DNA from: Desulfobacterales bacterium | GTDB taxonomy: Bacteria; Desulfobacterota; Desulfobacteria; Desulfobacterales; JANQIE01 | DNA length: 64,000 bases | NCBI GenBank assembly: GCA_028282295.1 | Contig: JANQIE010000180.1 | Location: forward strand, 4,854 to 68,853 | Direction of reading: 5' to 3' | Part shown: piece by piece, positions 1 through 64,000 of the stretch | How positions within the stretch are numbered: the stretch's first letter is position 1 | How the letters are laid out: each line of letters begins with the position of its first letter | Made by a program: the position numbers and the translations under genes | Notes under the pieces: model-generated | Told to the model about the DNA's origin: nothing | Database searches by the model: none | Seen by the model: the letters and a program-made list of their open reading frames with translations, nothing else

Positions 1-228
1 CGATTGCAGCGCTTGCATGAAGTTTTGAGTTGCCATCGGCCCCAACTCCTGCTCGGCGTTGGCCGTGAACTCGATAACACCGATACGCTTGAATTCTTTA
101 AGAACAAATTTTGGCGGCATCAACACCTGCTTGGTGCCGGAGCACCCCCAGAGCAGGGCAACGGCAATCGCCAGGCAACCATAAAGCCGCCAACGCGATT
201 TTTGCGAAGTTTTACGTGTCGTGATCAT
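1..228 (-). CDS. lipoprotein, N-terminal part (gene runs off the left edge)
   Basis: ATG at 228 preceded by AAGGAGG. Translation MITTRKTSQKSRWRLYGCLAIAVALLWGCSG... gives a signal peptide plus lipobox-like LLWGC. Frame is open to position 1. Absent from the ORF track, presumably because it has no in-window stop. Confidence 0.6.
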   Translation of the reverse strand, partial: MITTRKTSQKSRWRLYGCLAIAVALLWGCSGTKQVLMPPKFVLKEFKRIGVIEFTANAEQELGPMATQNFMQALQS

Positions 229-288
229 GTTTTTGAACCTCCTTGGGGATACGGATTAAGTGTCTGTCTGGTTTTAGGGGCACAGACT

Positions 289-469
289 TAGGGCTCGCGC
301 AAAAAAAAATCACATTTTATGCATCCCGGCTTCAGGTCATTCTGGCTCGATCTTCAGTCCCAAAATCCTCGCCATAGCTCGCTATGGCTGCGGTTTTGGC
401 CCCTCAGATCAAACCAACCCGACCTGAAGCCGGGCGCCTAAGATGTGAAATTATTTTTGCGAGAGCCCT
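289..469. repeat. composite palindromic element: two halves of the AGGGCTCGCGC...GCGCGAGCCCT hairpin family flanking an inner palindrome
   Basis: Outer arms AGGGCTCGCGCAAAAAAAAATCACATTTTA (289-) and TAAGATGTGAAATTATTTTTGCGAGAGCCCT (-469). Inner arms CCCGGCTTCAGGTC / GACCTGAAGCCGGG. The centre AAAATCCTCGCCATAGCTCGCTATGGCTGCGGTTTT resembles the core of the GTGCCCATCCGG MITE. Confidence 0.7.
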
Positions 470-724
470 TAGGGCCGCGGAAAAAACAATCTTAGCAATG
501 ACCATGCCAATTGCCCGGACGGACGGGTCGTTTAATTTTCAGACGGTTGCACTGTTGCAACCAGAGCCCGGTGTGCCGCTGTATGCGAAATGGCAACAAT
601 TTGCGTCAAAGTGTTGCCGTTTCCACCGAAATTGGCGGCCTTAGGGCCGCGGAAAAATCAACGCGGAAAGGGCGGATTCACTGAATCCACCCTTTTCCAA
701 CGCTTAAAAAACGATGACCGGCGT

Positions 725-1522
725 TTACGTCAGCGGTTGAATGTGCCCCGCAATTCGTTTGTGAACACCCGGCGCCAACGCCAGCAGGGGCTCTTCGATG
801 CGATTACCGTCCAGGTAGGCGTTCAGGGAAAACGGCTCACCGTCCAGGCGGCGCAACTGGCCGCCGGCCGCCTCCAAAAATATCCAGGCGGCGATCAGGT
901 CCTGGTAGGTTTCCTTGGCCACGAGGGCGGCATCGGCCCGTCCCATGGCAACGTAACAAATATGGGCCACGGTGCAGCCGAAATTGCGTACCTTACCGGG
1001 AAAAGTGGATTTGTAGTATTGGTGATAGCGACTGTAAGTCAGCAGCAACCCTTCGTCGTCAATGCCGTGCCGGTTGGCTGTCTGCAGGGGCGATTCACCG
1101 CGGTAGGCTTGCTCTCCGGCCTTGGCGTGAAATAGATCGCCGGTGGCGGGCATGTAAATCACCCCCAGCACCGGCCAAAAGTTTTCCAAAAGGGCCAGGG
1201 ACAATCCCCAGATCGGTATACCGGCCTGCAAGTTGGCGGCGCCGTCCAAGGGATCGAAGATCCATAAAAACCGCTTGTCGTCATGGGTGTACTCATCACC
1301 ATCAAAATTGTTACGATAGTAAAGGTGATTGGGAAAGTGTGCTTTCAATTGGTCTTCGAATGAGTCGGCCAACATCAGTTCGGCCTCGGTAACCAGCGAA
1401 GTGTCGAATTTAACCTGCGGTTTGCCTTTGCCGTAAAAGCCAAGCGCTTGTTTGCCGGCGTTGCGAATGGCATCCAACGCAAACTGTGTCAACTCGCCCA
1501 CGGCGTGCCTGGAGTTGCTCAA
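725..1522 (-). CDS. inositol monophosphatase family protein (SuhB/CysQ-like)
   Basis: WIFDPLDGAANL and WGLSLALL motifs of the IMPase fold. The 354-aa track ORF is trimmed to TTG 1522, which follows AAGGAGGG by about 5 nt, giving 265 aa. Confidence 0.8.
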   Translation of the reverse strand: MSNSRHAVGELTQFALDAIRNAGKQALGFYGKGKPQVKFDTSLVTEAELMLADSFEDQLKAHFPNHLYYRNNFDGDEYTHDDKRFLWIFDPLDGAANLQAGIPIWGLSLALLENFWPVLGVIYMPATGDLFHAKAGEQAYRGESPLQTANRHGIDDEGLLLTYSRYHQYYKSTFPGKVRNFGCTVAHICYVAMGRADAALVAKETYQDLIAAWIFLEAAGGQLRRLDGEPFSLNAYLDGNRIEEPLLALAPGVHKRIAGHIQPLT

Positions 1523-1756
1523 TGATCCCTCCTTTGCTTGAACCTGGCGATGATAATCGAAACAATTTCTATTCAAACTACCAAATGCCGTGGTCAACGC
1601 AAGTAAAAAAGCATCGCGCTCAACCCTGGTTGCCGACCAGGGTCGGATGCTTATACTGTCATAAGCTTTAAATTGACATGCACAATCTGTCGCCAGTTCA
1701 AACCGATGAGAAGCAATGGCGACGCACCAACCATCCCCGCTGTCCGGAGTGAAACC

Positions 1757-3232
1757 ATGTCGACAACCGATTCGGCAATCAAACGGCACCTGTTGCGCTT
1801 TGGCGCGCTCTTAGGGTTTTTGGCCGCCTGGACCGCCGCGCCGGCGTTGGCGGCGCCCCCTGGCGATGCCGGCCAGCTCATTGTTTTCCTGCAACCGGGC
1901 AAACCGCTGAGTGAGCATTTCATTCGTCATCGGCTGCCCGCGCTTCGCAACCTGGCATCAGCCATGGGGCTGAAATTGGACACTGTCACTGCGCATCCCG
2001 GAGCGCCGCCGGACGTTGTCCTCACCCCTTTGATTGCTTACCAGAACCATCGCGGCCGCTCCATCTACCAAGGGCGCACGACTACCTTAAGCCGGTTGAA
2101 GAATTTCATTCGCACGTCACGCTTTGTTCCCCAGGGCTCGGCACCTTATATTCGTAAAAACATTCCGGTCTGGTCGACCGGTCGGGTCAATGTCTGGGCA
2201 CCGCTCAAAATAGCCGCCGTGACCGGCACACCTGCGCCTGATTACCGGCATGATGTCTTCGTCCGGGAAGCGTTGCGGGCGCTTAAAAAGGGATTCCGGC
2301 GGTTTCGCTTTGAGACGCAAATCGACTTGAAGCGCGCGGATCGCGGGTTTTACATGGATTTTTACCCCTGGCTGAGCCCGGACGGCACGCTGTTTTTATC
2401 ACTGGCGCTTTATTCGCAATTTGACTGCAAAACCCCGGTCTTTGAATTGAAAACCAAGCCGTTGCAGGGGCCCTGGCACAAACGACAGCGTTTGTTCCGG
2501 CAGGCTGCCGCCCTGCTCGAAAAACAGGTTGCCCTGGCGATCCAAAATCCAACCGGCGGCGATGGCTTCGAGCCAATATCCCGCCAAACACCGGCACTTA
2601 GCTGGACCGCCATCGGGTTTACCAAACCCGCGCCGCCGCCCCGGACAGCTTCCAGTCTGCCTGCCGTCACGCCGGCCCTTCCGCTACGCTGGCAATTGAC
2701 CACGGCCGGTCCTGATGAACCGCCCCTTATCCAGTTTCGTTTTGTGCCTCCATTGGACCAATATGCCGGTGAGATACCCCATGGCAGAGGTGAGATCACA
2801 TTTACGTCGAACCGGCACACTCACGGCGCGCGGGGATTTGTCGAAATCACGCCGCGTGCCGTTACCATGGGCGATGCCGTTCTGGACGAAGCCATCCAGG
2901 GCAGTCTGTTTCTCAACGCGCGCCGTTTTGCAACCATCCGTTTTACCATCGACAAAATCGAGGATAGCGGCCCGGCGCTTGAATTCGGACAACTTCTGCC
3001 GGCGGCTTTAGAAGGAACGCTGGCGCTGAAAGGCAAACAAAAAAAACTAAGGCCGGCAATCGAGTTTGAACCGATTTTGGATGCCGCCGGTCGCCCCCGC
3101 TTACTGGCGCGCGGCCGCTTTCAACTTGATGTGCGCGAATTTGCCATTGAAGGCGCCGAAGGACCGGCGCCGGCAAGATATCTGATGGTTTTTGACCTGA
3201 ATTTAGTATTCCGGCCGGCAGCGTTAGGGTGA
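1757..3232 (+). CDS. secreted protein of unknown function, C-terminal part YceI-like
   Basis: ATG 1757 follows GGAG. N-terminus has a signal-like LLRFGALLGFLAAWTAAPALAAP. The last ~170 aa (GEITFTSN...ATIRFTIDKIE...GTLALKGKQKKL...) resemble the YceI polyisoprenoid-binding fold; that domain call is tentative. Confidence 0.55.
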   Translation: MSTTDSAIKRHLLRFGALLGFLAAWTAAPALAAPPGDAGQLIVFLQPGKPLSEHFIRHRLPALRNLASAMGLKLDTVTAHPGAPPDVVLTPLIAYQNHRGRSIYQGRTTTLSRLKNFIRTSRFVPQGSAPYIRKNIPVWSTGRVNVWAPLKIAAVTGTPAPDYRHDVFVREALRALKKGFRRFRFETQIDLKRADRGFYMDFYPWLSPDGTLFLSLALYSQFDCKTPVFELKTKPLQGPWHKRQRLFRQAAALLEKQVALAIQNPTGGDGFEPISRQTPALSWTAIGFTKPAPPPRTASSLPAVTPALPLRWQLTTAGPDEPPLIQFRFVPPLDQYAGEIPHGRGEITFTSNRHTHGARGFVEITPRAVTMGDAVLDEAIQGSLFLNARRFATIRFTIDKIEDSGPALEFGQLLPAALEGTLALKGKQKKLRPAIEFEPILDAAGRPRLLARGRFQLDVREFAIEGAEGPAPARYLMVFDLNLVFRPAALG

Positions 3233-3267
3233 ATAACAATTAAAACGCGCCAACGCACCACCCAATA

Positions 3268-3396
3268 ATATTAAACCGGCAACTAAATATGTAAGCCGTC
3301 GTCATGCCGGACTTGATCCGGTATCCAGAATTGACGCTTGATTCCGGCGCTCGCCGGAATCACAATTTTAAAGGTATTTTATTGCCGGGTTAATAT
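3268..3396. mobile_element. 129-bp MITE-like element, family E, copy 1
   Basis: Terminal inverted repeats ATATTAAACCGGCAA / TTGCCGGGTTAATAT. About 95 percent identical by eye alignment to the reverse complement of 48380-48508. Internal hairpins GTCATGCCGGACTTGATCCGG and GATTCCGGCGCTCGCCGGAATC. Confidence 0.75.
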
Positions 3397-3686
3397 GAAC
3401 TACATTACATATTTATAACCTTGCTTGCCTTACCGCTTCCGCGCAACAAAAGCGGCGCCGCCCCCTCCCAAAAACGTTAAGTTACTATAATTTCTACCTT
3501 TTATCCCACTTAAGATCAAATAGAAATGCCGGCAGCGTTCTGGCGCAACTTTTGCTGAATGAACAGATCACAAACCTACCGCGTTATGATTTAACTTCAC
3601 AACCAATGATATAATCCCAGCGGCATTGACAACTGGGTCGTTTTGTTTTTGTTAGTTTTAATTGACCAAGATAACATAGGTAACAA

Positions 3687-3866
3687 ATGAAACTTAAAAG
3701 ACTATTAATCGGCCTTATCGCAAGTGTTTTTCTGCTAACAACTTACACCTTCGCGACAACCGTCGGCCAGGATACCGCCGCACCGGCAAATGAAGCGTTG
3801 TCTATTTTCCTGACAGGTGCAGGATGCATTGCTTTGGCCGGGATTGTGAGGCAAACCATGAAGTAA
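3687..3866 (+). CDS. 59-aa secreted mini-protein with PEP-CTERM-like C-terminal anchor
   Basis: MKLKRLLIGLIASVFLLTTYTFA signal peptide. C-terminal FLTGAGCIALAGIVRQTMK matches the LxGxGxxxLAGxxR(R) pattern of exosortase sorting signals but lacks the PEP triplet. Weak SD. Below the 60-aa track cut-off. Confidence 0.35.
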   Translation: MKLKRLLIGLIASVFLLTTYTFATTVGQDTAAPANEALSIFLTGAGCIALAGIVRQTMK

Positions 3867-4080
3867 AACCGCTTGAAGTTTTCATGCAATCAAGCCGTAT
3901 TAAAAAAAGGCGGATCATGCACCCCTTCCGGTTTTAGAACAGTAGCCACCGGATGCATGTTCCGCTGGTTGATAAAGCATGCATTGCCGCGCCGGACGAC
4001 TCCTAGCCGCAGACGGTGACGGCTCAACCGGCGCCGATGCATCTTTTATCGTCCCATCCTAAAACCGGCCCGTGTTCTTC

Positions 4081-4123
4081 AGGGCTCGTGTAAAAATAAT
4101 TTCACATTTTAGGCGCGAGCCCT
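4081..4123. repeat. 43-bp hairpin, family B (AGGGCTCG-loop-CGAGCCCT)
   Basis: AGGGCTCGTGTAAAAATAATTTCACATTTTAGGCGCGAGCCCT. The same unit is inverted at 32106-32148 and split at 289-469. Confidence 0.7.
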
Positions 4124-4129
4124 TAGCGC

Positions 4130-4165
4130 GTGTCCATCCGGAAATAGTAAATCTTGATCCAGGCC
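4130..4165. repeat. solo left end of MITE family A
   Basis: GTGTCCATCCGGAAATAGTAAATCTTGATCCAGGCC matches the first ~36 nt of the full copies. No matching right end nearby. Confidence 0.65.
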
Positions 4166-4286
4166 AGTGTCGGAAAAACAAAATGTGCTCGTCAATACGT
4201 CGACAGATTGACACAATCATTTTATTGACAGCCCCTATTAAAAACATAACTGTCTGAAATAATTTATAAAAACAAAATAAAAATCT

Positions 4287-4302
4287 TGGCACCCAAGTTG
4301 CA
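4287..4302 (+). promoter_or_regulatory. sigma54 (RpoN) promoter, perfect -24/-12 consensus
   Basis: TGGCAC-CCAAG-TTGCA at 4287-4302. An A/T-rich tract lies immediately upstream. Confidence 0.7.
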
Positions 4303-4312
4303 TTATGAAAAA

Positions 4313-4379
4313 AGCGAGAACCTCCTCATCCTCCTCCTTTCGTTAAAGGGCGACTTGACCCCAGTCGCCCTTTTTTTTT
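4313..4379 (+). ncRNA. candidate sigma54-dependent small RNA (~65 nt) with CU-rich anti-SD tract
   Basis: Start site predicted ~12 nt after the -12 GC. Body is CCTCCTCATCCTCCTCCTTTCG. It ends in an 8-bp GC hairpin plus T9. No credible ORF. Confidence 0.5.
4348..4379 (+). terminator. intrinsic terminator
   Basis: GGGCGACT (4348-4355), loop TGACCCC, AGTCGCCC (4363-4370), then TTTTTTTTT (4371-4379). Confidence 0.8.
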
Positions 4380-4785
4380 ACCTATCTACTGCCCCTGTCT
4401 CAGCCCCATCAATCACCTGCCGGATAGACATTTGCAAAAACGCCGTATTGAAATAAAAGATACGCCAATTTTTCTTTATGCTTGAATTCTTCATTTGCCC
4501 TGATTCTATTCCAATTTCTTCATTCCTATGACCCGTACAAAATAATTATTCCTTGCAAAGCCCGACGTGAAACGATTAAATACATGCATAGCTTATCGAC
4601 ATTGAATTTCTTCAAACGGTTTTGCAAAACTGCACAAACCCTCAGATCTCCATCGCCCAGTTTCCATCTTGGCCGTCCGGCGGTTTGTAGCACCTTTTAT
4701 TTTTTACGCGCTGGTGGTTTGATTCGTTGTGCGCGCACGAATCATGATGTAGCGACAAATCTCGCGCGCCGGGAGAGATTGTGTC

Positions 4786-5865
4786 ATGCCCTCTGAAAAG
4801 GATTTGACGGTTCTGGTCGTCGATGATGAGGAGCCGATCCTCGAACTGGTCAAGGAAACCTTGACTCGATTCGGTTTTGAGGTTTTCACCGCGGCTGATG
4901 CCGAGCAGGGGATTACCCTATTTCGCCGGGAGGATCCGGTCCTGATTCTGACCGACATCAACATGCCTCGCATGACCGGCATCGAGCTGCTGCGGGTGAT
5001 CAAAAAGGAATCTCCCACCACCCAGGTCATCGTTTTTTCAGGCGTCGGCACCACCGATCATGTTATCGAGACCCTGCGTCTGGGCGCCTGCGATTACATG
5101 ATCAAACCGTTTAACCTCGAGCTGCTGGTGCACACGGTCAACCGTTGCCTGGAACGTCACGATTTGATCAAGGAGCGCATGGGGCGCAAGGTCATGCTTG
5201 AGCAAACCGTGCATTCGCGCACCGCCGCGCTGACCCGCACATTGTATGAAACCGTCAAATCACTAGGGCGCCTTACGGAGATGCGCGATCCCTACACCGC
5301 CGGTCATCAGCAACGGGTGGCCTTGCTGGCTGTAGGCGTTGGCAAACATCTGGGGTTGACCCGGCGTGAACTGCAGGTGCTGCATATTGCCGGCCTGTTG
5401 CATGATATCGGCAAAGCGGCTGTACCGGTGGAATTGCTGGTCAAACCGACCGAACTGACCCCCCCTGAATTCCAACTCATGCGCTGCCATCCCAAAGCCG
5501 GTTACGACATCCTGAAGGATATCCCTTTTGCCGAATCATTGGGTCGCGATGTCGCCTCCATCGTGCAACAGCATCATGAACGGCTGGACGGCAGCGGCTA
5601 CCCGAACAAACTCACCGAGGTGCATCTTCTACTGGAAGCCAAAATCCTCAGTGTGGCCGATGCGTTTGAAGCCATGTCTTCCCATCGTCCCTACCGGCCG
5701 GCTTTGGGGATCGATTTTGCACGCACGGAAATCGCCCAACAAAGCGGCCAGGCCTATATGCCCGAGTGTGTTGATGCATGCTTGTATCTTATGGAGCAAA
5801 GCGGGTTCAATATGCAGGTGTTGTTTGATATGCTGCAGGAATTTAAATCGGAAATTTATAATTAG
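4786..5865 (+). CDS. response regulator with HD-GYP output domain (c-di-GMP phosphodiesterase type)
   Basis: N-terminal receiver (VLVVDDEEPILE...LTDINMP...KP). HD-GYP motifs HDIGK and HHERLDGSGYP. SD GGGAGAG precedes the ATG. Confidence 0.9.
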   Translation: MPSEKDLTVLVVDDEEPILELVKETLTRFGFEVFTAADAEQGITLFRREDPVLILTDINMPRMTGIELLRVIKKESPTTQVIVFSGVGTTDHVIETLRLGACDYMIKPFNLELLVHTVNRCLERHDLIKERMGRKVMLEQTVHSRTAALTRTLYETVKSLGRLTEMRDPYTAGHQQRVALLAVGVGKHLGLTRRELQVLHIAGLLHDIGKAAVPVELLVKPTELTPPEFQLMRCHPKAGYDILKDIPFAESLGRDVASIVQQHHERLDGSGYPNKLTEVHLLLEAKILSVADAFEAMSSHRPYRPALGIDFARTEIAQQSGQAYMPECVDACLYLMEQSGFNMQVLFDMLQEFKSEIYN

Positions 5866-5890
5866 TGCCCATCCGGAAATAGTAGATTTC
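5865..5890. repeat. solo left end of MITE family A
   Basis: GTGCCCATCCGGAAATAGTAGATTTC starts on the last base of the TAG stop of the preceding gene. Confidence 0.6.
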
Positions 5891-5910
5891 CACAAGGGGT
5901 ACCAACCACA

Positions 5911-6813
5911 CTAGATCCCAATCCAGGCCGCACCGTAAACCCCGGCGGAATCGCCCAGTTTATGCTTCAAGATCGGTGTCTGCAGGTCGCGATGAAAGAC
6001 ATAGCGACGCACCTGTTCGAATCCTTCGGCATATAGTTCATCGATATTTGACAGGCCGCCGCCAACCACAATGGCGTCCGGATCCAGAATCGATATCAGA
6101 CCGCCGACACAGCGTCCGAAATTTTCCAGAAATTGATCGAAAACAACGCGGCATTGCCGGTCGCCCCGGCGCGCGCCGTCGACAATCGCCTGCACCGGCT
6201 TGTGGTCGCCGTAAAGCTCTTTGTAGTGGGCGCTGACGCCGGTGCCACTGATCAGCGTCTCCACACAACCGGTATTACCGCAGAAGCATTTGCGGCCGGC
6301 CGCATCAATGGCAAAATGCCCCCACTCGCCGGCGATACCGTGACGGCCCTTGAAAACTTGGCCGTCCAGACACAGCCCCCCGCCACAACCGGTACCCAAT
6401 ATAATACCGAACACTGTCTTGAAGCCCCGCGCGGCGCCGCTCCGGCTCTCCGCCAGGGCAAAGCAGTTGGCGTCATTGTCCATGGCCAGGGGCCGGCCGA
6501 GCAGCTTTTCAAGATCGGCCTTAAACGGATTACCCCTCAGGCTGGTGGTATTGGCGTTGATGACACGTTGCGACGCCGGATCGATGATGCCGGGAATACC
6601 GACACCGATAGTATAGGTCTGCCCGGCCGGAACAGCCTGGGCGGCTTGACGGATATGGTCGTGCACGGCGGTGAGTATGGCCTGGTAGTCGTCTGTTGTT
6701 TGACGGGGCGTGGGTCTGCGTTCACGAAGTAAAACCGTGCCGGCGGGATCAAAAAGAATCGCTTCGATTTTGGTGCCGCCCAAATCGATCCCCAGGCGAA
6801 ATGGTGTATTCAT
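5911..6813 (-). CDS. ROK family sugar kinase (N-acetylglucosamine kinase / glucokinase-like)
   Basis: LGIDLGGTKIE phosphate-1 motif and CFCGNTGCVE zinc motif of the ROK family. Start trimmed to ATG 6813 (MNTPFRLGIDLGG). Confidence 0.85.
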   Translation of the reverse strand: MNTPFRLGIDLGGTKIEAILFDPAGTVLLRERRPTPRQTTDDYQAILTAVHDHIRQAAQAVPAGQTYTIGVGIPGIIDPASQRVINANTTSLRGNPFKADLEKLLGRPLAMDNDANCFALAESRSGAARGFKTVFGIILGTGCGGGLCLDGQVFKGRHGIAGEWGHFAIDAAGRKCFCGNTGCVETLISGTGVSAHYKELYGDHKPVQAIVDGARRGDRQCRVVFDQFLENFGRCVGGLISILDPDAIVVGGGLSNIDELYAEGFEQVRRYVFHRDLQTPILKHKLGDSAGVYGAAWIGI

Positions 6814-6829
6814 AGTGTTCAAACATGGT

Positions 6830-7291
6830 TCAGATTTTACCATCCGGGTCATTGCCTTCCCCGAACATCTGCATAAACGACTTGAACGGCGCAATCTGTT
6901 CAAATGATTTTTGCGACAGATCGGATAAATCCATGCCCAATTCTAGCCACTTTTTGAACTGGTCATCTAAGGTTGCGCGATATTGCAGATAGTTTTTAAT
7001 CGTTTGCTGAAGGTACTTTTCAAAAAACTCGCCAAGAATATTATCCCCATATTGGATCAGCAGATGTAAAACAGGCACCGGGAGCAAGGCATTGTTCTTG
7101 CGGGCTTCTTCCAGAATAATCTGCGTGAGAATAAAGGCCGTGACGTCTTCGTTGGATTTGGCATCCACCACGGAGACCTGCTTACCGGCCTTGATCATTT
7201 CCGCCACCTGGTTCAAGGTTACATATTTGCTCTGACCGGTGTCGTACAAGCGCCGGTTGGCATATTTTTTCAGAATTACACTTTCCGCCAT
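6830..7291 (-). CDS. phaR: polyhydroxyalkanoate synthesis repressor PhaR
   Basis: ILKKYANRRLYDTGQSKYVTLNQVAEMIKAG... matches the PHB/PHA accumulation-regulator DNA-binding domain. It sits divergently from the phasin genes. Confidence 0.85.
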   Translation of the reverse strand: MAESVILKKYANRRLYDTGQSKYVTLNQVAEMIKAGKQVSVVDAKSNEDVTAFILTQIILEEARKNNALLPVPVLHLLIQYGDNILGEFFEKYLQQTIKNYLQYRATLDDQFKKWLELGMDLSDLSQKSFEQIAPFKSFMQMFGEGNDPDGKI

Positions 7292-7483
7292 TCATTCCTC
7301 CGATGCCCCACTGCCGAGCCATGTCATCTTGCAACAAAAATCCCGTCAAATCGAGGTCCGGTTTTACAAATTTCCGATACTATATTTAATTTTTATAGCC
7401 ATTTTAAATAGTTAAAAAATTATTTTATTTTTGGCGTATTTTTTTTAGAAAAAAATTTTATTGTGCACTGCAATATTTTTCGC

Positions 7484-7511
7484 TTGACTATTCGAATTGA
7501 TGGTATATTTT
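7484..7511 (+). promoter_or_regulatory. candidate sigma70 promoter for the first phasin gene
   Basis: TTGACT (7484-7489), 16 nt, TATTTT (7506-7511). A TGCACTGCA palindrome-like site at 7464-7472 just upstream is a possible PhaR operator. Confidence 0.4.
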
Positions 7512-7576
7512 GACGTTAATCAACACTTCATGGGGCCACATCCAAACAAAAATCATAAAACGGAGGTATTCTTATC

Positions 7577-7867
7577 ATGGAACCGAGCAAGATTGCAAAA
7601 CAAATGGTCGATCTACAAAAAACCGCTTTTGAAAACGCCTACAACGCCGTTGTTCTCCTGCAGGACCAAGCCGAACGCGTCACCAACACCATGTTGGAAC
7701 AAAGTATGACACTGCCCGAGCAAGGCCAAAAAGCATTGGCCGAATGGACCAAAAGCTACAAGAAAAGCCGCGAAGAATTTAAGAAAGCCGTTGAAGAGGG
7801 CTACAAGAATCTTGATTCGACGTTTGCCGAAACCAAAAAAAGTGCCAAGCCTAAAGCCGCCAAGTAG
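7577..7867 (+). CDS. phasin-like PHA granule-associated protein, paralog 1
   Basis: 96-aa helical protein. GGAGGT SD. Shares the QMVDxxKxxFENxYNAVVLLQDQAER...W..YKK.RE.FK pattern with the next two ORFs. Context is phaR/phaC. Confidence 0.7.
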   Translation: MEPSKIAKQMVDLQKTAFENAYNAVVLLQDQAERVTNTMLEQSMTLPEQGQKALAEWTKSYKKSREEFKKAVEEGYKNLDSTFAETKKSAKPKAAK

Positions 7868-7924
7868 CGTTGGAGCCGACCCATTGCAAAGGGAGCAAGG
7901 GGAGGAACAGGGAAGGAAAACCAA

Positions 7925-8188
7925 ATGGACCAAAAACAGCTTTTGAAACAGATGATCGACTTTAACAAAGCTTCGTTTGACAACACGTTCAGCGCCCTGG
8001 TGGTGCTGCAGGAGCAAACTGAACGCGTTGCCAAAACCGTAATATCCCAAGCCACCTGGCTTCCCGAAGACGGGCAAAAAGCGATCACCGATTGGGTCGA
8101 AGCATACAAGAACGGACGCGAACAATTCAAAGCGACTATTGATGAAAGTTTCGCACGCGTGGAGGCGTTCTTCAAAACCGATGCCTAA
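7925..8188 (+). CDS. phasin-like protein, paralog 2
   Basis: MDQKQLLKQMIDFNKASFDNTFSALVVLQEQTERV... is paralogous to 7577-7867 and 8405-8665. Confidence 0.7.
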   Translation: MDQKQLLKQMIDFNKASFDNTFSALVVLQEQTERVAKTVISQATWLPEDGQKAITDWVEAYKNGREQFKATIDESFARVEAFFKTDA

Positions 8189-8404
8189 ACCACAATAAAC
8201 ATCACATGCGAACAAGCGTCCATCACCCACCGCGGCACGATGGGAGCATCGGTTATTTCTTTTCGTCAGATTTCACTTTGGTGAAACGGCTTATCGGTTT
8301 TTCAATCGTTGGCGGTTTCGCAACGATTTTGAAATATAAGACGCAATTGAAACATTACTATCAAACCGGATTCGCTTAAAAACAATTATCAGGAGGGTAA
8401 CCAA

Positions 8405-8665
8405 ATGGATCAAAAACACATTATCAAACAAGTAATCGATTTTAACAAAGCGACGTTTGAGAACACCTACAACGCGGTCGTTTTATTGCAGGATCAGGCC
8501 GAGCGGATGGCCTCCACGGTTATGGACCAAGCCGCATGGATGCCGGAAGAAAGCAAAAAAGCCGTCAATGAATGGGTAAAAGCGTATAAAAAAGGTCGCG
8601 AAGACATCAAAAAATCAGTGGAACATGGTTTTGAACAAGCCGAGAGCTTTGTCCAAACCGCCTAA
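8405..8665 (+). CDS. phasin-like protein, paralog 3
   Basis: MDQKHIIKQVIDFNKATFENTYNAVVLLQDQAERM... with SD AGGAGGG. Confidence 0.7.
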   Translation: MDQKHIIKQVIDFNKATFENTYNAVVLLQDQAERMASTVMDQAAWMPEESKKAVNEWVKAYKKGREDIKKSVEHGFEQAESFVQTA

Positions 8666-8923
8666 TTCCCCAGAAATTAAATAGTAAAAGCACAATCTGG
8701 TTTATCGCAAAGCCGTGGGGCGCCATTACATCTGCGCGGTCTTATGGGATGTGGCACCCAACACCGCCGCCCCGAAAGAATCATTAATTTCCGGCCCCCA
8801 CGGCTTTTTTCAATTCAGCCTCGTGCGGGATAAGTTACGACCGCAACAGGGCCTAAAAGAGGGCAACCCGGATCCTGCTCAATCGGTTACTCATTATGCC
8901 CCCAACACTCCAGAAGATTTACG

Positions 8924-10495
8924 ATGAGCAATTATCTAACCAAACCATTGGAACTTACAGCGAAATGGGCGGAACAATACACGCATCTGTCCAACCGCAC
9001 GATGGCAGCGGCCATCGATAACATCAAGGCCGCCCAAATCAGTTTTAACGGCACCCTGCTATATTTCAATGAGTTTCTGATTCCATTTTGGATCGCCTTC
9101 AATTCCTTCAATTCTGTCGAATCTCAAAAAATACTGAAAACGAGCCCGCTGGAAACACTTCACGACTACTACAACCTTTTGCTGTTCAACCTTCAGGTGG
9201 CGCAAAAAGGCTTCACCAGCAGCCACAATGCAATGCGCCATTACCACGCCCGCCAACTGGATCGCACTTCACAAGCCCTGATGAATATGCTGTTGATGCG
9301 CAACGGCAAGGACGTAGCCGATCTTGCCGCTCATGAAGCCAACCTGCTGGATCAGGTCGTCAATAAATATCCCGCGGCGATTCGCGAAATCGAGCCCGAA
9401 TACGGATTTCATTTCGACGACGGCGGTTATGAGTTGACCGCCGAAACGGATCGTTTTTGGCTTTATCGTGTGCTGCCTCGACCGGAAGCCAAGGCGGCCG
9501 GCAAAATTGAATATAAAAAGAAACCGATTCTAATCCTGCCGCCGTATGTGCTCGGAGCCAACATCCTGTCTTTTTTGCCGCGCGAAGGTAAAAGCTATGT
9601 GCATGCCTTTGCCGACCAGGGCGTCCCGACCTATATCCGTATCATCAAGGATATCGCCTGCACACCGGCCGTCCAGACAATGAGCGGTGAAGACGACGCG
9701 CTGGATACACAGACATTCTGCAAATTGTTGAAGCAAAAACATAAACGTCCGGTCACACTGAACGGCTTCTGTCAGGGCGGCTTCGTGGCGATGCTCAACA
9801 TGCTCTCGGGCAAACTGGACGATCTTGTAGACGCACTGATCACATGCGTGGCCCCCATGGACGGCACCCGCAGCCAATCGCTGGTGGAGTACCTGCAGCA
9901 CTTGCCGGCGCGGTTTCGCGATCTGGGGTATGCCGTCAAAAAGCTGGAAAGCGGCAACGGGGTTGTGGACGGTTTGGTGATGAGCTGGGTCTACAAACTC
10001 AAAAGCATGGAACGCGAAGCGCCGCTGTTTACCTTCTACCGCGACTTGATGATGTTCGACCGCTCCAACGGCCATTCCGTCAAAATCAGCAAGACCGCCG
10101 CGGCCATCAACAACTGGTTGCTGTATGACCGTTCCGATCTGCCCCGGAGCATAACCCAAATGAGTTTCGACTCTTACACGCAGCCGGTTGCGCCCGACGG
10201 CACCCTGCCGGTGAAACTGTTCGGGCGCAAATTGAATTTCAAACGACTTACGCAAAAAAAGATCAAAGTGCTGATCTGTTATGCGGACAAAGACGATCTG
10301 GTCAACAAGGAGGCGGCCATCGCACCGCTCGATTACATCGATGCCGAAGTCACTGTCTTTCCCAAGGGACACGGCGCCATCGCCACCTCCTGGTCCCAAC
10401 CCACATCCGAATGCGCTTTACACACCTGTTTCGGGAGCAAACCAAACGGCGGCTGCCACCGCGGGCCGGTTCGTTTTCAATTAGACTTGGAATAA
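8924..10495 (+). CDS. phaC: poly(3-hydroxyalkanoate) synthase PhaC (class III/IV-like core with N-terminal extension)
   Basis: Lipase-box-like GFCQGG with the catalytic Cys. Later Asp (YADKDDLV) and His (FPKGHGAI). The core begins near FWLYRVLP. About 165 aa of N-terminal sequence is extra. Weak SD, so the start is uncertain. Confidence 0.8.
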   Translation: MSNYLTKPLELTAKWAEQYTHLSNRTMAAAIDNIKAAQISFNGTLLYFNEFLIPFWIAFNSFNSVESQKILKTSPLETLHDYYNLLLFNLQVAQKGFTSSHNAMRHYHARQLDRTSQALMNMLLMRNGKDVADLAAHEANLLDQVVNKYPAAIREIEPEYGFHFDDGGYELTAETDRFWLYRVLPRPEAKAAGKIEYKKKPILILPPYVLGANILSFLPREGKSYVHAFADQGVPTYIRIIKDIACTPAVQTMSGEDDALDTQTFCKLLKQKHKRPVTLNGFCQGGFVAMLNMLSGKLDDLVDALITCVAPMDGTRSQSLVEYLQHLPARFRDLGYAVKKLESGNGVVDGLVMSWVYKLKSMEREAPLFTFYRDLMMFDRSNGHSVKISKTAAAINNWLLYDRSDLPRSITQMSFDSYTQPVAPDGTLPVKLFGRKLNFKRLTQKKIKVLICYADKDDLVNKEAAIAPLDYIDAEVTVFPKGHGAIATSWSQPTSECALHTCFGSKPNGGCHRGPVRFQLDLE

Positions 10496-10519
10496 ATAAT
10501 TCTGCAAAGGAGAATTCTC

Positions 10520-11119
10520 ATGGAAAATGTATATCGCCAATTATGGGAGGGTTATTTCGAGTTATGCGATCTTGGCCGGAACAACCTGCAGCAATTTGGT
10601 GAACTTGTCGGCAGCGGCCCGATGGACGCCTCCAACTGGTTCAGGCCGAATACTCTCCTGGACTACAAGGGATGGTACCCCCAAGCCGATGAAGTGCTCG
10701 ATGCCTGGACGCAAATCGCCGCTGAATGGCAATTACCGGCCCACAAAATGTTCAACTGGCTCCCCATGGTGCCCGGTCAGGCCGTCGATCGCAGCGCCGA
10801 AGAGATTGAAGCATTAAAAACCCAAATCGCGCGCAACGAAGAAGAAGCGGCCAAACAAAAAAAACAACTTGCGACCGCCAAAAGAGAAGCCACCCAACAC
10901 AAAAAAACCACGACCGAACAGGATTCCAAAATCAAGGCGCAAACAAAAATGCTGGCCGAACAGGAAAAAGACATCGCCCAGCGTGAAAAAGCGATTGCGG
11001 ATCTGGAAAACCGCCTGTCCGTATCGGAAAAAAAAAATACCGAACTGGAAAATCTGATCGCGACACAGAAGGCGCAGATTGCCGGCCTCAAAAAAAACAC
11101 CGCGACGCCTGCAACCTGA
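10520..11119 (+). CDS. coiled-coil protein, possible PhaE-like / granule-associated partner
   Basis: AAGGAGA SD. Trp-rich N-terminus (LWEGYF, NWF, GWYP, AEWQ) followed by a ~100-aa K/E/Q-rich heptad region. Lies immediately after phaC. Confidence 0.6.
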   Translation: MENVYRQLWEGYFELCDLGRNNLQQFGELVGSGPMDASNWFRPNTLLDYKGWYPQADEVLDAWTQIAAEWQLPAHKMFNWLPMVPGQAVDRSAEEIEALKTQIARNEEEAAKQKKQLATAKREATQHKKTTTEQDSKIKAQTKMLAEQEKDIAQREKAIADLENRLSVSEKKNTELENLIATQKAQIAGLKKNTATPAT

Positions 11120-11254
11120 CCTTGTTGGATTAATCTGTCGTTTCAAAAGACACGGTGCTTCCTGCTGATCCGCAAACAAATTTGCAAGTGTCCACTGCAA
11201 GCGGGAAACACCGAATATCTACCCAAAAGCGTTTACTTGAGAGAATAAAGACCC

Positions 11255-11761
11255 ATGGACCGAGCATTTCTTGAATTTTGGGGCAATGCGTTTCTGAACA
11301 TGGCCAAAGGCCAGAAGCAAATGGAAGATTTGGCCCAATGGATGAACAAAGGATTGCAGGGAACGGAGGAATTTGCGACCCTGTTTAAAAAGTTCTACGG
11401 CTTGGACAAGCCCGCCAAAGCAGAGCCGGAGGAAAAGCAGCAAACCTGGCAAACCGCCACCGACCAGTTTATGCAATCCTTTGAACAGTATCTTGCGCTC
11501 ATGGGAGTCGTTAGCCGTGAACGGTATAACGCCCTTGAAGCCGAGCTGAAAGCGTTGCGCGCCAAAGTCAGTGACCAAGCAAAAACAATTGAAGAGCTCG
11601 AACAGATATTGCACCAAAAACCGGGCATGCAGGATAAAGCTCTGCAAGGATTCGAGCGGCTTGTCCGGCAGCAAAGCGACCAGTTTCAAAGACTGATGAC
11701 CCAAACTCGCGATTTCTTGCAACAAAGCGCCACCGACACCCAATCGGAAAAGAAAAAATAA
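11255..11761 (+). CDS. coiled-coil protein, possible PhaE-like / granule-associated
   Basis: MDRAFLEFWGNAFLNMAKGQ... followed by a coiled-coil (ALEAELKALRAKVSDQAKTIEELEQ). Composition looks coding, unlike the 284-aa antisense ORF. Confidence 0.55.
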   Translation: MDRAFLEFWGNAFLNMAKGQKQMEDLAQWMNKGLQGTEEFATLFKKFYGLDKPAKAEPEEKQQTWQTATDQFMQSFEQYLALMGVVSRERYNALEAELKALRAKVSDQAKTIEELEQILHQKPGMQDKALQGFERLVRQQSDQFQRLMTQTRDFLQQSATDTQSEKKK

Positions 11762-12129
11762 ACTTCGCGGGGCCAATTTTGAACTGCAATCGAAGCCGCC
11801 CCTGGCATTAATGATGATCCGGGGGCGGCGGACAGCGCATTCAGTTGTCGACAGATTTGAACCGCGAAATAGCATACCTCCCGTCCGCACGGCACTCATT
11901 CTGTAAAAATTATATGCAGCCCCCCAAAGCGTGCCGCTCATCATTTCATGATTACCTGCCTTGTTTGAAACACCGGCTTTTTTTTGATATTGGACATACA
12001 CGTTGCCGAAAACCGATTGACGCCCGGCACCACCCGCATGTGCTTCGAGGGCAACCCGGCGGGTAAAAATCACGCCCGTTGCGTTATTGGCAGGGCCACC
12101 GACAGATTCTCAAACAGGGATTACAACCA

Positions 12130-12594
12130 ATGATCGATCAACTAAAGCAACTATTCAAGAAAGTAAAGACCGGCCCCGATGCCGCCGACCACGCACCGCA
12201 ACACGATTTGCAGGTAGCCGTCTGCGCCCTTTTTGTCGAAATGGCCAAAATTGACGGCACCTTTTCCGATGACGAATTGGCCCAGGTGATCGCCATATTG
12301 AAGGACAAATACGATCTGGCGGCCGAGCATGCCCAGGCGTTAATTGCCGAGGCCAATGTCCAGTTGGAGCAAAGCGTGGATATGTGGCAATTTGCCCGTT
12401 TGATTAACGAGAACTACACACCTGCCGAAAAAGTGAACATCATCGAGACGTTATGGCGGATCGTTTATGTGGACGGCAAACTGGATCGCTATGAAGACTA
12501 CCTGATGCACAAGCTGGCCAATTTACTGCGCCTGACCCACCAGCAATTGATCGACGCCAAATTGAAGGTGCTGTATCCGGATGGGAAGAAGTAA
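12130..12594 (+). CDS. TerB-family (tellurite-resistance-like) protein
   Basis: VEMAKIDGTFSDDELAQVIAILKDKYDL and WRIVYVDGKLDRYEDYLMHKLANLL are typical of the TerB fold. Start trimmed to ATG 12130. Confidence 0.7.
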   Translation: MIDQLKQLFKKVKTGPDAADHAPQHDLQVAVCALFVEMAKIDGTFSDDELAQVIAILKDKYDLAAEHAQALIAEANVQLEQSVDMWQFARLINENYTPAEKVNIIETLWRIVYVDGKLDRYEDYLMHKLANLLRLTHQQLIDAKLKVLYPDGKK

Positions 12595-12612
12595 AGGCAA
12601 AAGGATACACCC

Positions 12613-14502
12613 ATGGCGCTTGTCAGCATGCAGGATATCAATTGGGGATTTGGTGATCCCTTGTTGCTCGAAAAAATCACCTTTCAAATCGAAAAGGGCG
12701 AGCGGATCGGCCTGCTGGGCCGTAACGGGGTCGGCAAATCGACGATGCTAAAGCTTTTGGCCGGCACCCTGGCCCCCGACAGTGGTACGATTCAGCGACA
12801 ACAGGGCATCACAGTCACAGCATTACAACAGGACGTACCGCACACCTTTCAGGGCACCGCCTTCGAAGTGGCGGCCCAGGGGGTCGGCACACCGGGCCGA
12901 ACACTGGCGGCGTATCATCGCAAAGTCCATCAACCGGATGACGACAGCACCGGCCTCGAACAGCTGCAGCATGCCATGGACACCGAGGACGGCTGGCATC
13001 TATTGCGCCATGTCGAGCACATTCTCTCGCGGGTTCATATCGATCCACACAAACCGTTTGCCGGACTTTCCGCCGGCATGAAACGCCGCACACTGTTTGC
13101 CCGTGCTTTGGTCATGCCGCCCGATATCCTGCTGCTCGACGAACCGACCAACCACCTGGATATCGAAACCATCGACTGGATGGAGACCTATATCCGGCGG
13201 CACATCCCCACCCTGCTCTTTGTCACCCATGACCGGGCCTTTCTGGCGAAAATCGCCACCCGGATCGTTGAACTGGACCGGGGCCGCCTGAACTCCTATA
13301 CCTGCAGCTATGTAACCTATTTAAAACGCCGCCAGGCCGAACTGGACGTTGAGGCCAAACAGGCCCACCGGTTCAAAAAAAAGCTGTCCCAGGAGGAAGC
13401 CTGGATACGCCAAGGCATCAAGGCCCGCCGCACGCGCAATGAGGGCCGGGTGCGGGCCCTGAAAAAAATGCGCGACGCCTATCACAACCGCCGCCATGAA
13501 ACCGGCAATGTCAACCTACAGATCCAGCAAGCCCGCAAAACCGGCAAACTGGTCATCGAAGCCCGCAATATCGCCTACGGATACACCCACACCGCCCCCC
13601 TGATCCACGATTTTTCCACCGCGATCATGCGGGGCGAAAAAATCGGCATTCTCGGCCCTAACGGTGTGGGCAAAACCACGCTACTCAACCTGCTGCTTAA
13701 AGACCTGACGCCAACGGCAGGCAACGTGCGCCACGGCACACACCTGCAAGTGGCCTACGGCGACCAACTCCGCGACCAACTGGATGAACAAAAGACTGTG
13801 GCCGCCAACATCGGCAACGGCAACGACCATATTATTTTCAACAATCAAAAACGGCACGTCATCGGTTATTTGCAGGATTTCTTATTCCCTCCCGAACGCA
13901 GCCGCACACCGGTCCACATCCTGTCCGGTGGTGAGAAAAACCGTTTACTGCTGGCCAAGCTGTTCACCCGCCCGGCCAACGTCCTGGTTCTGGACGAACC
14001 CACCAACGACCTGGATATCGAAACCCTGGAGTTGCTGGAAGAACTTCTGTTTAATTACACCGGCACCGTGCTGCTGGTCAGTCACGATCGTGCGTTCATC
14101 AACAACGTCGTCACCCGGACCATCGTGTTCGAAGGGAACGGGCGGCTGGTCGAGTATGCGGGCGGCTATGACGACTGGCTGCAGCAACGGCCCCAACCGG
14201 AAGTCAAAGAGCGTCTCGCAAATGCCCCGAAGGCCGGCAAGCCCCCCCCTTTGCGTCGCGCAAAACCACGCAGACTAAGCTACATGCAGCAGCGCGAATT
14301 AGAATCCCTGCCGCAAACAATCGACACGCTGGAGGCCGAACAGCGACAACTTTGCGAGCGAATGGCGCAGCCGGATTTTTACAAACAGGCCAAAGACGCG
14401 ATCGCCGCCGACACCGCTCGTCTCAAGGACGTCGAACAGGCCATCGAGACCGCTTACCGGCGTTGGGAAGAACTCGAAAGCATTACCGGGCCGCAAACTT
14501 GA
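12613..14502 (+). CDS. uup: ABC-F family ATPase (Uup-like)
   Basis: Two Walker A motifs (GRNGVGKST, GPNGVGKTT) and two signature motifs (LSAGMKRR, LSGGEKNR). No TM domain. C-terminal coiled coil. Confidence 0.9.
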   Translation: MALVSMQDINWGFGDPLLLEKITFQIEKGERIGLLGRNGVGKSTMLKLLAGTLAPDSGTIQRQQGITVTALQQDVPHTFQGTAFEVAAQGVGTPGRTLAAYHRKVHQPDDDSTGLEQLQHAMDTEDGWHLLRHVEHILSRVHIDPHKPFAGLSAGMKRRTLFARALVMPPDILLLDEPTNHLDIETIDWMETYIRRHIPTLLFVTHDRAFLAKIATRIVELDRGRLNSYTCSYVTYLKRRQAELDVEAKQAHRFKKKLSQEEAWIRQGIKARRTRNEGRVRALKKMRDAYHNRRHETGNVNLQIQQARKTGKLVIEARNIAYGYTHTAPLIHDFSTAIMRGEKIGILGPNGVGKTTLLNLLLKDLTPTAGNVRHGTHLQVAYGDQLRDQLDEQKTVAANIGNGNDHIIFNNQKRHVIGYLQDFLFPPERSRTPVHILSGGEKNRLLLAKLFTRPANVLVLDEPTNDLDIETLELLEELLFNYTGTVLLVSHDRAFINNVVTRTIVFEGNGRLVEYAGGYDDWLQQRPQPEVKERLANAPKAGKPPPLRRAKPRRLSYMQQRELESLPQTIDTLEAEQRQLCERMAQPDFYKQAKDAIAADTARLKDVEQAIETAYRRWEELESITGPQT

Positions 14503-14995
14503 CGAACAGCAACCTAGTGTCCATCCGGAAATAGTAGGTTTTGGTTCCCGGCAAGGCCCGAGCATTTTTAAAACCGCAGGCATAGCGGTCTATGTCGAGG
14601 ATTTTAAAAATGCGAGAACGCCGCCGGGGGCCAAAAGATGCTATTTCCGGATGGGCACCAGCAAGGCTTTCTATGAGTTGGTGCTGTGCGATTTGCTGCC
14701 ATTCGCCACTATCAAACCAGATACCTCCGCAGTGCGTGCATTTCTCCAAATAGAACGGGTCCTCGACATCAATTTTGGCACGGACCATAATGCCATGCCC
14801 CTCAGGGCACAAACCCGTTTTATCATCATGCGTCGTGCCGTCGGCACCGGTTGTCGCAACGTCGACGGTCAAGGTGTCGGACATTTGCCCGAGGTGCCTC
14901 GCAGTTACCCAGATACCGTTACATTCGGGACAGTGCAAGGAGGGATTGCCGAACCGTTTTGATAGTGCCTTGGATTTACATTTGGGACAATCCAT
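14483..14995 (-). CDS. zinc-ribbon (zf-TFIIB-like) protein whose last ~57 codons are read from a MITE
   Basis: CPKC...CPEC and CPEGH...CTHCGGIWFD pairs. From about residue 113 (GAHPEIASFGPRRR...) the frame runs through MITE copy 14517-14658 and ends at 14483, overlapping the uup stop. Confidence 0.65.
   Translation of the reverse strand: MDCPKCKSKALSKRFGNPSLHCPECNGIWVTARHLGQMSDTLTVDVATTGADGTTHDDKTGLCPEGHGIMVRAKIDVEDPFYLEKCTHCGGIWFDSGEWQQIAQHQLIESLAGAHPEIASFGPRRRSRIFKILDIDRYACGFKNARALPGTKTYYFRMDTRLLFVKFAAR
14517..14658. mobile_element. MITE family A, full copy (142 bp)
   Basis: Ends GTGTCCATCCGGAAATAG / CTATTTCCGGATGGGCAC. Internal palindrome CATTTTTAAAACC...GGATTTTAAAAATG. Confidence 0.85.
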
Positions 14996-15217
14996 TCAGT
15001 GCCTTTCTGTTGGATACTCACGAGCCGTCGCTATCTATTTTGCCTTCGGCGATCGATCTTTTGCGGTCACCGATCAAGCTATATTATCGATATTCCTATA
15101 GATTGTCATTACATAACACATTACGGCATGCTTGCCAAACGGTATGGCGGCATTTTTTTGGCGGGGGGGGACGTGCGTCAAAGGGGCTGGATTGCCGGAT
15201 CGACTCCTTCAAGGCTA

Positions 15218-15360
15218 GTGCCCATCCGGGAATGATAGATTTTGGCTCAGACCAAGGCCGCAACGAATTTGAAACCGCAGGCGTCGCAAGGCTACGTCGA
15301 GGATATTTAATTCGTGAGAACGCCAGCCTGGGCCCAAAGATGCCATTTCCGGATGAGCAC
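15218..15360. mobile_element. MITE family A, full copy (143 bp, diverged)
   Basis: GTGCCCATCCGGGAATGATAG ... CCATTTCCGGATGAGCAC. Flanked on both sides by AAGGCTAG (possible target-site duplication). Confidence 0.8.
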
Positions 15361-15385
15361 AAGGCTAGCTGCGGCCGACTCGAAA

Positions 15386-17683
15386 TCAGTCCAAACCGAA
15401 CATATTGGCCAGGTCACTGTCGATCACATAAATACACATTTCCTTGGCCCCTTGACGCGAGTAGCGATATTTTGAGCAAAGGTTGTCGATCAGGTACGTT
15501 ACTTCGTTGCGGATGCGCTTATCGTAGGTCTTGAAGTCTTCGTCATCGAAGTCTTTAATCGCGCGCCGGAAATTTTCGTTTTCCAGAAACGGATCGAGGA
15601 CTTTTTCCTTCAGGTTATAGACGTAGCGATCGTAAAGCGATTGGTACAGATCGCTTGCAGGCAGGGCTTTGCCGTCAACCATGATTTCCTGGGTCAGGGT
15701 TTTGGAGGTATATTCCTTCTGGGTTTCGGACCGAAACGCTTTGCGGCGCTCGGTGTCAGCACGGGCGCCCAGTAGACGGCGCTCAATACCTTCGAAAAAA
15801 TCCTCCGTAATTTCAAGCTTTTCGCCGGTATAGGTGTTGGTTTCGACTTCCCCGATATCGAAATTGACCGCAAAAATATAGTTTTGGATATCACGCGCGA
15901 TCTGTTCTTCATTGTAATAATACAGCGACTCCTTGACCTCCTGCAAAACCGTGTAATTGTACAGGCGCAGCAACGAATCGAGAAAACCCTTGGGGATGGT
16001 CGCATCCCGGTCCTTGTACTGTTTCGCGAAAAAGGTTCGCAGGGCCGACATGTCGATGAGTTTGTCGTCGCGGGCGAAACTCGAATAAAACTCGTTGAAC
16101 AACTTTATCGAATCGCGGCCGCTGATGCCGTGTTCGCCCTCGTTGTCGGCTTCAGCGATTAGTTTGCGCCGCCGTTTGGCGGTAAACCGTTTGACATCCT
16201 CCTCAGAGAGCCAGGTGGGAATGTGGCCGGTGTAAATCTCCATTTTCAGCAACAACAAATCCTCGTCGCAGAACATGCTGTATTTTTCGCCATCGCCGAT
16301 CCAGTCGTACATTGTGTCGGATTTGATATTCAACCGCGAGGCGATGATGACGCGGGCGAAATTATGCAACACGCGCGGCAGGAAACTTTCATCGATATGA
16401 CGGCCGAACACGTTGCGGTAGATTTCCACCTCCGTGTTCAAATCCATGACGTACGGGATTTTGATGTTTTCGATCCGGTCGGAAAACGATTGGAAACTTT
16501 CAACGTTCGGCTTGTCCTCCGGATTCATGACCGCCAGCAACAGTGAATTGACGTTTTCCTCGATATCCTCAACCTTGTGCAGGCCTTCGCTGATGATGTT
16601 GTGCAATTCGATAAAGCGTTCGGTATTGTGGGATTTGACGTCCATCAGGGCATAGATGCCGTTGTTGGTTTTGGCGTACTGGGAAAACAGGTATTTGACT
16701 TCGTTGCTGTCTTTCAACGCACTGTTGATGCGATTTTGCAACATGGCGTTGGTCATGAAGTTCTGTTTGGTCGGCTTGTCGCCCGGATTGAACACACTGA
16801 TGCCGTCACCCAGCCGGCGATTGAACGTATACGGCCGCGCGTAGATCATCCGGAAGACTTTTTCAGGGCTTTTGAGCTTGTGCAGCAAAGACTGGTACAA
16901 GGAACTGCAGATGGTACAGGCGGTGTCCTTGAAAACCCAGTCATATTCTTTTTCGCTGGAGAATTTCCATTTAAATTCGCCGTTTTTAAACAGATCGTCG
17001 AAAAACTCGCGCCGGTAGGGTTTGGGGATCATCAGCAGCGGGTTGTCATGGCTGGGGCAGGGCACCTCCACGAATTCATCGGCAGAGGCGAGATGGTTAT
17101 TCGTTTTTAAGTCGTTCTTTTCGGCCCCCTGGCTGTTGTCCAACAACTGAAACGCCCGTTCGACCAACGGCAGCGGAATCATCTCGTTTTCCGGAAAACT
17201 GCCCAGCAGTTTGCGATCCAGTCGCCAAACCGTTTCATAACGGGTGCCCTCCTCAGTATTGGCATATTCTTCGAACTTGCGCAAAAGATTGTTTAAAAAT
17301 GTACTTTTACCGCATCCGGGAGGCCCCTCGAAGATATATATTTTGTTCTGTTGCGCCCCTAACTTCAAGGCTTCCACCAGACTGACCAGGCGGTTGGAGA
17401 ACAGGCGATCGGCAAAGAAAGGTTGATCCGAGCCCTCCACGAACAGTTTGTTGCAGTCATAGTAAACAAAATTGATCGACTCCGGATCTTTGGGATACTC
17501 GTCCACCCCTTCCCCCACGTAGGTTTTTACCATATCGTGGAAAATCTGGAAAACATTGCGGATGACGGCTTCGGGCTTGGCGACCATCAGTTTTAAAAAA
17601 TCGTCGAATGAGATCAGGTTGCGGCGGTCCTGCTCGCGCATGTGACGATTGAGATGTTGCATGGCCTTGTGGATCGGTTTCAT
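15386..17683 (-). CDS. PrkA-like AAA+ P-loop protein (second paralog, 765 aa)
   Basis: Walker A GPPGCGKST. Last gene of the prkA-yeaH-spoVR string on the same strand, 39 nt after spoVR. Confidence 0.65.
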   Translation of the reverse strand: MKPIHKAMQHLNRHMREQDRRNLISFDDFLKLMVAKPEAVIRNVFQIFHDMVKTYVGEGVDEYPKDPESINFVYYDCNKLFVEGSDQPFFADRLFSNRLVSLVEALKLGAQQNKIYIFEGPPGCGKSTFLNNLLRKFEEYANTEEGTRYETVWRLDRKLLGSFPENEMIPLPLVERAFQLLDNSQGAEKNDLKTNNHLASADEFVEVPCPSHDNPLLMIPKPYRREFFDDLFKNGEFKWKFSSEKEYDWVFKDTACTICSSLYQSLLHKLKSPEKVFRMIYARPYTFNRRLGDGISVFNPGDKPTKQNFMTNAMLQNRINSALKDSNEVKYLFSQYAKTNNGIYALMDVKSHNTERFIELHNIISEGLHKVEDIEENVNSLLLAVMNPEDKPNVESFQSFSDRIENIKIPYVMDLNTEVEIYRNVFGRHIDESFLPRVLHNFARVIIASRLNIKSDTMYDWIGDGEKYSMFCDEDLLLLKMEIYTGHIPTWLSEEDVKRFTAKRRRKLIAEADNEGEHGISGRDSIKLFNEFYSSFARDDKLIDMSALRTFFAKQYKDRDATIPKGFLDSLLRLYNYTVLQEVKESLYYYNEEQIARDIQNYIFAVNFDIGEVETNTYTGEKLEITEDFFEGIERRLLGARADTERRKAFRSETQKEYTSKTLTQEIMVDGKALPASDLYQSLYDRYVYNLKEKVLDPFLENENFRRAIKDFDDEDFKTYDKRIRNEVTYLIDNLCSKYRYSRQGAKEMCIYVIDSDLANMFGLD

Positions 17684-17722
17684 ATATCTGTGCCTCGGTA
17701 GTTCAAGCGCTTAGCGTTAATA

Positions 17723-19381
17723 TCAGCTTAACGTTTTTTTGGATAATTTGCGTTTTTCCATTTTGTAGACCACACGCTTCCATTTGATCTGTGGCGGTGG
17801 CTTGGCTTCTTCCTTGGCCGGGCTGTAGCCCGGTATCATGGTCTGCGCCGGCCGCGCCGGCCCGGTGGCCACCACTTCGCTGGTCTCCAATTTGACCGGG
17901 TGGCCCCACAAAAATTCGATACCCATCATGGTATTGGCGATGTAATCCTTGACCAGTGGTTTGCCCTCGAATTTGTGCTTCAGGTAAAGTTCGCCGTTTT
18001 TGGTTCTTTGCTGATCAACCGTAATGTACGGTGGATGGTAAAGCGTATCGAGAAGCATCTGGCGGTAGGCTTTGGCCTTGCGGCTTTTGACGTAATACTG
18101 CCAGACCTTGCGTTTGGTATCCAGGTGCTTGCCCACCACAAACAATTTGTGACGGTCGACAAAATCCTGGTTCACGAAATTGGCGATGAACATATAATCG
18201 CTGAAGTTTTCACGCACATCAAAAATAGCCTGTATGCCGCGGCCGGTCTGGGCGTCGTAATGCTTGCGTTGGTCGGCGTCCTTGATCCGTTCGAAATCGA
18301 ACGAGAATTTGCCTTTGTCGGCCATTTCCTCGACCATGTAAAACAGGCGCATGCCGATGGCATAGGGATTCAGGCCGACGCGCGACAGGGACGTAACCCC
18401 GGAATGCACGCGGGCAAAATCGACTTCGTGGCCCTTGATGCGGTCGTCCTGCAAAAACAGTTTTTCATGCCAGTAGCTGGCCCAGCCTTCATTTAATATT
18501 TTGGTGCGAATCTGCGGCTGGAAAAAAATGCTGGTGTTGCGGATCACCTGGACCACCGATTTCATCCACAGGTTTTCTTCCTTGTTCAGAAAATCGGAGT
18601 ACTCCAGGACGAATTGCATCACATCCAGGCGATCCTTGGCTTTTTCAGTCCGGCTTTTTTTGTAAAGTGCTTCCAACTCAGGATACTTTTTGCCGATTTC
18701 CGAAAAGAACGTCTGTTCACCCGGGTCGCCGTACTGGCGGATACAGTCGTTGTATGCCTCGACCTCCTTGATGTAATCGGTGATTTTGACTTTCTTGATG
18801 TCTTGCAAAAACACGTCGAAATAGTAATCGAGCAGATTTTTGCGGGTGTTTGCATTCGGACCGTGAAAGCGCGACATCTCGTAGTAGTAGCCGACCAGGT
18901 TGTCCATGCCGCGCGAAAACTCGATGACGTAATCGACCCAGCGCCCCTTGTCGGCCCGCAGGCGGGCGATCATCCGTTTGTCGGAAAGCGCCTGACCGGT
19001 GAAATCGTATTCCCAGGTGTGCCGGAAGAACAGATTGTTCTGGAAAAAGTCGATGTGGGCCAGCACATGATAGAAGATCATCACGTTGAGCCAGTCCGGG
19101 TTGTTGTCGTTGTAGTAGGAAATCGCCGGCCGCGTATTGATGACCGTTTCGTAGGGGTTGCCCGGATACAACTCGTACCGGCCCTTTTCCTTTAAAACCT
19201 CGACATCGTGCACCCAGTAGTCATACAGGGTGGGGATCATGACCTTGGGGGTCAACTCAATCAGGTCCCGGTTGGTCACGATATATTCCAGGCTTTCTTT
19301 TTCAAATTGCAGACCGGCATCACGGGCGCGTTCCTTACACCCCTCCATGATGTTTTTGGTGTGCTGATCGATCAGTTCCAT
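17723..19381 (-). CDS. spoVR: SpoVR/YcgB family protein
   Basis: YETVINTRPAISYYNDNNP...VLAHIDFFQNN and overall length are typical of SpoVR/YcgB. Confidence 0.85.
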   Translation of the reverse strand: MELIDQHTKNIMEGCKERARDAGLQFEKESLEYIVTNRDLIELTPKVMIPTLYDYWVHDVEVLKEKGRYELYPGNPYETVINTRPAISYYNDNNPDWLNVMIFYHVLAHIDFFQNNLFFRHTWEYDFTGQALSDKRMIARLRADKGRWVDYVIEFSRGMDNLVGYYYEMSRFHGPNANTRKNLLDYYFDVFLQDIKKVKITDYIKEVEAYNDCIRQYGDPGEQTFFSEIGKKYPELEALYKKSRTEKAKDRLDVMQFVLEYSDFLNKEENLWMKSVVQVIRNTSIFFQPQIRTKILNEGWASYWHEKLFLQDDRIKGHEVDFARVHSGVTSLSRVGLNPYAIGMRLFYMVEEMADKGKFSFDFERIKDADQRKHYDAQTGRGIQAIFDVRENFSDYMFIANFVNQDFVDRHKLFVVGKHLDTKRKVWQYYVKSRKAKAYRQMLLDTLYHPPYITVDQQRTKNGELYLKHKFEGKPLVKDYIANTMMGIEFLWGHPVKLETSEVVATGPARPAQTMIPGYSPAKEEAKPPPQIKWKRVVYKMEKRKLSKKTLS

Positions 19382-19399
19382 GCAAAATCCTTGTCGCTG

Positions 19400-20782
19400 T
19401 TAACTAATCAGTTTTTTGATGCCCTTAATCAACCGGGGTTCATCGGAGTCTTCCGGCAACACATCCATACGCAACAATTCCGGCCGGTCTTCCAGCAGCC
19501 CTGAATTGCGGATGTACTTTTCTACCTCGCTGCGCGTGTTCGAGCCATAGGTTCGTTCGGCAATGGTGATCCCGATGCGATTGGCCCAGTTCAGCATTTT
19601 CTTCAACTCCGGCACCGACTCCTTGCCGCCGGTGTCCCAGTCGTCGCCGTCGGTGCCGTGAAAGACATACAGGTTATAGTCCTGCTCCAGGCTTTCGGTT
19701 GTTACGATTTCGTTCACCAGTCGATAGGCCGATGCCACCTGGGTGCCGCCGGCCACCTTGGAATTGTAGTAGGTGTAAAAATCCTTGACCTCCTTGGCTT
19801 CGGTGTCGTGGACCACAAAGCGGGTTTCCACCTGCTTGTCGTACTGGTACAGCAGCCAACTGTAAATCAGCACATGTTGCGCCACCACCAGTTCGGAGGG
19901 CTTACCGCTCATGGAACCCGAGTAGTCTCGCACAAAAAATACCATGGCCTGGGACTCGTAATCCTTCTCGCGGGACAGAACCCGGTAAATCCGGTCACTC
20001 GGGGCAATTAGAAGCTCGGCCGGATCGACAGCCGTCTGGTCCGGAACCCGTCCTAAGCTGATATTGGTTTCCACGATTTTGCGCAGCGTGGCTTTTTTAT
20101 CCAGGATTTGTCCGAAACCGCGATGTTTGTCGGTCAGATCGTACGTGTAGCGGGTCAGGGCCCGTTTTTTGCCCTTGTCCTTCAAGTTGGGCAGTTCGAA
20201 TTTTTCCGTCAGGATTTTCCCTAAGTCGTAGGCGTTCGACTCCATTTCATGGGGCCCTTCTTCCCCCTGACCGGCGCCGCCGGCACCGGCCTGGCCTTCC
20301 TCGCGGACCGGTTGTTCGCCGATAACTTCGCCTTGCTCACCGTCACCGGTGCCGCCGGACGATTCACCTTCGCCCTGGGCTTCGTCCTTGAAGCTGTTGT
20401 CGTGCAGGAATTTTTCTTCCACCGTGGAGGGGACCACCACGACCTTGTCCTTGCCCCCCTTGCCCGGTTTGATCAGCCGTCCCACCCGAATCTTGGGCGG
20501 AAAACCGTCTTCCTCGCGCCATTTATCGCGCTCCATCAGCTCGTCGATGCTGCGGATGCTGTTGATATACCCACCGCGCGGCTTGTTCATGGCCTGTAAA
20601 AGTTGCAGGTCGTTGAAGCCATACAGCACTTCGGCCGGTGAGCGCACCGTGCCCTGCGGTTCGTCGGCGGGCAGGTCGTGGGTGCCCTCAAATTCGATTT
20701 CGGCGCGGATCTTCCGGTCCTGGTCCTCAGTCAGCCCGCGCTTTTGCAGCTTTTTATATAAGGATAGCAATTTGTCGTTCAT
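19400..20782 (-). CDS. yeaH: YeaH/YhbH (DUF444) vWA-like protein
   Basis: FFVRDYSGSMSG (DxSxS MIDAS-like), FHGTDGDDWD, and a Gly/Glu-rich linker. Canonical partner of PrkA. Confidence 0.85.
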   Translation of the reverse strand: MNDKLLSLYKKLQKRGLTEDQDRKIRAEIEFEGTHDLPADEPQGTVRSPAEVLYGFNDLQLLQAMNKPRGGYINSIRSIDELMERDKWREEDGFPPKIRVGRLIKPGKGGKDKVVVVPSTVEEKFLHDNSFKDEAQGEGESSGGTGDGEQGEVIGEQPVREEGQAGAGGAGQGEEGPHEMESNAYDLGKILTEKFELPNLKDKGKKRALTRYTYDLTDKHRGFGQILDKKATLRKIVETNISLGRVPDQTAVDPAELLIAPSDRIYRVLSREKDYESQAMVFFVRDYSGSMSGKPSELVVAQHVLIYSWLLYQYDKQVETRFVVHDTEAKEVKDFYTYYNSKVAGGTQVASAYRLVNEIVTTESLEQDYNLYVFHGTDGDDWDTGGKESVPELKKMLNWANRIGITIAERTYGSNTRSEVEKYIRNSGLLEDRPELLRMDVLPEDSDEPRLIKGIKKLIS

Positions 20783-20835
20783 AATGTCCCTCGTGACCGT
20801 TCGCCTGAGCCCTGATCTTTTGACTTTTTACGTCA

Positions 20836-22896
20836 CTACTTCTCGTCTTCCTGGGTGCAGAAATACTCAATGGTCTTCTGGGCGCAGGTTTGACAATAGC
20901 CGAGCTTGTTGAGCATGGAATCGATCATCCGGTCGTAAAGTTTCTGGTTCTCTTCGTTGGTGCGGTTGGCCAGCGCCCCGATCAGACTGCCGGCGCCGGC
21001 GATGTCCGATTTCAAACGGACATCGGTGACCGCCTTGACCAACTCCAGGTTGTCCATGAAATCATAATCCGGATTCATCGAAATCTTCTGGCCGTAGATT
21101 TTGCGAATCGAGGTGCGGAACGTTTCGCGCTGTTCCTCGGTTTTCAGTCCCAGGCGCTCTTCCACGCTGTTGATGTAGCGTTCATCGATTTTAAGGGCCT
21201 TGAGCTCACCCGACTGCGGGTCCTTGTATTTCCACATTTTGTCCGGCCCCAGATTCTCGGCATCGATGCCGATGATCATGTTGACGTAGTTCATCACGTC
21301 CTTGCGGATCGCCAACGGCTCGTCCATGTAGGCGTTGAACATTTCGGTCATGACCCGTTCGCGGTAAAGGCCCTTGGCGGTTTTCAGGTCCTCGATGTAT
21401 TTGGTGCGGTCGTTGGCGTCGGTGACATAATCGAGCACCGCCCGCTCCAGGGCGTTGAAAATATCGTAGGCGAACATACAGCGCCCTTCGTTGGTTTCCG
21501 AACTTTCAATCAGAAGCTGCACGGCCCGGCCTAAATTGCGTTGCCCCAGCCCCTTCTGGCCGAATCGTTTGGTGATGTCCGGCTCCTGGTTGAGGGTGTC
21601 GATGACTTCGGACAGGGTCTTGATGCTTTTCTCGCCGGCCACTTCGCCGGCCGCCAGCTTCATGGTTTCCACGGGCGTCAGCTTTTCACTGCGCGCCAGC
21701 CGGGTCAACACCACAGCCACCGAAGCGGCATAGTTCAGGTTCGGATCCTGGTGCAGGCTCTCGCCGCTCAAAGCGGTTTTGGCTTCGTTGCCGATGGCGT
21801 AGTCGGTCAGTTGCTCCTGTAATTTATAATTGGTATTGTGGGAAACATAGCTGATCCGGCAGCGGTCGACGATGGGGGCCTCTTCCTTTTCTGCCAGAAA
21901 GCGGTTGAATTCGGCGTTGTTGCTGGTGGCGATGATCAAGGTGTCGATGGGCCATTTGTAACCGTCGATTTCGATGGTCCGGTTCTGGATAACCCCCAGG
22001 TAGACCTGCACCAGATCCTTTTTGTTTTTGTAAATTTCGTCCGAGAAATGGATACCGCCGCCGGCCACACGGGCCAGGGCGCCCCGGCGCAGGTCGAAGC
22101 GGTAGGGGTTGTTGGTGTCGGTGAGATGCAACAGCCGCTGGATCGATTCCTCGCCCAATAAGTCCACGGCCGAAGAGGTGATTTTGTCTTTGGCCGGATA
22201 TTTGCCGGTGATGGTGCCCAGACTTTCGGTGAGCGGCACCGGAATGATCTCGATATGCTTGAGCATGGCGTCGACGCTGCCGTCGGTCTGGGTGCGAATG
22301 TCGTTGAGAATGTAAGCGCTGCAAGCCCCCAAGGGGCGGTAGTTGTCATAGAACTGTTCGATCTGTGTGTCGGAAAAACCGATCTTTTTGGCTAGATACG
22401 TCTTGCTGGCGTCGGTGGTTTCAAACAGGCTCATGGCCAGGATCATCGGATCTTCGTAAGTTTGGGATTCGATGGTGGCGATTTTGCCGTAGCTGCCCAA
22501 CTTGTCCATGTTTATGAAACGGAAGGTATATTTGCGATTGCCGTCGGAGGCCAAAAAATCCCGGTATTTGCCGCACAGGTATTCCACGAAGAATGTCTTG
22601 CCGTTGCCCGGCTCGCCAACCAGGACATAGGCCATTTCCTTGGAGGAGCCGCCTTCGGCCGCATCCTTGACAAAGGAGACGAAGCTGTTGATTTCATCGT
22701 ACATGCCGATCAGGTGCTTTTTGCCGGTTCGAAAGATCCCGAAATCGTAGGTCGTTTTGCCGTTAACCACGACCTTTTCGATGTCGTTGCCCAGGATCAT
22801 GCGCGAGACGCCCTGGAAGGCGTTCTCATAGCGACGGCTGCCTTCTTTTACGGCCTTCAGGTGGTGCGTTAATGTACGAGTGTTTTTTGCTGTCAT
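20836..22896 (-). CDS. prkA: PrkA/YeaG serine protein kinase family AAA protein
   Basis: Walker A GEPGNGKTF. 686 aa. First gene of the conserved prkA-yeaH-spoVR operon. Confidence 0.9.
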   Translation of the reverse strand: MTAKNTRTLTHHLKAVKEGSRRYENAFQGVSRMILGNDIEKVVVNGKTTYDFGIFRTGKKHLIGMYDEINSFVSFVKDAAEGGSSKEMAYVLVGEPGNGKTFFVEYLCGKYRDFLASDGNRKYTFRFINMDKLGSYGKIATIESQTYEDPMILAMSLFETTDASKTYLAKKIGFSDTQIEQFYDNYRPLGACSAYILNDIRTQTDGSVDAMLKHIEIIPVPLTESLGTITGKYPAKDKITSSAVDLLGEESIQRLLHLTDTNNPYRFDLRRGALARVAGGGIHFSDEIYKNKKDLVQVYLGVIQNRTIEIDGYKWPIDTLIIATSNNAEFNRFLAEKEEAPIVDRCRISYVSHNTNYKLQEQLTDYAIGNEAKTALSGESLHQDPNLNYAASVAVVLTRLARSEKLTPVETMKLAAGEVAGEKSIKTLSEVIDTLNQEPDITKRFGQKGLGQRNLGRAVQLLIESSETNEGRCMFAYDIFNALERAVLDYVTDANDRTKYIEDLKTAKGLYRERVMTEMFNAYMDEPLAIRKDVMNYVNMIIGIDAENLGPDKMWKYKDPQSGELKALKIDERYINSVEERLGLKTEEQRETFRTSIRKIYGQKISMNPDYDFMDNLELVKAVTDVRLKSDIAGAGSLIGALANRTNEENQKLYDRMIDSMLNKLGYCQTCAQKTIEYFCTQEDEK

Positions 22897-23155
22897 GTTA
22901 CCCTCCGTGGTAGTTTGGGCCTATCCAAAGTTATATCGAAATTGTGTGCGGCAATTGCCTTGCGATTACTTTTAAACCAACATCTGGTTCAATGGCCGGG
23001 AAGAGAAGAAAGGCCGAACGAATCGTTTATTTGTAACGTAGTCTTCAACGGAAAAGACCAAAAAAAGTCTAAACTATTATAACCACTTGCATTTACAATT
23101 CAACAGCGGTCGGAAACAGCATATGCTGCCGTGAAATTGACATCAGGGTAAATTT

Positions 23156-23170
23156 GCAATTGATGTGCCA
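23156..23170 (-). promoter_or_regulatory. sigma54 promoter upstream of prkA
   Basis: The minus strand reads TGGCAC-ATCAA-TTGCA (plus strand GCAATTGATGTGCCA). It lies ~260 nt upstream of the prkA ATG in a 770-bp gene-free region. Confidence 0.65.
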
Positions 23171-23664
23171 CGCGCCTTGGGACGAAATCCAATGAATTGA
23201 AATCCAATGCCATAAGTCCGTCCGGTCCGGTGGCCGACCTGGTTGTGGTTGTCGATCGGGCCGAGCAACAGATGGTTCGCTCGCAACCAGCGCGCCAAAT
23301 TTTTGACAAACATGCCTGTTGACCGCTTACGCGCAGCGCCATTGTGCAGCATCGAATATAAATGCATGCCCGCCCGCGAGTTGTCAGCCTTTACCGGTAT
23401 ACCGACTCGTTGGAGAAAACAGATATTCAGCCAAATTATCATATTGCTGTCAAGTATTTTGGCCCCGGTTGAAGATGGTATCTGCGCCGGTGCAGACGTC
23501 CCCCGGCAAATCGCATAAGTTGCTGTAATTACTGTTTCAAATCAATTGTGTGAACATTTGTATCCTTTTATTGATTATCGCCAGTAGTTGTTTTTTATTT
23601 TAACAGCTTGAAATTATGACAAAAAAAAGTTTTTTGATCTTCTTCTTGACAACCTGGGGGATGA

Positions 23665-23982
23665 ATGAAATTTAAAAATAACTTTTTTTGTGACTCTATA
23701 TTCATGGAGGAGATAGTGATTTCAAAAGACTGCAGGTTCGAAGACTTTGCCGAGGCGCTAAAGGGAAAAGACTATTACGACATTCTCTATATAATCGAAC
23801 AGGAGGCCACGGAGGCCGAGCGGCTTTTGTTCCGGGGAGCGGACGCGCATGAGTGCGGCAAAGCCTACGCTGATACCCTCAAGCGCTTTATGGTGTATAT
23901 GCGTCAACACGTACGGCCCAGTTCCCAAAGCGATGCCGATGCAATTATGTTCCAGGCGGCCGTTGACAACATGGAACACTAA
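23665..23982 (+). CDS. hypothetical protein (~90-105 aa, start uncertain)
   Basis: ORF ends 3 nt before a perfect terminator hairpin. Alternative starts are ATG 23704 or GTG 23716 near GGAGGAG. No recognisable motif. Confidence 0.45.
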   Translation: MKFKNNFFCDSIFMEEIVISKDCRFEDFAEALKGKDYYDILYIIEQEATEAERLLFRGADAHECGKAYADTLKRFMVYMRQHVRPSSQSDADAIMFQAAVDNMEH

Positions 23983-23984
23983 TC

Positions 23985-24025
23985 AAACAGGGCGCAAGAC
24001 AAATCTTGCGCCCTGTTTGGTTTTT
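23985..24025 (+). terminator. intrinsic terminator between convergent genes
   Basis: Perfect 15-bp stem AAACAGGGCGCAAGA / TCTTGCGCCCTGTTT with loop CAAA, then GGTTTTT. The hairpin also directly follows the stop (24033) of the minus-strand gene. Confidence 0.85.
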
Positions 24026-24032
24026 GTGTGAT

Positions 24033-26183
24033 TTAGCCCCGCATCCAGGCATGGTAACGGGAAACCCAGTTGAGCACTTTTTCAGGAGCATGGGCCTTTT
24101 TCCATTCACCGGCGGCGTATTTGTTGGCTTCCGCCAGGGTGGGGTAGATGTGGATGGTCCCCATGATTTTATTGAGCCCCAAATTATTCTTCATAGCCAG
24201 GACGTATTCGGCGATCAGGTCGCCGGCATGGGTCCCGACGATGGTGACACCGAGGATTTTGTCCGTTCCCGGTTTGGTCAGCACTCGCACCAGCCCGTGA
24301 TCTTCGCTGTCGGCGATGGCGCGGTCCAGATCGTCGATGCCGTAGTTGGTCACCTCGTATTCGATATTCTTTTCCTTGGCTTCCAGAATGTTGAGCCCCA
24401 CCCGGGCCACCTCCGGATCGGTGTAGGTGGCCCAGGGGATTACGCTGTAGTCGACCTTGAAGGTTTTAAAGCGGCCGAACAGGGCATTGACGGCGGCGTA
24501 CCAGGATTGATGCGCCGCGGTGTGGGTGAATTGATACGGCCCGGCCACGTCGCCGCTGCAGTAGATGTTCGGAAAGTTGGTTTGCAGCAAGCCGTTGGTT
24601 TCAATGGTGCCGTTGCGGCGCAGGGTAACGCCCAACTCCTCCAGACCGAAGCCCTTGGCGTTGGCGGCACGTCCCACGGCCACCAGGATTTCGTCGAATT
24701 CGACCAGAACTTCGCCGGCCTTGCTTTCACATACCAGGATTTTCTTGCCGCCTTCGGAACGTACCTGTTTGGCCGTGTGACCGGTGAGCACCCGGATGCC
24801 TTCGGCCTCGAATTTTTTGTGCACCATGGCCGATACGTCTTCATCTTCACGAAGCATCAGGCGCGGCATCATTTCCACCTGGGTGACTTCGGATCCCAGG
24901 CGCGCAAAGGTCTGGGCCAGCTCACATCCGATGGGCCCACCGCCCAACACCACCAGGCGTTTGGGTTGGGTGCGCATCTCCCAGACGTTGTCCGAGGTCA
25001 GGTATTCGATCTGGTCGAGTCCGGGGATCGGCGGTATGAACGGCCGGGCGCCGGTGGCCACAATGATGTTGCGCGTGGTCAGGGTGCGGCCGTTTACTTG
25101 CACGGTAAACGGCGACGTGATTTTCGCCTCCCCCTGGATCACCTCGACCCCCAACCCGGTGTAGCGTTCAACGCTGTCATGGGGCTCCACCTTTTTTATA
25201 ACCCGCTGGACACGCTCCATGACATCGGCAAAATCGTATTCGAATTTGCCGGAGCGAAAACCAAAATCCTTGGCCCGGCGGGAGTAGGCCAGCATCTTGG
25301 CCGAGCGGATCAGGGCCTTGCTGGGCACACAGCCGGTGTTGAGGCAGTCGCCGCCCATTTTATGGCGTTCGATCAGCGCCACCTTAGCCTTGACCACCGC
25401 TGCGATGTATGAGGCCACCAACCCGGCCGAACCGCCGCCGATGACAACCATGTTGTAGTCGAAGTTTTTCGGCCGCGGCCATTTGGCATAGATGCGGCGT
25501 CCCTTGACGATGGTGACGATCTTTTTGGCGATCAGCGGGAATATCCCCAGCAGCACAAAGGAGAACAGCAGCCCCGGCGACAAAATGCCCTGGAGCGAAT
25601 CGATCCTGGCCAGTTGCGTGCCGGCGTTGACATAGACCAGTGTTCCGGGAAGCATGCCCAGTTGGCTGACCAGGGCATAGGCCAGAATGCGGATCGGGGT
25701 CAGCCCCATGACTAGGTTGATCACGAAGAAGGGGAAAATCGGCACCAGTCGCAGGGTAAACAGGTAAAAGGCGCCGTCTTTGCGCATGCCCTCGTTGATG
25801 GCGGACAGTTTGTCGCCGAACTTACTTTGAACGCTGTCGCGCAGCAAAAAGCGCGACACCAGAAAGGCCAGGGTGGCGCCGATGGTCGAGGCGAAACTGA
25901 CCACCACCATACCGATACCCAGCCCGAACAGGGCACCGCCGGCCAGGGTCATCACCGCGGCCCCCGGCAGCGAAAGCGCCGTCACGGCAACATAAATTAT
26001 GAAAAATATCAAAATCGTTTGAAATGTGTGGGCGGCGTAGTAGCCGGCAAAGGCTTCCTGTTGCGCCTTGAGGTTGGCCAAGGTTAAAAAGCGACCTAAA
26101 TCGAATGCGAAAAATGCGATGGCGAGTGCAATAATCAATAGTATCACGAGAATTTTGGAAATGTTTTTTTTCACAGTCTTCAT
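24033..26183 (-). CDS. fusion protein: DedA/TVP38-TMEM64 membrane domain plus FAD-dependent pyridine nucleotide-disulfide oxidoreductase
   Basis: N-terminal multi-TM region (LRLVPIFPFFVINLVMGL). Then GGGSAG dinucleotide fold, redox-active CLNTGCVPSK and a C-terminal dimerisation domain. Start set to ATG 26183. Confidence 0.85.
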   Translation of the reverse strand: MKTVKKNISKILVILLIIALAIAFFAFDLGRFLTLANLKAQQEAFAGYYAAHTFQTILIFFIIYVAVTALSLPGAAVMTLAGGALFGLGIGMVVVSFASTIGATLAFLVSRFLLRDSVQSKFGDKLSAINEGMRKDGAFYLFTLRLVPIFPFFVINLVMGLTPIRILAYALVSQLGMLPGTLVYVNAGTQLARIDSLQGILSPGLLFSFVLLGIFPLIAKKIVTIVKGRRIYAKWPRPKNFDYNMVVIGGGSAGLVASYIAAVVKAKVALIERHKMGGDCLNTGCVPSKALIRSAKMLAYSRRAKDFGFRSGKFEYDFADVMERVQRVIKKVEPHDSVERYTGLGVEVIQGEAKITSPFTVQVNGRTLTTRNIIVATGARPFIPPIPGLDQIEYLTSDNVWEMRTQPKRLVVLGGGPIGCELAQTFARLGSEVTQVEMMPRLMLREDEDVSAMVHKKFEAEGIRVLTGHTAKQVRSEGGKKILVCESKAGEVLVEFDEILVAVGRAANAKGFGLEELGVTLRRNGTIETNGLLQTNFPNIYCSGDVAGPYQFTHTAAHQSWYAAVNALFGRFKTFKVDYSVIPWATYTDPEVARVGLNILEAKEKNIEYEVTNYGIDDLDRAIADSEDHGLVRVLTKPGTDKILGVTIVGTHAGDLIAEYVLAMKNNLGLNKIMGTIHIYPTLAEANKYAAGEWKKAHAPEKVLNWVSRYHAWMRG

Positions 26184-26297
26184 CCTTGGAGTTAGGGTTC
26201 GTAGCAACACCAACAAGTGTGTCGTGTCGGCTTTTGTCCGGTTGATGCATCAAGTTTGGATCATCAGTCGATTTATCGAATCCGAAACTTACAATTG

Positions 26298-26441
26298 GTG
26301 TCCATCCGGTAAATAGTAGCTTTTGGCCCAGGCCGGCGTTCTCGCATTTTTAAAATCCTCGACATAACCCGGCTATGCCTGCGGTTTTAAAAATGCTCGG
26401 GCCTTGCCGGGAACCAAAATCTACTATTTCCGGATGGGCAC
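26298..26441. mobile_element. MITE family A, full copy (144 bp), inverted relative to 14517-14658
   Basis: GTGTCCATCCGGTAAATAG ... CTATTTCCGGATGGGCAC. The interior is the reverse complement of copy 14517-14658. Confidence 0.85.
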
Positions 26442-26739
26442 CAGCTCGTAATCACGAGAAAACCGAATAATGACTCATCAAAGACATGTTTCCGGCGGGC
26501 GAGCATGGGCAAGGGGCATTGGTCACCGCTGCCGTGTCGATCTGAAGGGATAATAGACATTTTCCTGAAAAAGTAAACTGAGTTTAATGCAATTCAAATG
26601 AATCAAGACTATTACATATTTTTTAAAATGGAGTGTCTGTTTTTGTAAGGTTGCCGGCCGGCCGGCGACAGCCTTGCAACATCCAATCAGGACCGTGTCA
26701 CCAATTACTTGACTTAACCGACTGAAAGGAGCGCACGCT

Positions 26740-27483
26740 ATGGGACCTGATGATATCCTTGCCCTGCCTTCCATGCCCCCGGGCAACCCCAGTTACCCCA
26801 TGGGGCCATACCGGTTCAATGATCGTGAGTATTTTATCGTAATTTATGAAAGCGACCCGGAGGCCATTGACCGGCTGGTGCCGGAACCCCTGACCCCGGA
26901 CGGCTCCAACCAGGTGTTCTACGAATGGATCAATATGCCGGACAGCTCCGGATTCGGCAGCTACCAGGAAAGCGGTGTGGTTATCCCCTGCCGGTATCAG
27001 GACGAGGCGGTAAACTACACAGCCATGATGTTTTTGAACGACGAACCGCCCATCAGCGCCGGCCGTGAAATCTGGGGCTTTCCCAAACGGTGGGGCCAAC
27101 CCCGTCTGGCGGTACAGACCGATACCCTTACCGGCACCCTCGCTTATGCCGGACAGATGGTGGCCATGGGGACCATGGGCTACAAACACGAAAACTTGTG
27201 CCACAACGCTGCCGAATGCGCCCAAAAGCTTGCCAAAACCCAGGTCAATTTGAAGCTGCTGCCCTGCGTCAGCGGCAAGCCACTGGTGGCCCAACTGGTG
27301 GCCTACAACCTTACGGGCATTGACGTGAAATTTTACTACGGCGGGCCGGCGCGGCTGCACCTGGTGCCCCACGTCAACGCCCCGGTGGCGGATCTGCCGG
27401 TGCGCAACGTCGTCGCCGGTCACCATTTTAAAGCCGATCTGACTCTGCCCTATGGGCGGGTGCTGTACGATTATTTGAATTGA
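26740..27483 (+). CDS. adc: acetoacetate decarboxylase family protein
   Basis: PSMPPGNPSYPMGPYRFNDREYFIVIYESDPEAIDRLVPEPL and GREIWGFPKR (Schiff-base lysine region) are typical of the ADC family. SD AAAGGAG. Confidence 0.8.
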   Translation: MGPDDILALPSMPPGNPSYPMGPYRFNDREYFIVIYESDPEAIDRLVPEPLTPDGSNQVFYEWINMPDSSGFGSYQESGVVIPCRYQDEAVNYTAMMFLNDEPPISAGREIWGFPKRWGQPRLAVQTDTLTGTLAYAGQMVAMGTMGYKHENLCHNAAECAQKLAKTQVNLKLLPCVSGKPLVAQLVAYNLTGIDVKFYYGGPARLHLVPHVNAPVADLPVRNVVAGHHFKADLTLPYGRVLYDYLN

Positions 27484-27518
27484 ACACACAACCTGAACTC
27501 CCAGCCAAGGAGACCCCT

Positions 27519-28298
27519 ATGAACGGAAAAACAGCTATCATTACCGGCTCGACAAGCGGTATCGGACTGGCCATTGCCCGGCAGCTCGCCTCACAGGGCT
27601 GCCGCATCGTCATCAACGGCCTCGGCCCGGAAGAAGAAATTGAAGCATTGCGCCGGCAGGTCGCCGACGAGTATCAGATTGACGTGCTCTACAGCAAGGC
27701 GGATATGAGCCGGCCGGATCAAATTGCCGCCATGGTCGCGACCGCGGCCGACACCTTCGGCAGTGTCGACATTCTGGTCAACAATGCCGGTGTGCAGCAT
27801 GTGGCGCCCATCGACGATTTCCCGCCTGAAAAGTGGGATGCCATCATTGCCATCAACCTGTCCGCGGTATTTCACACCATCCGGACGGCGCTGCCGCACA
27901 TGAAGGCGGCCAAATGGGGGCGGATCATCAATATCGCCTCGGCCCACGGCCTGGTGGCGTCACCTTATAAATCCGCTTATGTGGCGGCCAAGCACGGCAT
28001 TCTGGGGCTGACCAAAACCGTGGCCCTGGAAGTTGCCGAGCAAGGCATCACGTGCAATGCCATTTGTCCCGGTTACGTGAAAACGCCGATGGTGGAGGGG
28101 CAGATCGCCGATCAGGCCAAATCGCGCGGTATATCGACCGAGGCGGTGGTGCGCGATGTGCTGCTGGCGGCCCAGCCCACCAAGGAGTTCGTCAAACTGG
28201 ATCAGATCAGCAAGCTGACCGCCTTTCTGGCCGGCGATGCCGCTGCATCCATAACGGGAACCGCGATTCCCATCGACGGAGGATGGACAGCCCAATGA
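27519..28298 (+). CDS. bdhA: 3-hydroxybutyrate dehydrogenase (SDR)
   Basis: TGSTSGIG, NNAG and YVAAKHG (YxxxK). Overall resemblance to D-beta-hydroxybutyrate dehydrogenases. Start trimmed to ATG 27519 after AAGGAGA. Confidence 0.8.
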   Translation: MNGKTAIITGSTSGIGLAIARQLASQGCRIVINGLGPEEEIEALRRQVADEYQIDVLYSKADMSRPDQIAAMVATAADTFGSVDILVNNAGVQHVAPIDDFPPEKWDAIIAINLSAVFHTIRTALPHMKAAKWGRIINIASAHGLVASPYKSAYVAAKHGILGLTKTVALEVAEQGITCNAICPGYVKTPMVEGQIADQAKSRGISTEAVVRDVLLAAQPTKEFVKLDQISKLTAFLAGDAAASITGTAIPIDGGWTAQ

Positions 28299-29431
28299 AA
28301 AAAAACAAGGAACACCACCACGGCAAGGGCGGGGACAACGGCGCGCCACAGTCCCCCGAAACCTACCACCGCAACGCCAAAGCCATCAACCTGGCCTTTC
28401 AGGGCGGCGGCGCCCACGGCGCCTTTGCCTGGGGGGTGGTCGACCGGATGCTGGAAGACGGGCGCGTCAAATTTGAGGGCATTTGCGGCACCAGCGCCGG
28501 TTCCATGAACGCCGTGGTGCTGGCCCACGGCAACCTGGTGGGCGGCCGCGGCGGCGCGCGTGAAGCCCTGCATCAATTCTGGAAAAAGATCAGCGCTGCC
28601 GGGGCAATCTACAGCCCCCTGCGCCAAACGCCCTGGGAATATTTTTACAGTCACCAGAACAACCAATGGAACATGGACAGTTCCCTGACCTATCAGATGT
28701 TCGATATCGTCACCCGCACGTTTTCGCCCTACCAATTCAATCCTCTGAACATCAATCCGTTGCGCCAGGTCCTGGAGGCGTCGGTGGATTTCGAAGCCTT
28801 GAACCGCTGCCCGGTGACCAAACTGTTTTTGAGTGCCACCAAGGTGCGCACCGGCAAAGTGCGGGTGTTCAAAACCGATGAGATCTCCGCCGACGTGGTC
28901 ATGGCCTCGGCCTGTCTGCCCCAGCTCTTCCAGGCGGTCAAAATCGGAGACGAGCATTACTGGGACGGGGGCTTTATGGGCAACCCGGCCCTGTTTCCGG
29001 TTTTCTACCACACCGACAGCCGGGATCTGATGATCATCCACATCAACCCCCTCGAACGGGCGGAGTTGCCCCGCACGTCGGCTGAAATCGCCAACCGGCT
29101 GAACGAGATCACGTTCAACGGTTCGTTGCTCAAGGAAATGCGGGCCATCGCCTTTGTCACCAAGTTGATCGAGGAAGACTGGATCAAGGATGAGCACAAA
29201 GGCAAACTCAAGCACCTGCACATGCATTCCATCCGGGCCGACGGCATCATGAACGATTTGAGTGTGGCCAGCAAATTCAACACCGATTGGCATTTTCTAC
29301 TCTATCTGCGCGACCTGGGCCGCGAGGCCGCCGAAAACTGGCTGCAGGCGAATTTTAAGAGTATCGGTAAACAATCGACGGTTGACGTGCGCGCCGAATT
29401 TTTGGACCTGGGTGTCAGTCATGTGGGTTGA
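28295..29431 (+). CDS. patatin-like phospholipase/esterase
   Basis: GGGAHGAF (GGGxxG), GTSAG (GxSxG) and WDGGF (DGG). The ATG overlaps the bdhA stop (ATGA at 28295-28298). Confidence 0.85.
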   Translation: MKKNKEHHHGKGGDNGAPQSPETYHRNAKAINLAFQGGGAHGAFAWGVVDRMLEDGRVKFEGICGTSAGSMNAVVLAHGNLVGGRGGAREALHQFWKKISAAGAIYSPLRQTPWEYFYSHQNNQWNMDSSLTYQMFDIVTRTFSPYQFNPLNINPLRQVLEASVDFEALNRCPVTKLFLSATKVRTGKVRVFKTDEISADVVMASACLPQLFQAVKIGDEHYWDGGFMGNPALFPVFYHTDSRDLMIIHINPLERAELPRTSAEIANRLNEITFNGSLLKEMRAIAFVTKLIEEDWIKDEHKGKLKHLHMHSIRADGIMNDLSVASKFNTDWHFLLYLRDLGREAAENWLQANFKSIGKQSTVDVRAEFLDLGVSHVG

Positions 29432-29585
29432 TCGCAGATCTGGTCGGCCACTGCAAAAAAGGGGCTTGTTTCGATTTGTATTATTTTTCGATTTCAGGCA
29501 TAATATCGTTTATATATTTTAATTGCGAATGATTTTAGGACACTTTTGCCGCATTGCGACACTTCTTGAAATGGCAATTTAGTCG

Positions 29586-29629
29586 GTGTCCATCCGGAAG
29601 ATGGCCGTTTTTGGCTTTCGGATGGACAC
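29586..29629. repeat. mini-copy of MITE family A (termini only, 44 bp hairpin)
   Basis: GTGTCCATCCGGAAGATGGCCGTTTTTGGCTTTCGGATGGACAC. Confidence 0.7.
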
Positions 29630-29766
29630 TCGCCAACCCCGCTACCAGACCTTCATCTCTTTAAAGTCTCGAAATCCCTCCGCTACGGTTTTTCGAATCA
29701 AGAAACAATCGTCACCAGGTGATTGAAAAAAACAAGCGTCACCTGTGTTGCACGGAGTAACCGTTG

Positions 29767-32097
29767 ATGCCCCCTACCATTCCGGATATCTTGTTGGTTG
29801 AAGCGGACATGACCCATGCCAAGTTGATCCGGCAAGCGTTTGCCGCGTCCATGGATCCGATGACCCTGCATCATGTCCCCAGCCTTGGAGAAGCCCGCGC
29901 TTTTTTGGCCCAGAGCGCACCGGACCTGGTGTTGACCGCCTACGAACTGCCGGACGGCAGCGGATCGGACCTGTTGCCGGCTGACCGGGAAAATGCGCTG
30001 TATCCGGTTTTTATCCTGGCCGGTCACGGTCATGAGAAACTGGCGGCTCAGATTATGAAAACAGGGGCTTCGGATTTTGTAATCAAATCCGAGGCCCTGT
30101 TTGCGGATCTGCCCCTGCTGGCAACCGCGGCCTTACGTGATTGGCACAACATTGTTGAACGGCGCAAGGCCGTAAAAGCATTGAAGGACAGTGAAGCCTC
30201 CTACCGTACATTGGCCCAGAACCTGCCGGGCATCGTGTACCGGGTTCACCTGGCTGAAAACAACCGGAGCCAGTATTTCAACCGGATGCTGGAACAGATT
30301 ACCGGTTTTAAAGAGTCCGAGTTGCAGGATACGCAAATCTGCTCCATGCCGGCATTAATCTTTCCCGAGGACAAAACGCGGGTGGCCGGCCGCCTGCAAC
30401 ACGCCATCGACCAGGCGGTATCCTTTGAATTGGAATACCGCATACGCGACAAGCACGACAAAATTAAATACTGTCACGAACTTGGGCGCGTGGTGAAAAA
30501 CAGGGACGGCCGGCCCGTCTATATTGACGGCGTTATTTTCGATGTCACCGAAGCCAAGGAAACCCAGGCGGCGCTGGAGGTAAGCCGCCAGGCCTGGCAG
30601 AGTATCGTCGACAATGCCATCGTCGGCATCTACCGGGTGACGGCTGGCGGCCGGATTTTAATGGCCAATCCCTCCATGGCCCGAATGTTTGGGTATGACT
30701 CCACTGCGAAACTACTGGCAAAGGTTGTCAATTTCGCCGATTTATACCAGGAACCCGCAGAGCGTCTCGCGCTGATGCATAAGATCGACACCACCGGTTT
30801 TATCAATGGCGTTGAAATCAGAATGCGCCGCCGCGATGGCAGACCGATGTGGGTGCGCGCCAATGTGCGCCAAGTTGACGATCCGAACGGTCGCAAAGTC
30901 TATGAAGGCTTTTTGGTCGACATCAGTGAACAAAAAGCACTGATGCATAGGGTTCAACAGTCACAGAAACTCGAAGCTATCGGAACGCTGGCCGGGGGCA
31001 TCGCCCATGACTTTAACAATATGCTTGCGCCCCTGTTGGGGTTTGCCGAAATGTTGAAGGAAGACTTGTCGGGCGACAGCCATCTGCACGAGTATACCGA
31101 TGAGATAATCAATGCCGCCTTGCGTTCGAGAGATCTGGTTCAGCAAATCCTTACCTTCAGCCGGCAGGTCGATAGTAAAGTCAGGCCGGTAAAATTACAG
31201 CCGATCATCAAGGAAGCAATCAAACTTCTTCGGTCCTCGATACCGGCAACGATAAAAATACAGCAGCAGATTGCATCTGACTGCGGCATCGTCAATGCCG
31301 ATCCCACCCAGATTCATCAGATAATCATGAATCTGGCCACCAATGCCTATCACGCCATGGAAGCAACCGGGGGCTGGTTGAAAGTTACCCTGAAACAGAT
31401 CCGGCTTGAGGCGGATGAAATGCTGATGTCGGAAATGAGCCCCGGCGCATACGCGCGGCTGCGCATCACGGATACCGGCGACGGCATCGAAAAGCAGATT
31501 CTGGACAGAATATTCGATCCCTATTTTTCCACCAAAAGCAAGGGGAAGGGGACCGGTTTGGGCCTGTCAGTGGTCCAGGGCATCGTAAAGAGCTGCAACG
31601 GCGACATCCGGGTCGACAGCGAAATCGGTAAAGGGACCGTGGCCGACGTCTATCTGCCGATCCTCGAGCATAAAACCGAGCAGCAGGTAGTCGAAGTGGC
31701 CGAACCGGTTATCGGTGGTGTTGAACGAATACTGTTAGTGGATGATGAAGCCCCCATCCTGCGTCTGGAGCAGCAGATGCTGGAACGGCTCGGGTATCAG
31801 GTAACCACGCGAACCGGTAGCCTGGAGGCGCTTGCCGCTTTCAAAGCCGTCCCGGAAAAATACGACCTTATCCTGACCGACCTGACCATGCCGAATATGA
31901 CCGGCATTCAGTTGGTCGATGAAATCCGGAAAATCAGGCCCACAATCCCGGTTGTCATCTGCACCGGCTTCAGCGAACTGATCGATGAAGAGAAAAGCAA
32001 GGCCATCGGCATTCAGGGACTGGTGTTGAAACCGGTTGTAAAACGGCATATGGCCAAAACCATTCGCAGCGCGCTCGATCAAGCCGCAGACAATTGA
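29767..32097 (+). CDS. hybrid sensor histidine kinase (REC-PAS-PAS-HisKA-HATPase-REC)
   Basis: N-terminal receiver-like domain. PAS regions (GIVYRVH..., VGIYRVT...). H-box GIAHDFNN. G-box GTGLGLS. C-terminal receiver (LLVDDE...TDLTMP...KP). Confidence 0.9.
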   Translation: MPPTIPDILLVEADMTHAKLIRQAFAASMDPMTLHHVPSLGEARAFLAQSAPDLVLTAYELPDGSGSDLLPADRENALYPVFILAGHGHEKLAAQIMKTGASDFVIKSEALFADLPLLATAALRDWHNIVERRKAVKALKDSEASYRTLAQNLPGIVYRVHLAENNRSQYFNRMLEQITGFKESELQDTQICSMPALIFPEDKTRVAGRLQHAIDQAVSFELEYRIRDKHDKIKYCHELGRVVKNRDGRPVYIDGVIFDVTEAKETQAALEVSRQAWQSIVDNAIVGIYRVTAGGRILMANPSMARMFGYDSTAKLLAKVVNFADLYQEPAERLALMHKIDTTGFINGVEIRMRRRDGRPMWVRANVRQVDDPNGRKVYEGFLVDISEQKALMHRVQQSQKLEAIGTLAGGIAHDFNNMLAPLLGFAEMLKEDLSGDSHLHEYTDEIINAALRSRDLVQQILTFSRQVDSKVRPVKLQPIIKEAIKLLRSSIPATIKIQQQIASDCGIVNADPTQIHQIIMNLATNAYHAMEATGGWLKVTLKQIRLEADEMLMSEMSPGAYARLRITDTGDGIEKQILDRIFDPYFSTKSKGKGTGLGLSVVQGIVKSCNGDIRVDSEIGKGTVADVYLPILEHKTEQQVVEVAEPVIGGVERILLVDDEAPILRLEQQMLERLGYQVTTRTGSLEALAAFKAVPEKYDLILTDLTMPNMTGIQLVDEIRKIRPTIPVVICTGFSELIDEEKSKAIGIQGLVLKPVVKRHMAKTIRSALDQAADN

Positions 32098-32105
32098 GAT
32101 CGAAT

Positions 32106-32148
32106 AGGGCTCGCGCCTAAAATGTGAAATTATTTTTGCGCGAGCCCT
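32106..32148. repeat. 43-bp hairpin, family B, between convergent genes (terminator-like)
   Basis: AGGGCTCGCGCCTAAAATGTGAAATTATTTTTGCGCGAGCCCT. It fills the gap between the kinase stop (32097) and the ccoI stop (32148). Confidence 0.7.
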
Positions 32149-34607
32149 TAAACACGGTAGCGCAACAGGCGCAACGTGTTGCCGATAACGCTCAGGCTGC
32201 TTAGGAGCATGGCGCATACCGCCACCAGGGGATTGAGCCACCCGGCCATGGCCACCGGGATGGCGATCAGATTGTAACCAAAGGCACAAACCAGATTTTG
32301 GCGGACCGTGCGGGTGACCCGCCGTGCCAGAGCCAAAAAGCCGATCAATTGGGCCGGTTCACCCTGCATCAGGGTGACATCGGCCGTTTCCTTGCCCAGA
32401 TGACTGCCGCCGTACATGGCCAGGGCCAGGTCTGCCTGGGCCATGGCCGGGGCGTCGTTGATGCCGTCGCCCACCATTGCCACCCGCCTGCCGCCGTTCT
32501 GCAGGGTTTCGACGTAAGCGGCCTTTTGTCGGGGCAGTTGTTGGCCCTTGCTGTGCGTCAACCCCAGTGCCTGGCCCACGGTTTGGGTGGTCACCGCATT
32601 GTCACCTGAAACCAGGGCCAGCGCATAGTTGCGTTGTATCAGGGTTTCAATGGCGGTGCGGCTGCCCGGCTTCAGGGAATCACCGAAGATAAACACCGCC
32701 GCCGGCTGGTCATCGACGGTCAGATAAACCGGAGAATCGGCGGGATCAGTGCCGGACAACTGGTGATCCGTGCAGCGGGTGAACACGGCCGACCCGAGTT
32801 TAAGGACGCGCCCTGTGTGCATCCCGCTCACGCCGTTGGCATGCACTTCAGGCGCGTTGATGTCGGCCGGCAAGATGTCGGCCTCTTGCGCTGCTTGCAC
32901 CAGCCGGCGGCCCACAGGATGCTCGGCATCCCGCTCCAGGCCGGCGGCCAGGGCGATCACCTCGCTGCGATCGAGGCTGCCGGGCAGTTGAATCGATTTT
33001 AAACGCCAATGACCCGCGGTAAGGGTGCCGGTTTTGTCGAACACCAGGGTGTCGATTTGATCGGCTTTTTCAAACGCCTGAAAATCGCGCACCAGCACAC
33101 CGTGCTGCCCGGCTACGGAAATGCCCGCCACACGGGCCAGGGGGATCGCGATCCCCAACGCGCAGGGACAGGCGATCACCAGGACGGTCAACGCCCGCAA
33201 CAAGGTGATATGCGGTTCGAGCCCGGCAAGCCACCCGCCGCCGGCGGTGAGGATGGCCAACACAATAATCGTCGGGACAAACCCGCGCAGCAGCCGGTCG
33301 GCCTTGCTTTCCAGCGGTGTCTTGCGCTGCAGCGCATTTTCGATGATGTGCGTAAGCTGCCCCATCACCGTGTCGCCGCCCACAGCCTCGGCTTGCACCG
33401 TCAATTGCCCCCTTAAAACCAGGCTGCCGCCCCGGATCGCATCCCCCGGCCGGCTGACGACCGGCTCGGCTTCACCGGTCAGCGACGACTCGTCAAGCTC
33501 GGCCCGGCCGTCAAGAACCCGGCCGTCGGCCGCCACGATTTCTCCGGCGGCCACTCTGAACGTATCCGAAGGTTGCAGTTGCGCCGCCGCGACATACCGC
33601 CCCTGAGGAAAGGCGTCGGAGCAGATGTTCACCTTGGTGGGAATCCGCGCCAAAATGGCATCCAGATATCGCTGCACCCGTCCCTTGGCCCGCCGTTCCA
33701 GGGTTTTGCCCAACAGCACCAGGGTGACCAGCATGGCCGTGGTGTCGAAGTACAGGTGGATGCTGCCCGTGTAAAAGTTGATCAGGCTGTAGCCGTAGGC
33801 ACTGAAGGCGCCCACACTGATCAGGGTTTCCATGCTCAGTACCGCCGTGGTGAATCCGGCCAGGGCCCTGCGGTAGATCGGAAAGCCGCCGTAAAAAAGC
33901 ACGATGCTCGCCATGATCCCCATGGGCCAGGCGATTTTGCGGATGTTGTCAACGCCCAGGTCGCTGAAAAAGCCGACATACAGCGCAAAGGAGAGCATCA
34001 TGACGTTCATCGTAAAAAACGCCGATACCGCAAAACGGACAAACTCGCTACGCCGCTGCCGGTCTTTTTCTTCGGCATCGTTCAGCCCGACCGCATAGCC
34101 GAGTTGGCGGATGGTCCGGATCACCTTTTGCGGGGACTGACGCAAAGGGTCATAGTCGCAGGTCAGGCGGTCGGTGGAAAAGTGGCAGGCCGCGTGGGCG
34201 ATGCCCGGCATTTTGTTCAGCGCCTCCTCGATGATCCAGGCACAGGCCGGGCACCACATGTTGTCGACGGTCAGATCGAGTCTCAAGACGTTTTGCGGCG
34301 TTTCGCCCGGAGTCGCAGTTTCCGGGGAGAGAGGCGGTGCTGCGGCGGCGATACGTTCTTCGAGTTCTTCCTGTGAACCGGGGATGATCCCCATGGCCTG
34401 ACAGCGCCGGTAAAGATCGCTCTGTTTGAACTGTTGCGGATCGGCGGTGCCGGTTGCGGCCATCAGCACCCCGAAGACCTGGCGGCAGCCATGGCAGCAA
34501 AAGAAAAAAGGGTGCTCACCATGATGCCATTCGATGGTGTGGTCTGGATTCAGCCGCAAACCGCACAGGTCGCAGGTTGCAACGGTGGGGGTAGATTTAG
34601 AAGGCAT
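32148..34607 (-). CDS. ccoI: copper-translocating P-type ATPase, FixI/CcoI type
   Basis: N-terminal CDLCGL...FFCCHGC module, CPAC metal-binding domain, CPC (ACPCALG), DKTGTLT and GDGINDAP. Lies next to the cbb3 oxidase genes. Confidence 0.9.
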   Translation of the reverse strand: MPSKSTPTVATCDLCGLRLNPDHTIEWHHGEHPFFFCCHGCRQVFGVLMAATGTADPQQFKQSDLYRRCQAMGIIPGSQEELEERIAAAAPPLSPETATPGETPQNVLRLDLTVDNMWCPACAWIIEEALNKMPGIAHAACHFSTDRLTCDYDPLRQSPQKVIRTIRQLGYAVGLNDAEEKDRQRRSEFVRFAVSAFFTMNVMMLSFALYVGFFSDLGVDNIRKIAWPMGIMASIVLFYGGFPIYRRALAGFTTAVLSMETLISVGAFSAYGYSLINFYTGSIHLYFDTTAMLVTLVLLGKTLERRAKGRVQRYLDAILARIPTKVNICSDAFPQGRYVAAAQLQPSDTFRVAAGEIVAADGRVLDGRAELDESSLTGEAEPVVSRPGDAIRGGSLVLRGQLTVQAEAVGGDTVMGQLTHIIENALQRKTPLESKADRLLRGFVPTIIVLAILTAGGGWLAGLEPHITLLRALTVLVIACPCALGIAIPLARVAGISVAGQHGVLVRDFQAFEKADQIDTLVFDKTGTLTAGHWRLKSIQLPGSLDRSEVIALAAGLERDAEHPVGRRLVQAAQEADILPADINAPEVHANGVSGMHTGRVLKLGSAVFTRCTDHQLSGTDPADSPVYLTVDDQPAAVFIFGDSLKPGSRTAIETLIQRNYALALVSGDNAVTTQTVGQALGLTHSKGQQLPRQKAAYVETLQNGGRRVAMVGDGINDAPAMAQADLALAMYGGSHLGKETADVTLMQGEPAQLIGFLALARRVTRTVRQNLVCAFGYNLIAIPVAMAGWLNPLVAVCAMLLSSLSVIGNTLRLLRYRV

Positions 34608-34708
34608 AGACGTTCAAGTGCGGCCGGTTTCAACCGATCCAACATAAACAGCCCCGGCCGCTGCCGGGGCTGTTGGTGATTCGCATATATCAATCGGATA
34701 AAGCAGGA

Positions 34709-35227
34709 TTACTTGCGCACCCCCAGCGATTTGACAAAACCGACGATCTGCCAGCGCTCGTCAATGCTGATGGTCGTGGCCAACGGGGGTTGGCGTCCGC
34801 CGGGGATGCCGTAGCTGATCTCCTTGAACAGCGCCCCGGCCGAGGCCGCCTGCACCTTGGCACTGCGCAGGTCGCTGGGCAGCGGCTCGAAACTCTGGCC
34901 CACCGTGCCGTTGCCGTCGTAGTACTTGCCGTGGCATTGATGGCAATAAGTGAAATAGCCTTTGTGGCCGGCCTTGATGACCTCGGCATCGGTCAACGTC
35001 AGCGGGGCTTGAAGCGCATCGGCCGGCGTGGCCCGCAAAACCGCTTCGCCGCCGTCAAAAGGCACCACCCCGGCCGACATCAGCAGGATCGGCTCCTCAT
35101 GCGGTTTAATCAGTTCGGTCTCGCGCATCCGGCCGAAAGGAAAGTAATCGTCGTACAGCATCAAAACTTCGTAGGCAACCAGCACCACCACTGCCAGAAC
35201 CCCGAGCGTAATCACGTACTTTTTCAT
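34709..35227 (-). CDS. membrane-anchored monoheme cytochrome c, ActE-like
   Basis: N-terminal TM helix, single CHQCH, and C-terminal ERWQIVGFVKSL resembling the DRWAIVAYV tail of ACIII ActE. SD AAGGAGAG overlaps the upstream stop. Confidence 0.65.
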   Translation of the reverse strand: MKKYVITLGVLAVVVLVAYEVLMLYDDYFPFGRMRETELIKPHEEPILLMSAGVVPFDGGEAVLRATPADALQAPLTLTDAEVIKAGHKGYFTYCHQCHGKYYDGNGTVGQSFEPLPSDLRSAKVQAASAGALFKEISYGIPGGRQPPLATTISIDERWQIVGFVKSLGVRK

Positions 35228-35455
35228 TTACTCTCCTTTGGCTCCCCGGATATGCTGCCCGTCCTCGATCAACTCGTAGATCGCATAGGGTGACTCACCC
35301 GGCACATCCTTCACCGGCCGGTAGTCCCACGTGGGTTGCCCCAGATCGCCCACCACAAAAAAGGCGAAGAATCCCTGGACCAGCACCACCAGGACCGCAA
35401 ACGCGATCATGACACAGGTAAACAGGGTTGATTCATGATGTTTGGCATGTTCCAT
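35228..35455 (-). CDS. 75-aa membrane protein (1 TM), unknown
   Basis: Its start abuts the stop of the 91-aa ORF and its stop abuts the next ATG, so it appears translationally coupled. Hydrophobic core VMIAFAVLVVLVQGFFAFFVV. Confidence 0.55.
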   Translation of the reverse strand: MEHAKHHESTLFTCVMIAFAVLVVLVQGFFAFFVVGDLGQPTWDYRPVKDVPGESPYAIYELIEDGQHIRGAKGE

Positions 35456-35731
35456 TTAAATTTTAACTCCCAACAGTCCGTATCCCAGGATATAAAAAAC
35501 AGCCCAAAGCACCGTTCCGATAATGATCAGCAGCATCACCAGCGGAAACGGCGCATTGCGGTCGACAATCCCCTCCGGGAAGATGTAGTACGTCCGCTTG
35601 AGCCGCTCCTCGGAGTTTTTGGTTTTAAAATAACTGAACGCCAGCCCGATCCCGAAGACCACCATAAACACCAGGGTCGGGAAAACATACAGGACCACAT
35701 GCTGCCAGTTTAAAAGTTCGAAAAATCGCAT
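35456..35731 (-). CDS. 91-aa membrane protein (2 TM), unknown
   Basis: AAGGTGA SD before ATG 35731. Two hydrophobic helices. Confidence 0.55.
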   Translation of the reverse strand: MRFFELLNWQHVVLYVFPTLVFMVVFGIGLAFSYFKTKNSEERLKRTYYIFPEGIVDRNAPFPLVMLLIIIGTVLWAVFYILGYGLLGVKI

Positions 35732-35773
35732 GGTTCACCTTGGTTGAAAGTGGAAATTGGAAGCCTGGGGGCA

Positions 35774-36031
35774 TCATCCCCTGAGCAAGGAAAAGACCAG
35801 CACCGCGGCACTGGTCAACAGCCCGGCGGCGGCCAAAAAGCCGAGGGCGTAAATTTCAATCCGTTTGATGCGTGACACCGCCGCCGGCCGCTCGGACGGC
35901 AATTCCTCCAGCGGCAGAAACCGCGCCCGTTGCTGGTCCTTGAACTGACCGTTTTTAAGCGCCCAGATCAGGACAACGAAACTGATGACGAAACCGATGG
36001 TGATGTAGGCTATAAAATATGGAAAATACAT
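35774..36031 (-). CDS. ccoS: CcoS/FixS-like cbb3 oxidase maturation protein with extra C-terminal helix
   Basis: IWALKNGQFKDQQRARFLPLEE matches the W-A-x-K-x-GQ-F/Y-D-D signature of CcoS. A second TM (IYALGFLAAAGLLTSAAVLVFSLL) follows. Start is ATG 36031 or TTG 36040. Confidence 0.6.
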   Translation of the reverse strand: MYFPYFIAYITIGFVISFVVLIWALKNGQFKDQQRARFLPLEELPSERPAAVSRIKRIEIYALGFLAAAGLLTSAAVLVFSLLRG

Positions 36032-36256
36032 AGGGTGCAATCAAGAATTTGGAATTATGAATTAAGAGTTATGGTATCCTATCATTCAAATACTATTCAT
36101 CTTTCTTGCCTTTGACACAAATCTTAAGAAGGACAACCGGTGGTCACAATCAGGACAGTATTTGTCCTTGCTAAGCCGTTTATCGTATATCGGTTTGATA
36201 AATTTCATTTTTTCATACCCCTGCATTTTATTAAATCCAAAAAATGCAGAGGTATA

Positions 36257-36288
36257 GGAACCAAAATCTACTATTTCCGGATGGGCAC
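36257..36288. repeat. solo right end of MITE family A
   Basis: GGAACCAAAATCTACTATTTCCGGATGGGCAC. Confidence 0.65.
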
Positions 36289-36372
36289 AAGCTAAGAAAA
36301 AAATGAATAACAATGGCGCAAAATTGCGTGTCGAAGTCTGACAACAACACTTAGGCATTTTTGCGATATCTC

Positions 36373-36456
36373 CTGGATTCCCGCCTGCGCGGAAATGACG
36401 CCTAAACACGACGGGGCAAAACCTGCGCCGTCATTCCCGCGCAGGCGGGAATCCAG
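36373..36456. repeat. 84-bp inverted pair of family C unit (GTCATTCCCGCGCAGGCGGGAATCCAG)
   Basis: CTGGATTCCCGCCTGCGCGGAAATGAC (36373-36399) and GTCATTCCCGCGCAGGCGGGAATCCAG (36430-36456). Further units at 42779-42805 and 48785-48811. Confidence 0.75.
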
Positions 36457-36624
36457 TAAATGTCCCTAAATGCGCACATTGCTCGTTCCGGCGGCCCGCG
36501 GCAACGCAAGGGCGTTTTACAAATGTCGGCTACAGGCAAAAGCCCGGTGCCACTGTCTTTAAGTTAATGATATTGGATATAAAACCTTATTTCTTAATTT
36601 CAAATTCTTAATTCCTAATTGCTC

Positions 36625-37563
36625 TCACTGTGGTTCATACGACGCATCAATCCCCCGTGGATCCGCGTTGGCATCGGTTTCGCCAATAAAATAAACCGCC
36701 ACGTAGTTGCCCACATCCCAGATTTTTTCCGATTCAAGTTCTCGTTTGAAATAGGGCATGGCGCTGCCGGTGATGCCGTTCATGATCTGGTAGTATAATA
36801 TCCCGCCGCTGACATCCCGGTCTTTTAAAATGGTGAAGTTCAGCGGGGGCGGATAGATCCAGGGTTGCGCCGGGCCCATGCCGTCGCCGATGGGGCCGTG
36901 ACAGCCAAGGCAGTTGTCCTGGTAGATCTTGTGGCCCCGGGCCAGGCCGGCTTCGGTGGTCGGATAAGGGTTGGGCACGTTGCGCCAGCCTTCGGGGACC
37001 ATGTCATGCAGCCATTTCACGTTAGCCACCGGACCGGCTTCGTAGGCTTTGGTCGCTTCGATCTTCCAATGACGCTGGCGCGCCATACGCCGGTCGGCGT
37101 CCTTGAGGCCCAGGCTCTGGACGTAGGCGGTAAGCTTTTTAATATTCTCATCGCCCAGGTAGGCAAAGGCCGGCATGATCGACAGGGGCCGCACGTAGCG
37201 CGGGTTGATGAAATGGGCGATCTGCCAGTCGTCCGGGTGCTCGCCGCCTGCCTGGGACAGGTCCGGGCCGGTGCGGGCCGAGCCGAGCAGGATCGGCTGA
37301 TCCGCCAGGTAGTCGCCGGCCTGGGCGATCCGTTCGGCCCCCAGGCCCCAATCGATGGTGCGGATCGACTGGCTGTGGCAGTAGACACACCCGTTGGCGA
37401 TGTACAGTTTGCGACCGGCCGCTTCCACGGCATCACGTGAGCGGAAAATCTCCGAGGGCACGGTTTTATTGGTGTCGGCATACGGCAGCACCACCGCTAT
37501 GAAAATAATGGCGAACAGGATCAACAGACTTCCGATCACCACCGATGACAGCGTCATTCTCAT
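36625..37563 (-). CDS. ccoO: cbb3-type cytochrome c oxidase subunit II (CcoO) fused to a second c-type heme domain (CcoP-like)
   Basis: N-terminal TM plus CVYCHSQ and GPDLSQ...NPRYV typical of FixO/CcoO. Second motif CLGCHGP in the C-terminal half. The ATG overlaps the ccoN stop (ATGA). Confidence 0.85.
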   Translation of the reverse strand: MRMTLSSVVIGSLLILFAIIFIAVVLPYADTNKTVPSEIFRSRDAVEAAGRKLYIANGCVYCHSQSIRTIDWGLGAERIAQAGDYLADQPILLGSARTGPDLSQAGGEHPDDWQIAHFINPRYVRPLSIMPAFAYLGDENIKKLTAYVQSLGLKDADRRMARQRHWKIEATKAYEAGPVANVKWLHDMVPEGWRNVPNPYPTTEAGLARGHKIYQDNCLGCHGPIGDGMGPAQPWIYPPPLNFTILKDRDVSGGILYYQIMNGITGSAMPYFKRELESEKIWDVGNYVAVYFIGETDANADPRGIDASYEPQ

Positions 37564-38933
37564 GTTGCACTCTCTTTGGGTTGATAGGTCAGGGTCCGAA
37601 TGACATTATAGACACCGATCAGCGCGCTGGTAAACACGATCAAACCGATGCTTGCCCGCGCCACATAGTAAATATGGATCGACGGCAGGATGCGGTAAAC
37701 CGCTTCGCCGTTGAGCCAGGCATTGCCCTGGATCAGGCCGACAATGGTGAGCACCACGGTGAAGCCGACCACGCCGATGAGGATCATCCAGTACTGAAAA
37801 TCGGCCAGCAGGCGGCTGAACAGGGGTTTGCCGGTGATCTTGGGCAGGATGTAGTAAAGCCCGCCCAGGGCGATCATGCCGGCAAAACCGAGCACGCCGA
37901 TATGGGCATGGCCCACCACCCAGTTGTTAAAGTGGGTCACCCGCTGCACCTGGGGCAGCGACATCATGGACCCCTGGATGCTGACGAAGAAGTACATGAT
38001 CGTACCGGTGAAGACGAACTTGGCGCCGACATCGGCATGGATCTCGCCCAGCTTGCCCTGGACCGTGTACCAGATGTTGATCAGAAAGGCCATGACCGGA
38101 ATCACCATGGCCACGCTGTCGACGATGGCGATGACTTTCAACCAGGTCGGCACCGGCACCTGCAGCAAATGGTGGGTGCCGATGTGGGTGTAAACCACGA
38201 TCAACGACCAGAATCCGAGCAGCGACAGGGTATGGCTGTAAAGCGGGGTTTTACAGGCCCGCGGCAAAACATAGTACGTGACCGCCGCCGACAGGGGCGT
38301 GAGCAGCAAGCCGAAGACATTGTGACCGTAGAACCACAGGATGATTGCGTCGGGAATCCCCTTGAGCGAACCGGTGTCCGGCCGCCAGATGATGTTGCCC
38401 AACGAGAAAGTACAGGCGGTCAGAATCACCGCTGCCAGTACATACCAGACCGACACATACAAAATCGGTTCGGTGCGCCGTTTGACCGTCATCACGAAAT
38501 TGACGATCAGCAGGCAAAAGACCGCGACCACCCCCATGTCCACCGGCCAGATCATCTCCGCGTATTCGCGGCCCTGGGTGTAGCCGGCCGCCAGGGTGAC
38601 GACAATGGCTACCAGGGTGATGTTCCACAACACCACCGTGACCACGCCCAGTTTTTCGCTGAACAGCTCGGTTTTCAGCAGCTTGGGCAGGATGTAGCAG
38701 GCCGCCGCCAGCAGGCCCGGCGTGACAAAGCCGAACAACACCAGATTGATGTGAATCGGGCGGATGCGCCCGAAGACCAGCCAGCCGATATTTTCAGTCA
38801 GATCCGGCGCCATCAGTTCGGTGGCGCCCAACAGGCCGGCAAACGTGGCCAGTATCATCCAAAACGCGGAAGTAAAGCAAAAGCCCTTGGCCGTATAATA
38901 GTTCGGCGTCATGCTGTTTGGTTCGGCAGACAA
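37560..38933 (-). CDS. ccoN: cbb3-type cytochrome c oxidase subunit I
   Basis: Polytopic heme-copper oxidase with FYGHNVFGLL and NWVVGHAHIGVLGF histidine motifs. TTG 38933 lies 7 nt after AAGGAGA. Confidence 0.9.
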   Translation of the reverse strand: MSAEPNSMTPNYYTAKGFCFTSAFWMILATFAGLLGATELMAPDLTENIGWLVFGRIRPIHINLVLFGFVTPGLLAAACYILPKLLKTELFSEKLGVVTVVLWNITLVAIVVTLAAGYTQGREYAEMIWPVDMGVVAVFCLLIVNFVMTVKRRTEPILYVSVWYVLAAVILTACTFSLGNIIWRPDTGSLKGIPDAIILWFYGHNVFGLLLTPLSAAVTYYVLPRACKTPLYSHTLSLLGFWSLIVVYTHIGTHHLLQVPVPTWLKVIAIVDSVAMVIPVMAFLINIWYTVQGKLGEIHADVGAKFVFTGTIMYFFVSIQGSMMSLPQVQRVTHFNNWVVGHAHIGVLGFAGMIALGGLYYILPKITGKPLFSRLLADFQYWMILIGVVGFTVVLTIVGLIQGNAWLNGEAVYRILPSIHIYYVARASIGLIVFTSALIGVYNVIRTLTYQPKESAT

Positions 38934-38945
38934 TCCCGGTTCTCC

Positions 38946-39491
38946 TTAATTATGGCAAGCCAACCAACACCCCAGGTTGGCCCCTTTTTGTTGATGACAC
39001 TCCACGCAGAACCCCATCCAGAAGCGCTTGCCCTTGATCCGGTCCATGGCCTCCACCTTACCGTGGCACTGCTCGCAGGCGATCTGCTTGCGAATATGCC
39101 GCTGGTGGTTGAAAAAGACATGTTCCGGCAGGTAGTTCACCTGGACCCAGGGGGTCGGGGTTTGGGTGTTGAAGTATTCGTGTTCCTTCTGAATCCACGG
39201 ATGTTGGGTGATAATATGTTTGTGGCAGTACAGGCATTTTGCCACCGGCGGCAGACCCGGATGCACCGAGCGGCCCACGTACGGATGGCAGAATTGGCAT
39301 TCGATCTTCTTCACCCCGGCATGCACGCGATGGCTGAACGGAATCGGTTGCTCCGCACCGATGTCCGGCGGCAGGTAGAAAAAGATCAAAAATGCGACCA
39401 CCAGGGCCGCGGTGAGCGCGCTCCAGAAAAGCGGCCCCTTGTTGTCCGCCACCGCTTGGCCCATCCGTTTGAAAAAGGCGGTCTCTTGCAT
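38946..39491 (-). CDS. actA: membrane-anchored pentaheme cytochrome c, ActA-like
   Basis: One TM, then CQFCH, CLYCH, CEQCH, CVECH and a terminal CWLACH (CX3CH). Confidence 0.75.
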   Translation of the reverse strand: MQETAFFKRMGQAVADNKGPLFWSALTAALVVAFLIFFYLPPDIGAEQPIPFSHRVHAGVKKIECQFCHPYVGRSVHPGLPPVAKCLYCHKHIITQHPWIQKEHEYFNTQTPTPWVQVNYLPEHVFFNHQRHIRKQIACEQCHGKVEAMDRIKGKRFWMGFCVECHQQKGANLGCWLACHN

Positions 39492-40657
39492 CAGGCAGCC
39501 TCCTTTTCAACGGCAATGGGCAGCAATTCCGGAAACTTTTTCAGGTACAGCGTGATTGCAAGCGCCATGAGTCCAAAAAATCCCAAGGTTATCAGTGCAT
39601 CGGCCAACCCCAAATGCAGGGTTTTCGCATCATGGCCCAGGGCCGGGCCGAGCAGGAGTAAATGTTCCAGCCAGATGCCGACCAGGGCCACGCTGCACAG
39701 GGCCAGCATGAAGCCCGGCATGGTTTTGACCTTTTTGTTGATCAAAATGATAAACGGCGCGATGAAGCAAACCGTAAAGACCGTCCAGGCCAGTTGGTTC
39801 CAGGGGGCGGTGATGGTGCGCAGCATGACGTAGTGGGTCTCTTCGGGGATGTTGCCGTACCAGATCACCACCAGTTGGCAGTAGAAAAAATCGGCCCAGA
39901 CCAGACAGAAGGCGAAGAAGAGCTTGCCCACGTCGTGAAAGTGCTTGTCGGTCAGGGTGCAGGCCGCGCCGTGTTTGAGTTGTAAAATCGCCGCCAGGAT
40001 GATCAAACCGCCCAGCCCCACATAGACCGCCTTGATGAAACTGTAGGCCCCGAACAGGGTCGAGTACCAGTGCGGATCGGCGGCCATGACCAGATCGAAG
40101 CCGACCAGACTCAAAATAAACGCAAAGGCGATAATATAAAGAATGGCAAAAACGGTCATCCGTTTGCGCACCGCAACCGCGCCGTCATCCGCCGAGGATT
40201 TGAGTTTGTGGGCCTGGAGCAGGTACAAGCCGCCCAGGGCGTAAAGCAGGATCAGGCCCAGCCCCACCCGCGAGAACAAAAACGGCAGGTTGAGCCAGAT
40301 CTCCTTGCCGTGCAGGTCGTGGTGCAGCCAGGGAAAAACATATTCACGGCCCAGCAGCAAACCGCCGAAAAGGGCCAGCGATACCGGAAAAAACGCCGTG
40401 AACGCTTCGGCCAGATTGGCCAACGGCCCGCTCCAGCGGGCCCTGGTGACGTGCATGACCGTGGAAAACAGCAGCCCGCCCTGGGCCACGGCCGACCACA
40501 GCAGAAAATTGATCAAATACGCCTGCCAGGCCTGCTGCGCGTGCCCGCCGTTCATCTGAACGAAAAAGGTGGCAAAGCCGACAACGATGAACACGCCAAA
40601 GAGCAGCGGCAGCGCGTTGCCGGGCCGGGTTGAATCGGTGGTGGCAGTGGGAGTCAT
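39491..40657 (-). CDS. actF: ACIII membrane subunit ActF (NrfD-like)
   Basis: 388-aa polytopic protein following actD. Its stop overlaps the actA-like ATG by 1 nt. Confidence 0.7.
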   Translation of the reverse strand: MTPTATTDSTRPGNALPLLFGVFIVVGFATFFVQMNGGHAQQAWQAYLINFLLWSAVAQGGLLFSTVMHVTRARWSGPLANLAEAFTAFFPVSLALFGGLLLGREYVFPWLHHDLHGKEIWLNLPFLFSRVGLGLILLYALGGLYLLQAHKLKSSADDGAVAVRKRMTVFAILYIIAFAFILSLVGFDLVMAADPHWYSTLFGAYSFIKAVYVGLGGLIILAAILQLKHGAACTLTDKHFHDVGKLFFAFCLVWADFFYCQLVVIWYGNIPEETHYVMLRTITAPWNQLAWTVFTVCFIAPFIILINKKVKTMPGFMLALCSVALVGIWLEHLLLLGPALGHDAKTLHLGLADALITLGFFGLMALAITLYLKKFPELLPIAVEKEAA

Positions 40658-40658
40658 A

Positions 40659-41201
40659 TCAACCTTTTTCCTCGAACACCGTGATTTCGGCGCCTTTTTG
40701 CGTGAAAAACTGTTTCAGTCCGTCTTCCTGTCCGGGCTCGCAGGACGCCAGTAAACCATAATGAAAACCGCTGCAACGCGGGTCGTAATACTCCAGGTTC
40801 TTCAAGCTCGGCAGATTGGTCTGGGTCAGCAAACCGATCACGTTGCCGAACACCGCAAACAGGATCGTGAACTCAAAACCGACGATGAAAAAAGGGATCA
40901 GCGCGACAATCGGCTTGCCGCCGACCACCAGATCCCAGCGGGTGGCGGTGAAGGCCGCCAGGGCAAAACCGCTGAAAAAACCGATGATGCCGCCGGTCAG
41001 GGTAAACCAGCCGACCATGCTTTTTTTCTTCTTGCGGGCGCGGGCCAGTTTCTCGCTCGGCAACGGGCTGTGGACCCGGTGCAGGGTGTACGCGGAGGTT
41101 TCCATGGCCTGCACGGCGGCCGCGGCCTGATCCTCGTCCGTGAACAGACCCATGATGTAACGGTGGGCCTTTTTGAGTTTATGGGCCGCGTTAAGCGCCA
41201 T
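40659..41201 (-). CDS. actD: ACIII subunit ActD (DUF3341)
   Basis: YIMGLFTDEDQAAAAVQAM..., two TM helices and a GGKP motif, as in quinol:cytochrome c oxidoreductase membrane protein ActD. Confidence 0.75.
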   Translation of the reverse strand: MALNAAHKLKKAHRYIMGLFTDEDQAAAAVQAMETSAYTLHRVHSPLPSEKLARARKKKKSMVGWFTLTGGIIGFFSGFALAAFTATRWDLVVGGKPIVALIPFFIVGFEFTILFAVFGNVIGLLTQTNLPSLKNLEYYDPRCSGFHYGLLASCEPGQEDGLKQFFTQKGAEITVFEEKG

Positions 41202-42519
41202 GGTGTCCTCCCTCGTGGACGGTTTCCTTCATTTCGGTCATCGATACCGAAGGCATGTGCTTGGCAAACAGCACGTAGAGAAAAAAGAAAAGACAAAACG
41301 CGCCGAACATGATGCCGAATTCCGTGGCCGTGGGCGTGTAGCGTCCCCAGGCGTGGGGCATAAAATCGTGGGCCACGCCGCCGACGATGATGACAAAGCG
41401 CTCGTACCACATGCCGATGTTGACGAAAATCGAAATCACGAACAGCCACCCCAGGTGTCGCCGGACGGCGCGGAAGAAAAGCAGCATCGGGATCGCCACG
41501 TTGCAGCCGACCATGATCCAGAAACCGTAGGCATATTCGCCCACCGCGCGCCAGCGGAACATCTCCTGCTCCACCGGGTTGTGGCTGTACCACGCGATGA
41601 AGAACTCGGTGCCGTAGGCAAAACCGACGATCATGCCGGTCAGGATGATGGTTTTGGCAACATTTTCGAGCACATCGCGGGTGATGATTTTTTCATACTT
41701 GAACATCTTGCGGATCGGGATCATCAGGGTGATCACCATGGCTAGCCCCGAGTGAATCGCGCCGGCCACGAAGTAGGGTGCGAAAATCGTGGTGTGCCAG
41801 CCGGGGATGATTCCCAGAGCGAAATCCCAGGAGACCACGCTGTGGACACTGATCACCAGCGGGGTGGCCAGGGCGGCAAAAAACAGGTAGCCGCGGGTGT
41901 AGTGACGCCAGTGCTCCAGGCGGCCGGTCCAGCCGAAGGAAAGCAAGGTGAAAATCTTCTTGCGCAGGCCCGTGGCCCGGTCGCGGATCACGGCCAGATC
42001 GGGCAGCATGCCGGTGTACCAGAACAGCGAGCTGACCGTCAGGTAGGTGCTGATGGCCACCACGTCGAACATCAGCGGCGACTGAAAGTTGGGCCACAGC
42101 AGCCGCTGATTCGGCAGCGGCAGCATGTAGTTGACCACCCAGACCCGCCCTAAGTGAATAAACGGATACAGCCCGGCGATGCAGACCGCAAAGACCGTCA
42201 TGGTTTCGGCGGCCCGGGCGATGGGGTTGCGCCACCCGGCCCGGAACAGGTGCAGGATGGCCGAGATCAGCGTGCCCGAGTGGGCAATACCGACCCAGAA
42301 GACAAAGTTTATCAGATAGGTGCCCCAGTTGATCGGGTTGTTCATACCGGCCAGCCCGACCCCCACCAGAATCTGGTGCAACCAGCAGGCGGCTCCGGCG
42401 ATCACACCGGCGAACAAAAGCAGAATCACCAGCCAGTATCCCTTACCGGGTGGCTTCAGGGTATCGAGCACCGTCTGGTCGATTTCAGCGAATGTCAGTT
42501 GTGTTGTTTGATCCGTCAT
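41191..42519 (-). CDS. actC: ACIII quinol-interacting membrane subunit ActC (NrfD/PsrC family)
   Basis: 442-aa polytopic NrfD-like protein. 11-nt overlap with actD. Confidence 0.8.
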   Translation of the reverse strand: MTDQTTQLTFAEIDQTVLDTLKPPGKGYWLVILLLFAGVIAGAACWLHQILVGVGLAGMNNPINWGTYLINFVFWVGIAHSGTLISAILHLFRAGWRNPIARAAETMTVFAVCIAGLYPFIHLGRVWVVNYMLPLPNQRLLWPNFQSPLMFDVVAISTYLTVSSLFWYTGMLPDLAVIRDRATGLRKKIFTLLSFGWTGRLEHWRHYTRGYLFFAALATPLVISVHSVVSWDFALGIIPGWHTTIFAPYFVAGAIHSGLAMVITLMIPIRKMFKYEKIITRDVLENVAKTIILTGMIVGFAYGTEFFIAWYSHNPVEQEMFRWRAVGEYAYGFWIMVGCNVAIPMLLFFRAVRRHLGWLFVISIFVNIGMWYERFVIIVGGVAHDFMPHAWGRYTPTATEFGIMFGAFCLFFFLYVLFAKHMPSVSMTEMKETVHEGGHHGA

Positions 42520-42596
42520 CTTTTATCTTTTATCCAACAGTTTTAGAATTTAACGGTAAAAATCCTTTCATCGGGATTCCCCTCTCCTTGAGGCAT

Positions 42597-42677
42597 AACC
42601 GTCAGGCTAAGGCGATAAACAAATAAAAAAGGTATCCTGTCGTTTAGATTCTGGACCCCGGCCTTCGCCGGGGTGAC
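42597..42677. repeat. 81-bp direct repeat, family D, copy 1
   Basis: AACCGTCAGGCTAAGGCGATAAACAA...CCCCGGCCTTCGCCGGGGTGAC. 74 of 81 positions are identical to 42876-42956. Confidence 0.8.
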
Positions 42678-42778
42678 GGCGTATTTTTTTCTGCGTATTT
42701 TGAGGAATTTTTTAGCTTCCCCCGTATCTGATACGGGGCAAGAATGACGCCTAACCACGATGGGACACCCCCTACTTC

Positions 42779-42805
42779 GTCATTCCCGCGCAGGCGGGAA
42801 TCCAG
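42779..42805. repeat. family C unit
   Basis: GTCATTCCCGCGCAGGCGGGAATCCAG, preceded by GAATGACGCCTAACCACGATGGG as at 36393-36415. Confidence 0.7.
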
Positions 42806-42875
42806 GAAATCTCGCAAAGCTGTCCCGGTGTTATTTTCAAGCTTCGGCATGCAATTGTGCTCACATTTTTTTCTT

Positions 42876-42956
42876 AACCGTCAGGCTAAGGCGATAAACA
42901 ACCGAAAAAGGTGTCCTGTCGTTTAGATCCTGGGCCCCGGCCTTCACCGGGGTGAC
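42876..42956. repeat. 81-bp direct repeat, family D, copy 2
   Basis: See 42597-42677. Spacing between the two copies is 279 bp. Confidence 0.8.
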
Positions 42957-43036
42957 AAGGGCTTGGCGGTTTCATACAAATTATAAAATGATCCCCATCC
43001 GCCGTTTTATCAATTCCAAATTTCCAGTTTCAAATT

Positions 43037-45973
43037 TCAAACCACCAATTTCTGCCGCACCTTCTTCAGATAAATCACCGCCGGCTTGGTGTTCAGATAC
43101 CCCATGATCTGATACGCCCGCGGGTCGTCGAACAGTTGGCGCACGCGGCTGCCGGGGTCCATCAGGTTGCCGAAGACCAGCGCGTCGGTGGGGCAGGTCT
43201 GCACGCAGGCCGGGATGATCTCGCCCTCGCGGATCTTGCGGTTTTCATTTTTAGCGATATCGTGCGCCTGTTTGATGCGCTGGATGCAAAAGGAGCATTT
43301 CTCCATGACACCCTTGCTGCGGGCCGTGACCTCCGGGTTGATCTGCAAATGGGCGGGCGACGGCCACTGCGGCGCGTACCAGTTGAACCGCCGGACTTTG
43401 TACGGGCAGTTCTGGGCGCAAAAGCGGGTGCCGATGCACCGGTTGTAAATCTGGTTGTTCAATCCCTCCTTGGAATGGTGGGGGGCGTACACCGGGCAAA
43501 CCGACTCACAGGGCGCGTTGTTGCAGTGCTGGCACATGAGCGGCAAAAAAGTGATGTTGCGTTCATCGTCCTGGTCCAGGTAGCGCTCGATGCTGATCCA
43601 GGACATCTCCCGGCCTTCCAGAATCCGCTCTTCCTGCACTACACTTAAATTGTTCTCCGCGTAACAGGCCGCCGAGCACGCCCCGCAGCCGATGCAGCGA
43701 TCCATGTCCACAGCCATGGACCAGCGGTAATCGATATGTTCATGGGCCGGGTAGAAGTCCCGTTCCCTGGGGCTGTACCCTTCGGGCAGCGGCAGGACCT
43801 TGGGAAAGTCGTGCATGGTCAGGCCGGGTTTGACCTTGGGCAGCCCCCGAGCCAGCTTCTCGCGGTCGACGGTCAGCGCAATTTTGCGGCCGTGCATCAC
43901 GCGGCTGCTGGCGGTTTGGGCCAGTTGCAAACTGTGCCCGGCGGCTTTGATGCTGACTTTGCCGATGCTGAACTGCGGTGCGCCGGCGGCGCTCCCGGCG
44001 GCCGTCGGCAGCAAGGCCAGCGGATTCGCACCGTTTTGAGCGGCGTAGCGGCCGTAGGCCGTGTGGCCCTGGCCCTGATGGAGCACCAGGACGCCCGGCC
44101 TGATGCCAACTGTTTCATACACCGGCGCCTGCACCTTGCCGTGGGGCGATTCGATCTGAATCACATCGCCCTCTTCGACCCCATACCGGCCGGCATCTTC
44201 CGGGTGCATCCAGACCGGCGACTGCCAGGCCACCCGAGTGGTCGGGTCCGGGATTTCGTTCAACCACGACCGGTTGGCGCCGCGCCCGTCGAAAAAGCGA
44301 ATCGACGGTGCCGCCACCAGCAGCGGTTCGGTGGGTGGGGTTTTGCTTTGGGTCAACGCCGACGGAATCCGGCGTGGCAGGTTTAATGCGGGCTGCTGCA
44401 TTGGCGCGGGCGGCTGGAAGTGTCCGCCGTCTTTGATGATAGCGATCCAGTCGCGTTCGGATTTGAGACGGCCCTGTTGCTCCAGTTGGGCCGATATGTA
44501 GGCTTTAAACTGATTCAACGGCCAGCGGCCTTTAAAAGCCAGCCGCAGGAACAGGTCGCCCAGGTCCGGGGCTTCGGTGAATTTGCCCATGGCCGGTTGC
44601 AGCGTGGACACCAGACCGGTCTGGCCGTTGTAATCATCCCAGGATTCCAGCGGCAGCTTGACCGGCAGGATCAGATCGGCCAGGGCGGTGGTTTCATCTT
44701 CAAAATTGCTCAGGGCCACCACGAACAGGTCCGGGTTTTTGAGCGCTTGTGTAATGGCCGGGTTGGCCGGCATGGCGAACACCGGATTGACATTGTTCAG
44801 CAGCAGCACGCGGGCCGGTGTGCTGCGCAGGTTTTCAAAAAATGCGATTACTTCGGCGCGCGTGGCGGCTTGCTCCACCCGATGCCGGTTTTGAAAATCG
44901 ATGCGCGTCAGCTTGGGATCGAGCACGAGGTTGAGCAGATTGGCCGCCATGTCGGTGGCCAACCCGTTGACCGCGCCGTTTTCCGCGCCCAGGATTAACG
45001 GCTTGCGGGCCGCTAGCATGCGGTCGGCCAGGGCGGTCAGATCTTCGCGGGTCAGACCGCTTTGACGGACAGCCTGCTCCTCGGTGATCCCGGCGGCAAA
45101 CGTGGCCAGGGCCCCGCGCAACGCGCTTGGCAGGGGTTGCCCCCGGCCGGCGTTCAGCGCCCGTCCGATCAGGTAGCCGGCCACGGCCGCCTGACAGCCC
45201 GGCCGGCAGGCCAACCAGCGGTCCGCGTTGGCGGCGGTAAGCGACTGGTAGGGGCCGACGTGCACAAACAAGCCCTTGCGCCCGTTGGCCAGCGCGTGCA
45301 TGGCCTTGAATTGGCGGGCATATTCAACCGGCGACAACCAGGTTTCCAAAAAATCGGCCCCCAGGCAGATCAGGCAATCGGCCTGATCGATGCGATAGCC
45401 CGGCAGTCCATCCAGGCCGAAAATGGCGCGGTTGGCCGCTTTCAGGGTTTCATAGGCAAAGGGTTCAAAAAAGACGGGCGGCCCGGATTGCCACGTCTGC
45501 AAGGCTTCGGTGAACAAGGCCGTGCGGCTCGGACCCGACACCTCTGAAAGCATCCGCACCGGGTTGGCATCGGTTGCGGCGACTCCCTGAAGTTTGGCCC
45601 GGAGCAGTTTTTCGGCGTCGTCAAAAGAGACCGGTTGCCACCGGCCGTCCTGCCTGAGCCGGGGCGTCATGAGCCGATCCGGGTTGTAGACCGCCTGCAG
45701 GGCTGCCTGACCGCGCAGGCAGAGCTTGCCGCGGTTGATTGGATGCAAGGGATTGCCTTCCAGCTTTATCACGCGACCCTCGCGGTTTTTGGCCAAAACA
45801 CCGCAACCGGCCGGGCATTCGCGGCAGGTGGCGGCATACCAGGTCGCTTGACCGGTGACCATGTCGTCCGGGGCTTGAACCAGACTGTAAAGGGTTTTGT
45901 CGGGTTTGCCACAACCCGAGGCAAAGGCGAAACTGCCCATACCGGCAATCTTGAGGAAGGTGCGCCGATTCAT
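43037..45973 (-). CDS. actB: ACIII subunit ActB (molybdopterin-oxidoreductase-like domain fused to 4Fe-4S ferredoxin domain)
   Basis: Tat signal MNRRTFLKIAGMGSFAFASGC. N-terminal CRECPAGCG...C Fe-S motif. C-terminal CIGCGACSAAC, CQHCNNAPC and CIGTRFCAQNCP cluster motifs. 978 aa. Confidence 0.85.
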   Translation of the reverse strand: MNRRTFLKIAGMGSFAFASGCGKPDKTLYSLVQAPDDMVTGQATWYAATCRECPAGCGVLAKNREGRVIKLEGNPLHPINRGKLCLRGQAALQAVYNPDRLMTPRLRQDGRWQPVSFDDAEKLLRAKLQGVAATDANPVRMLSEVSGPSRTALFTEALQTWQSGPPVFFEPFAYETLKAANRAIFGLDGLPGYRIDQADCLICLGADFLETWLSPVEYARQFKAMHALANGRKGLFVHVGPYQSLTAANADRWLACRPGCQAAVAGYLIGRALNAGRGQPLPSALRGALATFAAGITEEQAVRQSGLTREDLTALADRMLAARKPLILGAENGAVNGLATDMAANLLNLVLDPKLTRIDFQNRHRVEQAATRAEVIAFFENLRSTPARVLLLNNVNPVFAMPANPAITQALKNPDLFVVALSNFEDETTALADLILPVKLPLESWDDYNGQTGLVSTLQPAMGKFTEAPDLGDLFLRLAFKGRWPLNQFKAYISAQLEQQGRLKSERDWIAIIKDGGHFQPPAPMQQPALNLPRRIPSALTQSKTPPTEPLLVAAPSIRFFDGRGANRSWLNEIPDPTTRVAWQSPVWMHPEDAGRYGVEEGDVIQIESPHGKVQAPVYETVGIRPGVLVLHQGQGHTAYGRYAAQNGANPLALLPTAAGSAAGAPQFSIGKVSIKAAGHSLQLAQTASSRVMHGRKIALTVDREKLARGLPKVKPGLTMHDFPKVLPLPEGYSPRERDFYPAHEHIDYRWSMAVDMDRCIGCGACSAACYAENNLSVVQEERILEGREMSWISIERYLDQDDERNITFLPLMCQHCNNAPCESVCPVYAPHHSKEGLNNQIYNRCIGTRFCAQNCPYKVRRFNWYAPQWPSPAHLQINPEVTARSKGVMEKCSFCIQRIKQAHDIAKNENRKIREGEIIPACVQTCPTDALVFGNLMDPGSRVRQLFDDPRAYQIMGYLNTKPAVIYLKKVRQKLVV

Positions 45974-46278
45974 AGCGTTTTGAGGCCCTCCGATCTGTCG
46001 CTCTCGCTCCTGTGAGTTAGGGCTGGCAATGTCAAAAATGGGGTCGGTTCAAATTGTTAACGTGAATCTCGTTGCGAGTTGTCAGGTTTGTAAAAAAACG
46101 GATAGTATAAAATATTCGCAATTCCGGCCGAGTATAATCAAAGCCATTTATCCTGTCAAGCTGCATGATACGTTGTGGCAGGGTCGCCGCCTATTTTAAA
46201 TATCGCTTTGTTGACAAGCAGGCCGGGTTGCAATAGCCATGACATTGAAAAACAGGAAAAGGGGGCGGAGGTAGCATT

Positions 46279-46581
46279 ATGCCGTTTGTTCAAGAACCGA
46301 CCGGATACGAAAAAACGATTCTTTCCGATCTTCAGGGGGCGTGGGGTGGCCTGCGCGAATCGATCGTCGAGGCCGCGGGATTTAACAGGTGGGACCGGGC
46401 GTTGTTTCATGTCGATGAGGCGATGAGTTGGGAGGTGGTCCGTAACCTGCGCCTGATGCCGCCGTTGCTGCTGATCATCAAAAATATCTGCACCCAGGGC
46501 AAAGCCCCGGCGGAAGTATTGGCGAATGTCCGGGCTGTTGATGAGATTCTGCATGAAACCTTTGAGAGTTATCCGCTTTGA
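46279..46581 (+). CDS. hypothetical protein (100 aa) adjoining the CRISPR leader
   Basis: GGAGGT SD 6 nt before the ATG. Balanced composition. No motif recognised; the C-terminal RAVDEILH is only loosely HEPN-like (Rx6H). Confidence 0.5.
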   Translation: MPFVQEPTGYEKTILSDLQGAWGGLRESIVEAAGFNRWDRALFHVDEAMSWEVVRNLRLMPPLLLIIKNICTQGKAPAEVLANVRAVDEILHETFESYPL

Positions 46582-46762
46582 ACGCATACGATCGCGTTTA
46601 GGTCCGACCGGACACCATGCTTTTCGGTTGACAAGCCATCCAAATGTGATCACAAAAAGGGCTATGAAAATGCATTGCCGCTGCCGGCCGAAAGTCGCCA
46701 AAAAAGTTGGTAAAATTTGTGCTCTGAAAAAAGCCCTGTGATTTCGGAAAGTTCCAGAAAGA

Positions 46763-47404
46763 GTGTTCCCCGCGCGTGCGGGGATGAACCGTCCTCTTTG
46801 GTAATTTCACCGAGACGGCGTCCGTGTTCCCCGCGCGTGCGGGGATGAACCGCCACAGAGCTATTTAGCGGAGAATCTGCGCACGTGTTCCCCGCGCGTG
46901 CGGGGATGAACCGGGGCGAAAAACCAATTATCGCCAGTTTAATTTAGTGTTCCCCGCGCGTGCGGGGATGAACCGAGCTGCCCCATACCCATCGTCCAAC
47001 GTAACAACGTGTTCCCCGCGCGTGCGGGGATGAACCGGCAGTTCTATCAACATTCCTTTCGGAATATACGTGTTCCCCGCGCGTGCGGGGATGAACCGCC
47101 TGATGGTACGGTGGCGAAAATGACCGCCCGGTGTTCCCCGCGCGTGCGGGGATGAACCGGATTGCTTTAGGCTTTTGCCCGTATGCAGCATGTGTTCCCC
47201 GCGCGTGCGGGGATGAACCGCCCTTGGGTTCGGAACCAAACGAAATGGTCAACGTGTTCCCCGCGCGTGCGGGGATGAACCGGTTGCGTAACGTGCCCGG
47301 AAAAATCGAGGAAAGTGTTCCCCGCGCGTGCGGGGATGAACCGGAGTCGGGGCAGGAAAAAAATGGGAGGGCCCCATGTTCCCTACACGCGTGGGGATAA
47401 CGCG
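46763..47404 (+). CRISPR. type I-E-like CRISPR array: 11 repeats of 29 bp and 10 spacers of 32-33 bp
   Basis: Repeat GTGTTCCCCGCGCGTGCGGGGATGAACCG starts at 46763, 46824, 46885, 46947, 47009, 47070, 47131, 47192, 47254 and 47315. A degenerate last repeat ATGTTCCCTACACGCGTGGGGATAACGCG lies at 47376-47404, so the leader should be on the 46.6-46.76 kb side. Confidence 0.95.
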
Positions 47405-47568
47405 TGCAGGCGCCTTTGGCAGCTCGCCTGTGGACTGTGGGGGAGAATTTTTTGCTTCACACGCAGGGTGCGGCGTGCGTGAAGATTTGGTAGTATTTTA
47501 CCCTCTGCGGACCCTGCGCCAGTGCGTGAAACTAGCCGGTTTTTATACTCAACGCCATTAACCTGAGA

Positions 47569-47643
47569 CTGTAGGAGCGGCGTCTGGCCGTGATTAGAGC
47601 GACATGATCGCACTATAATCGCGGCGGGACGCCGCTCCTGCAA
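47569..47643. repeat. REP-like imperfect palindrome
   Basis: CTGTAGGAGCGGCGTCTGGCCGTGATT ... AATCGCGGCGGGACGCCGCTCCTGCAA. Confidence 0.6.
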
Positions 47644-47724
47644 TGGGACTGGCCGTCTGAGTGGCGTAGGTTAATAAAATGGCGTTTCTACTTGCGGAGT
47701 TTCAGGCGCGGCATAAATACAATC

Positions 47725-48348
47725 TTATTTTGATTCGCCACCGCACAACTTCGCCGTGATCTCAGCCACATGCCGGCCCTGGAAGCGGGCTCCTTCCAAC
47801 TCGTTGGTGCTCGGCATCCGTTCACCGGTACCGCCGGCGATGGTCGAGGCGCCGTAGGGGGAGCCGCCGGTGATCTCATCCATGCTCATCTGGCCCTGAA
47901 ACGCATAGGGCAGGCCCACGATTACAAAACCGTGATGCAGCAACGTGATGTGAAACGACAGGATGGTCGACTCCTGGCCGCCGTGCTGAGTGGCGCTGCA
48001 GGTGAACACGCTGCCGACCTTGCCCACCAGGGCGCCCTGGGCCCAGAGTTGGCCGGTGGCATCCAGAAACTGGCGCATCTGGCCGCACATGTTGCCGAAG
48101 CGGGTGGGGGTGCCGAAGATGACCGCGTCGGCCGCGGCCAGTTCGTCCACGGTGGCGACCGGCACGTGGGCCATGCTTTTCTGAGCATCCACCGCCCCCA
48201 TTTTCTGCAAGACTTCGTCAGGGAGCGTCTCCGGGACCCGGCGTAACACGGTTTCGGCCCCTGCTGCGGTTCGCGCGCCTTCGGCAATGGCTTCCGCCAT
48301 CTTGTGAACGTGCCCATAGGTAGAATAATAGACAATCAATATCTTCAT
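47725..48348 (-). CDS. wrbA: NAD(P)H:quinone oxidoreductase WrbA (flavodoxin-like)
   Basis: [24 protein letters not shown]... and GSPYGAST are typical of WrbA. Start trimmed to ATG 48348 after AAGGAGA. The longer track ORF starts inside a MITE. Confidence 0.85.
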
Positions 48349-48379
48349 GGTGGTGTTCTCCTTTTCAATCGGATTTTTA

Positions 48380-48508
48380 GTATTAACCCGGCAATAAAAT
48401 ACCTTTAAAATTGTGATTCCGGCGAGCGCCGGAATCAAGCGCCAATTCTGGATGCCGGATCAAGTCCGGCATGACCAAGGCTTACATATTTAGTCGCCGG
48501 TTCAATAT
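48380..48508. mobile_element. 129-bp MITE-like element, family E, copy 2 (inverted relative to copy 1)
   Basis: About 95 percent identical to the reverse complement of 3268-3396. Begins 32 nt upstream of the wrbA ATG. Confidence 0.75.
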
Positions 48509-48784
48509 TACCCGAATAATAAGAACACTTGGGACCGTTTGCCAATTCAGAGCCATGTATTTTTTTTGATTAAGACCGCGCAACGCCGATCTCACAAGCA
48601 ATCCATTATTTCCGGCCGGGCATTCCCAAATTTCAAATTTAATGTCATTAGCGTAAGCCGTCTAATGCAATAACAACGGCTCGCAAGAAATTATTTTTTG
48701 CACAAGCCCCAAGGAGATTTGTGAAATACACTTACGTTGCGGCGAGCCGCCGGAACAGGCAATTTGCGCATTTGGGAACATTTC

Positions 48785-48811
48785 CTGGATTCCCGCCTGC
48801 GCGGGAATGAC
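48785..48811. repeat. family C unit (inverted)
   Basis: CTGGATTCCCGCCTGCGCGGGAATGAC. Confidence 0.7.
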
Positions 48812-48901
48812 GAAGTAGGTTCTGCTCACACGGCTATGGGTTAAGGCCCTGCGCCACATCCTTCAAATTTCAAATTTCCAGTTTCAAACTTCCAGTTTTC
48901 C

Positions 48902-50227
48902 CTACAACAGATTGATCGCCAACTCGGACAGTTCACTGCGTTCGCCTTTTTCCAGGTTGATGTGGGCGCAGATCCGCTGGTCTTTCATTTTTTCGATCAG
49001 ATGGCTCAACCCGTTGGACTGGCTGTCCAGGTACGGATGGTCGATCTGATAAATATCGCCGGTGAAAATGATTTTGGTACCCTCACCGGCCCGGGTGATG
49101 ATGGTCTTGACTTCATGGGGCGTCAGGTTCTGGGCCTCGTCCACAATGAAGTAGATTTTCACCAGACTGCGGCCACGGATGTAGGAAAGCGGCGTGATGA
49201 CGATCTTTTCTTCCTCGATCATTTCGGTGATCTTGCGGCCGTTGCCGTTACCATTGGGGCAATGCTCCTGGATCACCGCCAGGTTGTCGTACAGCGGCTG
49301 CATGTAAGGATCGAGCTTCGACTGAATGTCTCCCGGCAGATAGCCGGTGTCCTTGTTGCTCAGCGGTACGGTGGGCCGTGCGATGAAAATCTGGCGGTAA
49401 TGGCGTTTGCGCTCTAGGGCGCCGGCCAGGGCCAGAAGGGTTTTGCCGGTGCCGGCCTTGCCGGACAGGGTGACCAGGGGAATGTTCGGGTTGGTCAGTG
49501 CGTCCAGAGCAAACGCCTGTTCGGCGTTGCGGGGCATGACGCCGTAGCAGGGCGTTTTCTCCACCCGCCGGATCACGCGGGTAAACCCGTCGTAGTTGGC
49601 CAGGGCCGATTTTTTACCGTTGCGCAGGATCAGAAATTCATTGGGCAACAGGTGGTTGTCGAATTGCAGCGCATCCGCGCGGATTTCATTGGGGTAGGTA
49701 TAGAACCGGTCGATGATTTCGCTGTCGATGTTGTTTTCAATTCGGGCGCCCTTGTAGAGCTGAGCGATGTTCTTGACATGGTCGGAAGTATAGTCCGCGG
49801 CCAGCAAACCGACCGCCTTGGCTTTCATGCGCAGGTTGACGTCCTTGGTCACCAGGATGATCTGGCGGTCGGGATATTGCTCGGCCTGATAAAAGGCGAT
49901 GTTCAAGATGTGGTGATCCGGTTTGTCGGCCGTGAAGTTGCTTCTGAGTTTGGGGTGGAACTCTTTTTCGAGTTTAACCGATATCTTGCCCTTTCCGGGC
50001 CCGATGGCGATCCCGCCGTTGAAGATTTTGTCCGAACTGAGGGTGTCCAGGTCGCGCAGGAACTTGCGGGCGTGAATGTTCAGGGTCCCTTTTCCTTTTT
50101 TGAACTGGTCCAACTCTTCGATGACAATGATCGGCACAATCACGTCATGTTCTTCAAATTGGTAGATGCATGCGCTGTCGTGCAGGATAACATTGGTGTC
50201 CAGGACAAAGATTTTTTTATTTGTCAT
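48902..50227 (-). CDS. PhoH2-type protein: N-terminal PIN domain fused to PhoH ATPase
   Basis: IFVLDTNVILHD...VIEELD (PIN acidic residues). Walker A GKAGTGKT. PhoH-like C-terminus. Start trimmed to ATG 50227 because the longer ORF begins inside a MITE. Confidence 0.85.
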   Translation of the reverse strand: MTNKKIFVLDTNVILHDSACIYQFEEHDVIVPIIVIEELDQFKKGKGTLNIHARKFLRDLDTLSSDKIFNGGIAIGPGKGKISVKLEKEFHPKLRSNFTADKPDHHILNIAFYQAEQYPDRQIILVTKDVNLRMKAKAVGLLAADYTSDHVKNIAQLYKGARIENNIDSEIIDRFYTYPNEIRADALQFDNHLLPNEFLILRNGKKSALANYDGFTRVIRRVEKTPCYGVMPRNAEQAFALDALTNPNIPLVTLSGKAGTGKTLLALAGALERKRHYRQIFIARPTVPLSNKDTGYLPGDIQSKLDPYMQPLYDNLAVIQEHCPNGNGNGRKITEMIEEEKIVITPLSYIRGRSLVKIYFIVDEAQNLTPHEVKTIITRAGEGTKIIFTGDIYQIDHPYLDSQSNGLSHLIEKMKDQRICAHINLEKGERSELSELAINLL

Positions 50228-50309
50228 ATCGGTTTGCGCAACCTCCTTGATTGGGGTTCGGTGCCTGCGCCGGTCGCGTGGTGATGGTTTGGCGACCGGG
50301 TCCTTATCA

Positions 50310-50362
50310 GTGTCCATCCGGAAAACAGCACCTTTTGGTCCAGGCCGGCGTTCTCACGAATT
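50310..50362. repeat. truncated MITE family A copy (left ~53 nt)
   Basis: GTGTCCATCCGGAAAACAGCACCTTTTGGTCCAGGCCGGCGTTCTCACGAATT matches the reverse complement of the right half of copy 15218-15360. Confidence 0.65.
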
Positions 50363-50403
50363 TGAAGTAATGGCGCAGCCATTCAGTTCTTGCGACGTAG
50401 CTT

Positions 50404-50546
50404 GTGTCCATCCGGAAATAGCATCTTTTGGCCCCTGGCGGCGTTCTCACATTTTTAAAATCCTCGGCAGTAGCGCGCTATGCCTGCGGTTTTAAAAATG
50501 TTCGGACCTTGCCAGGAACCAAAATCTACTATTTCCGGATGGGCAC
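50404..50546. mobile_element. MITE family A, full copy (143 bp)
   Basis: GTGTCCATCCGGAAATAGC ... CTACTATTTCCGGATGGGCAC, about 40 nt after the truncated copy. Confidence 0.85.
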
Positions 50547-50774
50547 TAAATAGCAGTGTCACGTGCGTCAGCGGGAAAATTCCGGCCGGTACGATGAAAC
50601 GGTTTGCACGGCAGGTTGCGATATGACAACCTAATTTTCATATCGGACAATCGGCGGTAATATTGACTTTTTTTTGCGGTGGAATCGAATTTGAAAATCG
50701 GTGGTGGGTAAAGGGCGGCAATGACGCCGGTTGACGGCAGACGCACTACCTTGCCTGGTGGTGTTGGTGCGTGT

Positions 50775-50808
50775 CAGGAACTCAAAAATGTTATTTTCGG
50801 ATGGGCAC
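50775..50808. repeat. solo right end of MITE family A
   Basis: CAGGAACTCAAAAATGTTATTTTCGGATGGGCAC. The adjacent CTAG supplies the stop of the 71-aa ORF on the minus strand. Confidence 0.6.
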
Positions 50809-51023
50809 TAGCTTCTTCGCTCCATGCCGCTACGCCGCCCGCTACGTTTGCGCCTGTCGAAACCGCTACGGCGGTCCCGGCCGGTGCGGCGCTCGGGGAT
50901 TGTAACCGCAAATTGAAACTGCCTTCGCTCGATACCGATCCGTCGTCCGCCGTAGTCGATGGGCGGTACGTCCCTGAACATGATATGCTTAAGCGGGTCG
51001 CTTTCTTTTTTATATGTTTGCAT
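50808..51023 (-). CDS. 71-aa Arg-rich protein with (D/E)RR repeats
   Basis: ...FAVTIPERRTGRDRRSGFDRRKRSGRRSGMERRS. This IPERRxGxDRR-type repeat recalls small proteins seen in deltaproteobacterial genomes (recalled, not verified). Weak SD. Confidence 0.45.
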   Translation of the reverse strand: MQTYKKESDPLKHIMFRDVPPIDYGGRRIGIERRQFQFAVTIPERRTGRDRRSGFDRRKRSGRRSGMERRS

Positions 51024-51342
51024 ATCTTCCGCCGTTGGTGCGGCCCGATGACCGCTTTTAGAGAAAAGGAAGTGGATGAATTTGACTGTTGTCGTGTAGA
51101 GCTGTTTCGTTCAGGTAGCATGCAGTGTGATTGAAATTTAAACCTAACGGATGGCGCCCACATTTGTCTATAGGCAATAGACCCTAAATTGTTGGGGGAA
51201 ACCCCCCAATCATATATTTTTTGAACCGGCAACCGACTATCGGTGGCAATTGCGAACCCTTAGTTTCAGCTTTGTGCGGTTTACGGCGCCATCTAGTTTG
51301 CATACCCTTACGTTAAGCTCGATATCCTACCCGTCAATAGCC

Positions 51343-52335
51343 CTAAAGTTGATCGGGGGCCACATAGTGCGCCAACATGCGTTGCGCCTCGGACCGGACC
51401 GTCGCCTGCAATTCTTTCGGCGCCAGGACGCGGGCCTGGGCGCCCCAACGTAAAATCCAATATTTGATTTCATCCAAACCGGCTACCTGGGCTTCGAAGA
51501 TTACCGATCCGTCGTCCTGCGCGGTGATCTGCTGGCTCGGGTGCCAGGTGCGTTCCTTGATGTAGCCGGCCACTGCGGCCGAAAAGCGGATACGGACACG
51601 TACGTCTTCACCCTGGAAGATGCCGAAGCTTTTCGCCAGCATGTCTTCGGGCGAAAAATGTTCCGGGATCTCATATTCTTGTTCGGTAATCGTCAGGCTG
51701 CGAATCCGTTGCGGCACAAAGGTGCGTACTTCCTCGCGCAGGCCGCAGTAGGCGATCAGATAAAATATGCCGTTACAAAACCAGAGTTTATACGGCGCTA
51801 CTTTCCGGCGGGTGACCTCGTTGCGGCCCATGCTGTGGTAGTCGATGGTCACCCAGCGCCGATCCAGGATCGCCTGGTTCAGCTCCGCCAGGTAGTTGCC
51901 GGCTTTTAACGGGGCGCCGGTCGACACCCGGCCGACCTGCAGGCTGTTTTCGATCTGCTTCAGGAAGGTCATGTAGTCTTGGGGCAGGGTGGCTTTTAGT
52001 TTTTGAAACAGCGATTCGATGGCTTCATGGAAGAAGGTGTTCTCCAGGGCGCGAAGCAGGCCGCGTCCGAAGTAAAGCGCCATCAGTTCGGTAAGGTTGA
52101 GCGGCAGCGGCATTTGATGCTTGGCCCGGTCTAGGATCAACCAGCGGTTGGCGCCGTCCTCACGTTCGCAGTAGAGCGGAAAACCGGCGAATTCCAGCGC
52201 TTGCAGATCGCGATACACCGATCGCGAGTGACATTCAAGCCGGTCGGCCAGTTCGTTGACGGTGCATCCCCGGTGGGACTGTAACAGGGTCTGGATGATT
52301 TTCCACTGACGTCCAAGTTGATCGCCGCGCGCCAT
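51343..52335 (-). CDS. HTH + WYL domain transcriptional regulator (YafY-like)
   Basis: N-terminal winged HTH (RGCTVNELADRLECHSRSVYRDLQALE). Central WYL-type region (VAPYKLWFCNGIFYLIAYC). AAGGAGA SD 16 nt after the stop of the upstream giant gene. Confidence 0.8.
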   Translation of the reverse strand: MARGDQLGRQWKIIQTLLQSHRGCTVNELADRLECHSRSVYRDLQALEFAGFPLYCEREDGANRWLILDRAKHQMPLPLNLTELMALYFGRGLLRALENTFFHEAIESLFQKLKATLPQDYMTFLKQIENSLQVGRVSTGAPLKAGNYLAELNQAILDRRWVTIDYHSMGRNEVTRRKVAPYKLWFCNGIFYLIAYCGLREEVRTFVPQRIRSLTITEQEYEIPEHFSPEDMLAKSFGIFQGEDVRVRIRFSAAVAGYIKERTWHPSQQITAQDDGSVIFEAQVAGLDEIKYWILRWGAQARVLAPKELQATVRSEAQRMLAHYVAPDQL

Positions 52336-52351
52336 AGGGTCTCCTTTGTGT

Positions 52352-55300
52352 TCAGCCGGTGCGGTGGTAGTCTGTCTGCGTGTGAACCCGTGCTTTGCGG
52401 GGGTAGTGCAGATACGGGATGATTTTGTCGTTTTTCGGCCCGCCGGTGCCGTCGTAGGTCACCGATACTACCGGAACACCGGTCAGGGTTTCGATGCGCG
52501 CGGCCATGGCCTCGGTCACCAGACTCGGGCAGCACAAGGCCGGGCTGACCTGAACGAACAGCGCCAGGTCCGGTGTGTGCTTGTGGATATAATGAACTTT
52601 GAGCACATTGTCCATCGATTCGCCGGTATTTTCGATGCGCATGCCGTAGCGCTTCAAGACCGCTTCGGCCGGATCGTCGTAGACGGCCATGGGTTCATGC
52701 AACAGACGTTCGAAATACCGGTAGTAGGTTTTTTCCAGCGGGCTCATGGTGGCCAGGATGGTTTTGCCGGAAAAGACGTTCAGGTACTTGCCTTCGTTGA
52801 ACCATTTGCGAAAGTAGGGCCCGGCGATCATTTTGGCGTATTCGGTGTAGGGGGTGGTCACCACTTCGCCGCCGTGGGCTTCGATAAACCGGATCAGGTT
52901 CTGGTTCATTACGGCGTTGTCGCGGGTGTACAGGTCGCCGAACAGGGCCACCTTGGGGCGGCGGTAAGGGGTGCGGATGCGCATGGCGGTAAAGCGGGCG
53001 ACCATTTTTTCCAGGACCGGCTCCTTGGCCGTGTTGTTCAAAAAGGCGTCGTAAAATTCCGCCAGGGTCGCGTCCACGGCCGCGTCCACCCGGCCGGCGT
53101 CGCGCTCACAGGGTCTTAAGCGGCAGGCCACCCGGCGCAGCAGGCCGCCGAGCATGTAAGCAAAATAAGCGTCCCGGGCGGCCCGTAACGAGATATCCGT
53201 GAACGACAGGGCGCCGACGTAAACCCCGGCCTGTGCCAGGCCGTGACCGTGGGCGCGCAGGATGTTTTTGATCTGGTGCGGATAGAGCCGGATGTTGCAG
53301 GCAATTTCCGACCGGCCGACCCACAGGGTGGTTTGGGCCGGGTCCAGATTGTGGGCCCGGATGCAGTCGATGTAGCCCTGGGCAATGGCGTTCATCGGGA
53401 TGCACTGGCCGGTGTTGTGGCGCATGCTGCGTTGGATCGAGGTCGGCGTTTCGGTCATCAGCACAGCGTTGAAACCTTCGCGGCGCAGATTGGCTTCCAG
53501 CAGTTTACCGCACAAGCGGTCCCAGTTGGGCAGGACGACGTTGGGGCGGCTCAGCTTTGGTTCGAGGTCCGGATTGATCGGGGCCGGGTCGATGGCTGTT
53601 ACGACATCCTGCCGGGTGTGATGGTTCCGGAAGGCACGGACGGCTGCTTCGATGCGGGTTTCGTAACCCACGCTCGAGTCGTGCTCGTCGAGTTCCAGGA
53701 TCAGATAGGGTTTGTTGTGCGCTTCCAGCACCTGCTTGAAATAACCGGTCAGGTAGGAGTCGGGTGAGCATTTGAACGATGTGAGCAGGACCGGGTAGAG
53801 TCCCGGCATGCCTGCGACCACGTAGGCAGCCTCTAAAATGCGCACGGCGTAGTCCCAGGGCATCTGTGCCAGTAGGGGGCGAATGGCGGTCACTTGTTCA
53901 GGGTTATAGGGCAGCATGTCCTGGTAAAAACAATCGATCTGTTTCTGATGAAAGATGGACGGGATGTGGTGGTTCAAGGCGGGCGACAAGACCGTGTAGG
54001 GGCGCCCGAGCAGCATGATCCGGATGTCGGCGCCGTTGGTGGTGAACCGGTTGCGAAAGAGCTGTTGCAATTGTTGCCGGCGGGTCTGCCCGGCGGCCAC
54101 GGCGGTGTCGTAGGCCGCGGCGACTTCAAAAAAACCGGGGCCCTGGGGCAGGATGCGTCTGAGCATCCGGTACAGTTCGATTTTGGTGAAAAAGCTGGTG
54201 TAAAGGTAGTCGAGCACCGGGGTGAGCAGTTGGGCTGCCATGGTCGGCCGCATCCCGGCGGCCAGGGGCGGCGCAAACTGGGTATAGTAGCAGTATTGTC
54301 GCCGCTGACCTTTTATCCGGCTTTTCTTTTCCAGGTAGTACGGCCAGAAGATGTAGTCGGCTTTCGTGCGCAGGGCCTCGACATGGCCGTGCATGGCGGC
54401 CATGGGGGCGCAGAATTCGGCGCCGGCGAGCTTTTTGCCGGCGGTTACGGCGGTGGTGTTTGCCGTGCTGGTGACAGTGGGGATGCCGAGCCGCGCGAAA
54501 AAGGTTTGCCACATGTCAAGGTCCGCCAAAAGCGGGCCGGCCGCCGGCAGGCCGACAATCACGCTATGGGTTTCGGGTACGGCCGGTTGGGGCGCAGGCT
54601 TGAGCTTGCGGCGTGCCCGCATCAGGTGAAAGGCGTTGTTTTTGATTTTGGCGTGTTGCCTGGTGTCGTAGTCGCGGCCGCATAAAAAGCCGTAGGCCAC
54701 GGTTTCACCGGCAACGTCGGCCACGCTGAGTTTGCAGTGGTTGGTGCACAGGTCGCAGGTTTCAGTGCGTGTCGGGATTTGCCGGCGATAAAGACCCAGA
54801 CCGCGAAACCGGGTGACAGTGGCGGTCGACAGGTGCGCGGTTTCATCCATGTGGAGCAGGGCGCATCCCATGGCGCCGGTCAGGTGGCAGTAGCGGGATA
54901 CCAGGATCGGTTTTTTCAGTCGTTGCTCAAAGGCCGCCACCAGGGCCTTGTTCTTGGCGGTGGCGCCTTGAAAGAAGATGGTGTTGCCGATGCGGCTTGG
55001 GGTGGCGACTTTCAGCAGGTAGTTTTCCCGCACGGCATGCAGGACCGACGCGAGCACATCGTCGACCGCGCGGCCTTCGGCCAGGTGGTGATTGAGGTCG
55101 CGTTCCATGAACACGGTGCAGCGGTCGCTGGTCATGGGCGCCCGGCGGCCCTGGGTGCGCTGGGTGAACGCGTCGAGTGGACAGCCGAGTTTGCGGGCCT
55201 GTTCCTCGATAAAGCTGCCGGTGCCGGCGGCGCAGACGGTGTTCATGGTGGCCGAGGTGACCATGCCGTTTTTCAGGGTGGTGAATTTGGCGTCCTGGCC

Positions 55301-56635
55301 GCCTATTTCGAAGATGGTGTCGACGTCCGGATTGAGTTCACAGGCGGCTCTGGCGTGCGCGGAAATTTCGTCGAGCACCAGGTCGGCGCCCAGAACAGCG
55401 CCGATAAAATGGCGGCCCGAGCCGGTGGTGGCGCATCCGGTGATGTTGAAGCAGGTGTGGCGCCGCCGCGCCAGATCATCGATGGCCGCCAGGATGTGGC
55501 GGGTTGCGGTGAGCGGGTCGCCGGCGGTGCGGGTGTAAAAGCCGGCCAGCACCTCGTGCTGCGCATCGAGCAGTACCGCCTTGGTGCTGGTGGAGCCGAT
55601 ATCGACCCCCAAGGTAACCGGACGGGCAACAGGGGTGGACAGCTCGGCATACACATCGACTTCCACCGGGTTGTTTGTGCTGCCGGTCACCTGCGTTCGA
55701 TTGAACAGGTAGCGCTCGCGGCTGGTGAAATCCGGGTATGCACTGAGCTGAAGCGCCAGCGGGGGGTAGGTGTTGCGTGAAGCGGTCCGGGAATTTGTGA
55801 TCAGGTCGGCCGCCCGGCTGATGTTCAGAGGTGCGGTGGTGATCCGGCCGGGATGGGTGCCCAGGGTGACGGCGGCGCCCAGGGCCCCGAACAGATTGGC
55901 ATGGGCCGGGACGCGCAGATCCGCACCGGTGAGAGCCGCGATATGTTCGACCACCCGCCGGTTCAGGGCCACACCGCCGCACAGCACCACCGGCGCCGCA
56001 ATGGGGTCGCCTTGAAACACCGTGTCGACGATATTTCTGGCCAAACCGTGGCACAGGCCGTCGGCAATCTGTTCCAGCCGGTAGCCTTGCTGTTGGGCGT
56101 GGATCAGGTCGGTTTTGGCGAAAACCGCGCAACGCGAGGCGATTTGCGGGCGTTTGCCGGCGTTGCCCGCGGCCAGCACGGCCAGGGCTTCGGCATCGCT
56201 AAGATTCAAACGGCGGGCCTGCTGGTCCAGAAAACTGCCGGTACCGGCGGCACAGGACGTATTGGTGTGGGTGCCGCTATAGCCGCCCTGCGCATCAAAC
56301 CGGATCAGGTAGAATTTTTCGCTGCCCACATATAAAATGGCGCCGGTTTCGGGGTGCAGATGCCTGGCAGCGGCAATGCAGCAGATCTGGTGGTCGTAGC
56401 GGCCGGTGTGTACGATGGTGTTGGGGGTGTCCGAGGTTACGGCCACATGATCGACACGGGTCAGGTCAAAGGCATTCAGCAACCGCCACAATGTTTGCCG
56501 AATATCGCCGTGGTGAAAGTCGTAGGCGGTTTGCGCAATGGCCGGGGTGGTGTCCGACGGGCCGTACTTCAGGGCAACGATACCGATGGCTGCCGAGCCG
56601 ATATCGACGCCCAACACGTGCAAGGGGGCCGGCAT
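52352..56635 (-). CDS. 1427-aa acyl-CoA-dehydratase-activase-related fusion protein (2x BcrAD/BadFG/HgdC ATPase plus 2x DUF2229/HgdB-like)
   Basis: Two ASKHA ATPase units (VLGVDIGSAAIG and TLGVDIGSTSTKAV). Each carries the cluster-ligand pair CAAGTGSF and C(A/T)VF. C-terminal half has CDLCTNHCKL. Start trimmed to ATG 56635, 5 nt after GGAGG. Confidence 0.8.
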   Translation of the reverse strand: MPAPLHVLGVDIGSAAIGIVALKYGPSDTTPAIAQTAYDFHHGDIRQTLWRLLNAFDLTRVDHVAVTSDTPNTIVHTGRYDHQICCIAAARHLHPETGAILYVGSEKFYLIRFDAQGGYSGTHTNTSCAAGTGSFLDQQARRLNLSDAEALAVLAAGNAGKRPQIASRCAVFAKTDLIHAQQQGYRLEQIADGLCHGLARNIVDTVFQGDPIAAPVVLCGGVALNRRVVEHIAALTGADLRVPAHANLFGALGAAVTLGTHPGRITTAPLNISRAADLITNSRTASRNTYPPLALQLSAYPDFTSRERYLFNRTQVTGSTNNPVEVDVYAELSTPVARPVTLGVDIGSTSTKAVLLDAQHEVLAGFYTRTAGDPLTATRHILAAIDDLARRRHTCFNITGCATTGSGRHFIGAVLGADLVLDEISAHARAACELNPDVDTIFEIGGQDAKFTTLKNGMVTSATMNTVCAAGTGSFIEEQARKLGCPLDAFTQRTQGRRAPMTSDRCTVFMERDLNHHLAEGRAVDDVLASVLHAVRENYLLKVATPSRIGNTIFFQGATAKNKALVAAFEQRLKKPILVSRYCHLTGAMGCALLHMDETAHLSTATVTRFRGLGLYRRQIPTRTETCDLCTNHCKLSVADVAGETVAYGFLCGRDYDTRQHAKIKNNAFHLMRARRKLKPAPQPAVPETHSVIVGLPAAGPLLADLDMWQTFFARLGIPTVTSTANTTAVTAGKKLAGAEFCAPMAAMHGHVEALRTKADYIFWPYYLEKKSRIKGQRRQYCYYTQFAPPLAAGMRPTMAAQLLTPVLDYLYTSFFTKIELYRMLRRILPQGPGFFEVAAAYDTAVAAGQTRRQQLQQLFRNRFTTNGADIRIMLLGRPYTVLSPALNHHIPSIFHQKQIDCFYQDMLPYNPEQVTAIRPLLAQMPWDYAVRILEAAYVVAGMPGLYPVLLTSFKCSPDSYLTGYFKQVLEAHNKPYLILELDEHDSSVGYETRIEAAVRAFRNHHTRQDVVTAIDPAPINPDLEPKLSRPNVVLPNWDRLCGKLLEANLRREGFNAVLMTETPTSIQRSMRHNTGQCIPMNAIAQGYIDCIRAHNLDPAQTTLWVGRSEIACNIRLYPHQIKNILRAHGHGLAQAGVYVGALSFTDISLRAARDAYFAYMLGGLLRRVACRLRPCERDAGRVDAAVDATLAEFYDAFLNNTAKEPVLEKMVARFTAMRIRTPYRRPKVALFGDLYTRDNAVMNQNLIRFIEAHGGEVVTTPYTEYAKMIAGPYFRKWFNEGKYLNVFSGKTILATMSPLEKTYYRYFERLLHEPMAVYDDPAEAVLKRYGMRIENTGESMDNVLKVHYIHKHTPDLALFVQVSPALCCPSLVTEAMAARIETLTGVPVVSVTYDGTGGPKNDKIIPYLHYPRKARVHTQTDYHRTG

Positions 56636-56933
56636 ACATACCTCCACTTGTAAAGTTGGTTGAAACCAAAATACACGGTTGTGATTTACGGACGGTGGTG
56701 TGCAGGTCGAGGGACAGGCGGCCAGCAAGAGGATGACCGCTTAACCTTGGTCCCTGCCTATGGGCAATTATCTATCAATCTTGACAGGATGCGTCAAATT
56801 ATTTGGTTCCGGCGTGTTAATCAAACAATAATATTGAACATATACTGGTGGTGTGTTGTAATTTTGACTTATGACCATTTCAGGATGCGATGCGAATTTA
56901 AAGAACCGATTGAAGAAGGTGGACAAGACAGCC

Positions 56934-57197
56934 ATGAAGTCATTCGAAGCACTGTTTAGTGAACTGAAACAAAAGGCGGCGGAGCGACCGGCCGGTTCGA
57001 ACACGGCCCGTTTGTTGGCCGCCGGCAAGCATGCCATCGGCAAGAAAATCATCGAGGAAGCCGGAGAGGTTTGGATGGCGGCGGAGTATGAAGGCAAGGC
57101 CAAAACCGCCGAGGAGATCAGTCAACTGCTGTATCATCTGCAGGTCATGATGGTCGCCTGCGAGCTGGAACCGGAAGATATTTACAAGTACTTGTAG
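56934..57197 (+). CDS. hisE: phosphoribosyl-ATP pyrophosphatase
   Basis: [28 protein letters not shown]...[10 protein letters not shown]...[14 protein letters not shown] is typical of HisE. Start trimmed to ATG 56934. Confidence 0.85.
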
Positions 57198-57269
57198 CCG
57201 CACGTTCCCGCAGCGGAACGCGGGGTGTCACGGTGACTCTGGTTTTTTGAAGGGATTGTTGGAAAGGCA

Positions 57270-58127
57270 ATGGACATGTTGCAGATAGCGTTACCAAACA
57301 AGGGGACCTTGTCGGAGGAGACGGTGCGCCTGATCAGGGAGGCCGGGTACCAGTGCCGTCGCTATAGTCGCGAGCTGGTGGTGCGCGACAAGGATGCCGG
57401 CATCGAGTTTGTTTTTTTGCGCCCGCGTGATATAGCGATTTACGTCAGCAGTGGTGTCATCGATTTGGGCATCACGGGACGGGATCTGGCCGTCGACAGT
57501 AAGTCGGTTTATGAAGAATTGTTGGCTTTGCGTTTCGGCCGTTCGGCGTTTTATTACGCGGTGCCCCGGGAAAAGGAGTTGACGGTGGATGATCTGGACG
57601 GCCTGCGGATCGCCACCTCGTATCCGAACCTTGTGCGCGCCGATATCGCGGCGCGGGGCTGCAACGCCACGGTGGTCAAACTCGACGGCGCAGTCGAAAT
57701 TTCGATTCGGCTTGGTGTGGCCGATGTCATCGCCGATGTGGTGGAATCGGGCCGCACCATGACCGAGGCCGGTCTCAAACCGGTCGGTGAGCCGTTACTG
57801 CGATCCGAGGCCATCGCCATCGCCCAAAACAAGGCGGTTCTGGCGCATGAAACGGCCGAGATGTTCATCCGGCGGCTGAAGGGAATTGTTGTCGCCCGGG
57901 AATATGTGATGGTGGAATACGACGCCCCCGAACATCTCATCGAGATGGCCTGTGTCGTGACACCGGGTATCGAAGCGCCCACAATCTCGCCGCTGAGCCG
58001 CAAGGGGTGGGTGGCGATCAAGTCGATGGTCAGGAAGGTCGAGTTGAACGCGATCATGGATAAATTGGCGGCCCTGGGCGCCAAAGGGATTATCGTTACG
58101 GATATTCGGACATGCCGCATCAATTAG
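57270..58127 (+). CDS. hisG: ATP phosphoribosyltransferase (long form)
   Basis: MLQIALPNKGTLSEE..., DLGITGRD, and a C-terminal regulatory domain. The start may be ATG 57276, which has better SD spacing. Confidence 0.9.
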   Translation: MDMLQIALPNKGTLSEETVRLIREAGYQCRRYSRELVVRDKDAGIEFVFLRPRDIAIYVSSGVIDLGITGRDLAVDSKSVYEELLALRFGRSAFYYAVPREKELTVDDLDGLRIATSYPNLVRADIAARGCNATVVKLDGAVEISIRLGVADVIADVVESGRTMTEAGLKPVGEPLLRSEAIAIAQNKAVLAHETAEMFIRRLKGIVVAREYVMVEYDAPEHLIEMACVVTPGIEAPTISPLSRKGWVAIKSMVRKVELNAIMDKLAALGAKGIIVTDIRTCRIN

Positions 58128-58201
58128 TGCCCGGACGGCACTATCCGCGTTCACGCGATCTGCTGCGTTGAGCGGCAGGTTTGACTTTGGAAAGGAGACG
58201 C

Positions 58202-58726
58202 ATGACGTTGAAAAATGAACCGCGTACCGTGGCCGAGTGGTTTGAGGAAGGGGTGCGCTGTTTTCATAAACCTGATGGCGTGCGTGCCCTGGCCGCTTTT
58301 AACAAGGTAACCGACCACGATCCGGCCTATCGCCACACCGACGGTGACAATCCCTATTTTTACGTGGGCAAGATCCATGAGGTGGAGGATCGCCTTGAAC
58401 AGGCCGTGGTTTACTACACGCGGGCTCTGGCTCTGGATGCGGCGGATGAGGAGAGCCTGATCGGCCGGGGGAGTTGCTACACGGTTTTAAAGGAACACGA
58501 ACTGGCCATCGAGGATTTTATGGCGGTATTGCAATTGCCCGCCAAGATCCGCAAAGTGCCCGTGTCCCATCTGTGTTATGCCATTGCCGAAAATTATCGT
58601 AAGAGTCACGATTTTGCCCAGGCATTGCAGTGGGGGCAAAAGGCCCTGCATCATGACCCGGCCAACACCCGCCACCAGCAGTTGGTGCGGCAGATGCAAG
58701 CCCGATTGGGGCAAAAGCCGAGCTGA
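58202..58726 (+). CDS. tetratricopeptide-repeat protein
   Basis: TPR-like helices (AVVYYTRALALDAADEESLIGRGSCY..., FAQALQWGQKALHHDPAN). ATG 58202 follows AAGGAGA. Confidence 0.7.
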   Translation: MTLKNEPRTVAEWFEEGVRCFHKPDGVRALAAFNKVTDHDPAYRHTDGDNPYFYVGKIHEVEDRLEQAVVYYTRALALDAADEESLIGRGSCYTVLKEHELAIEDFMAVLQLPAKIRKVPVSHLCYAIAENYRKSHDFAQALQWGQKALHHDPANTRHQQLVRQMQARLGQKPS

Positions 58727-58770
58727 GCTGCGTTCTGGCCGCCACGGTTTATCTATCAGATCATGAACTT

Positions 58771-61230
58771 CTAAAAATCGGCAAATTCGTCGTCATCCAG
58801 CGGAATTACCTGTTCGGGCCGGGCTGCGCTGCTCAGCTTGCGTTTTGCGGGCGACGGCTCCGGCCCGGCAAGAGGCCGGGGATGCGCGTCCGCCAACGGT
58901 GGCTTGGCCCCCTGGCCCTTGCCGTTGCGGGTTTTACTGCCACCGACAATCGCGGTCAAATCGCCAATGATGGTTTCCATTTGATCTGCCTGGGCGGTCA
59001 GCTCGGTCGAGGCACTGGCCGACTCCTCGGCATTGGCGGCATTTTGCTGGACCACTTTTTCCATTTCCGCCACGGCACGGTTGACTTCGTCGATGCGTTG
59101 CGCCTGGTCCTGGGATGCGGCGGTGATTTCACCGATCAGGGCCGCGGTTTTGGTGGCGCTCTGCGCAACGGACGCAAAGGTCCCGTTGGTGGTTTCCATG
59201 AGGTGGGCGCCATCCTGAATTTTAAGGGTCGTGCTGTTGATCAGCTCCGATGTGTTGCCGGCGGCTTGCGCCGCCCGCATGGCCAGATTGCGAACTTCAT
59301 CCGCGACCACGGCAAAACCGGCCCCGGCCTCCCCGGCCCGCGCCGCCTCAACAGCGGCGTTGAGCGCCAGCAGATTGGTTTGAAAGGCGATTTCATCGAT
59401 TTCCTTGATTATTTTGGAGGTCTCGTTGCTGGCGGCGGCAATTTCATTCATGGACGCACTCAGTTGTCCGAAGGCGCTGTCGGCTTTGGTCAGCGCCTGA
59501 TTGGTGGTCTGCATCAGGTTGTCGGCTTCCTGGGCGTTGTCGGCGCTTTGCTTGGTCATGGCGGCCATTTCTTCCAGAGACGAGGAGGTCTCCTCGATCG
59601 ATGCCGCTTGTTCGGAGGCGCCTTCGGCCAGTGACTGGCCCGCACCGGCCAGTTGGTTCGACGCCGAGGCCACCTGTTCGGCCCCGCTGTTCAATTGCTG
59701 TGAAATCTTTTTCAGCAGGCGCGTGATCCCCCGGGTAATGAAAAATGAAAAGGTGATGCCCAGCACGATGGCAATAGCAGCCGTGGCGAGGATCCCTGCA
59801 CGCGTTTGCCGGCTTCGGGAAGTGAGAATCTGTTTTTGGGAATTCGCCTGGTCTTCGGCAATATCGCGAATTTTGCCGAAGAGCTGCTGCACCTCTTGAA
59901 TTGCGGGCACGGTTTTGGAAATGTAGACGCGATTGGCCTGCTTTTCGGCTTGATGAAATTCTTGTTCGATTTTGACCAACGTGTCGAAATGGGTTTTGAT
60001 TTCTGCCAGAAGGGGTTTGGTTTGGTTCTGGTAGATTTTCACGGCGCCGCGCACGTCATATTGGTTGATCCGGTTTTCAATCTCGGCAGCGGACTCATGC
60101 AGACGGCGGTGCGGCGTGTGCAACGCCTCCAGGGCGGCTTTGAATCCGGGAACGGTTTGGGTCAGTTGTTTGGTTTTAGGATCATCAAGAAACTTGCCGA
60201 GTTTACATTGGGCCGGGTCGAGTTCAACACCCAACGAGAATTTGATGTTGTTCGCAAAATCTTTGGCGCGCTTTAACAGCACCGGATCGGTATGGTCCGG
60301 ATAAACGCCGGTGCCGATGACCCACCCCCAGGGTTCATAGAGCTTGACGTAGCTTAATTTCGGCAGGATCTGCTCGGTTCCCGGCAAGGGCCAGGTATAG
60401 GTGACAAAGCCTTGGGAGGCGGTGCGGCAAAGGTCGATCATCACCTGAATGAACTTTTTCCCATTCGAATCCTCAAGACCGGAAATATCCCGGCCTTCCA
60501 GTGCCGGTTTGATGGGATGCATGAGCATGACGGCGTCCATGCTGTTGATCCAGAAGTAGTCTTCGCCGGTGCCGCCATAGCGCAATTGCCGGATCATCTT
60601 CATGGCTGTTTGTTGGCGGCGGGTGCGATCGCCCAGGGCGGTATTCTGGTCCACCGCCTTTATGATACTCACCGCCTGGTTTACAACGGTTTGAAGTTGG
60701 GACTGGTAGGTCTGAAGGCCGCCGGCTTCACCGGCCAGGCGTTCGCCGATGCGCGCAACCCAGTTCACATGGTCGGTCAGCCGGTTGTTTAACGTCAGAA
60801 TCAGGTCGCCGTGGCTCTGGCGGAAGGTATTGCCGATGTCGGTGGCTGAGCTGTGCAGGGCATAATGCGCCTTCTCAATCTGTTTGAGGTGGGGTGCGAT
60901 GGCCGGGATCATTGCTTCGGCTTTTTTACGCTCATCCCCGTACAGCCACCGGCCGAACGCACACTTGTGATCGTCCGTCTCCACGTTGAGTTGAGTGACG
61001 TGTTCATCGATCAACAGGGCGTTGACTTTGGCGACCCAGTTGAGATGATCGATCTCCTTTTCCGCCATGGTTTGGTTCATTACGTTGAAATAGGATGTCA
61101 GGCGGGTGTTTGCCAATATGCGGTCTATCCCGCTGTGGGCGATATAACCTACCAGGAGCAGCAGTGTTAGAACTGTTCCGAATCCAATAGTGATTTTTTT
61201 ACCGATTGACAGTTTTCGCCAGCGTTGCAT
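58771..61230 (-). CDS. methyl-accepting chemotaxis protein with large extracytoplasmic sensor (CZB-like plus Cache), HAMP and MA domains
   Basis: Two TM segments (residues ~14-34 and ~480-505). Cache-like [15 protein letters not shown]...YTWPLPG. Signalling hairpin [38 protein letters not shown]. Confidence 0.9.
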
Positions 61231-61477
61231 TTTTCCTCCCTAAAGCCGTTTATTTGAACACGGTGGCTAACCCGATATGATTGTGATCGTCACTACAGAA
61301 GAGTCATCGGAAAACAGCATGTAAAACTTGAGCAAAAACGGGCTGGGTAGCGGTTTAGCCCTATTTGGCGGGTGTTCTTGTATGCTGGTGGTCAAAGGCG
61401 AGCCTTTCCGGATGGATACCAGGTTGCCTTTCCCGTTGGTGTATCAGCGTCGAGGTCGTTCGTAAGGGCGGGCGTGG

Positions 61478-61753
61478 TTAGTCTTGCTCACAGGTGTATG
61501 GATAAAAATGGTGATAGCAATAGCCGCCCGGGTCGGAATACAGCACTTCGGTATCGGCCATCAGGGTGCCGACCATTTGTTTGGATACGGTTTCATAATC
61601 GGGGCGCCGTTCTTCTTCCTGTTTGCAGCTCAGGCAAATGGGGGCGTGGTCATAGACGGACAAGATGCGTTGCGCGTTCGGCGGCAAGCCGGATTCGCAG
61701 CGACTGCAGCGGATCGCACAGGCGAGTTTTTTTTCCCAGGTGTCTTGCTTCAT
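61478..61753 (-). CDS. Cys-rich small protein (putative zinc ribbon), unknown function
   Basis: CAIRCSRCES...ICLSCKQ cysteine pairs. ATG 61753 follows GGGAGGT. Confidence 0.5.
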   Translation of the reverse strand: MKQDTWEKKLACAIRCSRCESGLPPNAQRILSVYDHAPICLSCKQEEERRPDYETVSKQMVGTLMADTEVLYSDPGGYCYHHFYPYTCEQD

Positions 61754-61859
61754 GGGTAACCTCCCAACGATTGTGCGCGGCAAGGGTGCCCTGCACTAAC
61801 TTGACTTGCCGCGCTGAATCTGTATTATTGGCGTCATTACAATGTGAGGTGAAATAGTC

Positions 61860-62069
61860 ATGCCGATTTTTGAGTTTATGTGTGCAAAATGTAATTGCCA
61901 ATTTGAAAAACTGGTGTTTGCCGACGACGACGTAACCATCGAATGTCCCACCTGCTGCGGACAGGACGTGAAAAAACTGATGTCGGCCGGGACCTTCAGA
62001 CCCAACGGTATTCCCACCGGCGCCGGTGGTTTCACGCCCCCCAAATGTAAACCCTCCGGCGGCGGTTGA
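61860..62069 (+). CDS. FmdB-family zinc-ribbon protein
   Basis: MPIFEFMCAKCNCQFEKLV...IECPTCCG is typical of the FmdB/CxxC-x-CxxC regulatory family. SD GAGGTG. Confidence 0.8.
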   Translation: MPIFEFMCAKCNCQFEKLVFADDDVTIECPTCCGQDVKKLMSAGTFRPNGIPTGAGGFTPPKCKPSGGG

Positions 62070-62235
62070 GCCATTTAACGCGTCTGTTCTTCGGTGAAGA
62101 ACAACAAACTGAAAACAAAAATCGGGATGAGCGTTGATGGATCGTGTTTGACCCGTGCGTCGCAGGTCGGCAATCCACACCCGTGATTCCCAAAACGATA
62201 CCATACCATAATTCTTATTTCCCACTTCTCAATTC

Positions 62236-62844
62236 TTAATGGTCCTGTTCGCCATAGCCCACCGGCATAATCAGCAGCGGTTCGTGAACGGGCGGCGCGT
62301 GAATGATCTCACCGATCCGGCGATCATGGAACGCGCCGACGATACCGGCTTTCAACCCCAACGCTTCGGCTTGCAGGAATATATTCTGACTGACGTTGCC
62401 GGATTCCATGTGGGCGTAGCGGTAGCCGCGGTCGCCGTACTTGCCGGTGATGCGCGCATACTCGGCTGTGATGACAATACTGAGCGGCGCACCGGCCATC
62501 CACGTTTGATGCAGTGATGCCTCGGCCAGCGGTTGGCGAAAGTCGCCCGGTGCGATTAAGCGCAATTCATGTGCCTGGGGTTCGTAGTGATAACTACCGG
62601 GGCGAAGGTCCGGTAGGTGGTCGGTGCCCCAGACCAAATAGATATCGAGCGGATAAAGCGCACCGGCTGAGGGAATGGTGCGTTTGAATCCGCCGGGAGC
62701 GGATACCCCGTGGGCGGCCCAGAGCAGTTGGGCACACTGCGCCAAGGACGGCGGCTGCGGGCGAAAGCGTCTTGTTGTGCGGCGTTGGGCGAGCGCATGG
62801 GTTAGCGATGTCCGGTCATCAATTTGAGGGGCGGGCAGTTTCAT
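62236..62844 (-). CDS. SagB-type / nitroreductase-family dehydrogenase
   Basis: RRTTRRF, PSAGALYPLDIYLV and ESGNVSQNIFLQAEALGL motifs of the nitroreductase fold. Confidence 0.75.
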   Translation of the reverse strand: MKLPAPQIDDRTSLTHALAQRRTTRRFRPQPPSLAQCAQLLWAAHGVSAPGGFKRTIPSAGALYPLDIYLVWGTDHLPDLRPGSYHYEPQAHELRLIAPGDFRQPLAEASLHQTWMAGAPLSIVITAEYARITGKYGDRGYRYAHMESGNVSQNIFLQAEALGLKAGIVGAFHDRRIGEIIHAPPVHEPLLIMPVGYGEQDH

Positions 62845-62979
62845 GATTTCCTCCTTATTGTTCTCTCCAGATTATGCGATTGCCGTGATGCCGGTTGGCA
62901 GGTTTTTGACATGCCCCGGTACCGATGTTATGACCAGGACTTGCGTAGCATGTCAAAAAAAAACGGCGGGTATTAGAGA

Positions 62980-63084
62980 GTGCCCATCCGGAAATGGTAG
63001 ATTTTGGTTCCTGGCAAGGCCCGAGGATTTTAAAAATGCGAGAACGCCGTCGGGGGCCAAAAGATGCCATTTCCGGATGGGCAC
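62980..63084. mobile_element. MITE family A, internally deleted copy (105 bp)
   Basis: GTGCCCATCCGGAAATGGTAG ... GCCATTTCCGGATGGGCAC, lacking ~38 nt of the central palindrome. Ends 18 nt before the gltX ATG. Confidence 0.8.
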
Positions 63085-63102
63085 CAGAGAGGGAAAATGG
63101 TC

Positions 63103-64000
63103 ATGGCCGATAAAATTGTCGTCAGGTTTGCGCCAAGTCCGTCCGGTTATCTGCACATTGGCGGTGCTCGGACCGCTATTTTCAACTGGTTGTTTGCGCG
63201 GCAGAACAACGGCACCTTTATTTTGCGTATCGAGGATACTGATGCCGAGCGGAGCAGCGAAGCGTCGATTCAGGGGATTATCGACGGATTGCAATGGTTG
63301 AACCTGAATTGGGACCAAGGGCCCTATTTCCAGAGCCGCTTTGTCGACCGGCATCTGGCCGCCGCCCGGCAAATGGTGGCAACCGGGCAGGCGTATCCGT
63401 GTTTTTGCAGCAAGGCGGAATTGGACCGCAAACGCCAGGCGGCCCGCAACGCCAAAGCCACCTACCGCTATGACGGCACCTGCCGCGCATTGCCCCCTGA
63501 TGAGGCGGCGGCCAAACAGGCGGCCGGTGTTGCGCGCACCATTCGACTTAAAATTCCCCGTGGCGGCGGAGCGGTGCAATTTGAAGACCGGGTTTGTGGC
63601 CGGGTGGTAAAACGCCATGCCGATCTGGAAGATTTTGTGATTGTGCGGTCCAACGGCAAACCGTTGTATGTATTGTCCAACGCGGTGGACGATATTCGCG
63701 ATCAGGTCACACATGTCATTCGGGGCCAGGACGGTTTGGCCAATACCCCCAAACAGATTCTGATTTATCAGGCGTTGGGCGCGCCATTGCCGGTGTTCGC
63801 GCATATGTCGCTGACCCTTGATCCCCAAAAAGCCAAGATATCGAAACGGCGACACGGTGAGCAGGTGGCGATTCACTATTATCGGCAGCACGGCTTTTTG
63901 CCCTGGGCCATGGTCAATTTCCTGGTGTTGCTCGGTTGGGCCACGTCCGATAACCGGGAGATTTTTACACCGGCCGAATTGACCGCGGTCTTTTCCTTGA
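63103..64000 (+). CDS. gltX: glutamate--tRNA ligase, N-terminal part (runs off the right edge)
   Basis: MADKIVVRFAPSPSGYLHIGGARTAIFNWLFAR (HIGH motif), ILRIEDTD, and a KISKR (KMSKS-type) motif near 63838. Not in the ORF track, presumably because it has no in-window stop. Confidence 0.9.
   Translation, partial: MADKIVVRFAPSPSGYLHIGGARTAIFNWLFARQNNGTFILRIEDTDAERSSEASIQGIIDGLQWLNLNWDQGPYFQSRFVDRHLAAARQMVATGQAYPCFCSKAELDRKRQAARNAKATYRYDGTCRALPPDEAAAKQAAGVARTIRLKIPRGGGAVQFEDRVCGRVVKRHADLEDFVIVRSNGKPLYVLSNAVDDIRDQVTHVIRGQDGLANTPKQILIYQALGAPLPVFAHMSLTLDPQKAKISKRRHGEQVAIHYYRQHGFLPWAMVNFLVLLGWATSDNREIFTPAELTAVFSL

Follow-up and report, generated by a model that had tools for sequence, protein, structure and literature searches.

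The Qrr RNAs of Vibrio are stand-alone sRNA genes with an intrinsic terminator and a sigma54 promoter that is activated by LuxO, an enhancer-binding protein (EBP) of the response-regulator type. With a length of about 100 nt, four stem-loops and a conserved 32-nt core, they depend on Hfq, occur as several paralogues and pair with mRNA leaders. GlmY is another sigma54-dependent sRNA, one that acts by sequestering a protein. A different kind of small RNA is represented by the 'cuckoo' sRNAs CcsR1-4 of Rhodobacter, which are grouped with the alpha-r14 family. Sulfate reducers and their uncultured relatives have unusually many sigma54 EBPs, but to our knowledge their regulation of genes after transcription has hardly been explored.

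Within the same broad sulfate-reducer group as the locus presented here, precedents come from Desulfovibrio vulgaris, whose sigma54 regulome includes four non-coding RNAs (ncRNAs). Those parts of the published accounts on which we draw describe small sigma54/EBP-dependent ncRNAs for which -24/-12 promoters are predicted and which have enhancer-binding regulators of their own, namely Dv_sRNA2 downstream of DVU0679 and ncRNAs in the DVU0653, DVU1419 and DVU2359 regulons, and give the function of the four as unknown (PMC3333781, PMC4641369). Our comparison with them is by description. In the same portions of those accounts, the ncRNAs downstream of DVU0653 and DVU0679, two of the four at least, adjoin their EBP gene, whereas no EBP gene, recognizable by a GAFTGA motif or an NtrC-type AAA+ domain, is encoded within the 64-kb stretch of DNA analysed here, hereafter the window; a placement like that described for Dv_sRNA2, beside the gene for a cognate sigma54-dependent response regulator, is likewise not found in it. 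An anti-Shine-Dalgarno (anti-SD) seed is not reported for the D. vulgaris ncRNAs in the parts of the accounts used (PMC3333781, PMC4641369).

Such a seed is known from CJnc230 (FlmE) of Campylobacter jejuni, an RpoN-dependent RNA whose single-stranded anti-SD stretch represses target mRNAs (PMC11187230). Unlike the RNA that we predict from the window (the window RNA), CJnc230 is released by RNases from the flgE mRNA, of which it is the 3' end, has an RpoD promoter as well, measures 88-98 nt and uses the seed CCUU (PMC11187230); the two are unrelated in sequence and taxon.

A match to the seed itself is found in the alpha-r14 family. NfeR1 of Sinorhizobium, an alpha-r14 RNA, carries CCUCCUCCC anti-SD motifs that silence mRNAs by occlusion of the ribosome-binding site (RBS), pairing at the translation-initiation region, and this pyrimidine seed lies in unpaired loops (PMC10746234). 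The window RNA contains CCUCCUCC, which agrees with it in 8 of 9 bases, plus a second CCUCCUC, and in both cases one small RNA holds several redundant seeds. However, alpha-r14 belongs to the Alphaproteobacteria and has three hairpins, each with one motif, whereas the window RNA is half the size and has only two predicted hairpins, with both seeds in one 18-nt loop, rather than CCUCCUCCC in the unpaired regions of three. There is no sequence or Rfam similarity between them, and NfeR1 is activated by LsrB and repressed by NtrC, with no sigma54 promoter reported (PMC10746234). By analogy, the working principle may be common to alpha-r14 and the window RNA without membership of the latter in the family.

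The promoter, predicted seed loop and terminator at 4287-4379

We put at roughly one in two the probability that positions 4287-4379 (+ strand) form a stand-alone gene for a ~65-nt, sigma54/EBP-dependent, trans-acting RNA that would occlude ribosome-binding sites. The unit opens with a sigma54 (-24/-12) promoter, TGGCAC-CCAAG-TTGCA (4287-4302, + strand), which matches the consensus exactly and has the consensus spacing of the -24 GG and the -12 GC, the latter at 4300-4301. Perfect TGGCAC-N5-TTGCW sites occur twice in the window against 0.16 expected, a number that none of 100 shuffles reached. About 250 nt separate the other copy (23155-23170, - strand) from a prkA-DUF444-spoVR-prkA operon downstream of it, and a perfect site in front of these genes makes it probable that sigma54 is in use in the host. 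Each of the two sites is intergenic and faces the right way.

Upstream of the promoter, a candidate enhancer (UAS) region extends over 4168-4254 (+ strand), or -120 to -35 from the promoter, which fits EBP sites. Direct reading finds here TGTCG (4168-4172), CGTCAA (4190-4195), a direct repeat of ATTGACA with 17-nt spacing (4207-4213 and 4224-4230) and two copies of GACAG (4202-4206 and 4227-4231), the second of which forms a 5-bp inverted repeat with CTGTC (4250-4254), all on the + strand. These ATTGACA/GACAG-type motifs upstream of 4287 were not listed by a repeat search with seed 6 and minimum length 8, and the upstream repeats, which are short, gave no claimable match to a known EBP site; their role as EBP sites is putative. 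An A/T-rich tract (4255-4286, + strand) separates the candidate enhancer from the promoter and, judged from the sequence, could be a bend or an IHF site; GC is 0.38 over 4201-4600. Genes for Hfq, CsrA, IHF and RpoN were not found within the 64-kb window. A sigma70 reading of the TTGACA repeats was rejected, a -10 element at workable spacing being absent, and a scan for sigma70-like promoters detected none beside the unit.

From the geometry of sigma54 promoters, transcription would start at about 4313, 12 nt downstream of the -12 C (4301), and give a primary transcript of about 63-67 nt (4313-4379, + strand). The predicted 67-nt RNA folds at -20.6 kcal/mol, compared with -10.3 +/- 2.2 kcal/mol for shuffled sequences (z = -4.66). 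Its first hairpin (4313-4344, + strand) is present in the MFE structure as well as in the centroid, a single-sequence prediction without covariation support; an 18-nt loop is closed by a weak 7-bp stem, AGCGAGA (4313-4319) with UUUCGUU (4338-4344), which includes A-U and G-U pairs. This seed loop, ACCUCCUCAUCCUCCUCC (4320-4337, + strand), holds three copies of CCUCC (4321-4325, 4330-4334 and 4333-4337) and one CCUCCUCC, and the second CCUCC starts 28 nt after the TTGC of the promoter. Together with the bases that follow, the loop reads CCUCCUUUC, which we take to resemble the 3' end of 16S rRNA. A 17-mer of the loop is unique in the window, where the unit has no paralogue.

The second hairpin is an intrinsic terminator detected by a terminator scan (4345-4379, + strand), with an 11-bp stem (AAAGGGCGACT / AGTCGCCCTTT), the loop UGACCCC and nine U, which correspond to a T9 run at 4371-4379. 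The core of the stem, GGGCGACT (4348-4355) with AGTCGCCC (4363-4370), is lengthened to 11 bp (4345-4355 / 4363-4373) by AAA/TTT pairs, and the inverted repeat that makes it (I2) is 100% complementary. The last 45 nt before the T run fold at -16.9 kcal/mol, and within 3200-4900 this is the sole + strand terminator-like site returned by the scan. The first-pass annotation, made from the letters of the DNA, had described the perfect sigma54 consensus with its -12 GC, three CCUCC copies, an 8-bp hairpin followed by nine T, and upstream an A/T-rich tract with TTGACA and GACAG/CTGTC repeats; direct reading verified all of these down to the single base, the stem proving longer than described. It had also called the body of the RNA unpaired, which agrees with the position of the seed in the predicted loop but not with the weak stem (4313-4319 / 4338-4344) that closes the body.

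Could the unit instead encode a peptide? A 13-codon ORF (MKKARTSSSSSFR, + strand) runs from ATG 4305 to TAA 4344-4346, and as a Ser-rich leader peptide or micro-protein it would have in its favour five consecutive Ser codons and a stop that overlaps the start of the terminator stem, as in an attenuator. The - strand reads AAAGGAGGAGGATGAGGAGG, and its GGAGG might serve as the RBS of frames at 4303-4238 (21 aa) or 4292-4059 (77 aa). We nevertheless regard a coding function as highly improbable: ATG 4305 precedes the predicted sigma54 start site by 8 nt and has no SD before it, a gene for amino-acid biosynthesis does not follow, the SD-to-start spacing on the - strand is at least 17 nt, those ORFs have no family match or other support, and the equivalent regions of the three families of similar units described below (A, C and D) contain no ATG. 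Inspection of the frames in 3850-4800 found no other convincing one, and within 4313-4379 there is no start codon with an SD. We consider the 13-codon ORF fortuitous, in line with the earlier annotation, which had found a non-coding regulator the simpler reading.

The unit might also serve no function of its own, a sigma54 site that is fortuitous or in decay happening to stand beside a terminator that ends upstream transcripts, for instance that of a 59-aa ORF at 3687-3866, with the CU-rich run as simple sequence. A + strand terminator was not detected between 3866 and 4345, and therefore upstream transcripts may end at the terminator of the unit; in addition, sigma54-like sites with one mismatch are at chance level in the window (5 against 3.4 expected, not significant), and no conserved copy of the unit was found in any collection scanned. 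We find such a coincidence quite unlikely, however, since perfect consensus sites are rare and both are sensibly placed, the distance from promoter to CCUCC equals that in three independent conserved families, and by arithmetic the composite is expected only ~3e-7 times in 64 kb. The strict composite, TGGCAC-N5-TTGC-N{12,30}-CCTCCTC-N{15,45}-T7, was scanned in 596 Gb of species-representative genomes (185,579 species genomes) and gave 13 matches, compared with ~2.5 expected by the same kind of arithmetic at uniform composition; six of the 13 are in Thermodesulfobacteriota, the phylum of the window itself.

That the unit stands outside the named RNA families, as had been supposed, agrees with our search of Rfam 15, in which no match reached the gathering threshold across the whole window and the window RNA stayed below the threshold of every family, including Qrr, GlmY/GlmZ, alpha-r14, CyaR and MicX. 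The best sub-threshold scores over 4150-4800, for MicX (23.5 bits against 75) and CyaR (23.5 bits against 47), fall on the terminator only. Compared with Qrr, then, the window RNA has neither an Rfam match nor a paralogue in the window.

Units of like layout in other genomes

No orthologue of the unit was found in the genome or metagenome pattern scans. A pattern made of the promoter and CCTCCTCNNCCTCC gave 13 genome and 36 metagenome matches, all of which were rejected as coding or low-complexity sequence, for example Leu- or Glu-rich tracts, without a homologue among them. A looser pattern, TGGCAC-N5-TTGC-N{12,30}-CCTCC-N{15,45}-T7, returned at least 119 loci, so that with the window unit 120 units were analysed. 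Among the matches listed, a stable hairpin abuts the T run in 77 of these 120 units, although the pattern did not demand one, and the layout of a sigma54 promoter, a CCUCC about 28 nt after TTGC and a terminator is over-represented in Thermodesulfobacteriota.

Clustering of the matches listed gave three families: family A, with at least 31 loci from Desulfomonile, Desulfomonilaceae, Syntrophaceae and 'delta proteobacterium' MAGs; family C, with at least three loci from Desulfobacterales; and family D, with at least three loci from Syntrophobacteraceae-like MAGs. In all three the CCUCC starts 28-29 nt after TTGC and the terminator follows directly. An Rfam scan of 12 sampled loci, seven of them from these families, gave no match for the units, the sole match being a tRNA.

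The sequence of family A varies over the spacer (-11 to -1) and becomes conserved from about +1, with UUCCUCCUACGCCAACUG...CAGUUGG invariant, and a palindrome, TGTTCAAAAATTTGAACA, lies at about -125; conservation from the start site together with the distant palindrome is the signature of an EBP-activated transcript. In 30 of the 31 loci among the matches listed, the unit is followed after 25-40 nt by a conserved, secreted FG-GAP-like gene, and the family may be a leader, an attenuator or a dual-function element that acts in cis; no homologue of this FG-GAP-like gene is present within the 64-kb window. Family C has GTCAA-N6-TGACA-type sites upstream, at a distance similar to that of the candidate enhancer in the window, and in the three loci listed a same-strand DUF456 gene always follows at a distance of 110-165 nt. 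Family D units and the gene beside them converge, so that this family is a stand-alone gene and cannot be a leader. The family is recognizable by CUCUUUCCUCCUC(G/A)GAAGC and a hairpin after it whose loop is GCCCC; this hairpin shows two compensatory pairs among three sequences. Families C and D each have upstream repeats of another kind, which implies different EBPs.

The window unit resembles these families in layout, size, CCUCC spacing and the presence of an upstream repeat or palindrome. It differs in having two seeds where they have a single one, in primary sequence and in its upstream motifs, the last of which implies a different EBP, and families A and C, unlike it, are accompanied by a conserved downstream gene. 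A covariance model of family A (R1) scored 7.3 bits on 4307-4379 (E = 7, not the top match), so the window unit is not a member of that family, and the palindrome TGTTCAAAAATTTGAACA is absent upstream of 4287. A model of family D (R2), built from three sequences only, aligned from end to end with 4312-4379 and gave it a non-significant 13.6 bits (E about 0.1), the second-best score in the window after that of a plain hairpin. CCUCCUC and a CCCC(A) core of the terminator loop occur both in family D and in the window unit; a possible synteny between the two by way of an inositol-monophosphatase-family gene was rejected, as the proteins are only 26% identical. On this sequence comparison we treat the window unit as a sequence singleton with an architecture common to families A, C and D.

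Genomic neighbourhood and proposed mode of action

The next + strand gene (4786-5865) begins 407 nt downstream of the unit and encodes a receiver and HD-GYP protein (Pfam Response_reg + HD_5), the response regulator that the first-pass annotation had already recognized there; it has no AAA+ or DNA-binding domain. The closest relatives of the neighbouring genes are from Desulfobacterales, at only 52-66% protein identity and without synteny: the best homologues are 64% identical for the HD-GYP regulator, about 65% for a ROK kinase (Desulfosarcina-like) and 52-57% for a YceI-like protein. By these similarities the window appears to belong with Desulfobacterales-like Thermodesulfobacteriota, far from anything sequenced, which fits the Desulfobacterota suggested in the first-pass annotation. 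Ten loci around homologues of the three proteins did not share the neighbourhood and held no comparable unit; synteny was rejected both for the HD-GYP regulator, where the neighbourhoods of relatives differ, and for the ROK kinase and YceI-like genes, where the downstream context is not kept.

Since the HD-GYP gene is on the same strand, the unit might be a cis-acting leader or attenuator; the first-pass annotation had itself named such read-through as something that would speak against its proposal. The sigma54 promoter would then drive the HD-GYP gene, the unit would be the start of a 470-nt 5' UTR with conditional read-through, and the short RNA would be a by-product, unless the unit served both purposes. 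The scan of 4380-4785, from the terminator to the HD-GYP gene, yielded no sigma70-like promoter, and therefore read-through could matter; the constant position of family A before the FG-GAP-like gene and of family C before the DUF456 gene, in the loci listed, also speaks for such an arrangement, and an inverted repeat (I3) of 83% complementarity, formed by 5' AAAAAAGCGAGA (4308-4319) and the 3' half of the terminator, could give an alternative pairing. We still think a leader unlikely. The 407-nt gap far exceeds that of family A, the terminator is strong (11 bp and U9) with no convincing antiterminator, the I3 arm begins ahead of the predicted start, Rfam gives no riboswitch or leader match, and family D has the same layout without a downstream gene. 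Moreover, no sigma54 promoter precedes the HD-GYP homologues in relatives, and this, together with the gap, favours a gene independent of the HD-GYP gene without proving it.

For the stand-alone RNA that we prefer, a rough sequence of events can be proposed. An EBP encoded outside the window would bind the repeat region at about 4168-4254 and activate sigma54-RNA polymerase at TGGCAC-N5-TTGCA, with transcription starting near 4313 and stopping at the hairpin/U9 terminator. The RNA would display its 18-nt pyrimidine loop, ACCUCCUCAUCCUCCUCC, as the same sequence as the anti-SD tail of 16S rRNA, and the loop would pair in trans with GGAGG-type ribosome-binding sites of target mRNAs; this pairing would occlude 30S binding and lower translation, probably along with mRNA stability. 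We infer the transcription, the sigma54/EBP dependence, the trans action, the SD occlusion and the targets, and the mechanism as a whole is drawn by analogy: in its action the window RNA probably resembles alpha-r14/NfeR1, and in the way it is switched on, Qrr or the Desulfovibrio sigma54 ncRNAs.

The seed suits the translation signals of the organism. At 19 sites in the window, those of prkA and phaR included, an ORF of 80 aa or more has a GGAGG 3-12 nt ahead of its start codon, which confirms the earlier remark that such sites are frequent there; the seed is therefore complementary to ribosome-binding sites really used by the organism. A generic CCUCC seed has no obvious specificity, however. 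In-window target prediction (RNAduplex, 422 candidate start regions) gave a mean of -13.2 kcal/mol against a background of -12.1 kcal/mol, with the top matches inside other genes.

This lack of specificity could be taken to mean that a sigma54-dependent sRNA is made but acts in some other way, as a sponge or decoy for G-rich RNA or a pyrimidine-binding protein, or through non-SD pairing by its CCCC terminator loop. A bare CCUCC seed would be promiscuous, the UGACCCC loop has its CCCC(A) core in common with the loops of family D, and GlmY offers an example of a sigma54-dependent RNA that sequesters a protein. On the other hand, GGA or another known protein-binding motif is absent from the window RNA, and the 16S-like CCUCCUUUC and CCUCCUCC are motifs that experiments in alpha-r14 tie to RBS occlusion (PMC10746234), so that we judge such a role to be rather improbable.

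The anti-SD seeds of alpha-r14 and the precedents in Campylobacter and, as far as described, D. vulgaris make an EBP-gated sigma54 sRNA that occludes GGAGG the best-supported reading. The first-pass annotation had proposed a sigma54-dependent anti-SD sRNA; this fits the textbook promoter, the strong terminator, the lack of a plausible ORF, the conservation of like units in other Thermodesulfobacteriota and the D. vulgaris precedent, as far as it is described, while the failure to find an orthologue, or an EBP in the 64 kb, tells against it. The sequence of the unit is new; the kind of RNA, a sigma54-dependent sRNA of the anti-SD type, is already known.

More tentatively, and with rather less conviction than for the locus itself, we suggest that the window unit represents an uncatalogued but widespread class of 55-70 nt RNAs that are switched by sigma54 and EBPs and copy the anti-SD tail of 16S rRNA, with CCUCC fixed at about +17 from the start site and the terminator directly after, commonest in Thermodesulfobacteriota and present once per EBP regulon. 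If this were true, signal-specific EBPs would throttle translation initiation at strong GGAGG sites, and some members, such as family A, may have become cis leaders. A sigma54-switched anti-SD mimic would tie a gated, signal-specific transcription switch to the direct control of translation initiation. The layout, which dozens of Thermodesulfobacteriota species have conserved and in which each family has upstream palindromes of its own, provides candidates for new RNA families, and the conserved units are handles for matching orphan EBPs to their targets; this wider class in Thermodesulfobacteriota is a more valuable lead than the single locus. Clustering of the matches listed also gave several pairs of units from Acidobacteriota, Gammaproteobacteria and other groups.

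Recurrent sigma54 units in families A, C and D

Among the units with a shared layout (sigma54 promoter, CCUCC, intrinsic terminator) from the genome pattern scan, family A accounts for 31 loci among the matches listed (L135, L140, L149 ... L249), hosted, within those matches, by Desulfomonilaceae, Syntrophaceae and related MAGs. Each unit combines a conserved sigma54 promoter with a ~55-nt RNA, in which UUCCUCCUACGCCAACUG is invariant, and a terminator (for example L149, minus strand, with its start at 5552 in the reverse complement of the locus), and the palindrome TGTTCAAAAATTTGAACA is found at about -125. A gene for a secreted FG-GAP-like protein of ~525 aa starts 25-40 nt downstream of the unit in 30 of the 31 listed loci, while genes for metallo-beta-lactamase-fold, FmdE-like and NUDIX-like proteins lie upstream, the latter two labels being judged from sequences only. 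An Rfam scan of two family A loci (L140 and L204) returned no match.

Family C, from Desulfobacterales, is a sigma54 unit containing …UCUCCCUCCUCUUAGGGGCAAGGC…, represented by L136 (2453-2538, plus strand), L187 (6748-6833, minus strand) and L189 (6183-6267, plus strand). Two GTCAA-N6-TGACA-type sites lie upstream of it, and in all three loci, among the matches listed, the next gene encodes a DUF456 protein and has the same orientation as the unit.

The sigma54 unit of family D stands alone. It is found in L173 (4128-4214, plus strand), L225 (7562-7655, minus strand) and L232 (7227-7320, minus strand), and is convergent with its neighbour in two of these three loci (L173 and L225). The unit carries CUCUUUCCUCCUC followed by a GCCCC-loop hairpin, in which compensatory changes are present across the three loci, and is preceded by GATTATGGCGTGATTAT-type repeats.

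Two further observations concern other sigma54 promoters. The Desulfonema magnum genome (NZ_CP061800.1) holds at least seven near-identical copies (L137, L139, L157, L169, L185, L208 and L222) of an element containing a sigma54 promoter, TGGCACGAAAGTTGCATACAGAGGCGGCCTCCGGG…, which probably belongs to a repeat or mobile element. In the L118 unit (metagenome contig Ga0190275_10020949, minus strand, with its start at 1757 in the reverse complement of the locus), a good sigma54 promoter is combined with a hairpin that has the loop UAUCCUCCUCCUCCUCCG and with a GC-rich terminator with U7; unrelated in sequence, it is another case of the sigma54/hairpin/terminator design.

A second perfect sigma54 promoter and a shared palindrome

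The window contains a second exact-consensus sigma54 promoter, TGGCACATCAATTGCA, at 23155-23170 on the minus strand. About 250 nt downstream begins a string of minus-strand genes, prkA (20836-22896), DUF444 (19400-20782), spoVR (17723-19381) and prkA (15386-17683). The sequence TGTCAAAAATTTGG occurs ~125 nt upstream of this promoter, and its core, TCAAAAATTTG, matches the family A palindrome.

Three of the 15 ATGCAT copies in the 64 kb (3953-3958, 3979-3984 and 4037-4042) are clustered inside a 90-nt stretch that lies 245-335 nt ahead of the candidate small RNA promoter. Further copies are at 3824, 4584 and 23362, one of them ~190 nt upstream of the prkA promoter. The ATGCAT palindrome may be a transcription factor binding site.

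The gene-poor region and its flank

The plus-strand gene at 1673-3232 encodes a YceI-domain protein of ~490 aa with clear orthologues across Desulfobacterales (52-57% identity). Four relatives were examined, and in three of them a YceI paralogue of ~200 aa precedes the gene. Since each genome examined has a different neighbourhood downstream of the YceI gene, the segment 3233-4785 may be particular to the host lineage.

Within this gene-poor region, a plus-strand sigma54 site with one mismatch (TGGCGCAACTTTTGCT, 3541-3556) precedes a 59-aa ORF (3687-3866, plus strand) by 130 nt. The predicted product, for which no Pfam match was found, has a signal-like N-terminal segment and a hydrophobic C-terminal segment followed by basic residues, and its C-terminal part resembles a sorting signal. 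Two short palindromic units of the CCGGA…TCCGG type at 3300-3365 on the plus strand, gccggacttgatccggtatcc and ttccggcgctcgccggaatc, look like REP-type intergenic repeats.

Follow-up and report, generated by a model that had tools for sequence, protein, structure and literature searches.

The array and its neighbours

The stretch of DNA analysed here (the window, 64 kb) corresponds to C197:4854-68853, and contig C197, 71 kb long, belongs to a 326-contig draft assembly of 5.46 Mb that is probably metagenome-assembled and is estimated to be 100% complete and 1% contaminated. A CRISPR array occupies positions 46763-47404 of the window (Table 1). On its left lie a short conserved open reading frame and a divergently transcribed molybdopterin-like/FeS fusion gene adjoining genes for NrfD-type and ActD-type subunits; on its right lies wrbA, followed by the gene for a PIN-PhoH protein. 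No cas gene was detected in the window or elsewhere on the contig, by tblastn included.

Table 1. Coordinates of the array locus and of the related loci on contigs C94 and C280; positions given without a contig name refer to the window.
Position	Strand	Feature	Basis or remark
43037-45973	-	978-aa molybdopterin-like/FeS fusion, transcribed away from the array	Best NCBIfam matches QrcB and QrcC
46279-46581	+	Conserved 100-aa ORF, transcribed towards the array	ORF list
46582-46762	+	Leader, intergenic, from the stop of the 100-aa ORF to the first repeat; A/T-rich near the array	Sequence, ORF list
46700-46762	+	Conserved leader-proximal block, the only part common to all three leaders	BLAST, alignment
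46708-46712	+	TGGTA	Position -55
46727-46732	+	A-run	Position -36
46759-46762	+	AAGA	Positions -4 to -1, junction
46763-47343	+	Ten perfect type I-E repeats with nine intervening spacers	Exact match, fold
46763, 46824, 46885, 46947, 47009, 47070, 47131, 47192, 47254, 47315	+	Starts of the perfect repeats	
47344-47375	+	Tenth spacer, the array's oldest, 32 nt	Sequence
47376-47404	+	Degenerate terminal repeat, leader-distal end	Sequence
47725-48438	-	WrbA	NCBIfam, 334 bits (cut-off 141)
C94:9514-18715		I-E operon cas3-cse1-cse2-cas7-cas5-cas6e-cas1-cas2	Open frames, NCBIfam
C94:12769-14421		cse1	
C94:16766-17446		cas6e	
C94:17464-18402		cas1	
C94:18810-19266		Array, 8 identical-type repeats, no degenerate terminal repeat	Exact repeat match
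C280:40037-40494		Array, 8 repeats (two with one common variant base, last one degenerate)	Repeat match

Exact searching of the window with the 29-nt consensus GTGTTCCCCGCGCGTGCGGGGATGAACCG recovered ten mismatch-free copies on the plus strand, and none of 100 shuffles contained a match. The copies start 61-62 nt apart, and the spacers are therefore 32-33 nt long. The eleventh copy, which a consensus search at up to 8 mismatches did not recover, is identical to the consensus at about 20 of the 29 positions as counted by eye. A CRISPR array is generically recognised by three or more direct repeats that are nearly identical, 23-47 nt long and evenly spaced, with unique spacers of similar length between them; with ten perfect repeats, one degenerate repeat and ten unique spacers, the locus is confirmed as a genuine CRISPR array.

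Type I-E repeats are 29 nt long and form a GC-rich hairpin of 7 bp, followed by a 3' tail of 8 nt (AUxAACCG) that gives rise to the 5' handle of the crRNA. The RNA of the window repeat folds (-14.4 kcal/mol) into a GC-rich stem of 7 bp that is closed by a tetraloop and followed by a 3' tail of 8 nt, AUGAACCG; moreover, 25 of its 29 positions are identical to those of the type I-E repeat from E. coli K-12, the hairpin of which is also alike. Fold and match together identify the repeat as type I-E. A scan of positions 45000-49000 against Rfam at the gathering threshold returned no family match. The leader is placed on the left and transcription on the plus strand, because the degenerate repeat is at the right end, the left flank is rich in A and T, and the plus strand shows the repeat in its canonical I-E orientation.

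These results agree with what had been proposed in a sequence-only reading of the window, namely eleven 29-bp repeats separated by ten unique 32-33-bp spacers, degeneracy confined to the last repeat, a stem-bearing I-E-like repeat close to the E. coli form, and a leader at roughly 46.58-46.76 kb with plus-strand transcription. The neighbours named there (a 100-aa ORF, a divergent respiratory gene and wrbA) are supported by positions and profile matches, and the absence of cas genes that it reported for the 64 kb extends to the whole contig.

The 100-aa ORF was considered as a CRISPR accessory gene standing in place of cas2. This candidate was rejected, since the ORF has more than 1,300 homologues, nearly all of them exactly 100 aa long and 70-78% identical, since in two order-level relatives the homologue has different neighbours and no array beside it, and since the ORF does not resemble the one that precedes the array on C280. 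The few named homologues are from Desulfobacterales or "Deltaproteobacteria"; no Pfam family was matched by the ORF. About 3.9 kb downstream of the array, beyond wrbA, the PIN-PhoH gene and another ORF, a gene for an HTH-WYL-WCX regulator is located on the minus strand (51343-52335). WYL proteins are sometimes regulators linked to CRISPR.

The cas operon and the sister arrays

A complete type I-E cas operon is present on another contig of the assembly, C94, where it ends about 95 nt upstream of an array with the same repeat as that of the window. All eight cas genes exceed the curated NCBIfam cut-offs for type I-E (cas3 through the helicase-core and HD-domain models), and each was found by tblastn to be single-copy in the genome. 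The alignment of Cas1 with its E. coli counterpart spans the entire protein (E=4e-151) and shows the Glu, His and Asp positions to be conserved, and a histidine of Cas6e aligns with the "LYQLH" motif of E. coli CasE; these are presumably the catalytic residues of the two enzymes. Cas6e matches CasE with E=3e-15 only, and Cse1 falls far short of the E. coli-type model, from which it follows that the adaptation module is far more similar to that of E. coli than the effector module is.

Directly at the start of the operon, overlapping cas3 by 20 nt, a gene on the plus strand (C94:8931-9533) encodes a stand-alone 200-aa 3'-5' exonuclease of the DEDDh/DnaQ family, which may be a cas-linked prespacer-trimming enzyme. 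For comparison, some I-E systems carry Cas2-DnaQ fusions.

A third array, again with the same repeat, was found on contig C280. A generic periodic k-mer scan of the whole assembly gave no further CRISPR arrays beyond those of C94, C197 and C280; the other periodic clusters were rejected as plain tandem repeats. As judged from these sequences, the genome apparently contains one intact I-E system with three arrays.

A fourth array was suspected from repeat matches with 7-8 mismatches (GTGATTCCGGCG...) and was rejected, as these matches represent the core of a dispersed MITE-like element. This element, about 129 nt long and bounded by terminal inverted repeats, is present in the window at 48380-48508 (plus strand), and its core, a 29-nt palindrome (GTGATTCCGGCGAGCGCCGGAATCAAGCG), is also found at about 3335-3363 (minus strand). 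The resemblance of the core to a I-E repeat is superficial and consists in the length of 29 nt, an initial GTG, hairpin formation and a tail reading AAGCG. At up to 3 mismatches the genome holds 116 copies of the element, and since for 42 of the 116 a contig end is no more than 100 nt away, it is probably responsible for much of the fragmentation of the assembly. Each of the three CRISPR arrays has a further dispersed repeat no more than a few hundred bases away: those at window 47539-47675, C94:19267-19360 and C280:39610-39795 belong to families with 35, 203 and 835 BLAST matches in the genome. The one on C94 begins directly after the last CRISPR repeat and, because it abuts that repeat and a degenerate terminal repeat is lacking, the C94 array may have been truncated by insertion.

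Leaders, spacers and distribution of the repeat

The leaders of the window and C94 arrays are 79% identical over exactly the last 63 nt before the first repeat, and BLAST detected no homology between them further upstream; in the C280 leader the block is kept but more diverged, as seen by alignment. All three leaders have YGGTR from -55, AAAA from -36 and AAGA at the junction, and in the CRISPR-I leader of E. coli K-12 the same motifs are located at -55 and -35, the junction reading TAGA. Among the leaders of other species with the identical repeat, YGGTR is found at -56 or -55 in 10 of 11. Overall it is found there in 13 of 15 leaders, as against a mean of 0.3 and a maximum of 5 in mononucleotide shuffles, a comparison that overstates the significance because the motif was defined after the data had been viewed; several of the 15 leaders come from the same genomes, and two are probably not true leaders.

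In E. coli, spacers are no longer integrated once positions -53 to -50 (GTGG), known as the "integrase anchoring site", have been mutated, and IHF bends the DNA between this site and the junction (PMC5224486). The anchoring tetranucleotide is half conserved here, reading GTAA in the window and C280 leaders and GTAG in that of C94. An IHF consensus was not found in the window leader, and none of the five HU/IHF-family genes in the genome reaches the IHF equivalog cut-offs. Nor did a simple scan of the window leader find a sigma-70-like promoter, although such a scan is too simple to count against transcription. Conservation of a block of about 60 nt, while the sequence upstream has diverged fully, is the outcome to be expected of selection for an integration-competent leader; a recent segmental duplication would not be expected to leave conservation restricted to about 60 nt.

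All ten spacers of the window array are unique, and across the 5.46-Mb assembly they match only themselves, other matches being at most 20 nt long. The 24 spacers compared over the three arrays, a set that excludes the tenth and oldest of the window, are all different, and because the three sets do not overlap, each array seems to have gained its spacers independently. Identical repeats on the leader side, degeneracy at the distal end and 24 of 24 compared spacers being distinct form the pattern expected of polarised acquisition. No compared spacer matches the genome elsewhere, cas genes included, over more than 20 nt, and there is thus no self-targeting; the sequence-only reading had seen no spacer match within the rest of the window, and this now holds genome-wide. 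The G+C content of the spacers is 47.5%, compared with 54.3% for the genome.

Blastn of the whole array against phage and plasmid collections yielded no protospacers: the matches were driven by the repeats and led to other I-E arrays, and the best spacer-only match (32 nt, 87.5%, E=0.7) is not significant. Spacers 1-8, searched with every sixth base open, gave no matches in IMG/VR, and neither spacer 1 nor the leader-junction pattern was matched in JGI metagenome contigs; the latter was also without matches in species-representative genomes. Among sequencing runs, the flanks and spacers of the window were found in one coral-metagenome run only, which is probably the source of the assembly and is thus not independent. 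In the seawater DNA runs and the single metatranscriptome, repeat-like words were seen only next to different spacers and thus represent other organisms.

The exact 29-nt repeat occurs in metagenome-assembled genomes labelled Gemmatimonadales, Rhodospirillaceae, Desulfovibrionaceae, Azospirillaceae and Woeseiaceae, as well as others, and in several other species it is found at two loci or on two contigs. Within the order, none of 40 genomes has the repeat GTGTTCCCCGCGCGTGCGGGGATGAACCG, a single match with three mismatches being present in one of them, and Cas1e exceeds its cut-off in 7 of the 40; the source genome is the sole representative of its family among the genomes compared. This patchy distribution in the order is consistent with horizontal spread of I-E systems, and the occurrence of the identical repeat suggests that the I-E variant carrying it has spread widely between lineages.

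An isolated array, probably served in trans

An orphan array is one in a genome without cognate cas genes, whereas the genome of an isolated array does possess them, but at a distance from the array (PMC13142298). The sequence-only reading had labelled the window array an orphan, and had also suggested that a cas operon elsewhere serves it in trans. The label fails, given the complete operon beside an identical-repeat array on C94, and the case of a genome without any cas locus, which that reading had allowed for as a sign of a decaying relic, does not apply; the operon it had postulated exists. With no cas genes adjoining it and the cognate operon on another contig, the window array is an isolated one. 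Contig C197 extends 51.6 kb on one side of the array and 18.8 kb on the other, and the operon is flanked on both sides by 9.5 kb or more of C94, so the two are separated by at least about 28 kb; in a draft of 326 contigs this distance is a lower bound only.

Very probably the window array is a secondary, isolated array that belongs to the I-E system and relies on it in trans for both crRNA processing and spacer gain. Cas6e processing to crRNAs of about 61 nt and interference with an AAG-type PAM are hallmarks of type I-E. From the complete operon, the repeat identity and the architecture of the leader we infer the following course of events. Transcription of the array would be driven by the leader on the plus strand, and Cas6e encoded on C94 would cleave every repeat on the 3' side of the hairpin base, giving crRNAs of 61-62 nt with AUGAACCG as the 5' handle and the hairpin at the 3' end. 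These crRNAs would be loaded into Cascade (Cse1, Cse2, Cas7, Cas5 and Cas6e) and would direct Cas3 to matching invader DNA, while Cas1-Cas2 would continue to extend the array at the junction of leader and first repeat.

The closest known counterpart is CRISPR 2.1 (CRISPR-II) of E. coli, which is of the same subtype and lies apart from the cas-adjacent CRISPR-I (iap-cas2). Acquisition is routinely followed in this cas-distal array (PMC5224486). Both arrays have a 29-nt repeat (25 of 29 positions shared) with the same hairpin and spacers of 32-33 nt. Both are secondary loci that lack neighbouring cas genes, have the repeat and leader architecture of the cas-adjacent array and are served in trans, the present one presumably. 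The near relationship of the two Cas1 proteins and the leader motifs in register with those of K-12 add to the likeness. Unlike E. coli, the host is probably a Desulfobacterales-like bacterium, from a coral metagenome, and its genome has three arrays; GTGG is replaced by GTAA or GTAG, Cse1 and Cas6e are far more divergent than Cas1, and the distance to cas is bounded only from below.

Another comparison is offered by CR3 of Pseudomonas aeruginosa ATCC 10145, an isolated I-F array situated 1.3 Mb from cas, for which interference and primed adaptation have been demonstrated (PMC13142298). The window array likewise lies far from its cognate cas genes and has the same repeat as, and a leader similar to, the cas-adjacent array, but it is of type I-E. 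The leader region of CR3 is 98% identical to that of CR2 over 900 bp, indicating recent duplication or transfer (PMC13142298), whereas only about 63 nt of leader are conserved here, which suggests that the window array separated earlier than CR3 did. Orphan arrays in genomes without cognate cas are exemplified by the I-F CRISPR4 of E. coli with its anti-cas spacers (PMC8616872). The window array resembles these in that no cas genes adjoin it, and differs from them in that the genome contains the complete cognate operon and no spacer matches the cas genes.

Alternatively, the array could be a silent relic that was duplicated or translocated and is now decaying, neither transcribed nor extended. 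The lack of a promoter-like site in the simple leader scan and of protospacers in the collections searched would fit such a relic, but 10 of its 11 repeats agree with those of the cas-adjacent array without a single mismatch, the part of the leader that integration would require has been kept amid complete upstream divergence, which indicates selection, and the non-overlapping spacer sets speak for independent spacer gain in each array; a relic is accordingly considered unlikely. It is similarly improbable that the two isolated arrays were seeded or relocated by the MITE-like elements, abundant in the genome, that lie beside all three arrays, within a mosaic system composed of E. coli-like adaptation, a divergent effector and a cas3-linked DEDDh exonuclease for prespacer trimming; if this were true, the lineage would provide a natural case of array dispersal by MITEs.

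The array would be a true orphan if the cas-bearing contig had been misbinned from another organism of the same metagenome. Misbinning is conceivable because the exact repeat occurs in metagenome-assembled genomes of many unrelated lineages; the assembly consists of many contigs, and in the likely source sample the same repeat occurs, at different depths, in further repeat-spacer units. On the other side, dispersed MITE-like families present in more than 100 contigs of the assembly are common to C94, C197 and C280, and the leaders of the three arrays are specifically related to one another, so that an artefact of binning is unlikely. Since, in addition, the estimated contamination is low and the leader-junction pattern was met with in no other genome or metagenome contig searched, a true orphan is judged to be highly improbable. 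A role outside defence, such as regulation of host genes by crRNAs that target the host genome, was raised only on account of the housekeeping-gene setting; given that no spacer finds a longer match elsewhere in the genome, it can be accorded next to no credence.

The array in the window, very probably an isolated part of a system operating in trans, is a further instance of a well-known arrangement and not an oddity, isolated secondary I-E arrays being commonplace. Its annotation should accordingly drop the orphan label and list it among the three arrays of what is apparently one intact type I-E system in an uncultured bacterium. The conserved leader block of about 60 nt, which is in register with the experimentally dissected leader of E. 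coli, would extend that architecture to distant lineages. The 24 compared spacers, together with the tenth spacer of the window, could connect this host with the viruses infecting it as soon as viromes of the same habitat exist.

Follow-up and report, generated by a model that had tools for sequence, protein, structure and literature searches.

A giant double-activase gene is followed by a WYL regulator gene

The window (the whole 64,000-nt stretch of Desulfobacterales DNA that was analyzed) carries on its minus strand a giant gene with a WYL-domain regulator gene directly behind it (Table 1). The ORF of the giant gene, 52352-56728, opens with TTG, and an in-frame ATG at 56635 yields a protein of 1427 amino acids; this ATG is supported as the start because homologues, among the matches listed, align from query residue 1 to 8. 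The stop codon (TGA) lies at 52354-52352 and the WYL gene begins with ATG at 52335. The sequence confirms the first-pass annotation of an HTH-WYL gene that shares the strand of the giant gene, follows it after 16 nt, and has its own AAGGAGA SD.

TABLE 1 Features of the giant gene, the WYL gene, and their flanks (positions in the window)
Feature	Position	Strand	Description
G+C-rich hairpin, possible transcript end	51191..51210	strand-neutral	About 130 nt past the WYL stop; T-run on the + strand side
HTH_11-WYL-WCX regulator gene	51343..52335	minus	330 aa; nearest solved relatives DriD, PafBC
Spacer, giant-gene stop to WYL ATG	52336..52351	minus	acacaAAGGAGAccct; 16 nt; SD AAGGAGA at 52340-52346
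Giant gene	52352..56635	minus	1427 aa + stop; fused PlsA/PlsR-Ger-family enzyme, clade A
HAD/BCR/DCCP-like module 2 (PlsR-equivalent)	52400..53548	minus	Residues ~1030-1412; invariant C1078, C1113, C1368
HAD/BCR/DCCP-like module 1 (DUF2229)	53612..54556	minus	Residues ~694-1008; invariant C742, C782, C956
Cys4 motif	54680..54757	minus	C627-x2-C630-x3-C634...C652; invariant in clades A and B and in Listeria/Collinsella PlsA
Activase unit 2	54842..55615	minus	Residues ~341-598; C468 and C506
Activase unit 1 (ASKHA, HgdC-like)	55868..56623	minus	Residues ~5-256; C128 and C169
Inverted repeat TTGGTT-GA-AACCAA	56656..56669	strand-neutral	21-34 nt upstream of the giant-gene ATG
TTGAC-N7-GTCAA palindrome, candidate WYL site	56781..56797	strand-neutral	147 nt upstream of the giant-gene ATG, 74 nt upstream of the hisE ATG

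Pfam detected two stretches of BcrAD_BadFG (PF01869; E 6.6e-61) in the giant protein, followed by DUF2229 (PF09989) at residues 694-908 (E 1.2e-33), an order that constitutes the "BBD" core. Both activase units can be aligned to 1HUX, 4EHT, and 9GAI_D. Their motifs are SCAAGTGSF (C128) and RCAVF (C169) in the first unit and VCAAGTGSF (C468) and RCTVF (C506) in the second; C128 and C169 fall in register with the cysteines that hold the cluster in HgdC (1HUX) and HadI (4EHT), and both pairs are invariant among the 16 homologues compared. The protein thus combines the ASKHA fold with the two cluster-bridging cysteines that mark HgdC-type activators ("archerases"). Two HgdC/BcrAD-type ATPase units with Cys pairs, ahead of an HgdB-like, Cys-rich C-terminal half, had been proposed at first pass, and Pfam, the motifs, and the Cys alignment bear this anatomy out; every motif quoted there (CAAGTGSF, CxVF, and CDLCTNHC, the last at residues 627-634) is found in the 1427-aa ORF.

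The C-terminal half is an internally duplicated module

Searches of the C-terminal half against PDB chains by sequence and by profile returned no match; fold search alone succeeded. The AF2 model of residues 600-1427 (pLDDT 84) gave DCCP, MbdO/N, BzdO/N, and HadC as its best PDB folds (Foldseek, probability 1.0 each). Modules 1 and 2 are homologous copies (hhalign probability 96.7%, E 4e-10), so that the model, this alignment, and a Cys triad in each copy together identify a second HgdB/PlsR-like module C-terminal to DUF2229. Ten cysteines of this half are invariant across clades A and B (see below) and the Listeria and Collinsella proteins. The Cys4 motif sits within a small beta-rich subdomain, where model confidence is low.

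The protein does not fit a 2-hydroxyacyl-CoA dehydratase proper (HgdAB/HadBC): PF06050 (HGD-D) reaches 17.5 bits, short of its cut-off of 28.4, and over residues 955-997 only; the chain is fused instead of being split into alpha and beta subunits; and a profile search with the C-terminal half returns no PDB match. The activase units do align to the activators of such systems (HgdC, HadI, MbdQ, and DCCP-R, from HgdAB/HgdC, HadBC/HadI, class I benzoyl-CoA reductases, and DCCP/DCCP-R), whereas the giant protein fuses all parts in one chain with the activase duplicated in tandem.

The giant protein belongs to the PlsA/PlsR-Ger family

Two PF01869 domains, PF09989, and a second HgdB-like module define the family of PlsA/PlsR plasmalogen synthases and Ger glycerol ester reductases. 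These oxygen-sensitive enzymes of anaerobes convert sn-1 acyl esters of membrane lipids to vinyl or alkyl ethers, and heterologously validated members exist (PMC13159169, PMC12838417, PMC9702350); their substrate is a membrane lipid ester, in contrast to the acyl-CoA of the dehydratase and benzoyl-CoA reductase systems. The BBD core is reported for all alkyl-ether producers and for the Ger enzymes validated from T. maritima and D. alkenivorans (PMC13159169), single-gene PlsA measures 4248-4311 bp (PMC12838417), and active pls orthologues are reported from Listeria (PMC9702350). The first-pass statement that the substrate of such fusions is unknown is thus outdated.

By description, the giant protein resembles Ger (T. 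maritima Tmari_0479/AGL49404; D. alkenivorans SHJ90043) and Ger2 (SHK01260), which are likewise single chains of ~1400 amino acids; Ger combines two PF01869 domains with PF09989 and an additional HgdB-like region, and is found in anaerobic Desulfobacterota with several homologues per genome (PMC13159169, PMC11150832). Domain order and size are also those of PlsA/PlsR (C. perfringens CPE1194-1195; fused PlsA of E. faecalis, L. cremoris, B. longum, and Listeria), oxygen-sensitive members of the BCR/HAD family. Sequence comparisons covered relatives of the heterologously validated enzymes (SHJ90043, AGL49404, Q8XL48/Q8XL47, Q835P9).

Among the sequences compared, a 1475-aa PlsA-type protein of L. 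monocytogenes, WP_014600632.1, matches residues 9-975 (E 5e-70, 26.6% identity), and a PlsA-type protein of Collinsella matches likewise. We take WP_014600632.1 to be the Listeria pls gene product reported as active, and through it the giant protein would have significant homology to an ether-lipid-linked member. The ten cysteines of the C-terminal half and the activase Cys pairs are common to the giant protein and Listeria/Collinsella PlsA, whereas overall identity is ~25% and the Listeria alignment fades past about residue 1250.

Overall, the giant gene represents a described family in the ordinary way, and what is idiosyncratic is its local gene setting. The reading that we favor, and hold to be somewhat probable from the sequence evidence, is that its product is a single-chain PlsA/PlsR-Ger-family ether-lipid enzyme and that the WYL gene came to stand behind it by accident, in this lineage. 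Against the first part stand the low identities to Listeria/Collinsella PlsA and to clade B (27-35%); against the second, the two genes lie on one strand with a gap of 16 nt, and an upstream palindrome resembles the box, all of which would be compatible with a real regulatory link to WYL.

In the favored reading, the two N-terminal HgdC-like ATPase units form an intramolecular pseudo-dimer, with C128, C169, C468, and C506 at the positions that in HgdC hold the bridging [4Fe-4S] cluster. By analogy with the family, the pseudo-dimer would accept a low-potential electron, and ATP hydrolysis would drive its injection into the C-terminal half, an internal duplication of the HgdA/B-BcrB/C-DCCP fold with one Cys triad per copy and the Cys4 motif ahead. 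There, a membrane glycerophospholipid would be reduced at the carbonyl of its sn-1 acyl ester, and the product would be either a saturated alkyl ether or, once water is lost, a vinyl ether (plasmalogen). Sequence cannot tell which of the two is made, and PlsA and Ger are indistinguishable at this level (PMC13274423, PMC11868695).

For annotation, this means that proteins of ~1400 amino acids labeled "CoA-substrate-specific enzyme activase" or "acyl-CoA dehydratase activase" are better read as PlsA/Ger-family ether-lipid enzymes than as orphan radical enzymes. With this locus, one further Desulfobacterota-like organism, sampled in a coral metagenome, joins those that have the genetic potential to make non-isoprenoid ether lipids, a class on which biomarker studies draw (alkyl glycerol ethers, brGDGT precursors).

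The giant protein falls in a distinct clade of the family

Two deep clades, A and B, make up the family together with a Firmicutes/Actinobacteria PlsA group, and validated members are found in some of these only. The giant protein belongs to clade A, and some residual uncertainty attaches to what precisely this clade catalyzes. The two paralogues of D. alkenivorans share 25.9% identity; expressed in E. coli, Ger yielded ether lipids and Ger2 gave none, a negative that according to its authors may reflect inclusion bodies (PMC11150832).

It is possible, if rather unlikely, that clade A is a functionally distinct paralogue of the Ger2 type, which has kept the electron-injection machinery for another substrate or a specialized step; this may be, for example, sn-2 etherification or action on another ester or lipid, perhaps with a partner protein. 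The 27-35% identity between clades A and B fits that between Ger and Ger2, and Ger2 expressed alone yielded no ether lipids. Ger, the first PSI-BLAST pick with PlsA queries, probably belongs to clade B because Listeria/Collinsella PlsA aligns with clade B at higher score and over the full length; the giant protein may then be of the Ger2 type, since clade B is closer to PlsA and has stronger and repeated matches to PF06050 and PF09989 compared with the clade A protein. A conserved 157-aa gene of unassigned function lies directly upstream in 15 clade-A loci.

The placement of Ger and Ger2 on the two clades is itself inferred, and molecular weight, hydrophobic segment, and Pfam match pattern gave conflicting hints, none of which discriminated between clades for Ger and Ger2. 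The inclusion bodies could account for the Ger2 result, and the clades have in common all ten cysteines of the C-terminal half as well as the two activase Cys pairs. Clade A is present, among the matches listed, in Spirochaetota, Bacteroidota, and Desulfobacterota, phyla that make ether lipids, which also argues against a separate function.

The WYL pairing is a one-off

Pfam matches to HTH_11 (2.1e-10), WYL (1.8e-19), and WCX (2.7e-23) place the WYL protein in the HTH-WYL-WCX class, and its best PDB matches are 8TP8 and 9PFQ (each E~1e-12) and 6SJ9. DriD (Caulobacter) and PafBC (Actinobacteria) have the same architecture, although similarity to them is low. The junction with the giant gene was found in DNA runs only, from coral metagenomes, and is not an assembly artifact, because a 12.5-kb contig (run X1) and a 755-nt contig (X2, from a different study) each span it. 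Co-transcription of the two genes is plausible from the sequence: the 16-nt spacer is too short for a terminator, and a crude scan for sigma-70 promoters and terminators found nothing between the genes or upstream of the giant gene.

The first-pass annotation had called the pairing with a radical/redox activase unusual. In a neighborhood survey of 163 loci, a WYL gene lay near 0 of 46 clade-A and 3 of 117 clade-B homologues; the latter represent at least 2 lineages and differ in orientation (convergent, divergent), and the two closest clade-A homologues (59% identity) have other neighbors. The pairing is therefore a one-off and not a conserved module. Taken as a whole, the earlier interpretation keeps its anatomy and the WYL adjacency, while the unknown substrate, the operator, and the accessory stretch find no support; judged by the grounds for refutation that it had itself named, its claim to novelty mostly fails.

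Ten loci carry orthologues of the WYL gene without the giant gene. At seven of these, the orthologue faces a small divergent ORF, and five of the seven share a conserved box, TGACAGATnCGGTCA, in the upstream divergent region (one such box is GTGACAGATCCGGTCAC); its spacing is fixed relative to the small ORF (about 65-93 nt) and not to the WYL gene. DriD controls the small gene didA in a similar arrangement. Elsewhere, then, the WYL orthologues most likely control a divergent small-protein operon, and partner and box together point to a concrete candidate regulon for this family. Of the usual neighbors of WYL orthologues (NUDIX, aminotransferase, CN-hydrolase, SprT, aldo-keto reductase, cytochrome c3, small ORFs), none is present in the window, the small-ORF partner included. 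In the favored reading, the gene encodes a stand-alone regulator of the DriD/PafBC type, has come to lie right behind a lipid gene, and probably owes at least part of its transcription to read-through.

Palindromes upstream of the giant gene

An inverted repeat, TTGGTT-GA-AACCAA, had been put forward as an operator. It does not exceed chance, because 0.22 copies are expected per window and it occurs in 19 of 100 shuffles; any 6+6 inverted repeat within about 130 nt is not rare, and this one was not found upstream of homologues. TTGAC-N7-GTCAA would be the better candidate for a WYL site. It shares TGAC cores and spacing with the orthologue box, and its sole perfect copy in 64 kb (0.11 expected per window) falls within the 235 nt that precede the giant gene. 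The shorter form TGAC-N7-GTCA is present in 5 copies against 0.67 expected; it was rejected as a regulon motif, as 4 of the 5 lie within genes or between co-directional genes.

These features could suggest that the giant and WYL genes form an autoregulated operon in which the WYL protein binds TTGAC-N7-GTCAA and couples ether-lipid remodeling to a sensed signal. We consider this quite unlikely. The shared strand, the short gap with nothing terminator- or promoter-like inside it, the boxes at five orthologue loci, and the single perfect palindrome would all suit such an operon, as would the WYL genes that flank clade-B homologues at three loci and the dedicated adjacent TetR regulators of pls in E. 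faecalis (PMC9702350) and Collinsella; the giant gene lacks the TetR-type neighbor of PlsA loci and has the WYL gene downstream instead. On the other side, the candidate site agrees with the box consensus at 12 of 15 positions, which is chance level (6 observed, 4.1 expected at that stringency), and the box keeps its distance to the divergent small ORF, whereas the site here lies 74 nt from hisE. The empty clade-A survey and the varied clade-B orientations also count against it. A more specific form, in which a WYL sensor relocated behind a clade-A gene autoregulates the two-gene operon via this palindrome and makes ether-lipid (or other) chemistry ligand-switched, is very doubtful; if true, it would establish a new link between a stress-sensing WYL regulator (responding to ssDNA, damage, or a phage signal, for example) and membrane lipid remodeling.

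The neighborhood is mostly housekeeping

The pair had been assigned to an accessory stretch with an orphan CRISPR array and PIN-PhoH2. No Rfam family matched anywhere in the window, and no discontinuity in GC content was seen at gene boundaries. The flanks are mostly housekeeping genes (hisE/hisG, MCP, alternative complex III [ACIII], and cbb3 oxidase), and independent assemblies break at a very high-copy repeat between the WYL gene and PhoH2, which the proposed link would have to cross. A defense-associated regulator of the BrxR/CapW type does not fit, as none of the ten orthologue loci has adjacent defense genes and the giant protein matches no PADLOC model. That the pair belongs to a defense or accessory island, with a defense- or CRISPR-linked redox enzyme under WYL control, is extremely improbable: the CRISPR array (46763-47363) and PIN-PhoH2 do lie within 5 kb, and CRISPR-type PADLOC WYL models do match the WYL protein (E 1e-41), but the giant protein lacks such a match, the flanks and the assembly break speak against an island, and the WYL orthologues, at 50-54% identity, occupy non-defense contexts.

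A further PlsA/Ger family member encoded by the giant gene

The giant-gene open reading frame opens with a TTG codon and contains a downstream in-frame ATG (Table); because alignments with homologs begin at residues 1 to 8, the ATG, with GGAGG positioned 7 to 11 nt ahead of it, is the right start. Every motif quoted in the first-pass annotation was found in the sequence, and Pfam and NCBIfam recovered its layout of two BcrAD_BadFG/"acyl-CoA dehydratase activase" units and a DUF2229 domain (residues 694 to 908). Activase unit 1 can be aligned to HadI (4EHT) and HgdC (1HUX), with C128 and C169 in register with the cluster cysteines, and unit 2 to MbdQ, HadI, and HgdC.

Table. Features of the giant gene, its surroundings, and the clade-B WYL neighbors
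Feature	Position	Strand or orientation	Description
Giant-gene ORF	56728 (TTG) to stop 52352; in-frame ATG 56635	minus	1427 aa from ATG
Giant-gene stop (TGA)	52354-52352	minus	followed by acacaAAGGAGAccct, then the WYL ATG
WYL gene	51343-52335	minus	330-aa HTH_11-WYL-WCX protein
hisE	56871-57197	opposite to giant gene	108 aa, stand-alone; PRA-PH, E 2.5e-11
hisG	57270-58127	divergent from giant gene	long form, HisG + HisG_C; directly after hisE
TTGGTT-GA-AACCAA	56656-56669		14-bp palindrome
TTGAC-AGGATGC-GTCAA	56781-56797		found by search for the WYL-ortholog box
CRISPR array	46763-47363		at least 10 repeats of 29 nt (GTGTTCCCCGCGCGTGCGGGGATGAACCG), 61-62-nt period
High-copy repeat	50251-50752 (core ~50320-50550)		seen in assembler depth
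Clade-B WYL gene, locus L119	10336-11307		HTH-WYL-WCX, first or second neighbor
Clade-B WYL gene, locus L128	10302-11630		HTH-WYL-WCX, first or second neighbor
Clade-B WYL gene, locus L153	627-1598		HTH-WYL-WCX, first or second neighbor

[quoted passage not shown] For Ger, a "modified PlsA" from T. maritima and the sulfate reducer D. alkenivorans, anaerobic expression in E. coli yields 1-O-alkyl glycerol ethers; its layout is two PF01869 domains and one PF09989 domain, followed by small PF09989/PF06050 matches, and the "BBD" core of this layout is kept in all alkyl-ether producers (PMC13159169). By Pfam, the giant protein has exactly this core. Its relatives form more than 7600 clusters, the best of which (53 to 59% identical; Desulfobulbaceae, Desulfobacterales, and Nitrospirota) carry no annotation beyond "CoA activase." By luck, through mislabeled chromosome pieces, tblastn of a plasmid collection also returned a 1475-aa L. 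monocytogenes protein (E 5e-70, residues 9 to 975) and a 1593-aa Collinsella protein. In Collinsella aerofaciens, a TetR-like regulator gene (L169:4021-4731) lies 12 nt upstream of the latter gene, in agreement with the TetR/AcrR regulator upstream of E. faecalis pls (PMC9702350).

The C-terminal half is predicted to be a duplicated HgdA/B-like fold

In an alignment of 29 C-terminal halves from all clades, ten cysteines are invariant (C627, C630, C634, and C652; C742, C782, and C956; C1078, C1113, and C1368). No PDB chain matched this half by sequence or profile search. The structure prediction proposed for residues ~650 to 1427 was run on residues 600 to 1427 with AlphaFold2 (pLDDT 84, pTM 0.85), and the HgdB-like region of the first-pass annotation was borne out as a duplicated HgdA/B-like fold. 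Over ~430 columns, equal to one of its halves, the model matches with probability 1.0 DCCP (the double-cubane cluster protein), the class I benzoyl-CoA reductase catalytic subunits MbdO/N and BzdO/N, and HadC of 2-hydroxyisocaproyl-CoA dehydratase. In a profile-profile comparison, residues ~685 to 1014 match ~1024 to 1419 (probability 96.7%, E 4e-10), pairing C742 with C1078. Together, the fold matches and the homology between modules identify the C-terminal half as an internally duplicated HgdA/B-like pseudo-heterodimer with a Cys4 element ahead of it.

Clade A may correspond to Ger2

Among the matches listed, 163 related loci form two deep groups: clade A, with 46 loci 39 to 59% identical to the giant protein (Desulfobacterota, Spirochaetota, and Bacteroidota), and clade B, with 117 loci 27 to 35% identical (many phyla, including Scalindua and Thermodesulfatator). 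The Listeria/Collinsella PlsA proteins, ~25% identical, are a third group. PlsA and Ger are considered inseparable by sequence (PMC13274423, PMC11868695). D. alkenivorans Ger and its paralog Ger2 show 25.9% similarity across 96% of their length (PMC11150832), a distance that fits one paralog per clade. Listeria/Collinsella PlsA aligns to clade B over its full length (~530 to 670 bits) and to clade A at ~330 to 520 bits, with the alignment stopping near residue 1250; the stronger, repeated PF06050/PF09989 matches occur in clade B Desulfobacterota. Both patterns suggest that validated Ger, the paralog first found with PlsA queries, more likely belongs to clade B, and that clade A may be of the Ger2 type. 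Ger2 alone produced no ether lipids, which together with this placement of Ger would fit a distinct reaction in clade A, but that negative result is possibly due to inclusion bodies (PMC11150832). Because we infer the mapping of Ger onto the clades, we lean only modestly toward the giant protein being an ether-lipid enzyme and consider a distinct clade-A reaction less likely.

In 15 clade-A loci, a conserved gene of ~157 aa without a Pfam family sits immediately 5' of the giant gene and shares its strand (L083:2110-2583, L005:9525-9998, and L002, L006, L029, L034, L084-L087, L089, L091, L092, L095, and L117). Its product ends in ...GW(K/F)xG(V/L)xxFWxE(I/V)K(D/E)KL and may serve clade-A enzymes as an accessory subunit; the 64-kb window lacks the gene, as do some other clade-A loci.

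Local rearrangement as the probable origin of the giant-WYL pairing

The short spacer described between the giant gene and the WYL gene is present as annotated. A 12.5-kb contig from sequencing run X1 is identical to the window across 50522-57500, and a 755-nt contig from a second study spans 52037-52791, so that independent contigs confirm the junction. The gap is too small for a terminator, and a crude scan found no promoter between the genes; on this geometry, read-through co-transcription of the WYL gene is likely. A G+C-rich hairpin lies ~130 nt past the WYL stop. The sequence comes from a coral metagenome, and no RNA runs containing it were found.

Among solved structures, the regulator is best matched by DriD (8TP8), 9PFQ, and PafBC (6SJ9) (E ~1e-12). 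Among the best 120 of its ~1500 relatives (49 to 54% identical), those with a named source are annotated as Desulfobacterales or Desulfobacteraceae. A neighborhood survey with tblastn and a family HMM indicated that the pairing is not kept. None of the 46 clade-A loci has a WYL gene adjoining the giant gene (at least 1.2 kb covered downstream in 37 and upstream in 41), and the two closest homologs have unrelated neighbors. Three of the 117 clade-B loci have one nearby, convergent with the giant-type gene in the related L119 and L128 and divergent in L153, with one gene between. Identity of these WYL genes to that of the window and to each other is ~30% (L119 versus L128, 66%), and their number is not clearly above chance (roughly 1 to 2 expected per 164 loci, assuming ~10 such genes per genome).

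None of 10 WYL-ortholog loci carries a giant gene. Seven instead encode a divergent 54- to 63-aa ORF (L164, L165/L166, L171, L174, L175, and L176) with conserved YEYHGNTxIExTRRQ...DWxLFDSVEEAxxYFN, followed in five of the seven (L165, L171, L174, L175, and L176) by a 100- to 129-aa ORF; neither has a Pfam match, and neither partner is found within the window. A similar arrangement is that of DriD and didA, the small gene it controls. A box, (G)TGACAGATnCGGTCA(C), lies 65 to 93 nt from the small-ORF start in five loci (L164, L165/L166, L171, L174, and L175) and was not found in L176. With no clade-A counterpart and orthologs that have other partners, the giant-WYL pairing is, within the sample, confined to this lineage. 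Local rearrangement probably made the two genes neighbors, and a real regulatory link between them is unlikely.

The palindrome proposed as an operator is present but was rejected as operator evidence: its single copy in the window compares with 0.22 expected, it appears in 19 of 100 shuffles, and no copy lies upstream of 27 clade-A homologs or of the WYL orthologs. The candidate TTGAC-N7-GTCAA site, a lead rather than a finding, is the single perfect copy in 64 kb (0.11 expected) and falls within the 235 nt that separate the divergent giant gene and hisE, 74 nt from hisE, the "small-ORF distance." It shares the TGAC/GTCA cores and spacing of the box but just 12 of 15 consensus positions, a stringency at which the window holds 6 matches versus 4.1 expected, which is chance level. 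The shorter TGAC-N7-GTCA occurs five times (19240, 20821, 34138, 49837, and 56782; 0.67 expected), a count attained in 0 of 100 shuffles; as four copies lie within ORFs or between codirectional genes, no regulon is claimed from the excess.

Genomic context

The giant-WYL region, described as an accessory stretch, is not clearly an island. On one side, hisE and hisG are followed by a Cache/CZB chemoreceptor and a nitroreductase; past the WYL gene come ~1 kb of repeats, PIN-PhoH2, WrbA, the CRISPR array, and alternative complex III/cbb3 oxidase genes. The latter (36625-45973; ActB-like, NrfD/ActC, ActD, and a FixO/FixP-like fusion) suggest that the organism probably meets oxygen. The PlsA/Ger-type family is reported to be oxygen sensitive, and probable exposure may bear on lipid-gene regulation.

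The high-copy repeat reaches depths of ~16,000×, 1,300×, and 380× in runs X1, X2, and X3, versus 27×, 5×, and 1× in its flanks, with numerous variant joints and loose ends. Inside it are a 66-nt imperfect inverted repeat (50404-50469/50481-50546) and direct copies (50323-50366/50416-50459 and 50510-50548/50772-50810), and it resembles a MITE- or REP-like element with hundreds of copies. Because every independent short-read contig ends there, the physical link between the WYL gene and PhoH2/CRISPR is less secure than the giant-WYL link. No cas genes were recognized among the tested neighbors of the CRISPR array: the 181-aa ORF at 46156-46701 has no family match, and the 978-aa ORF at 43037-45973 encodes an ActB-like molybdopterin/Fe-S protein.
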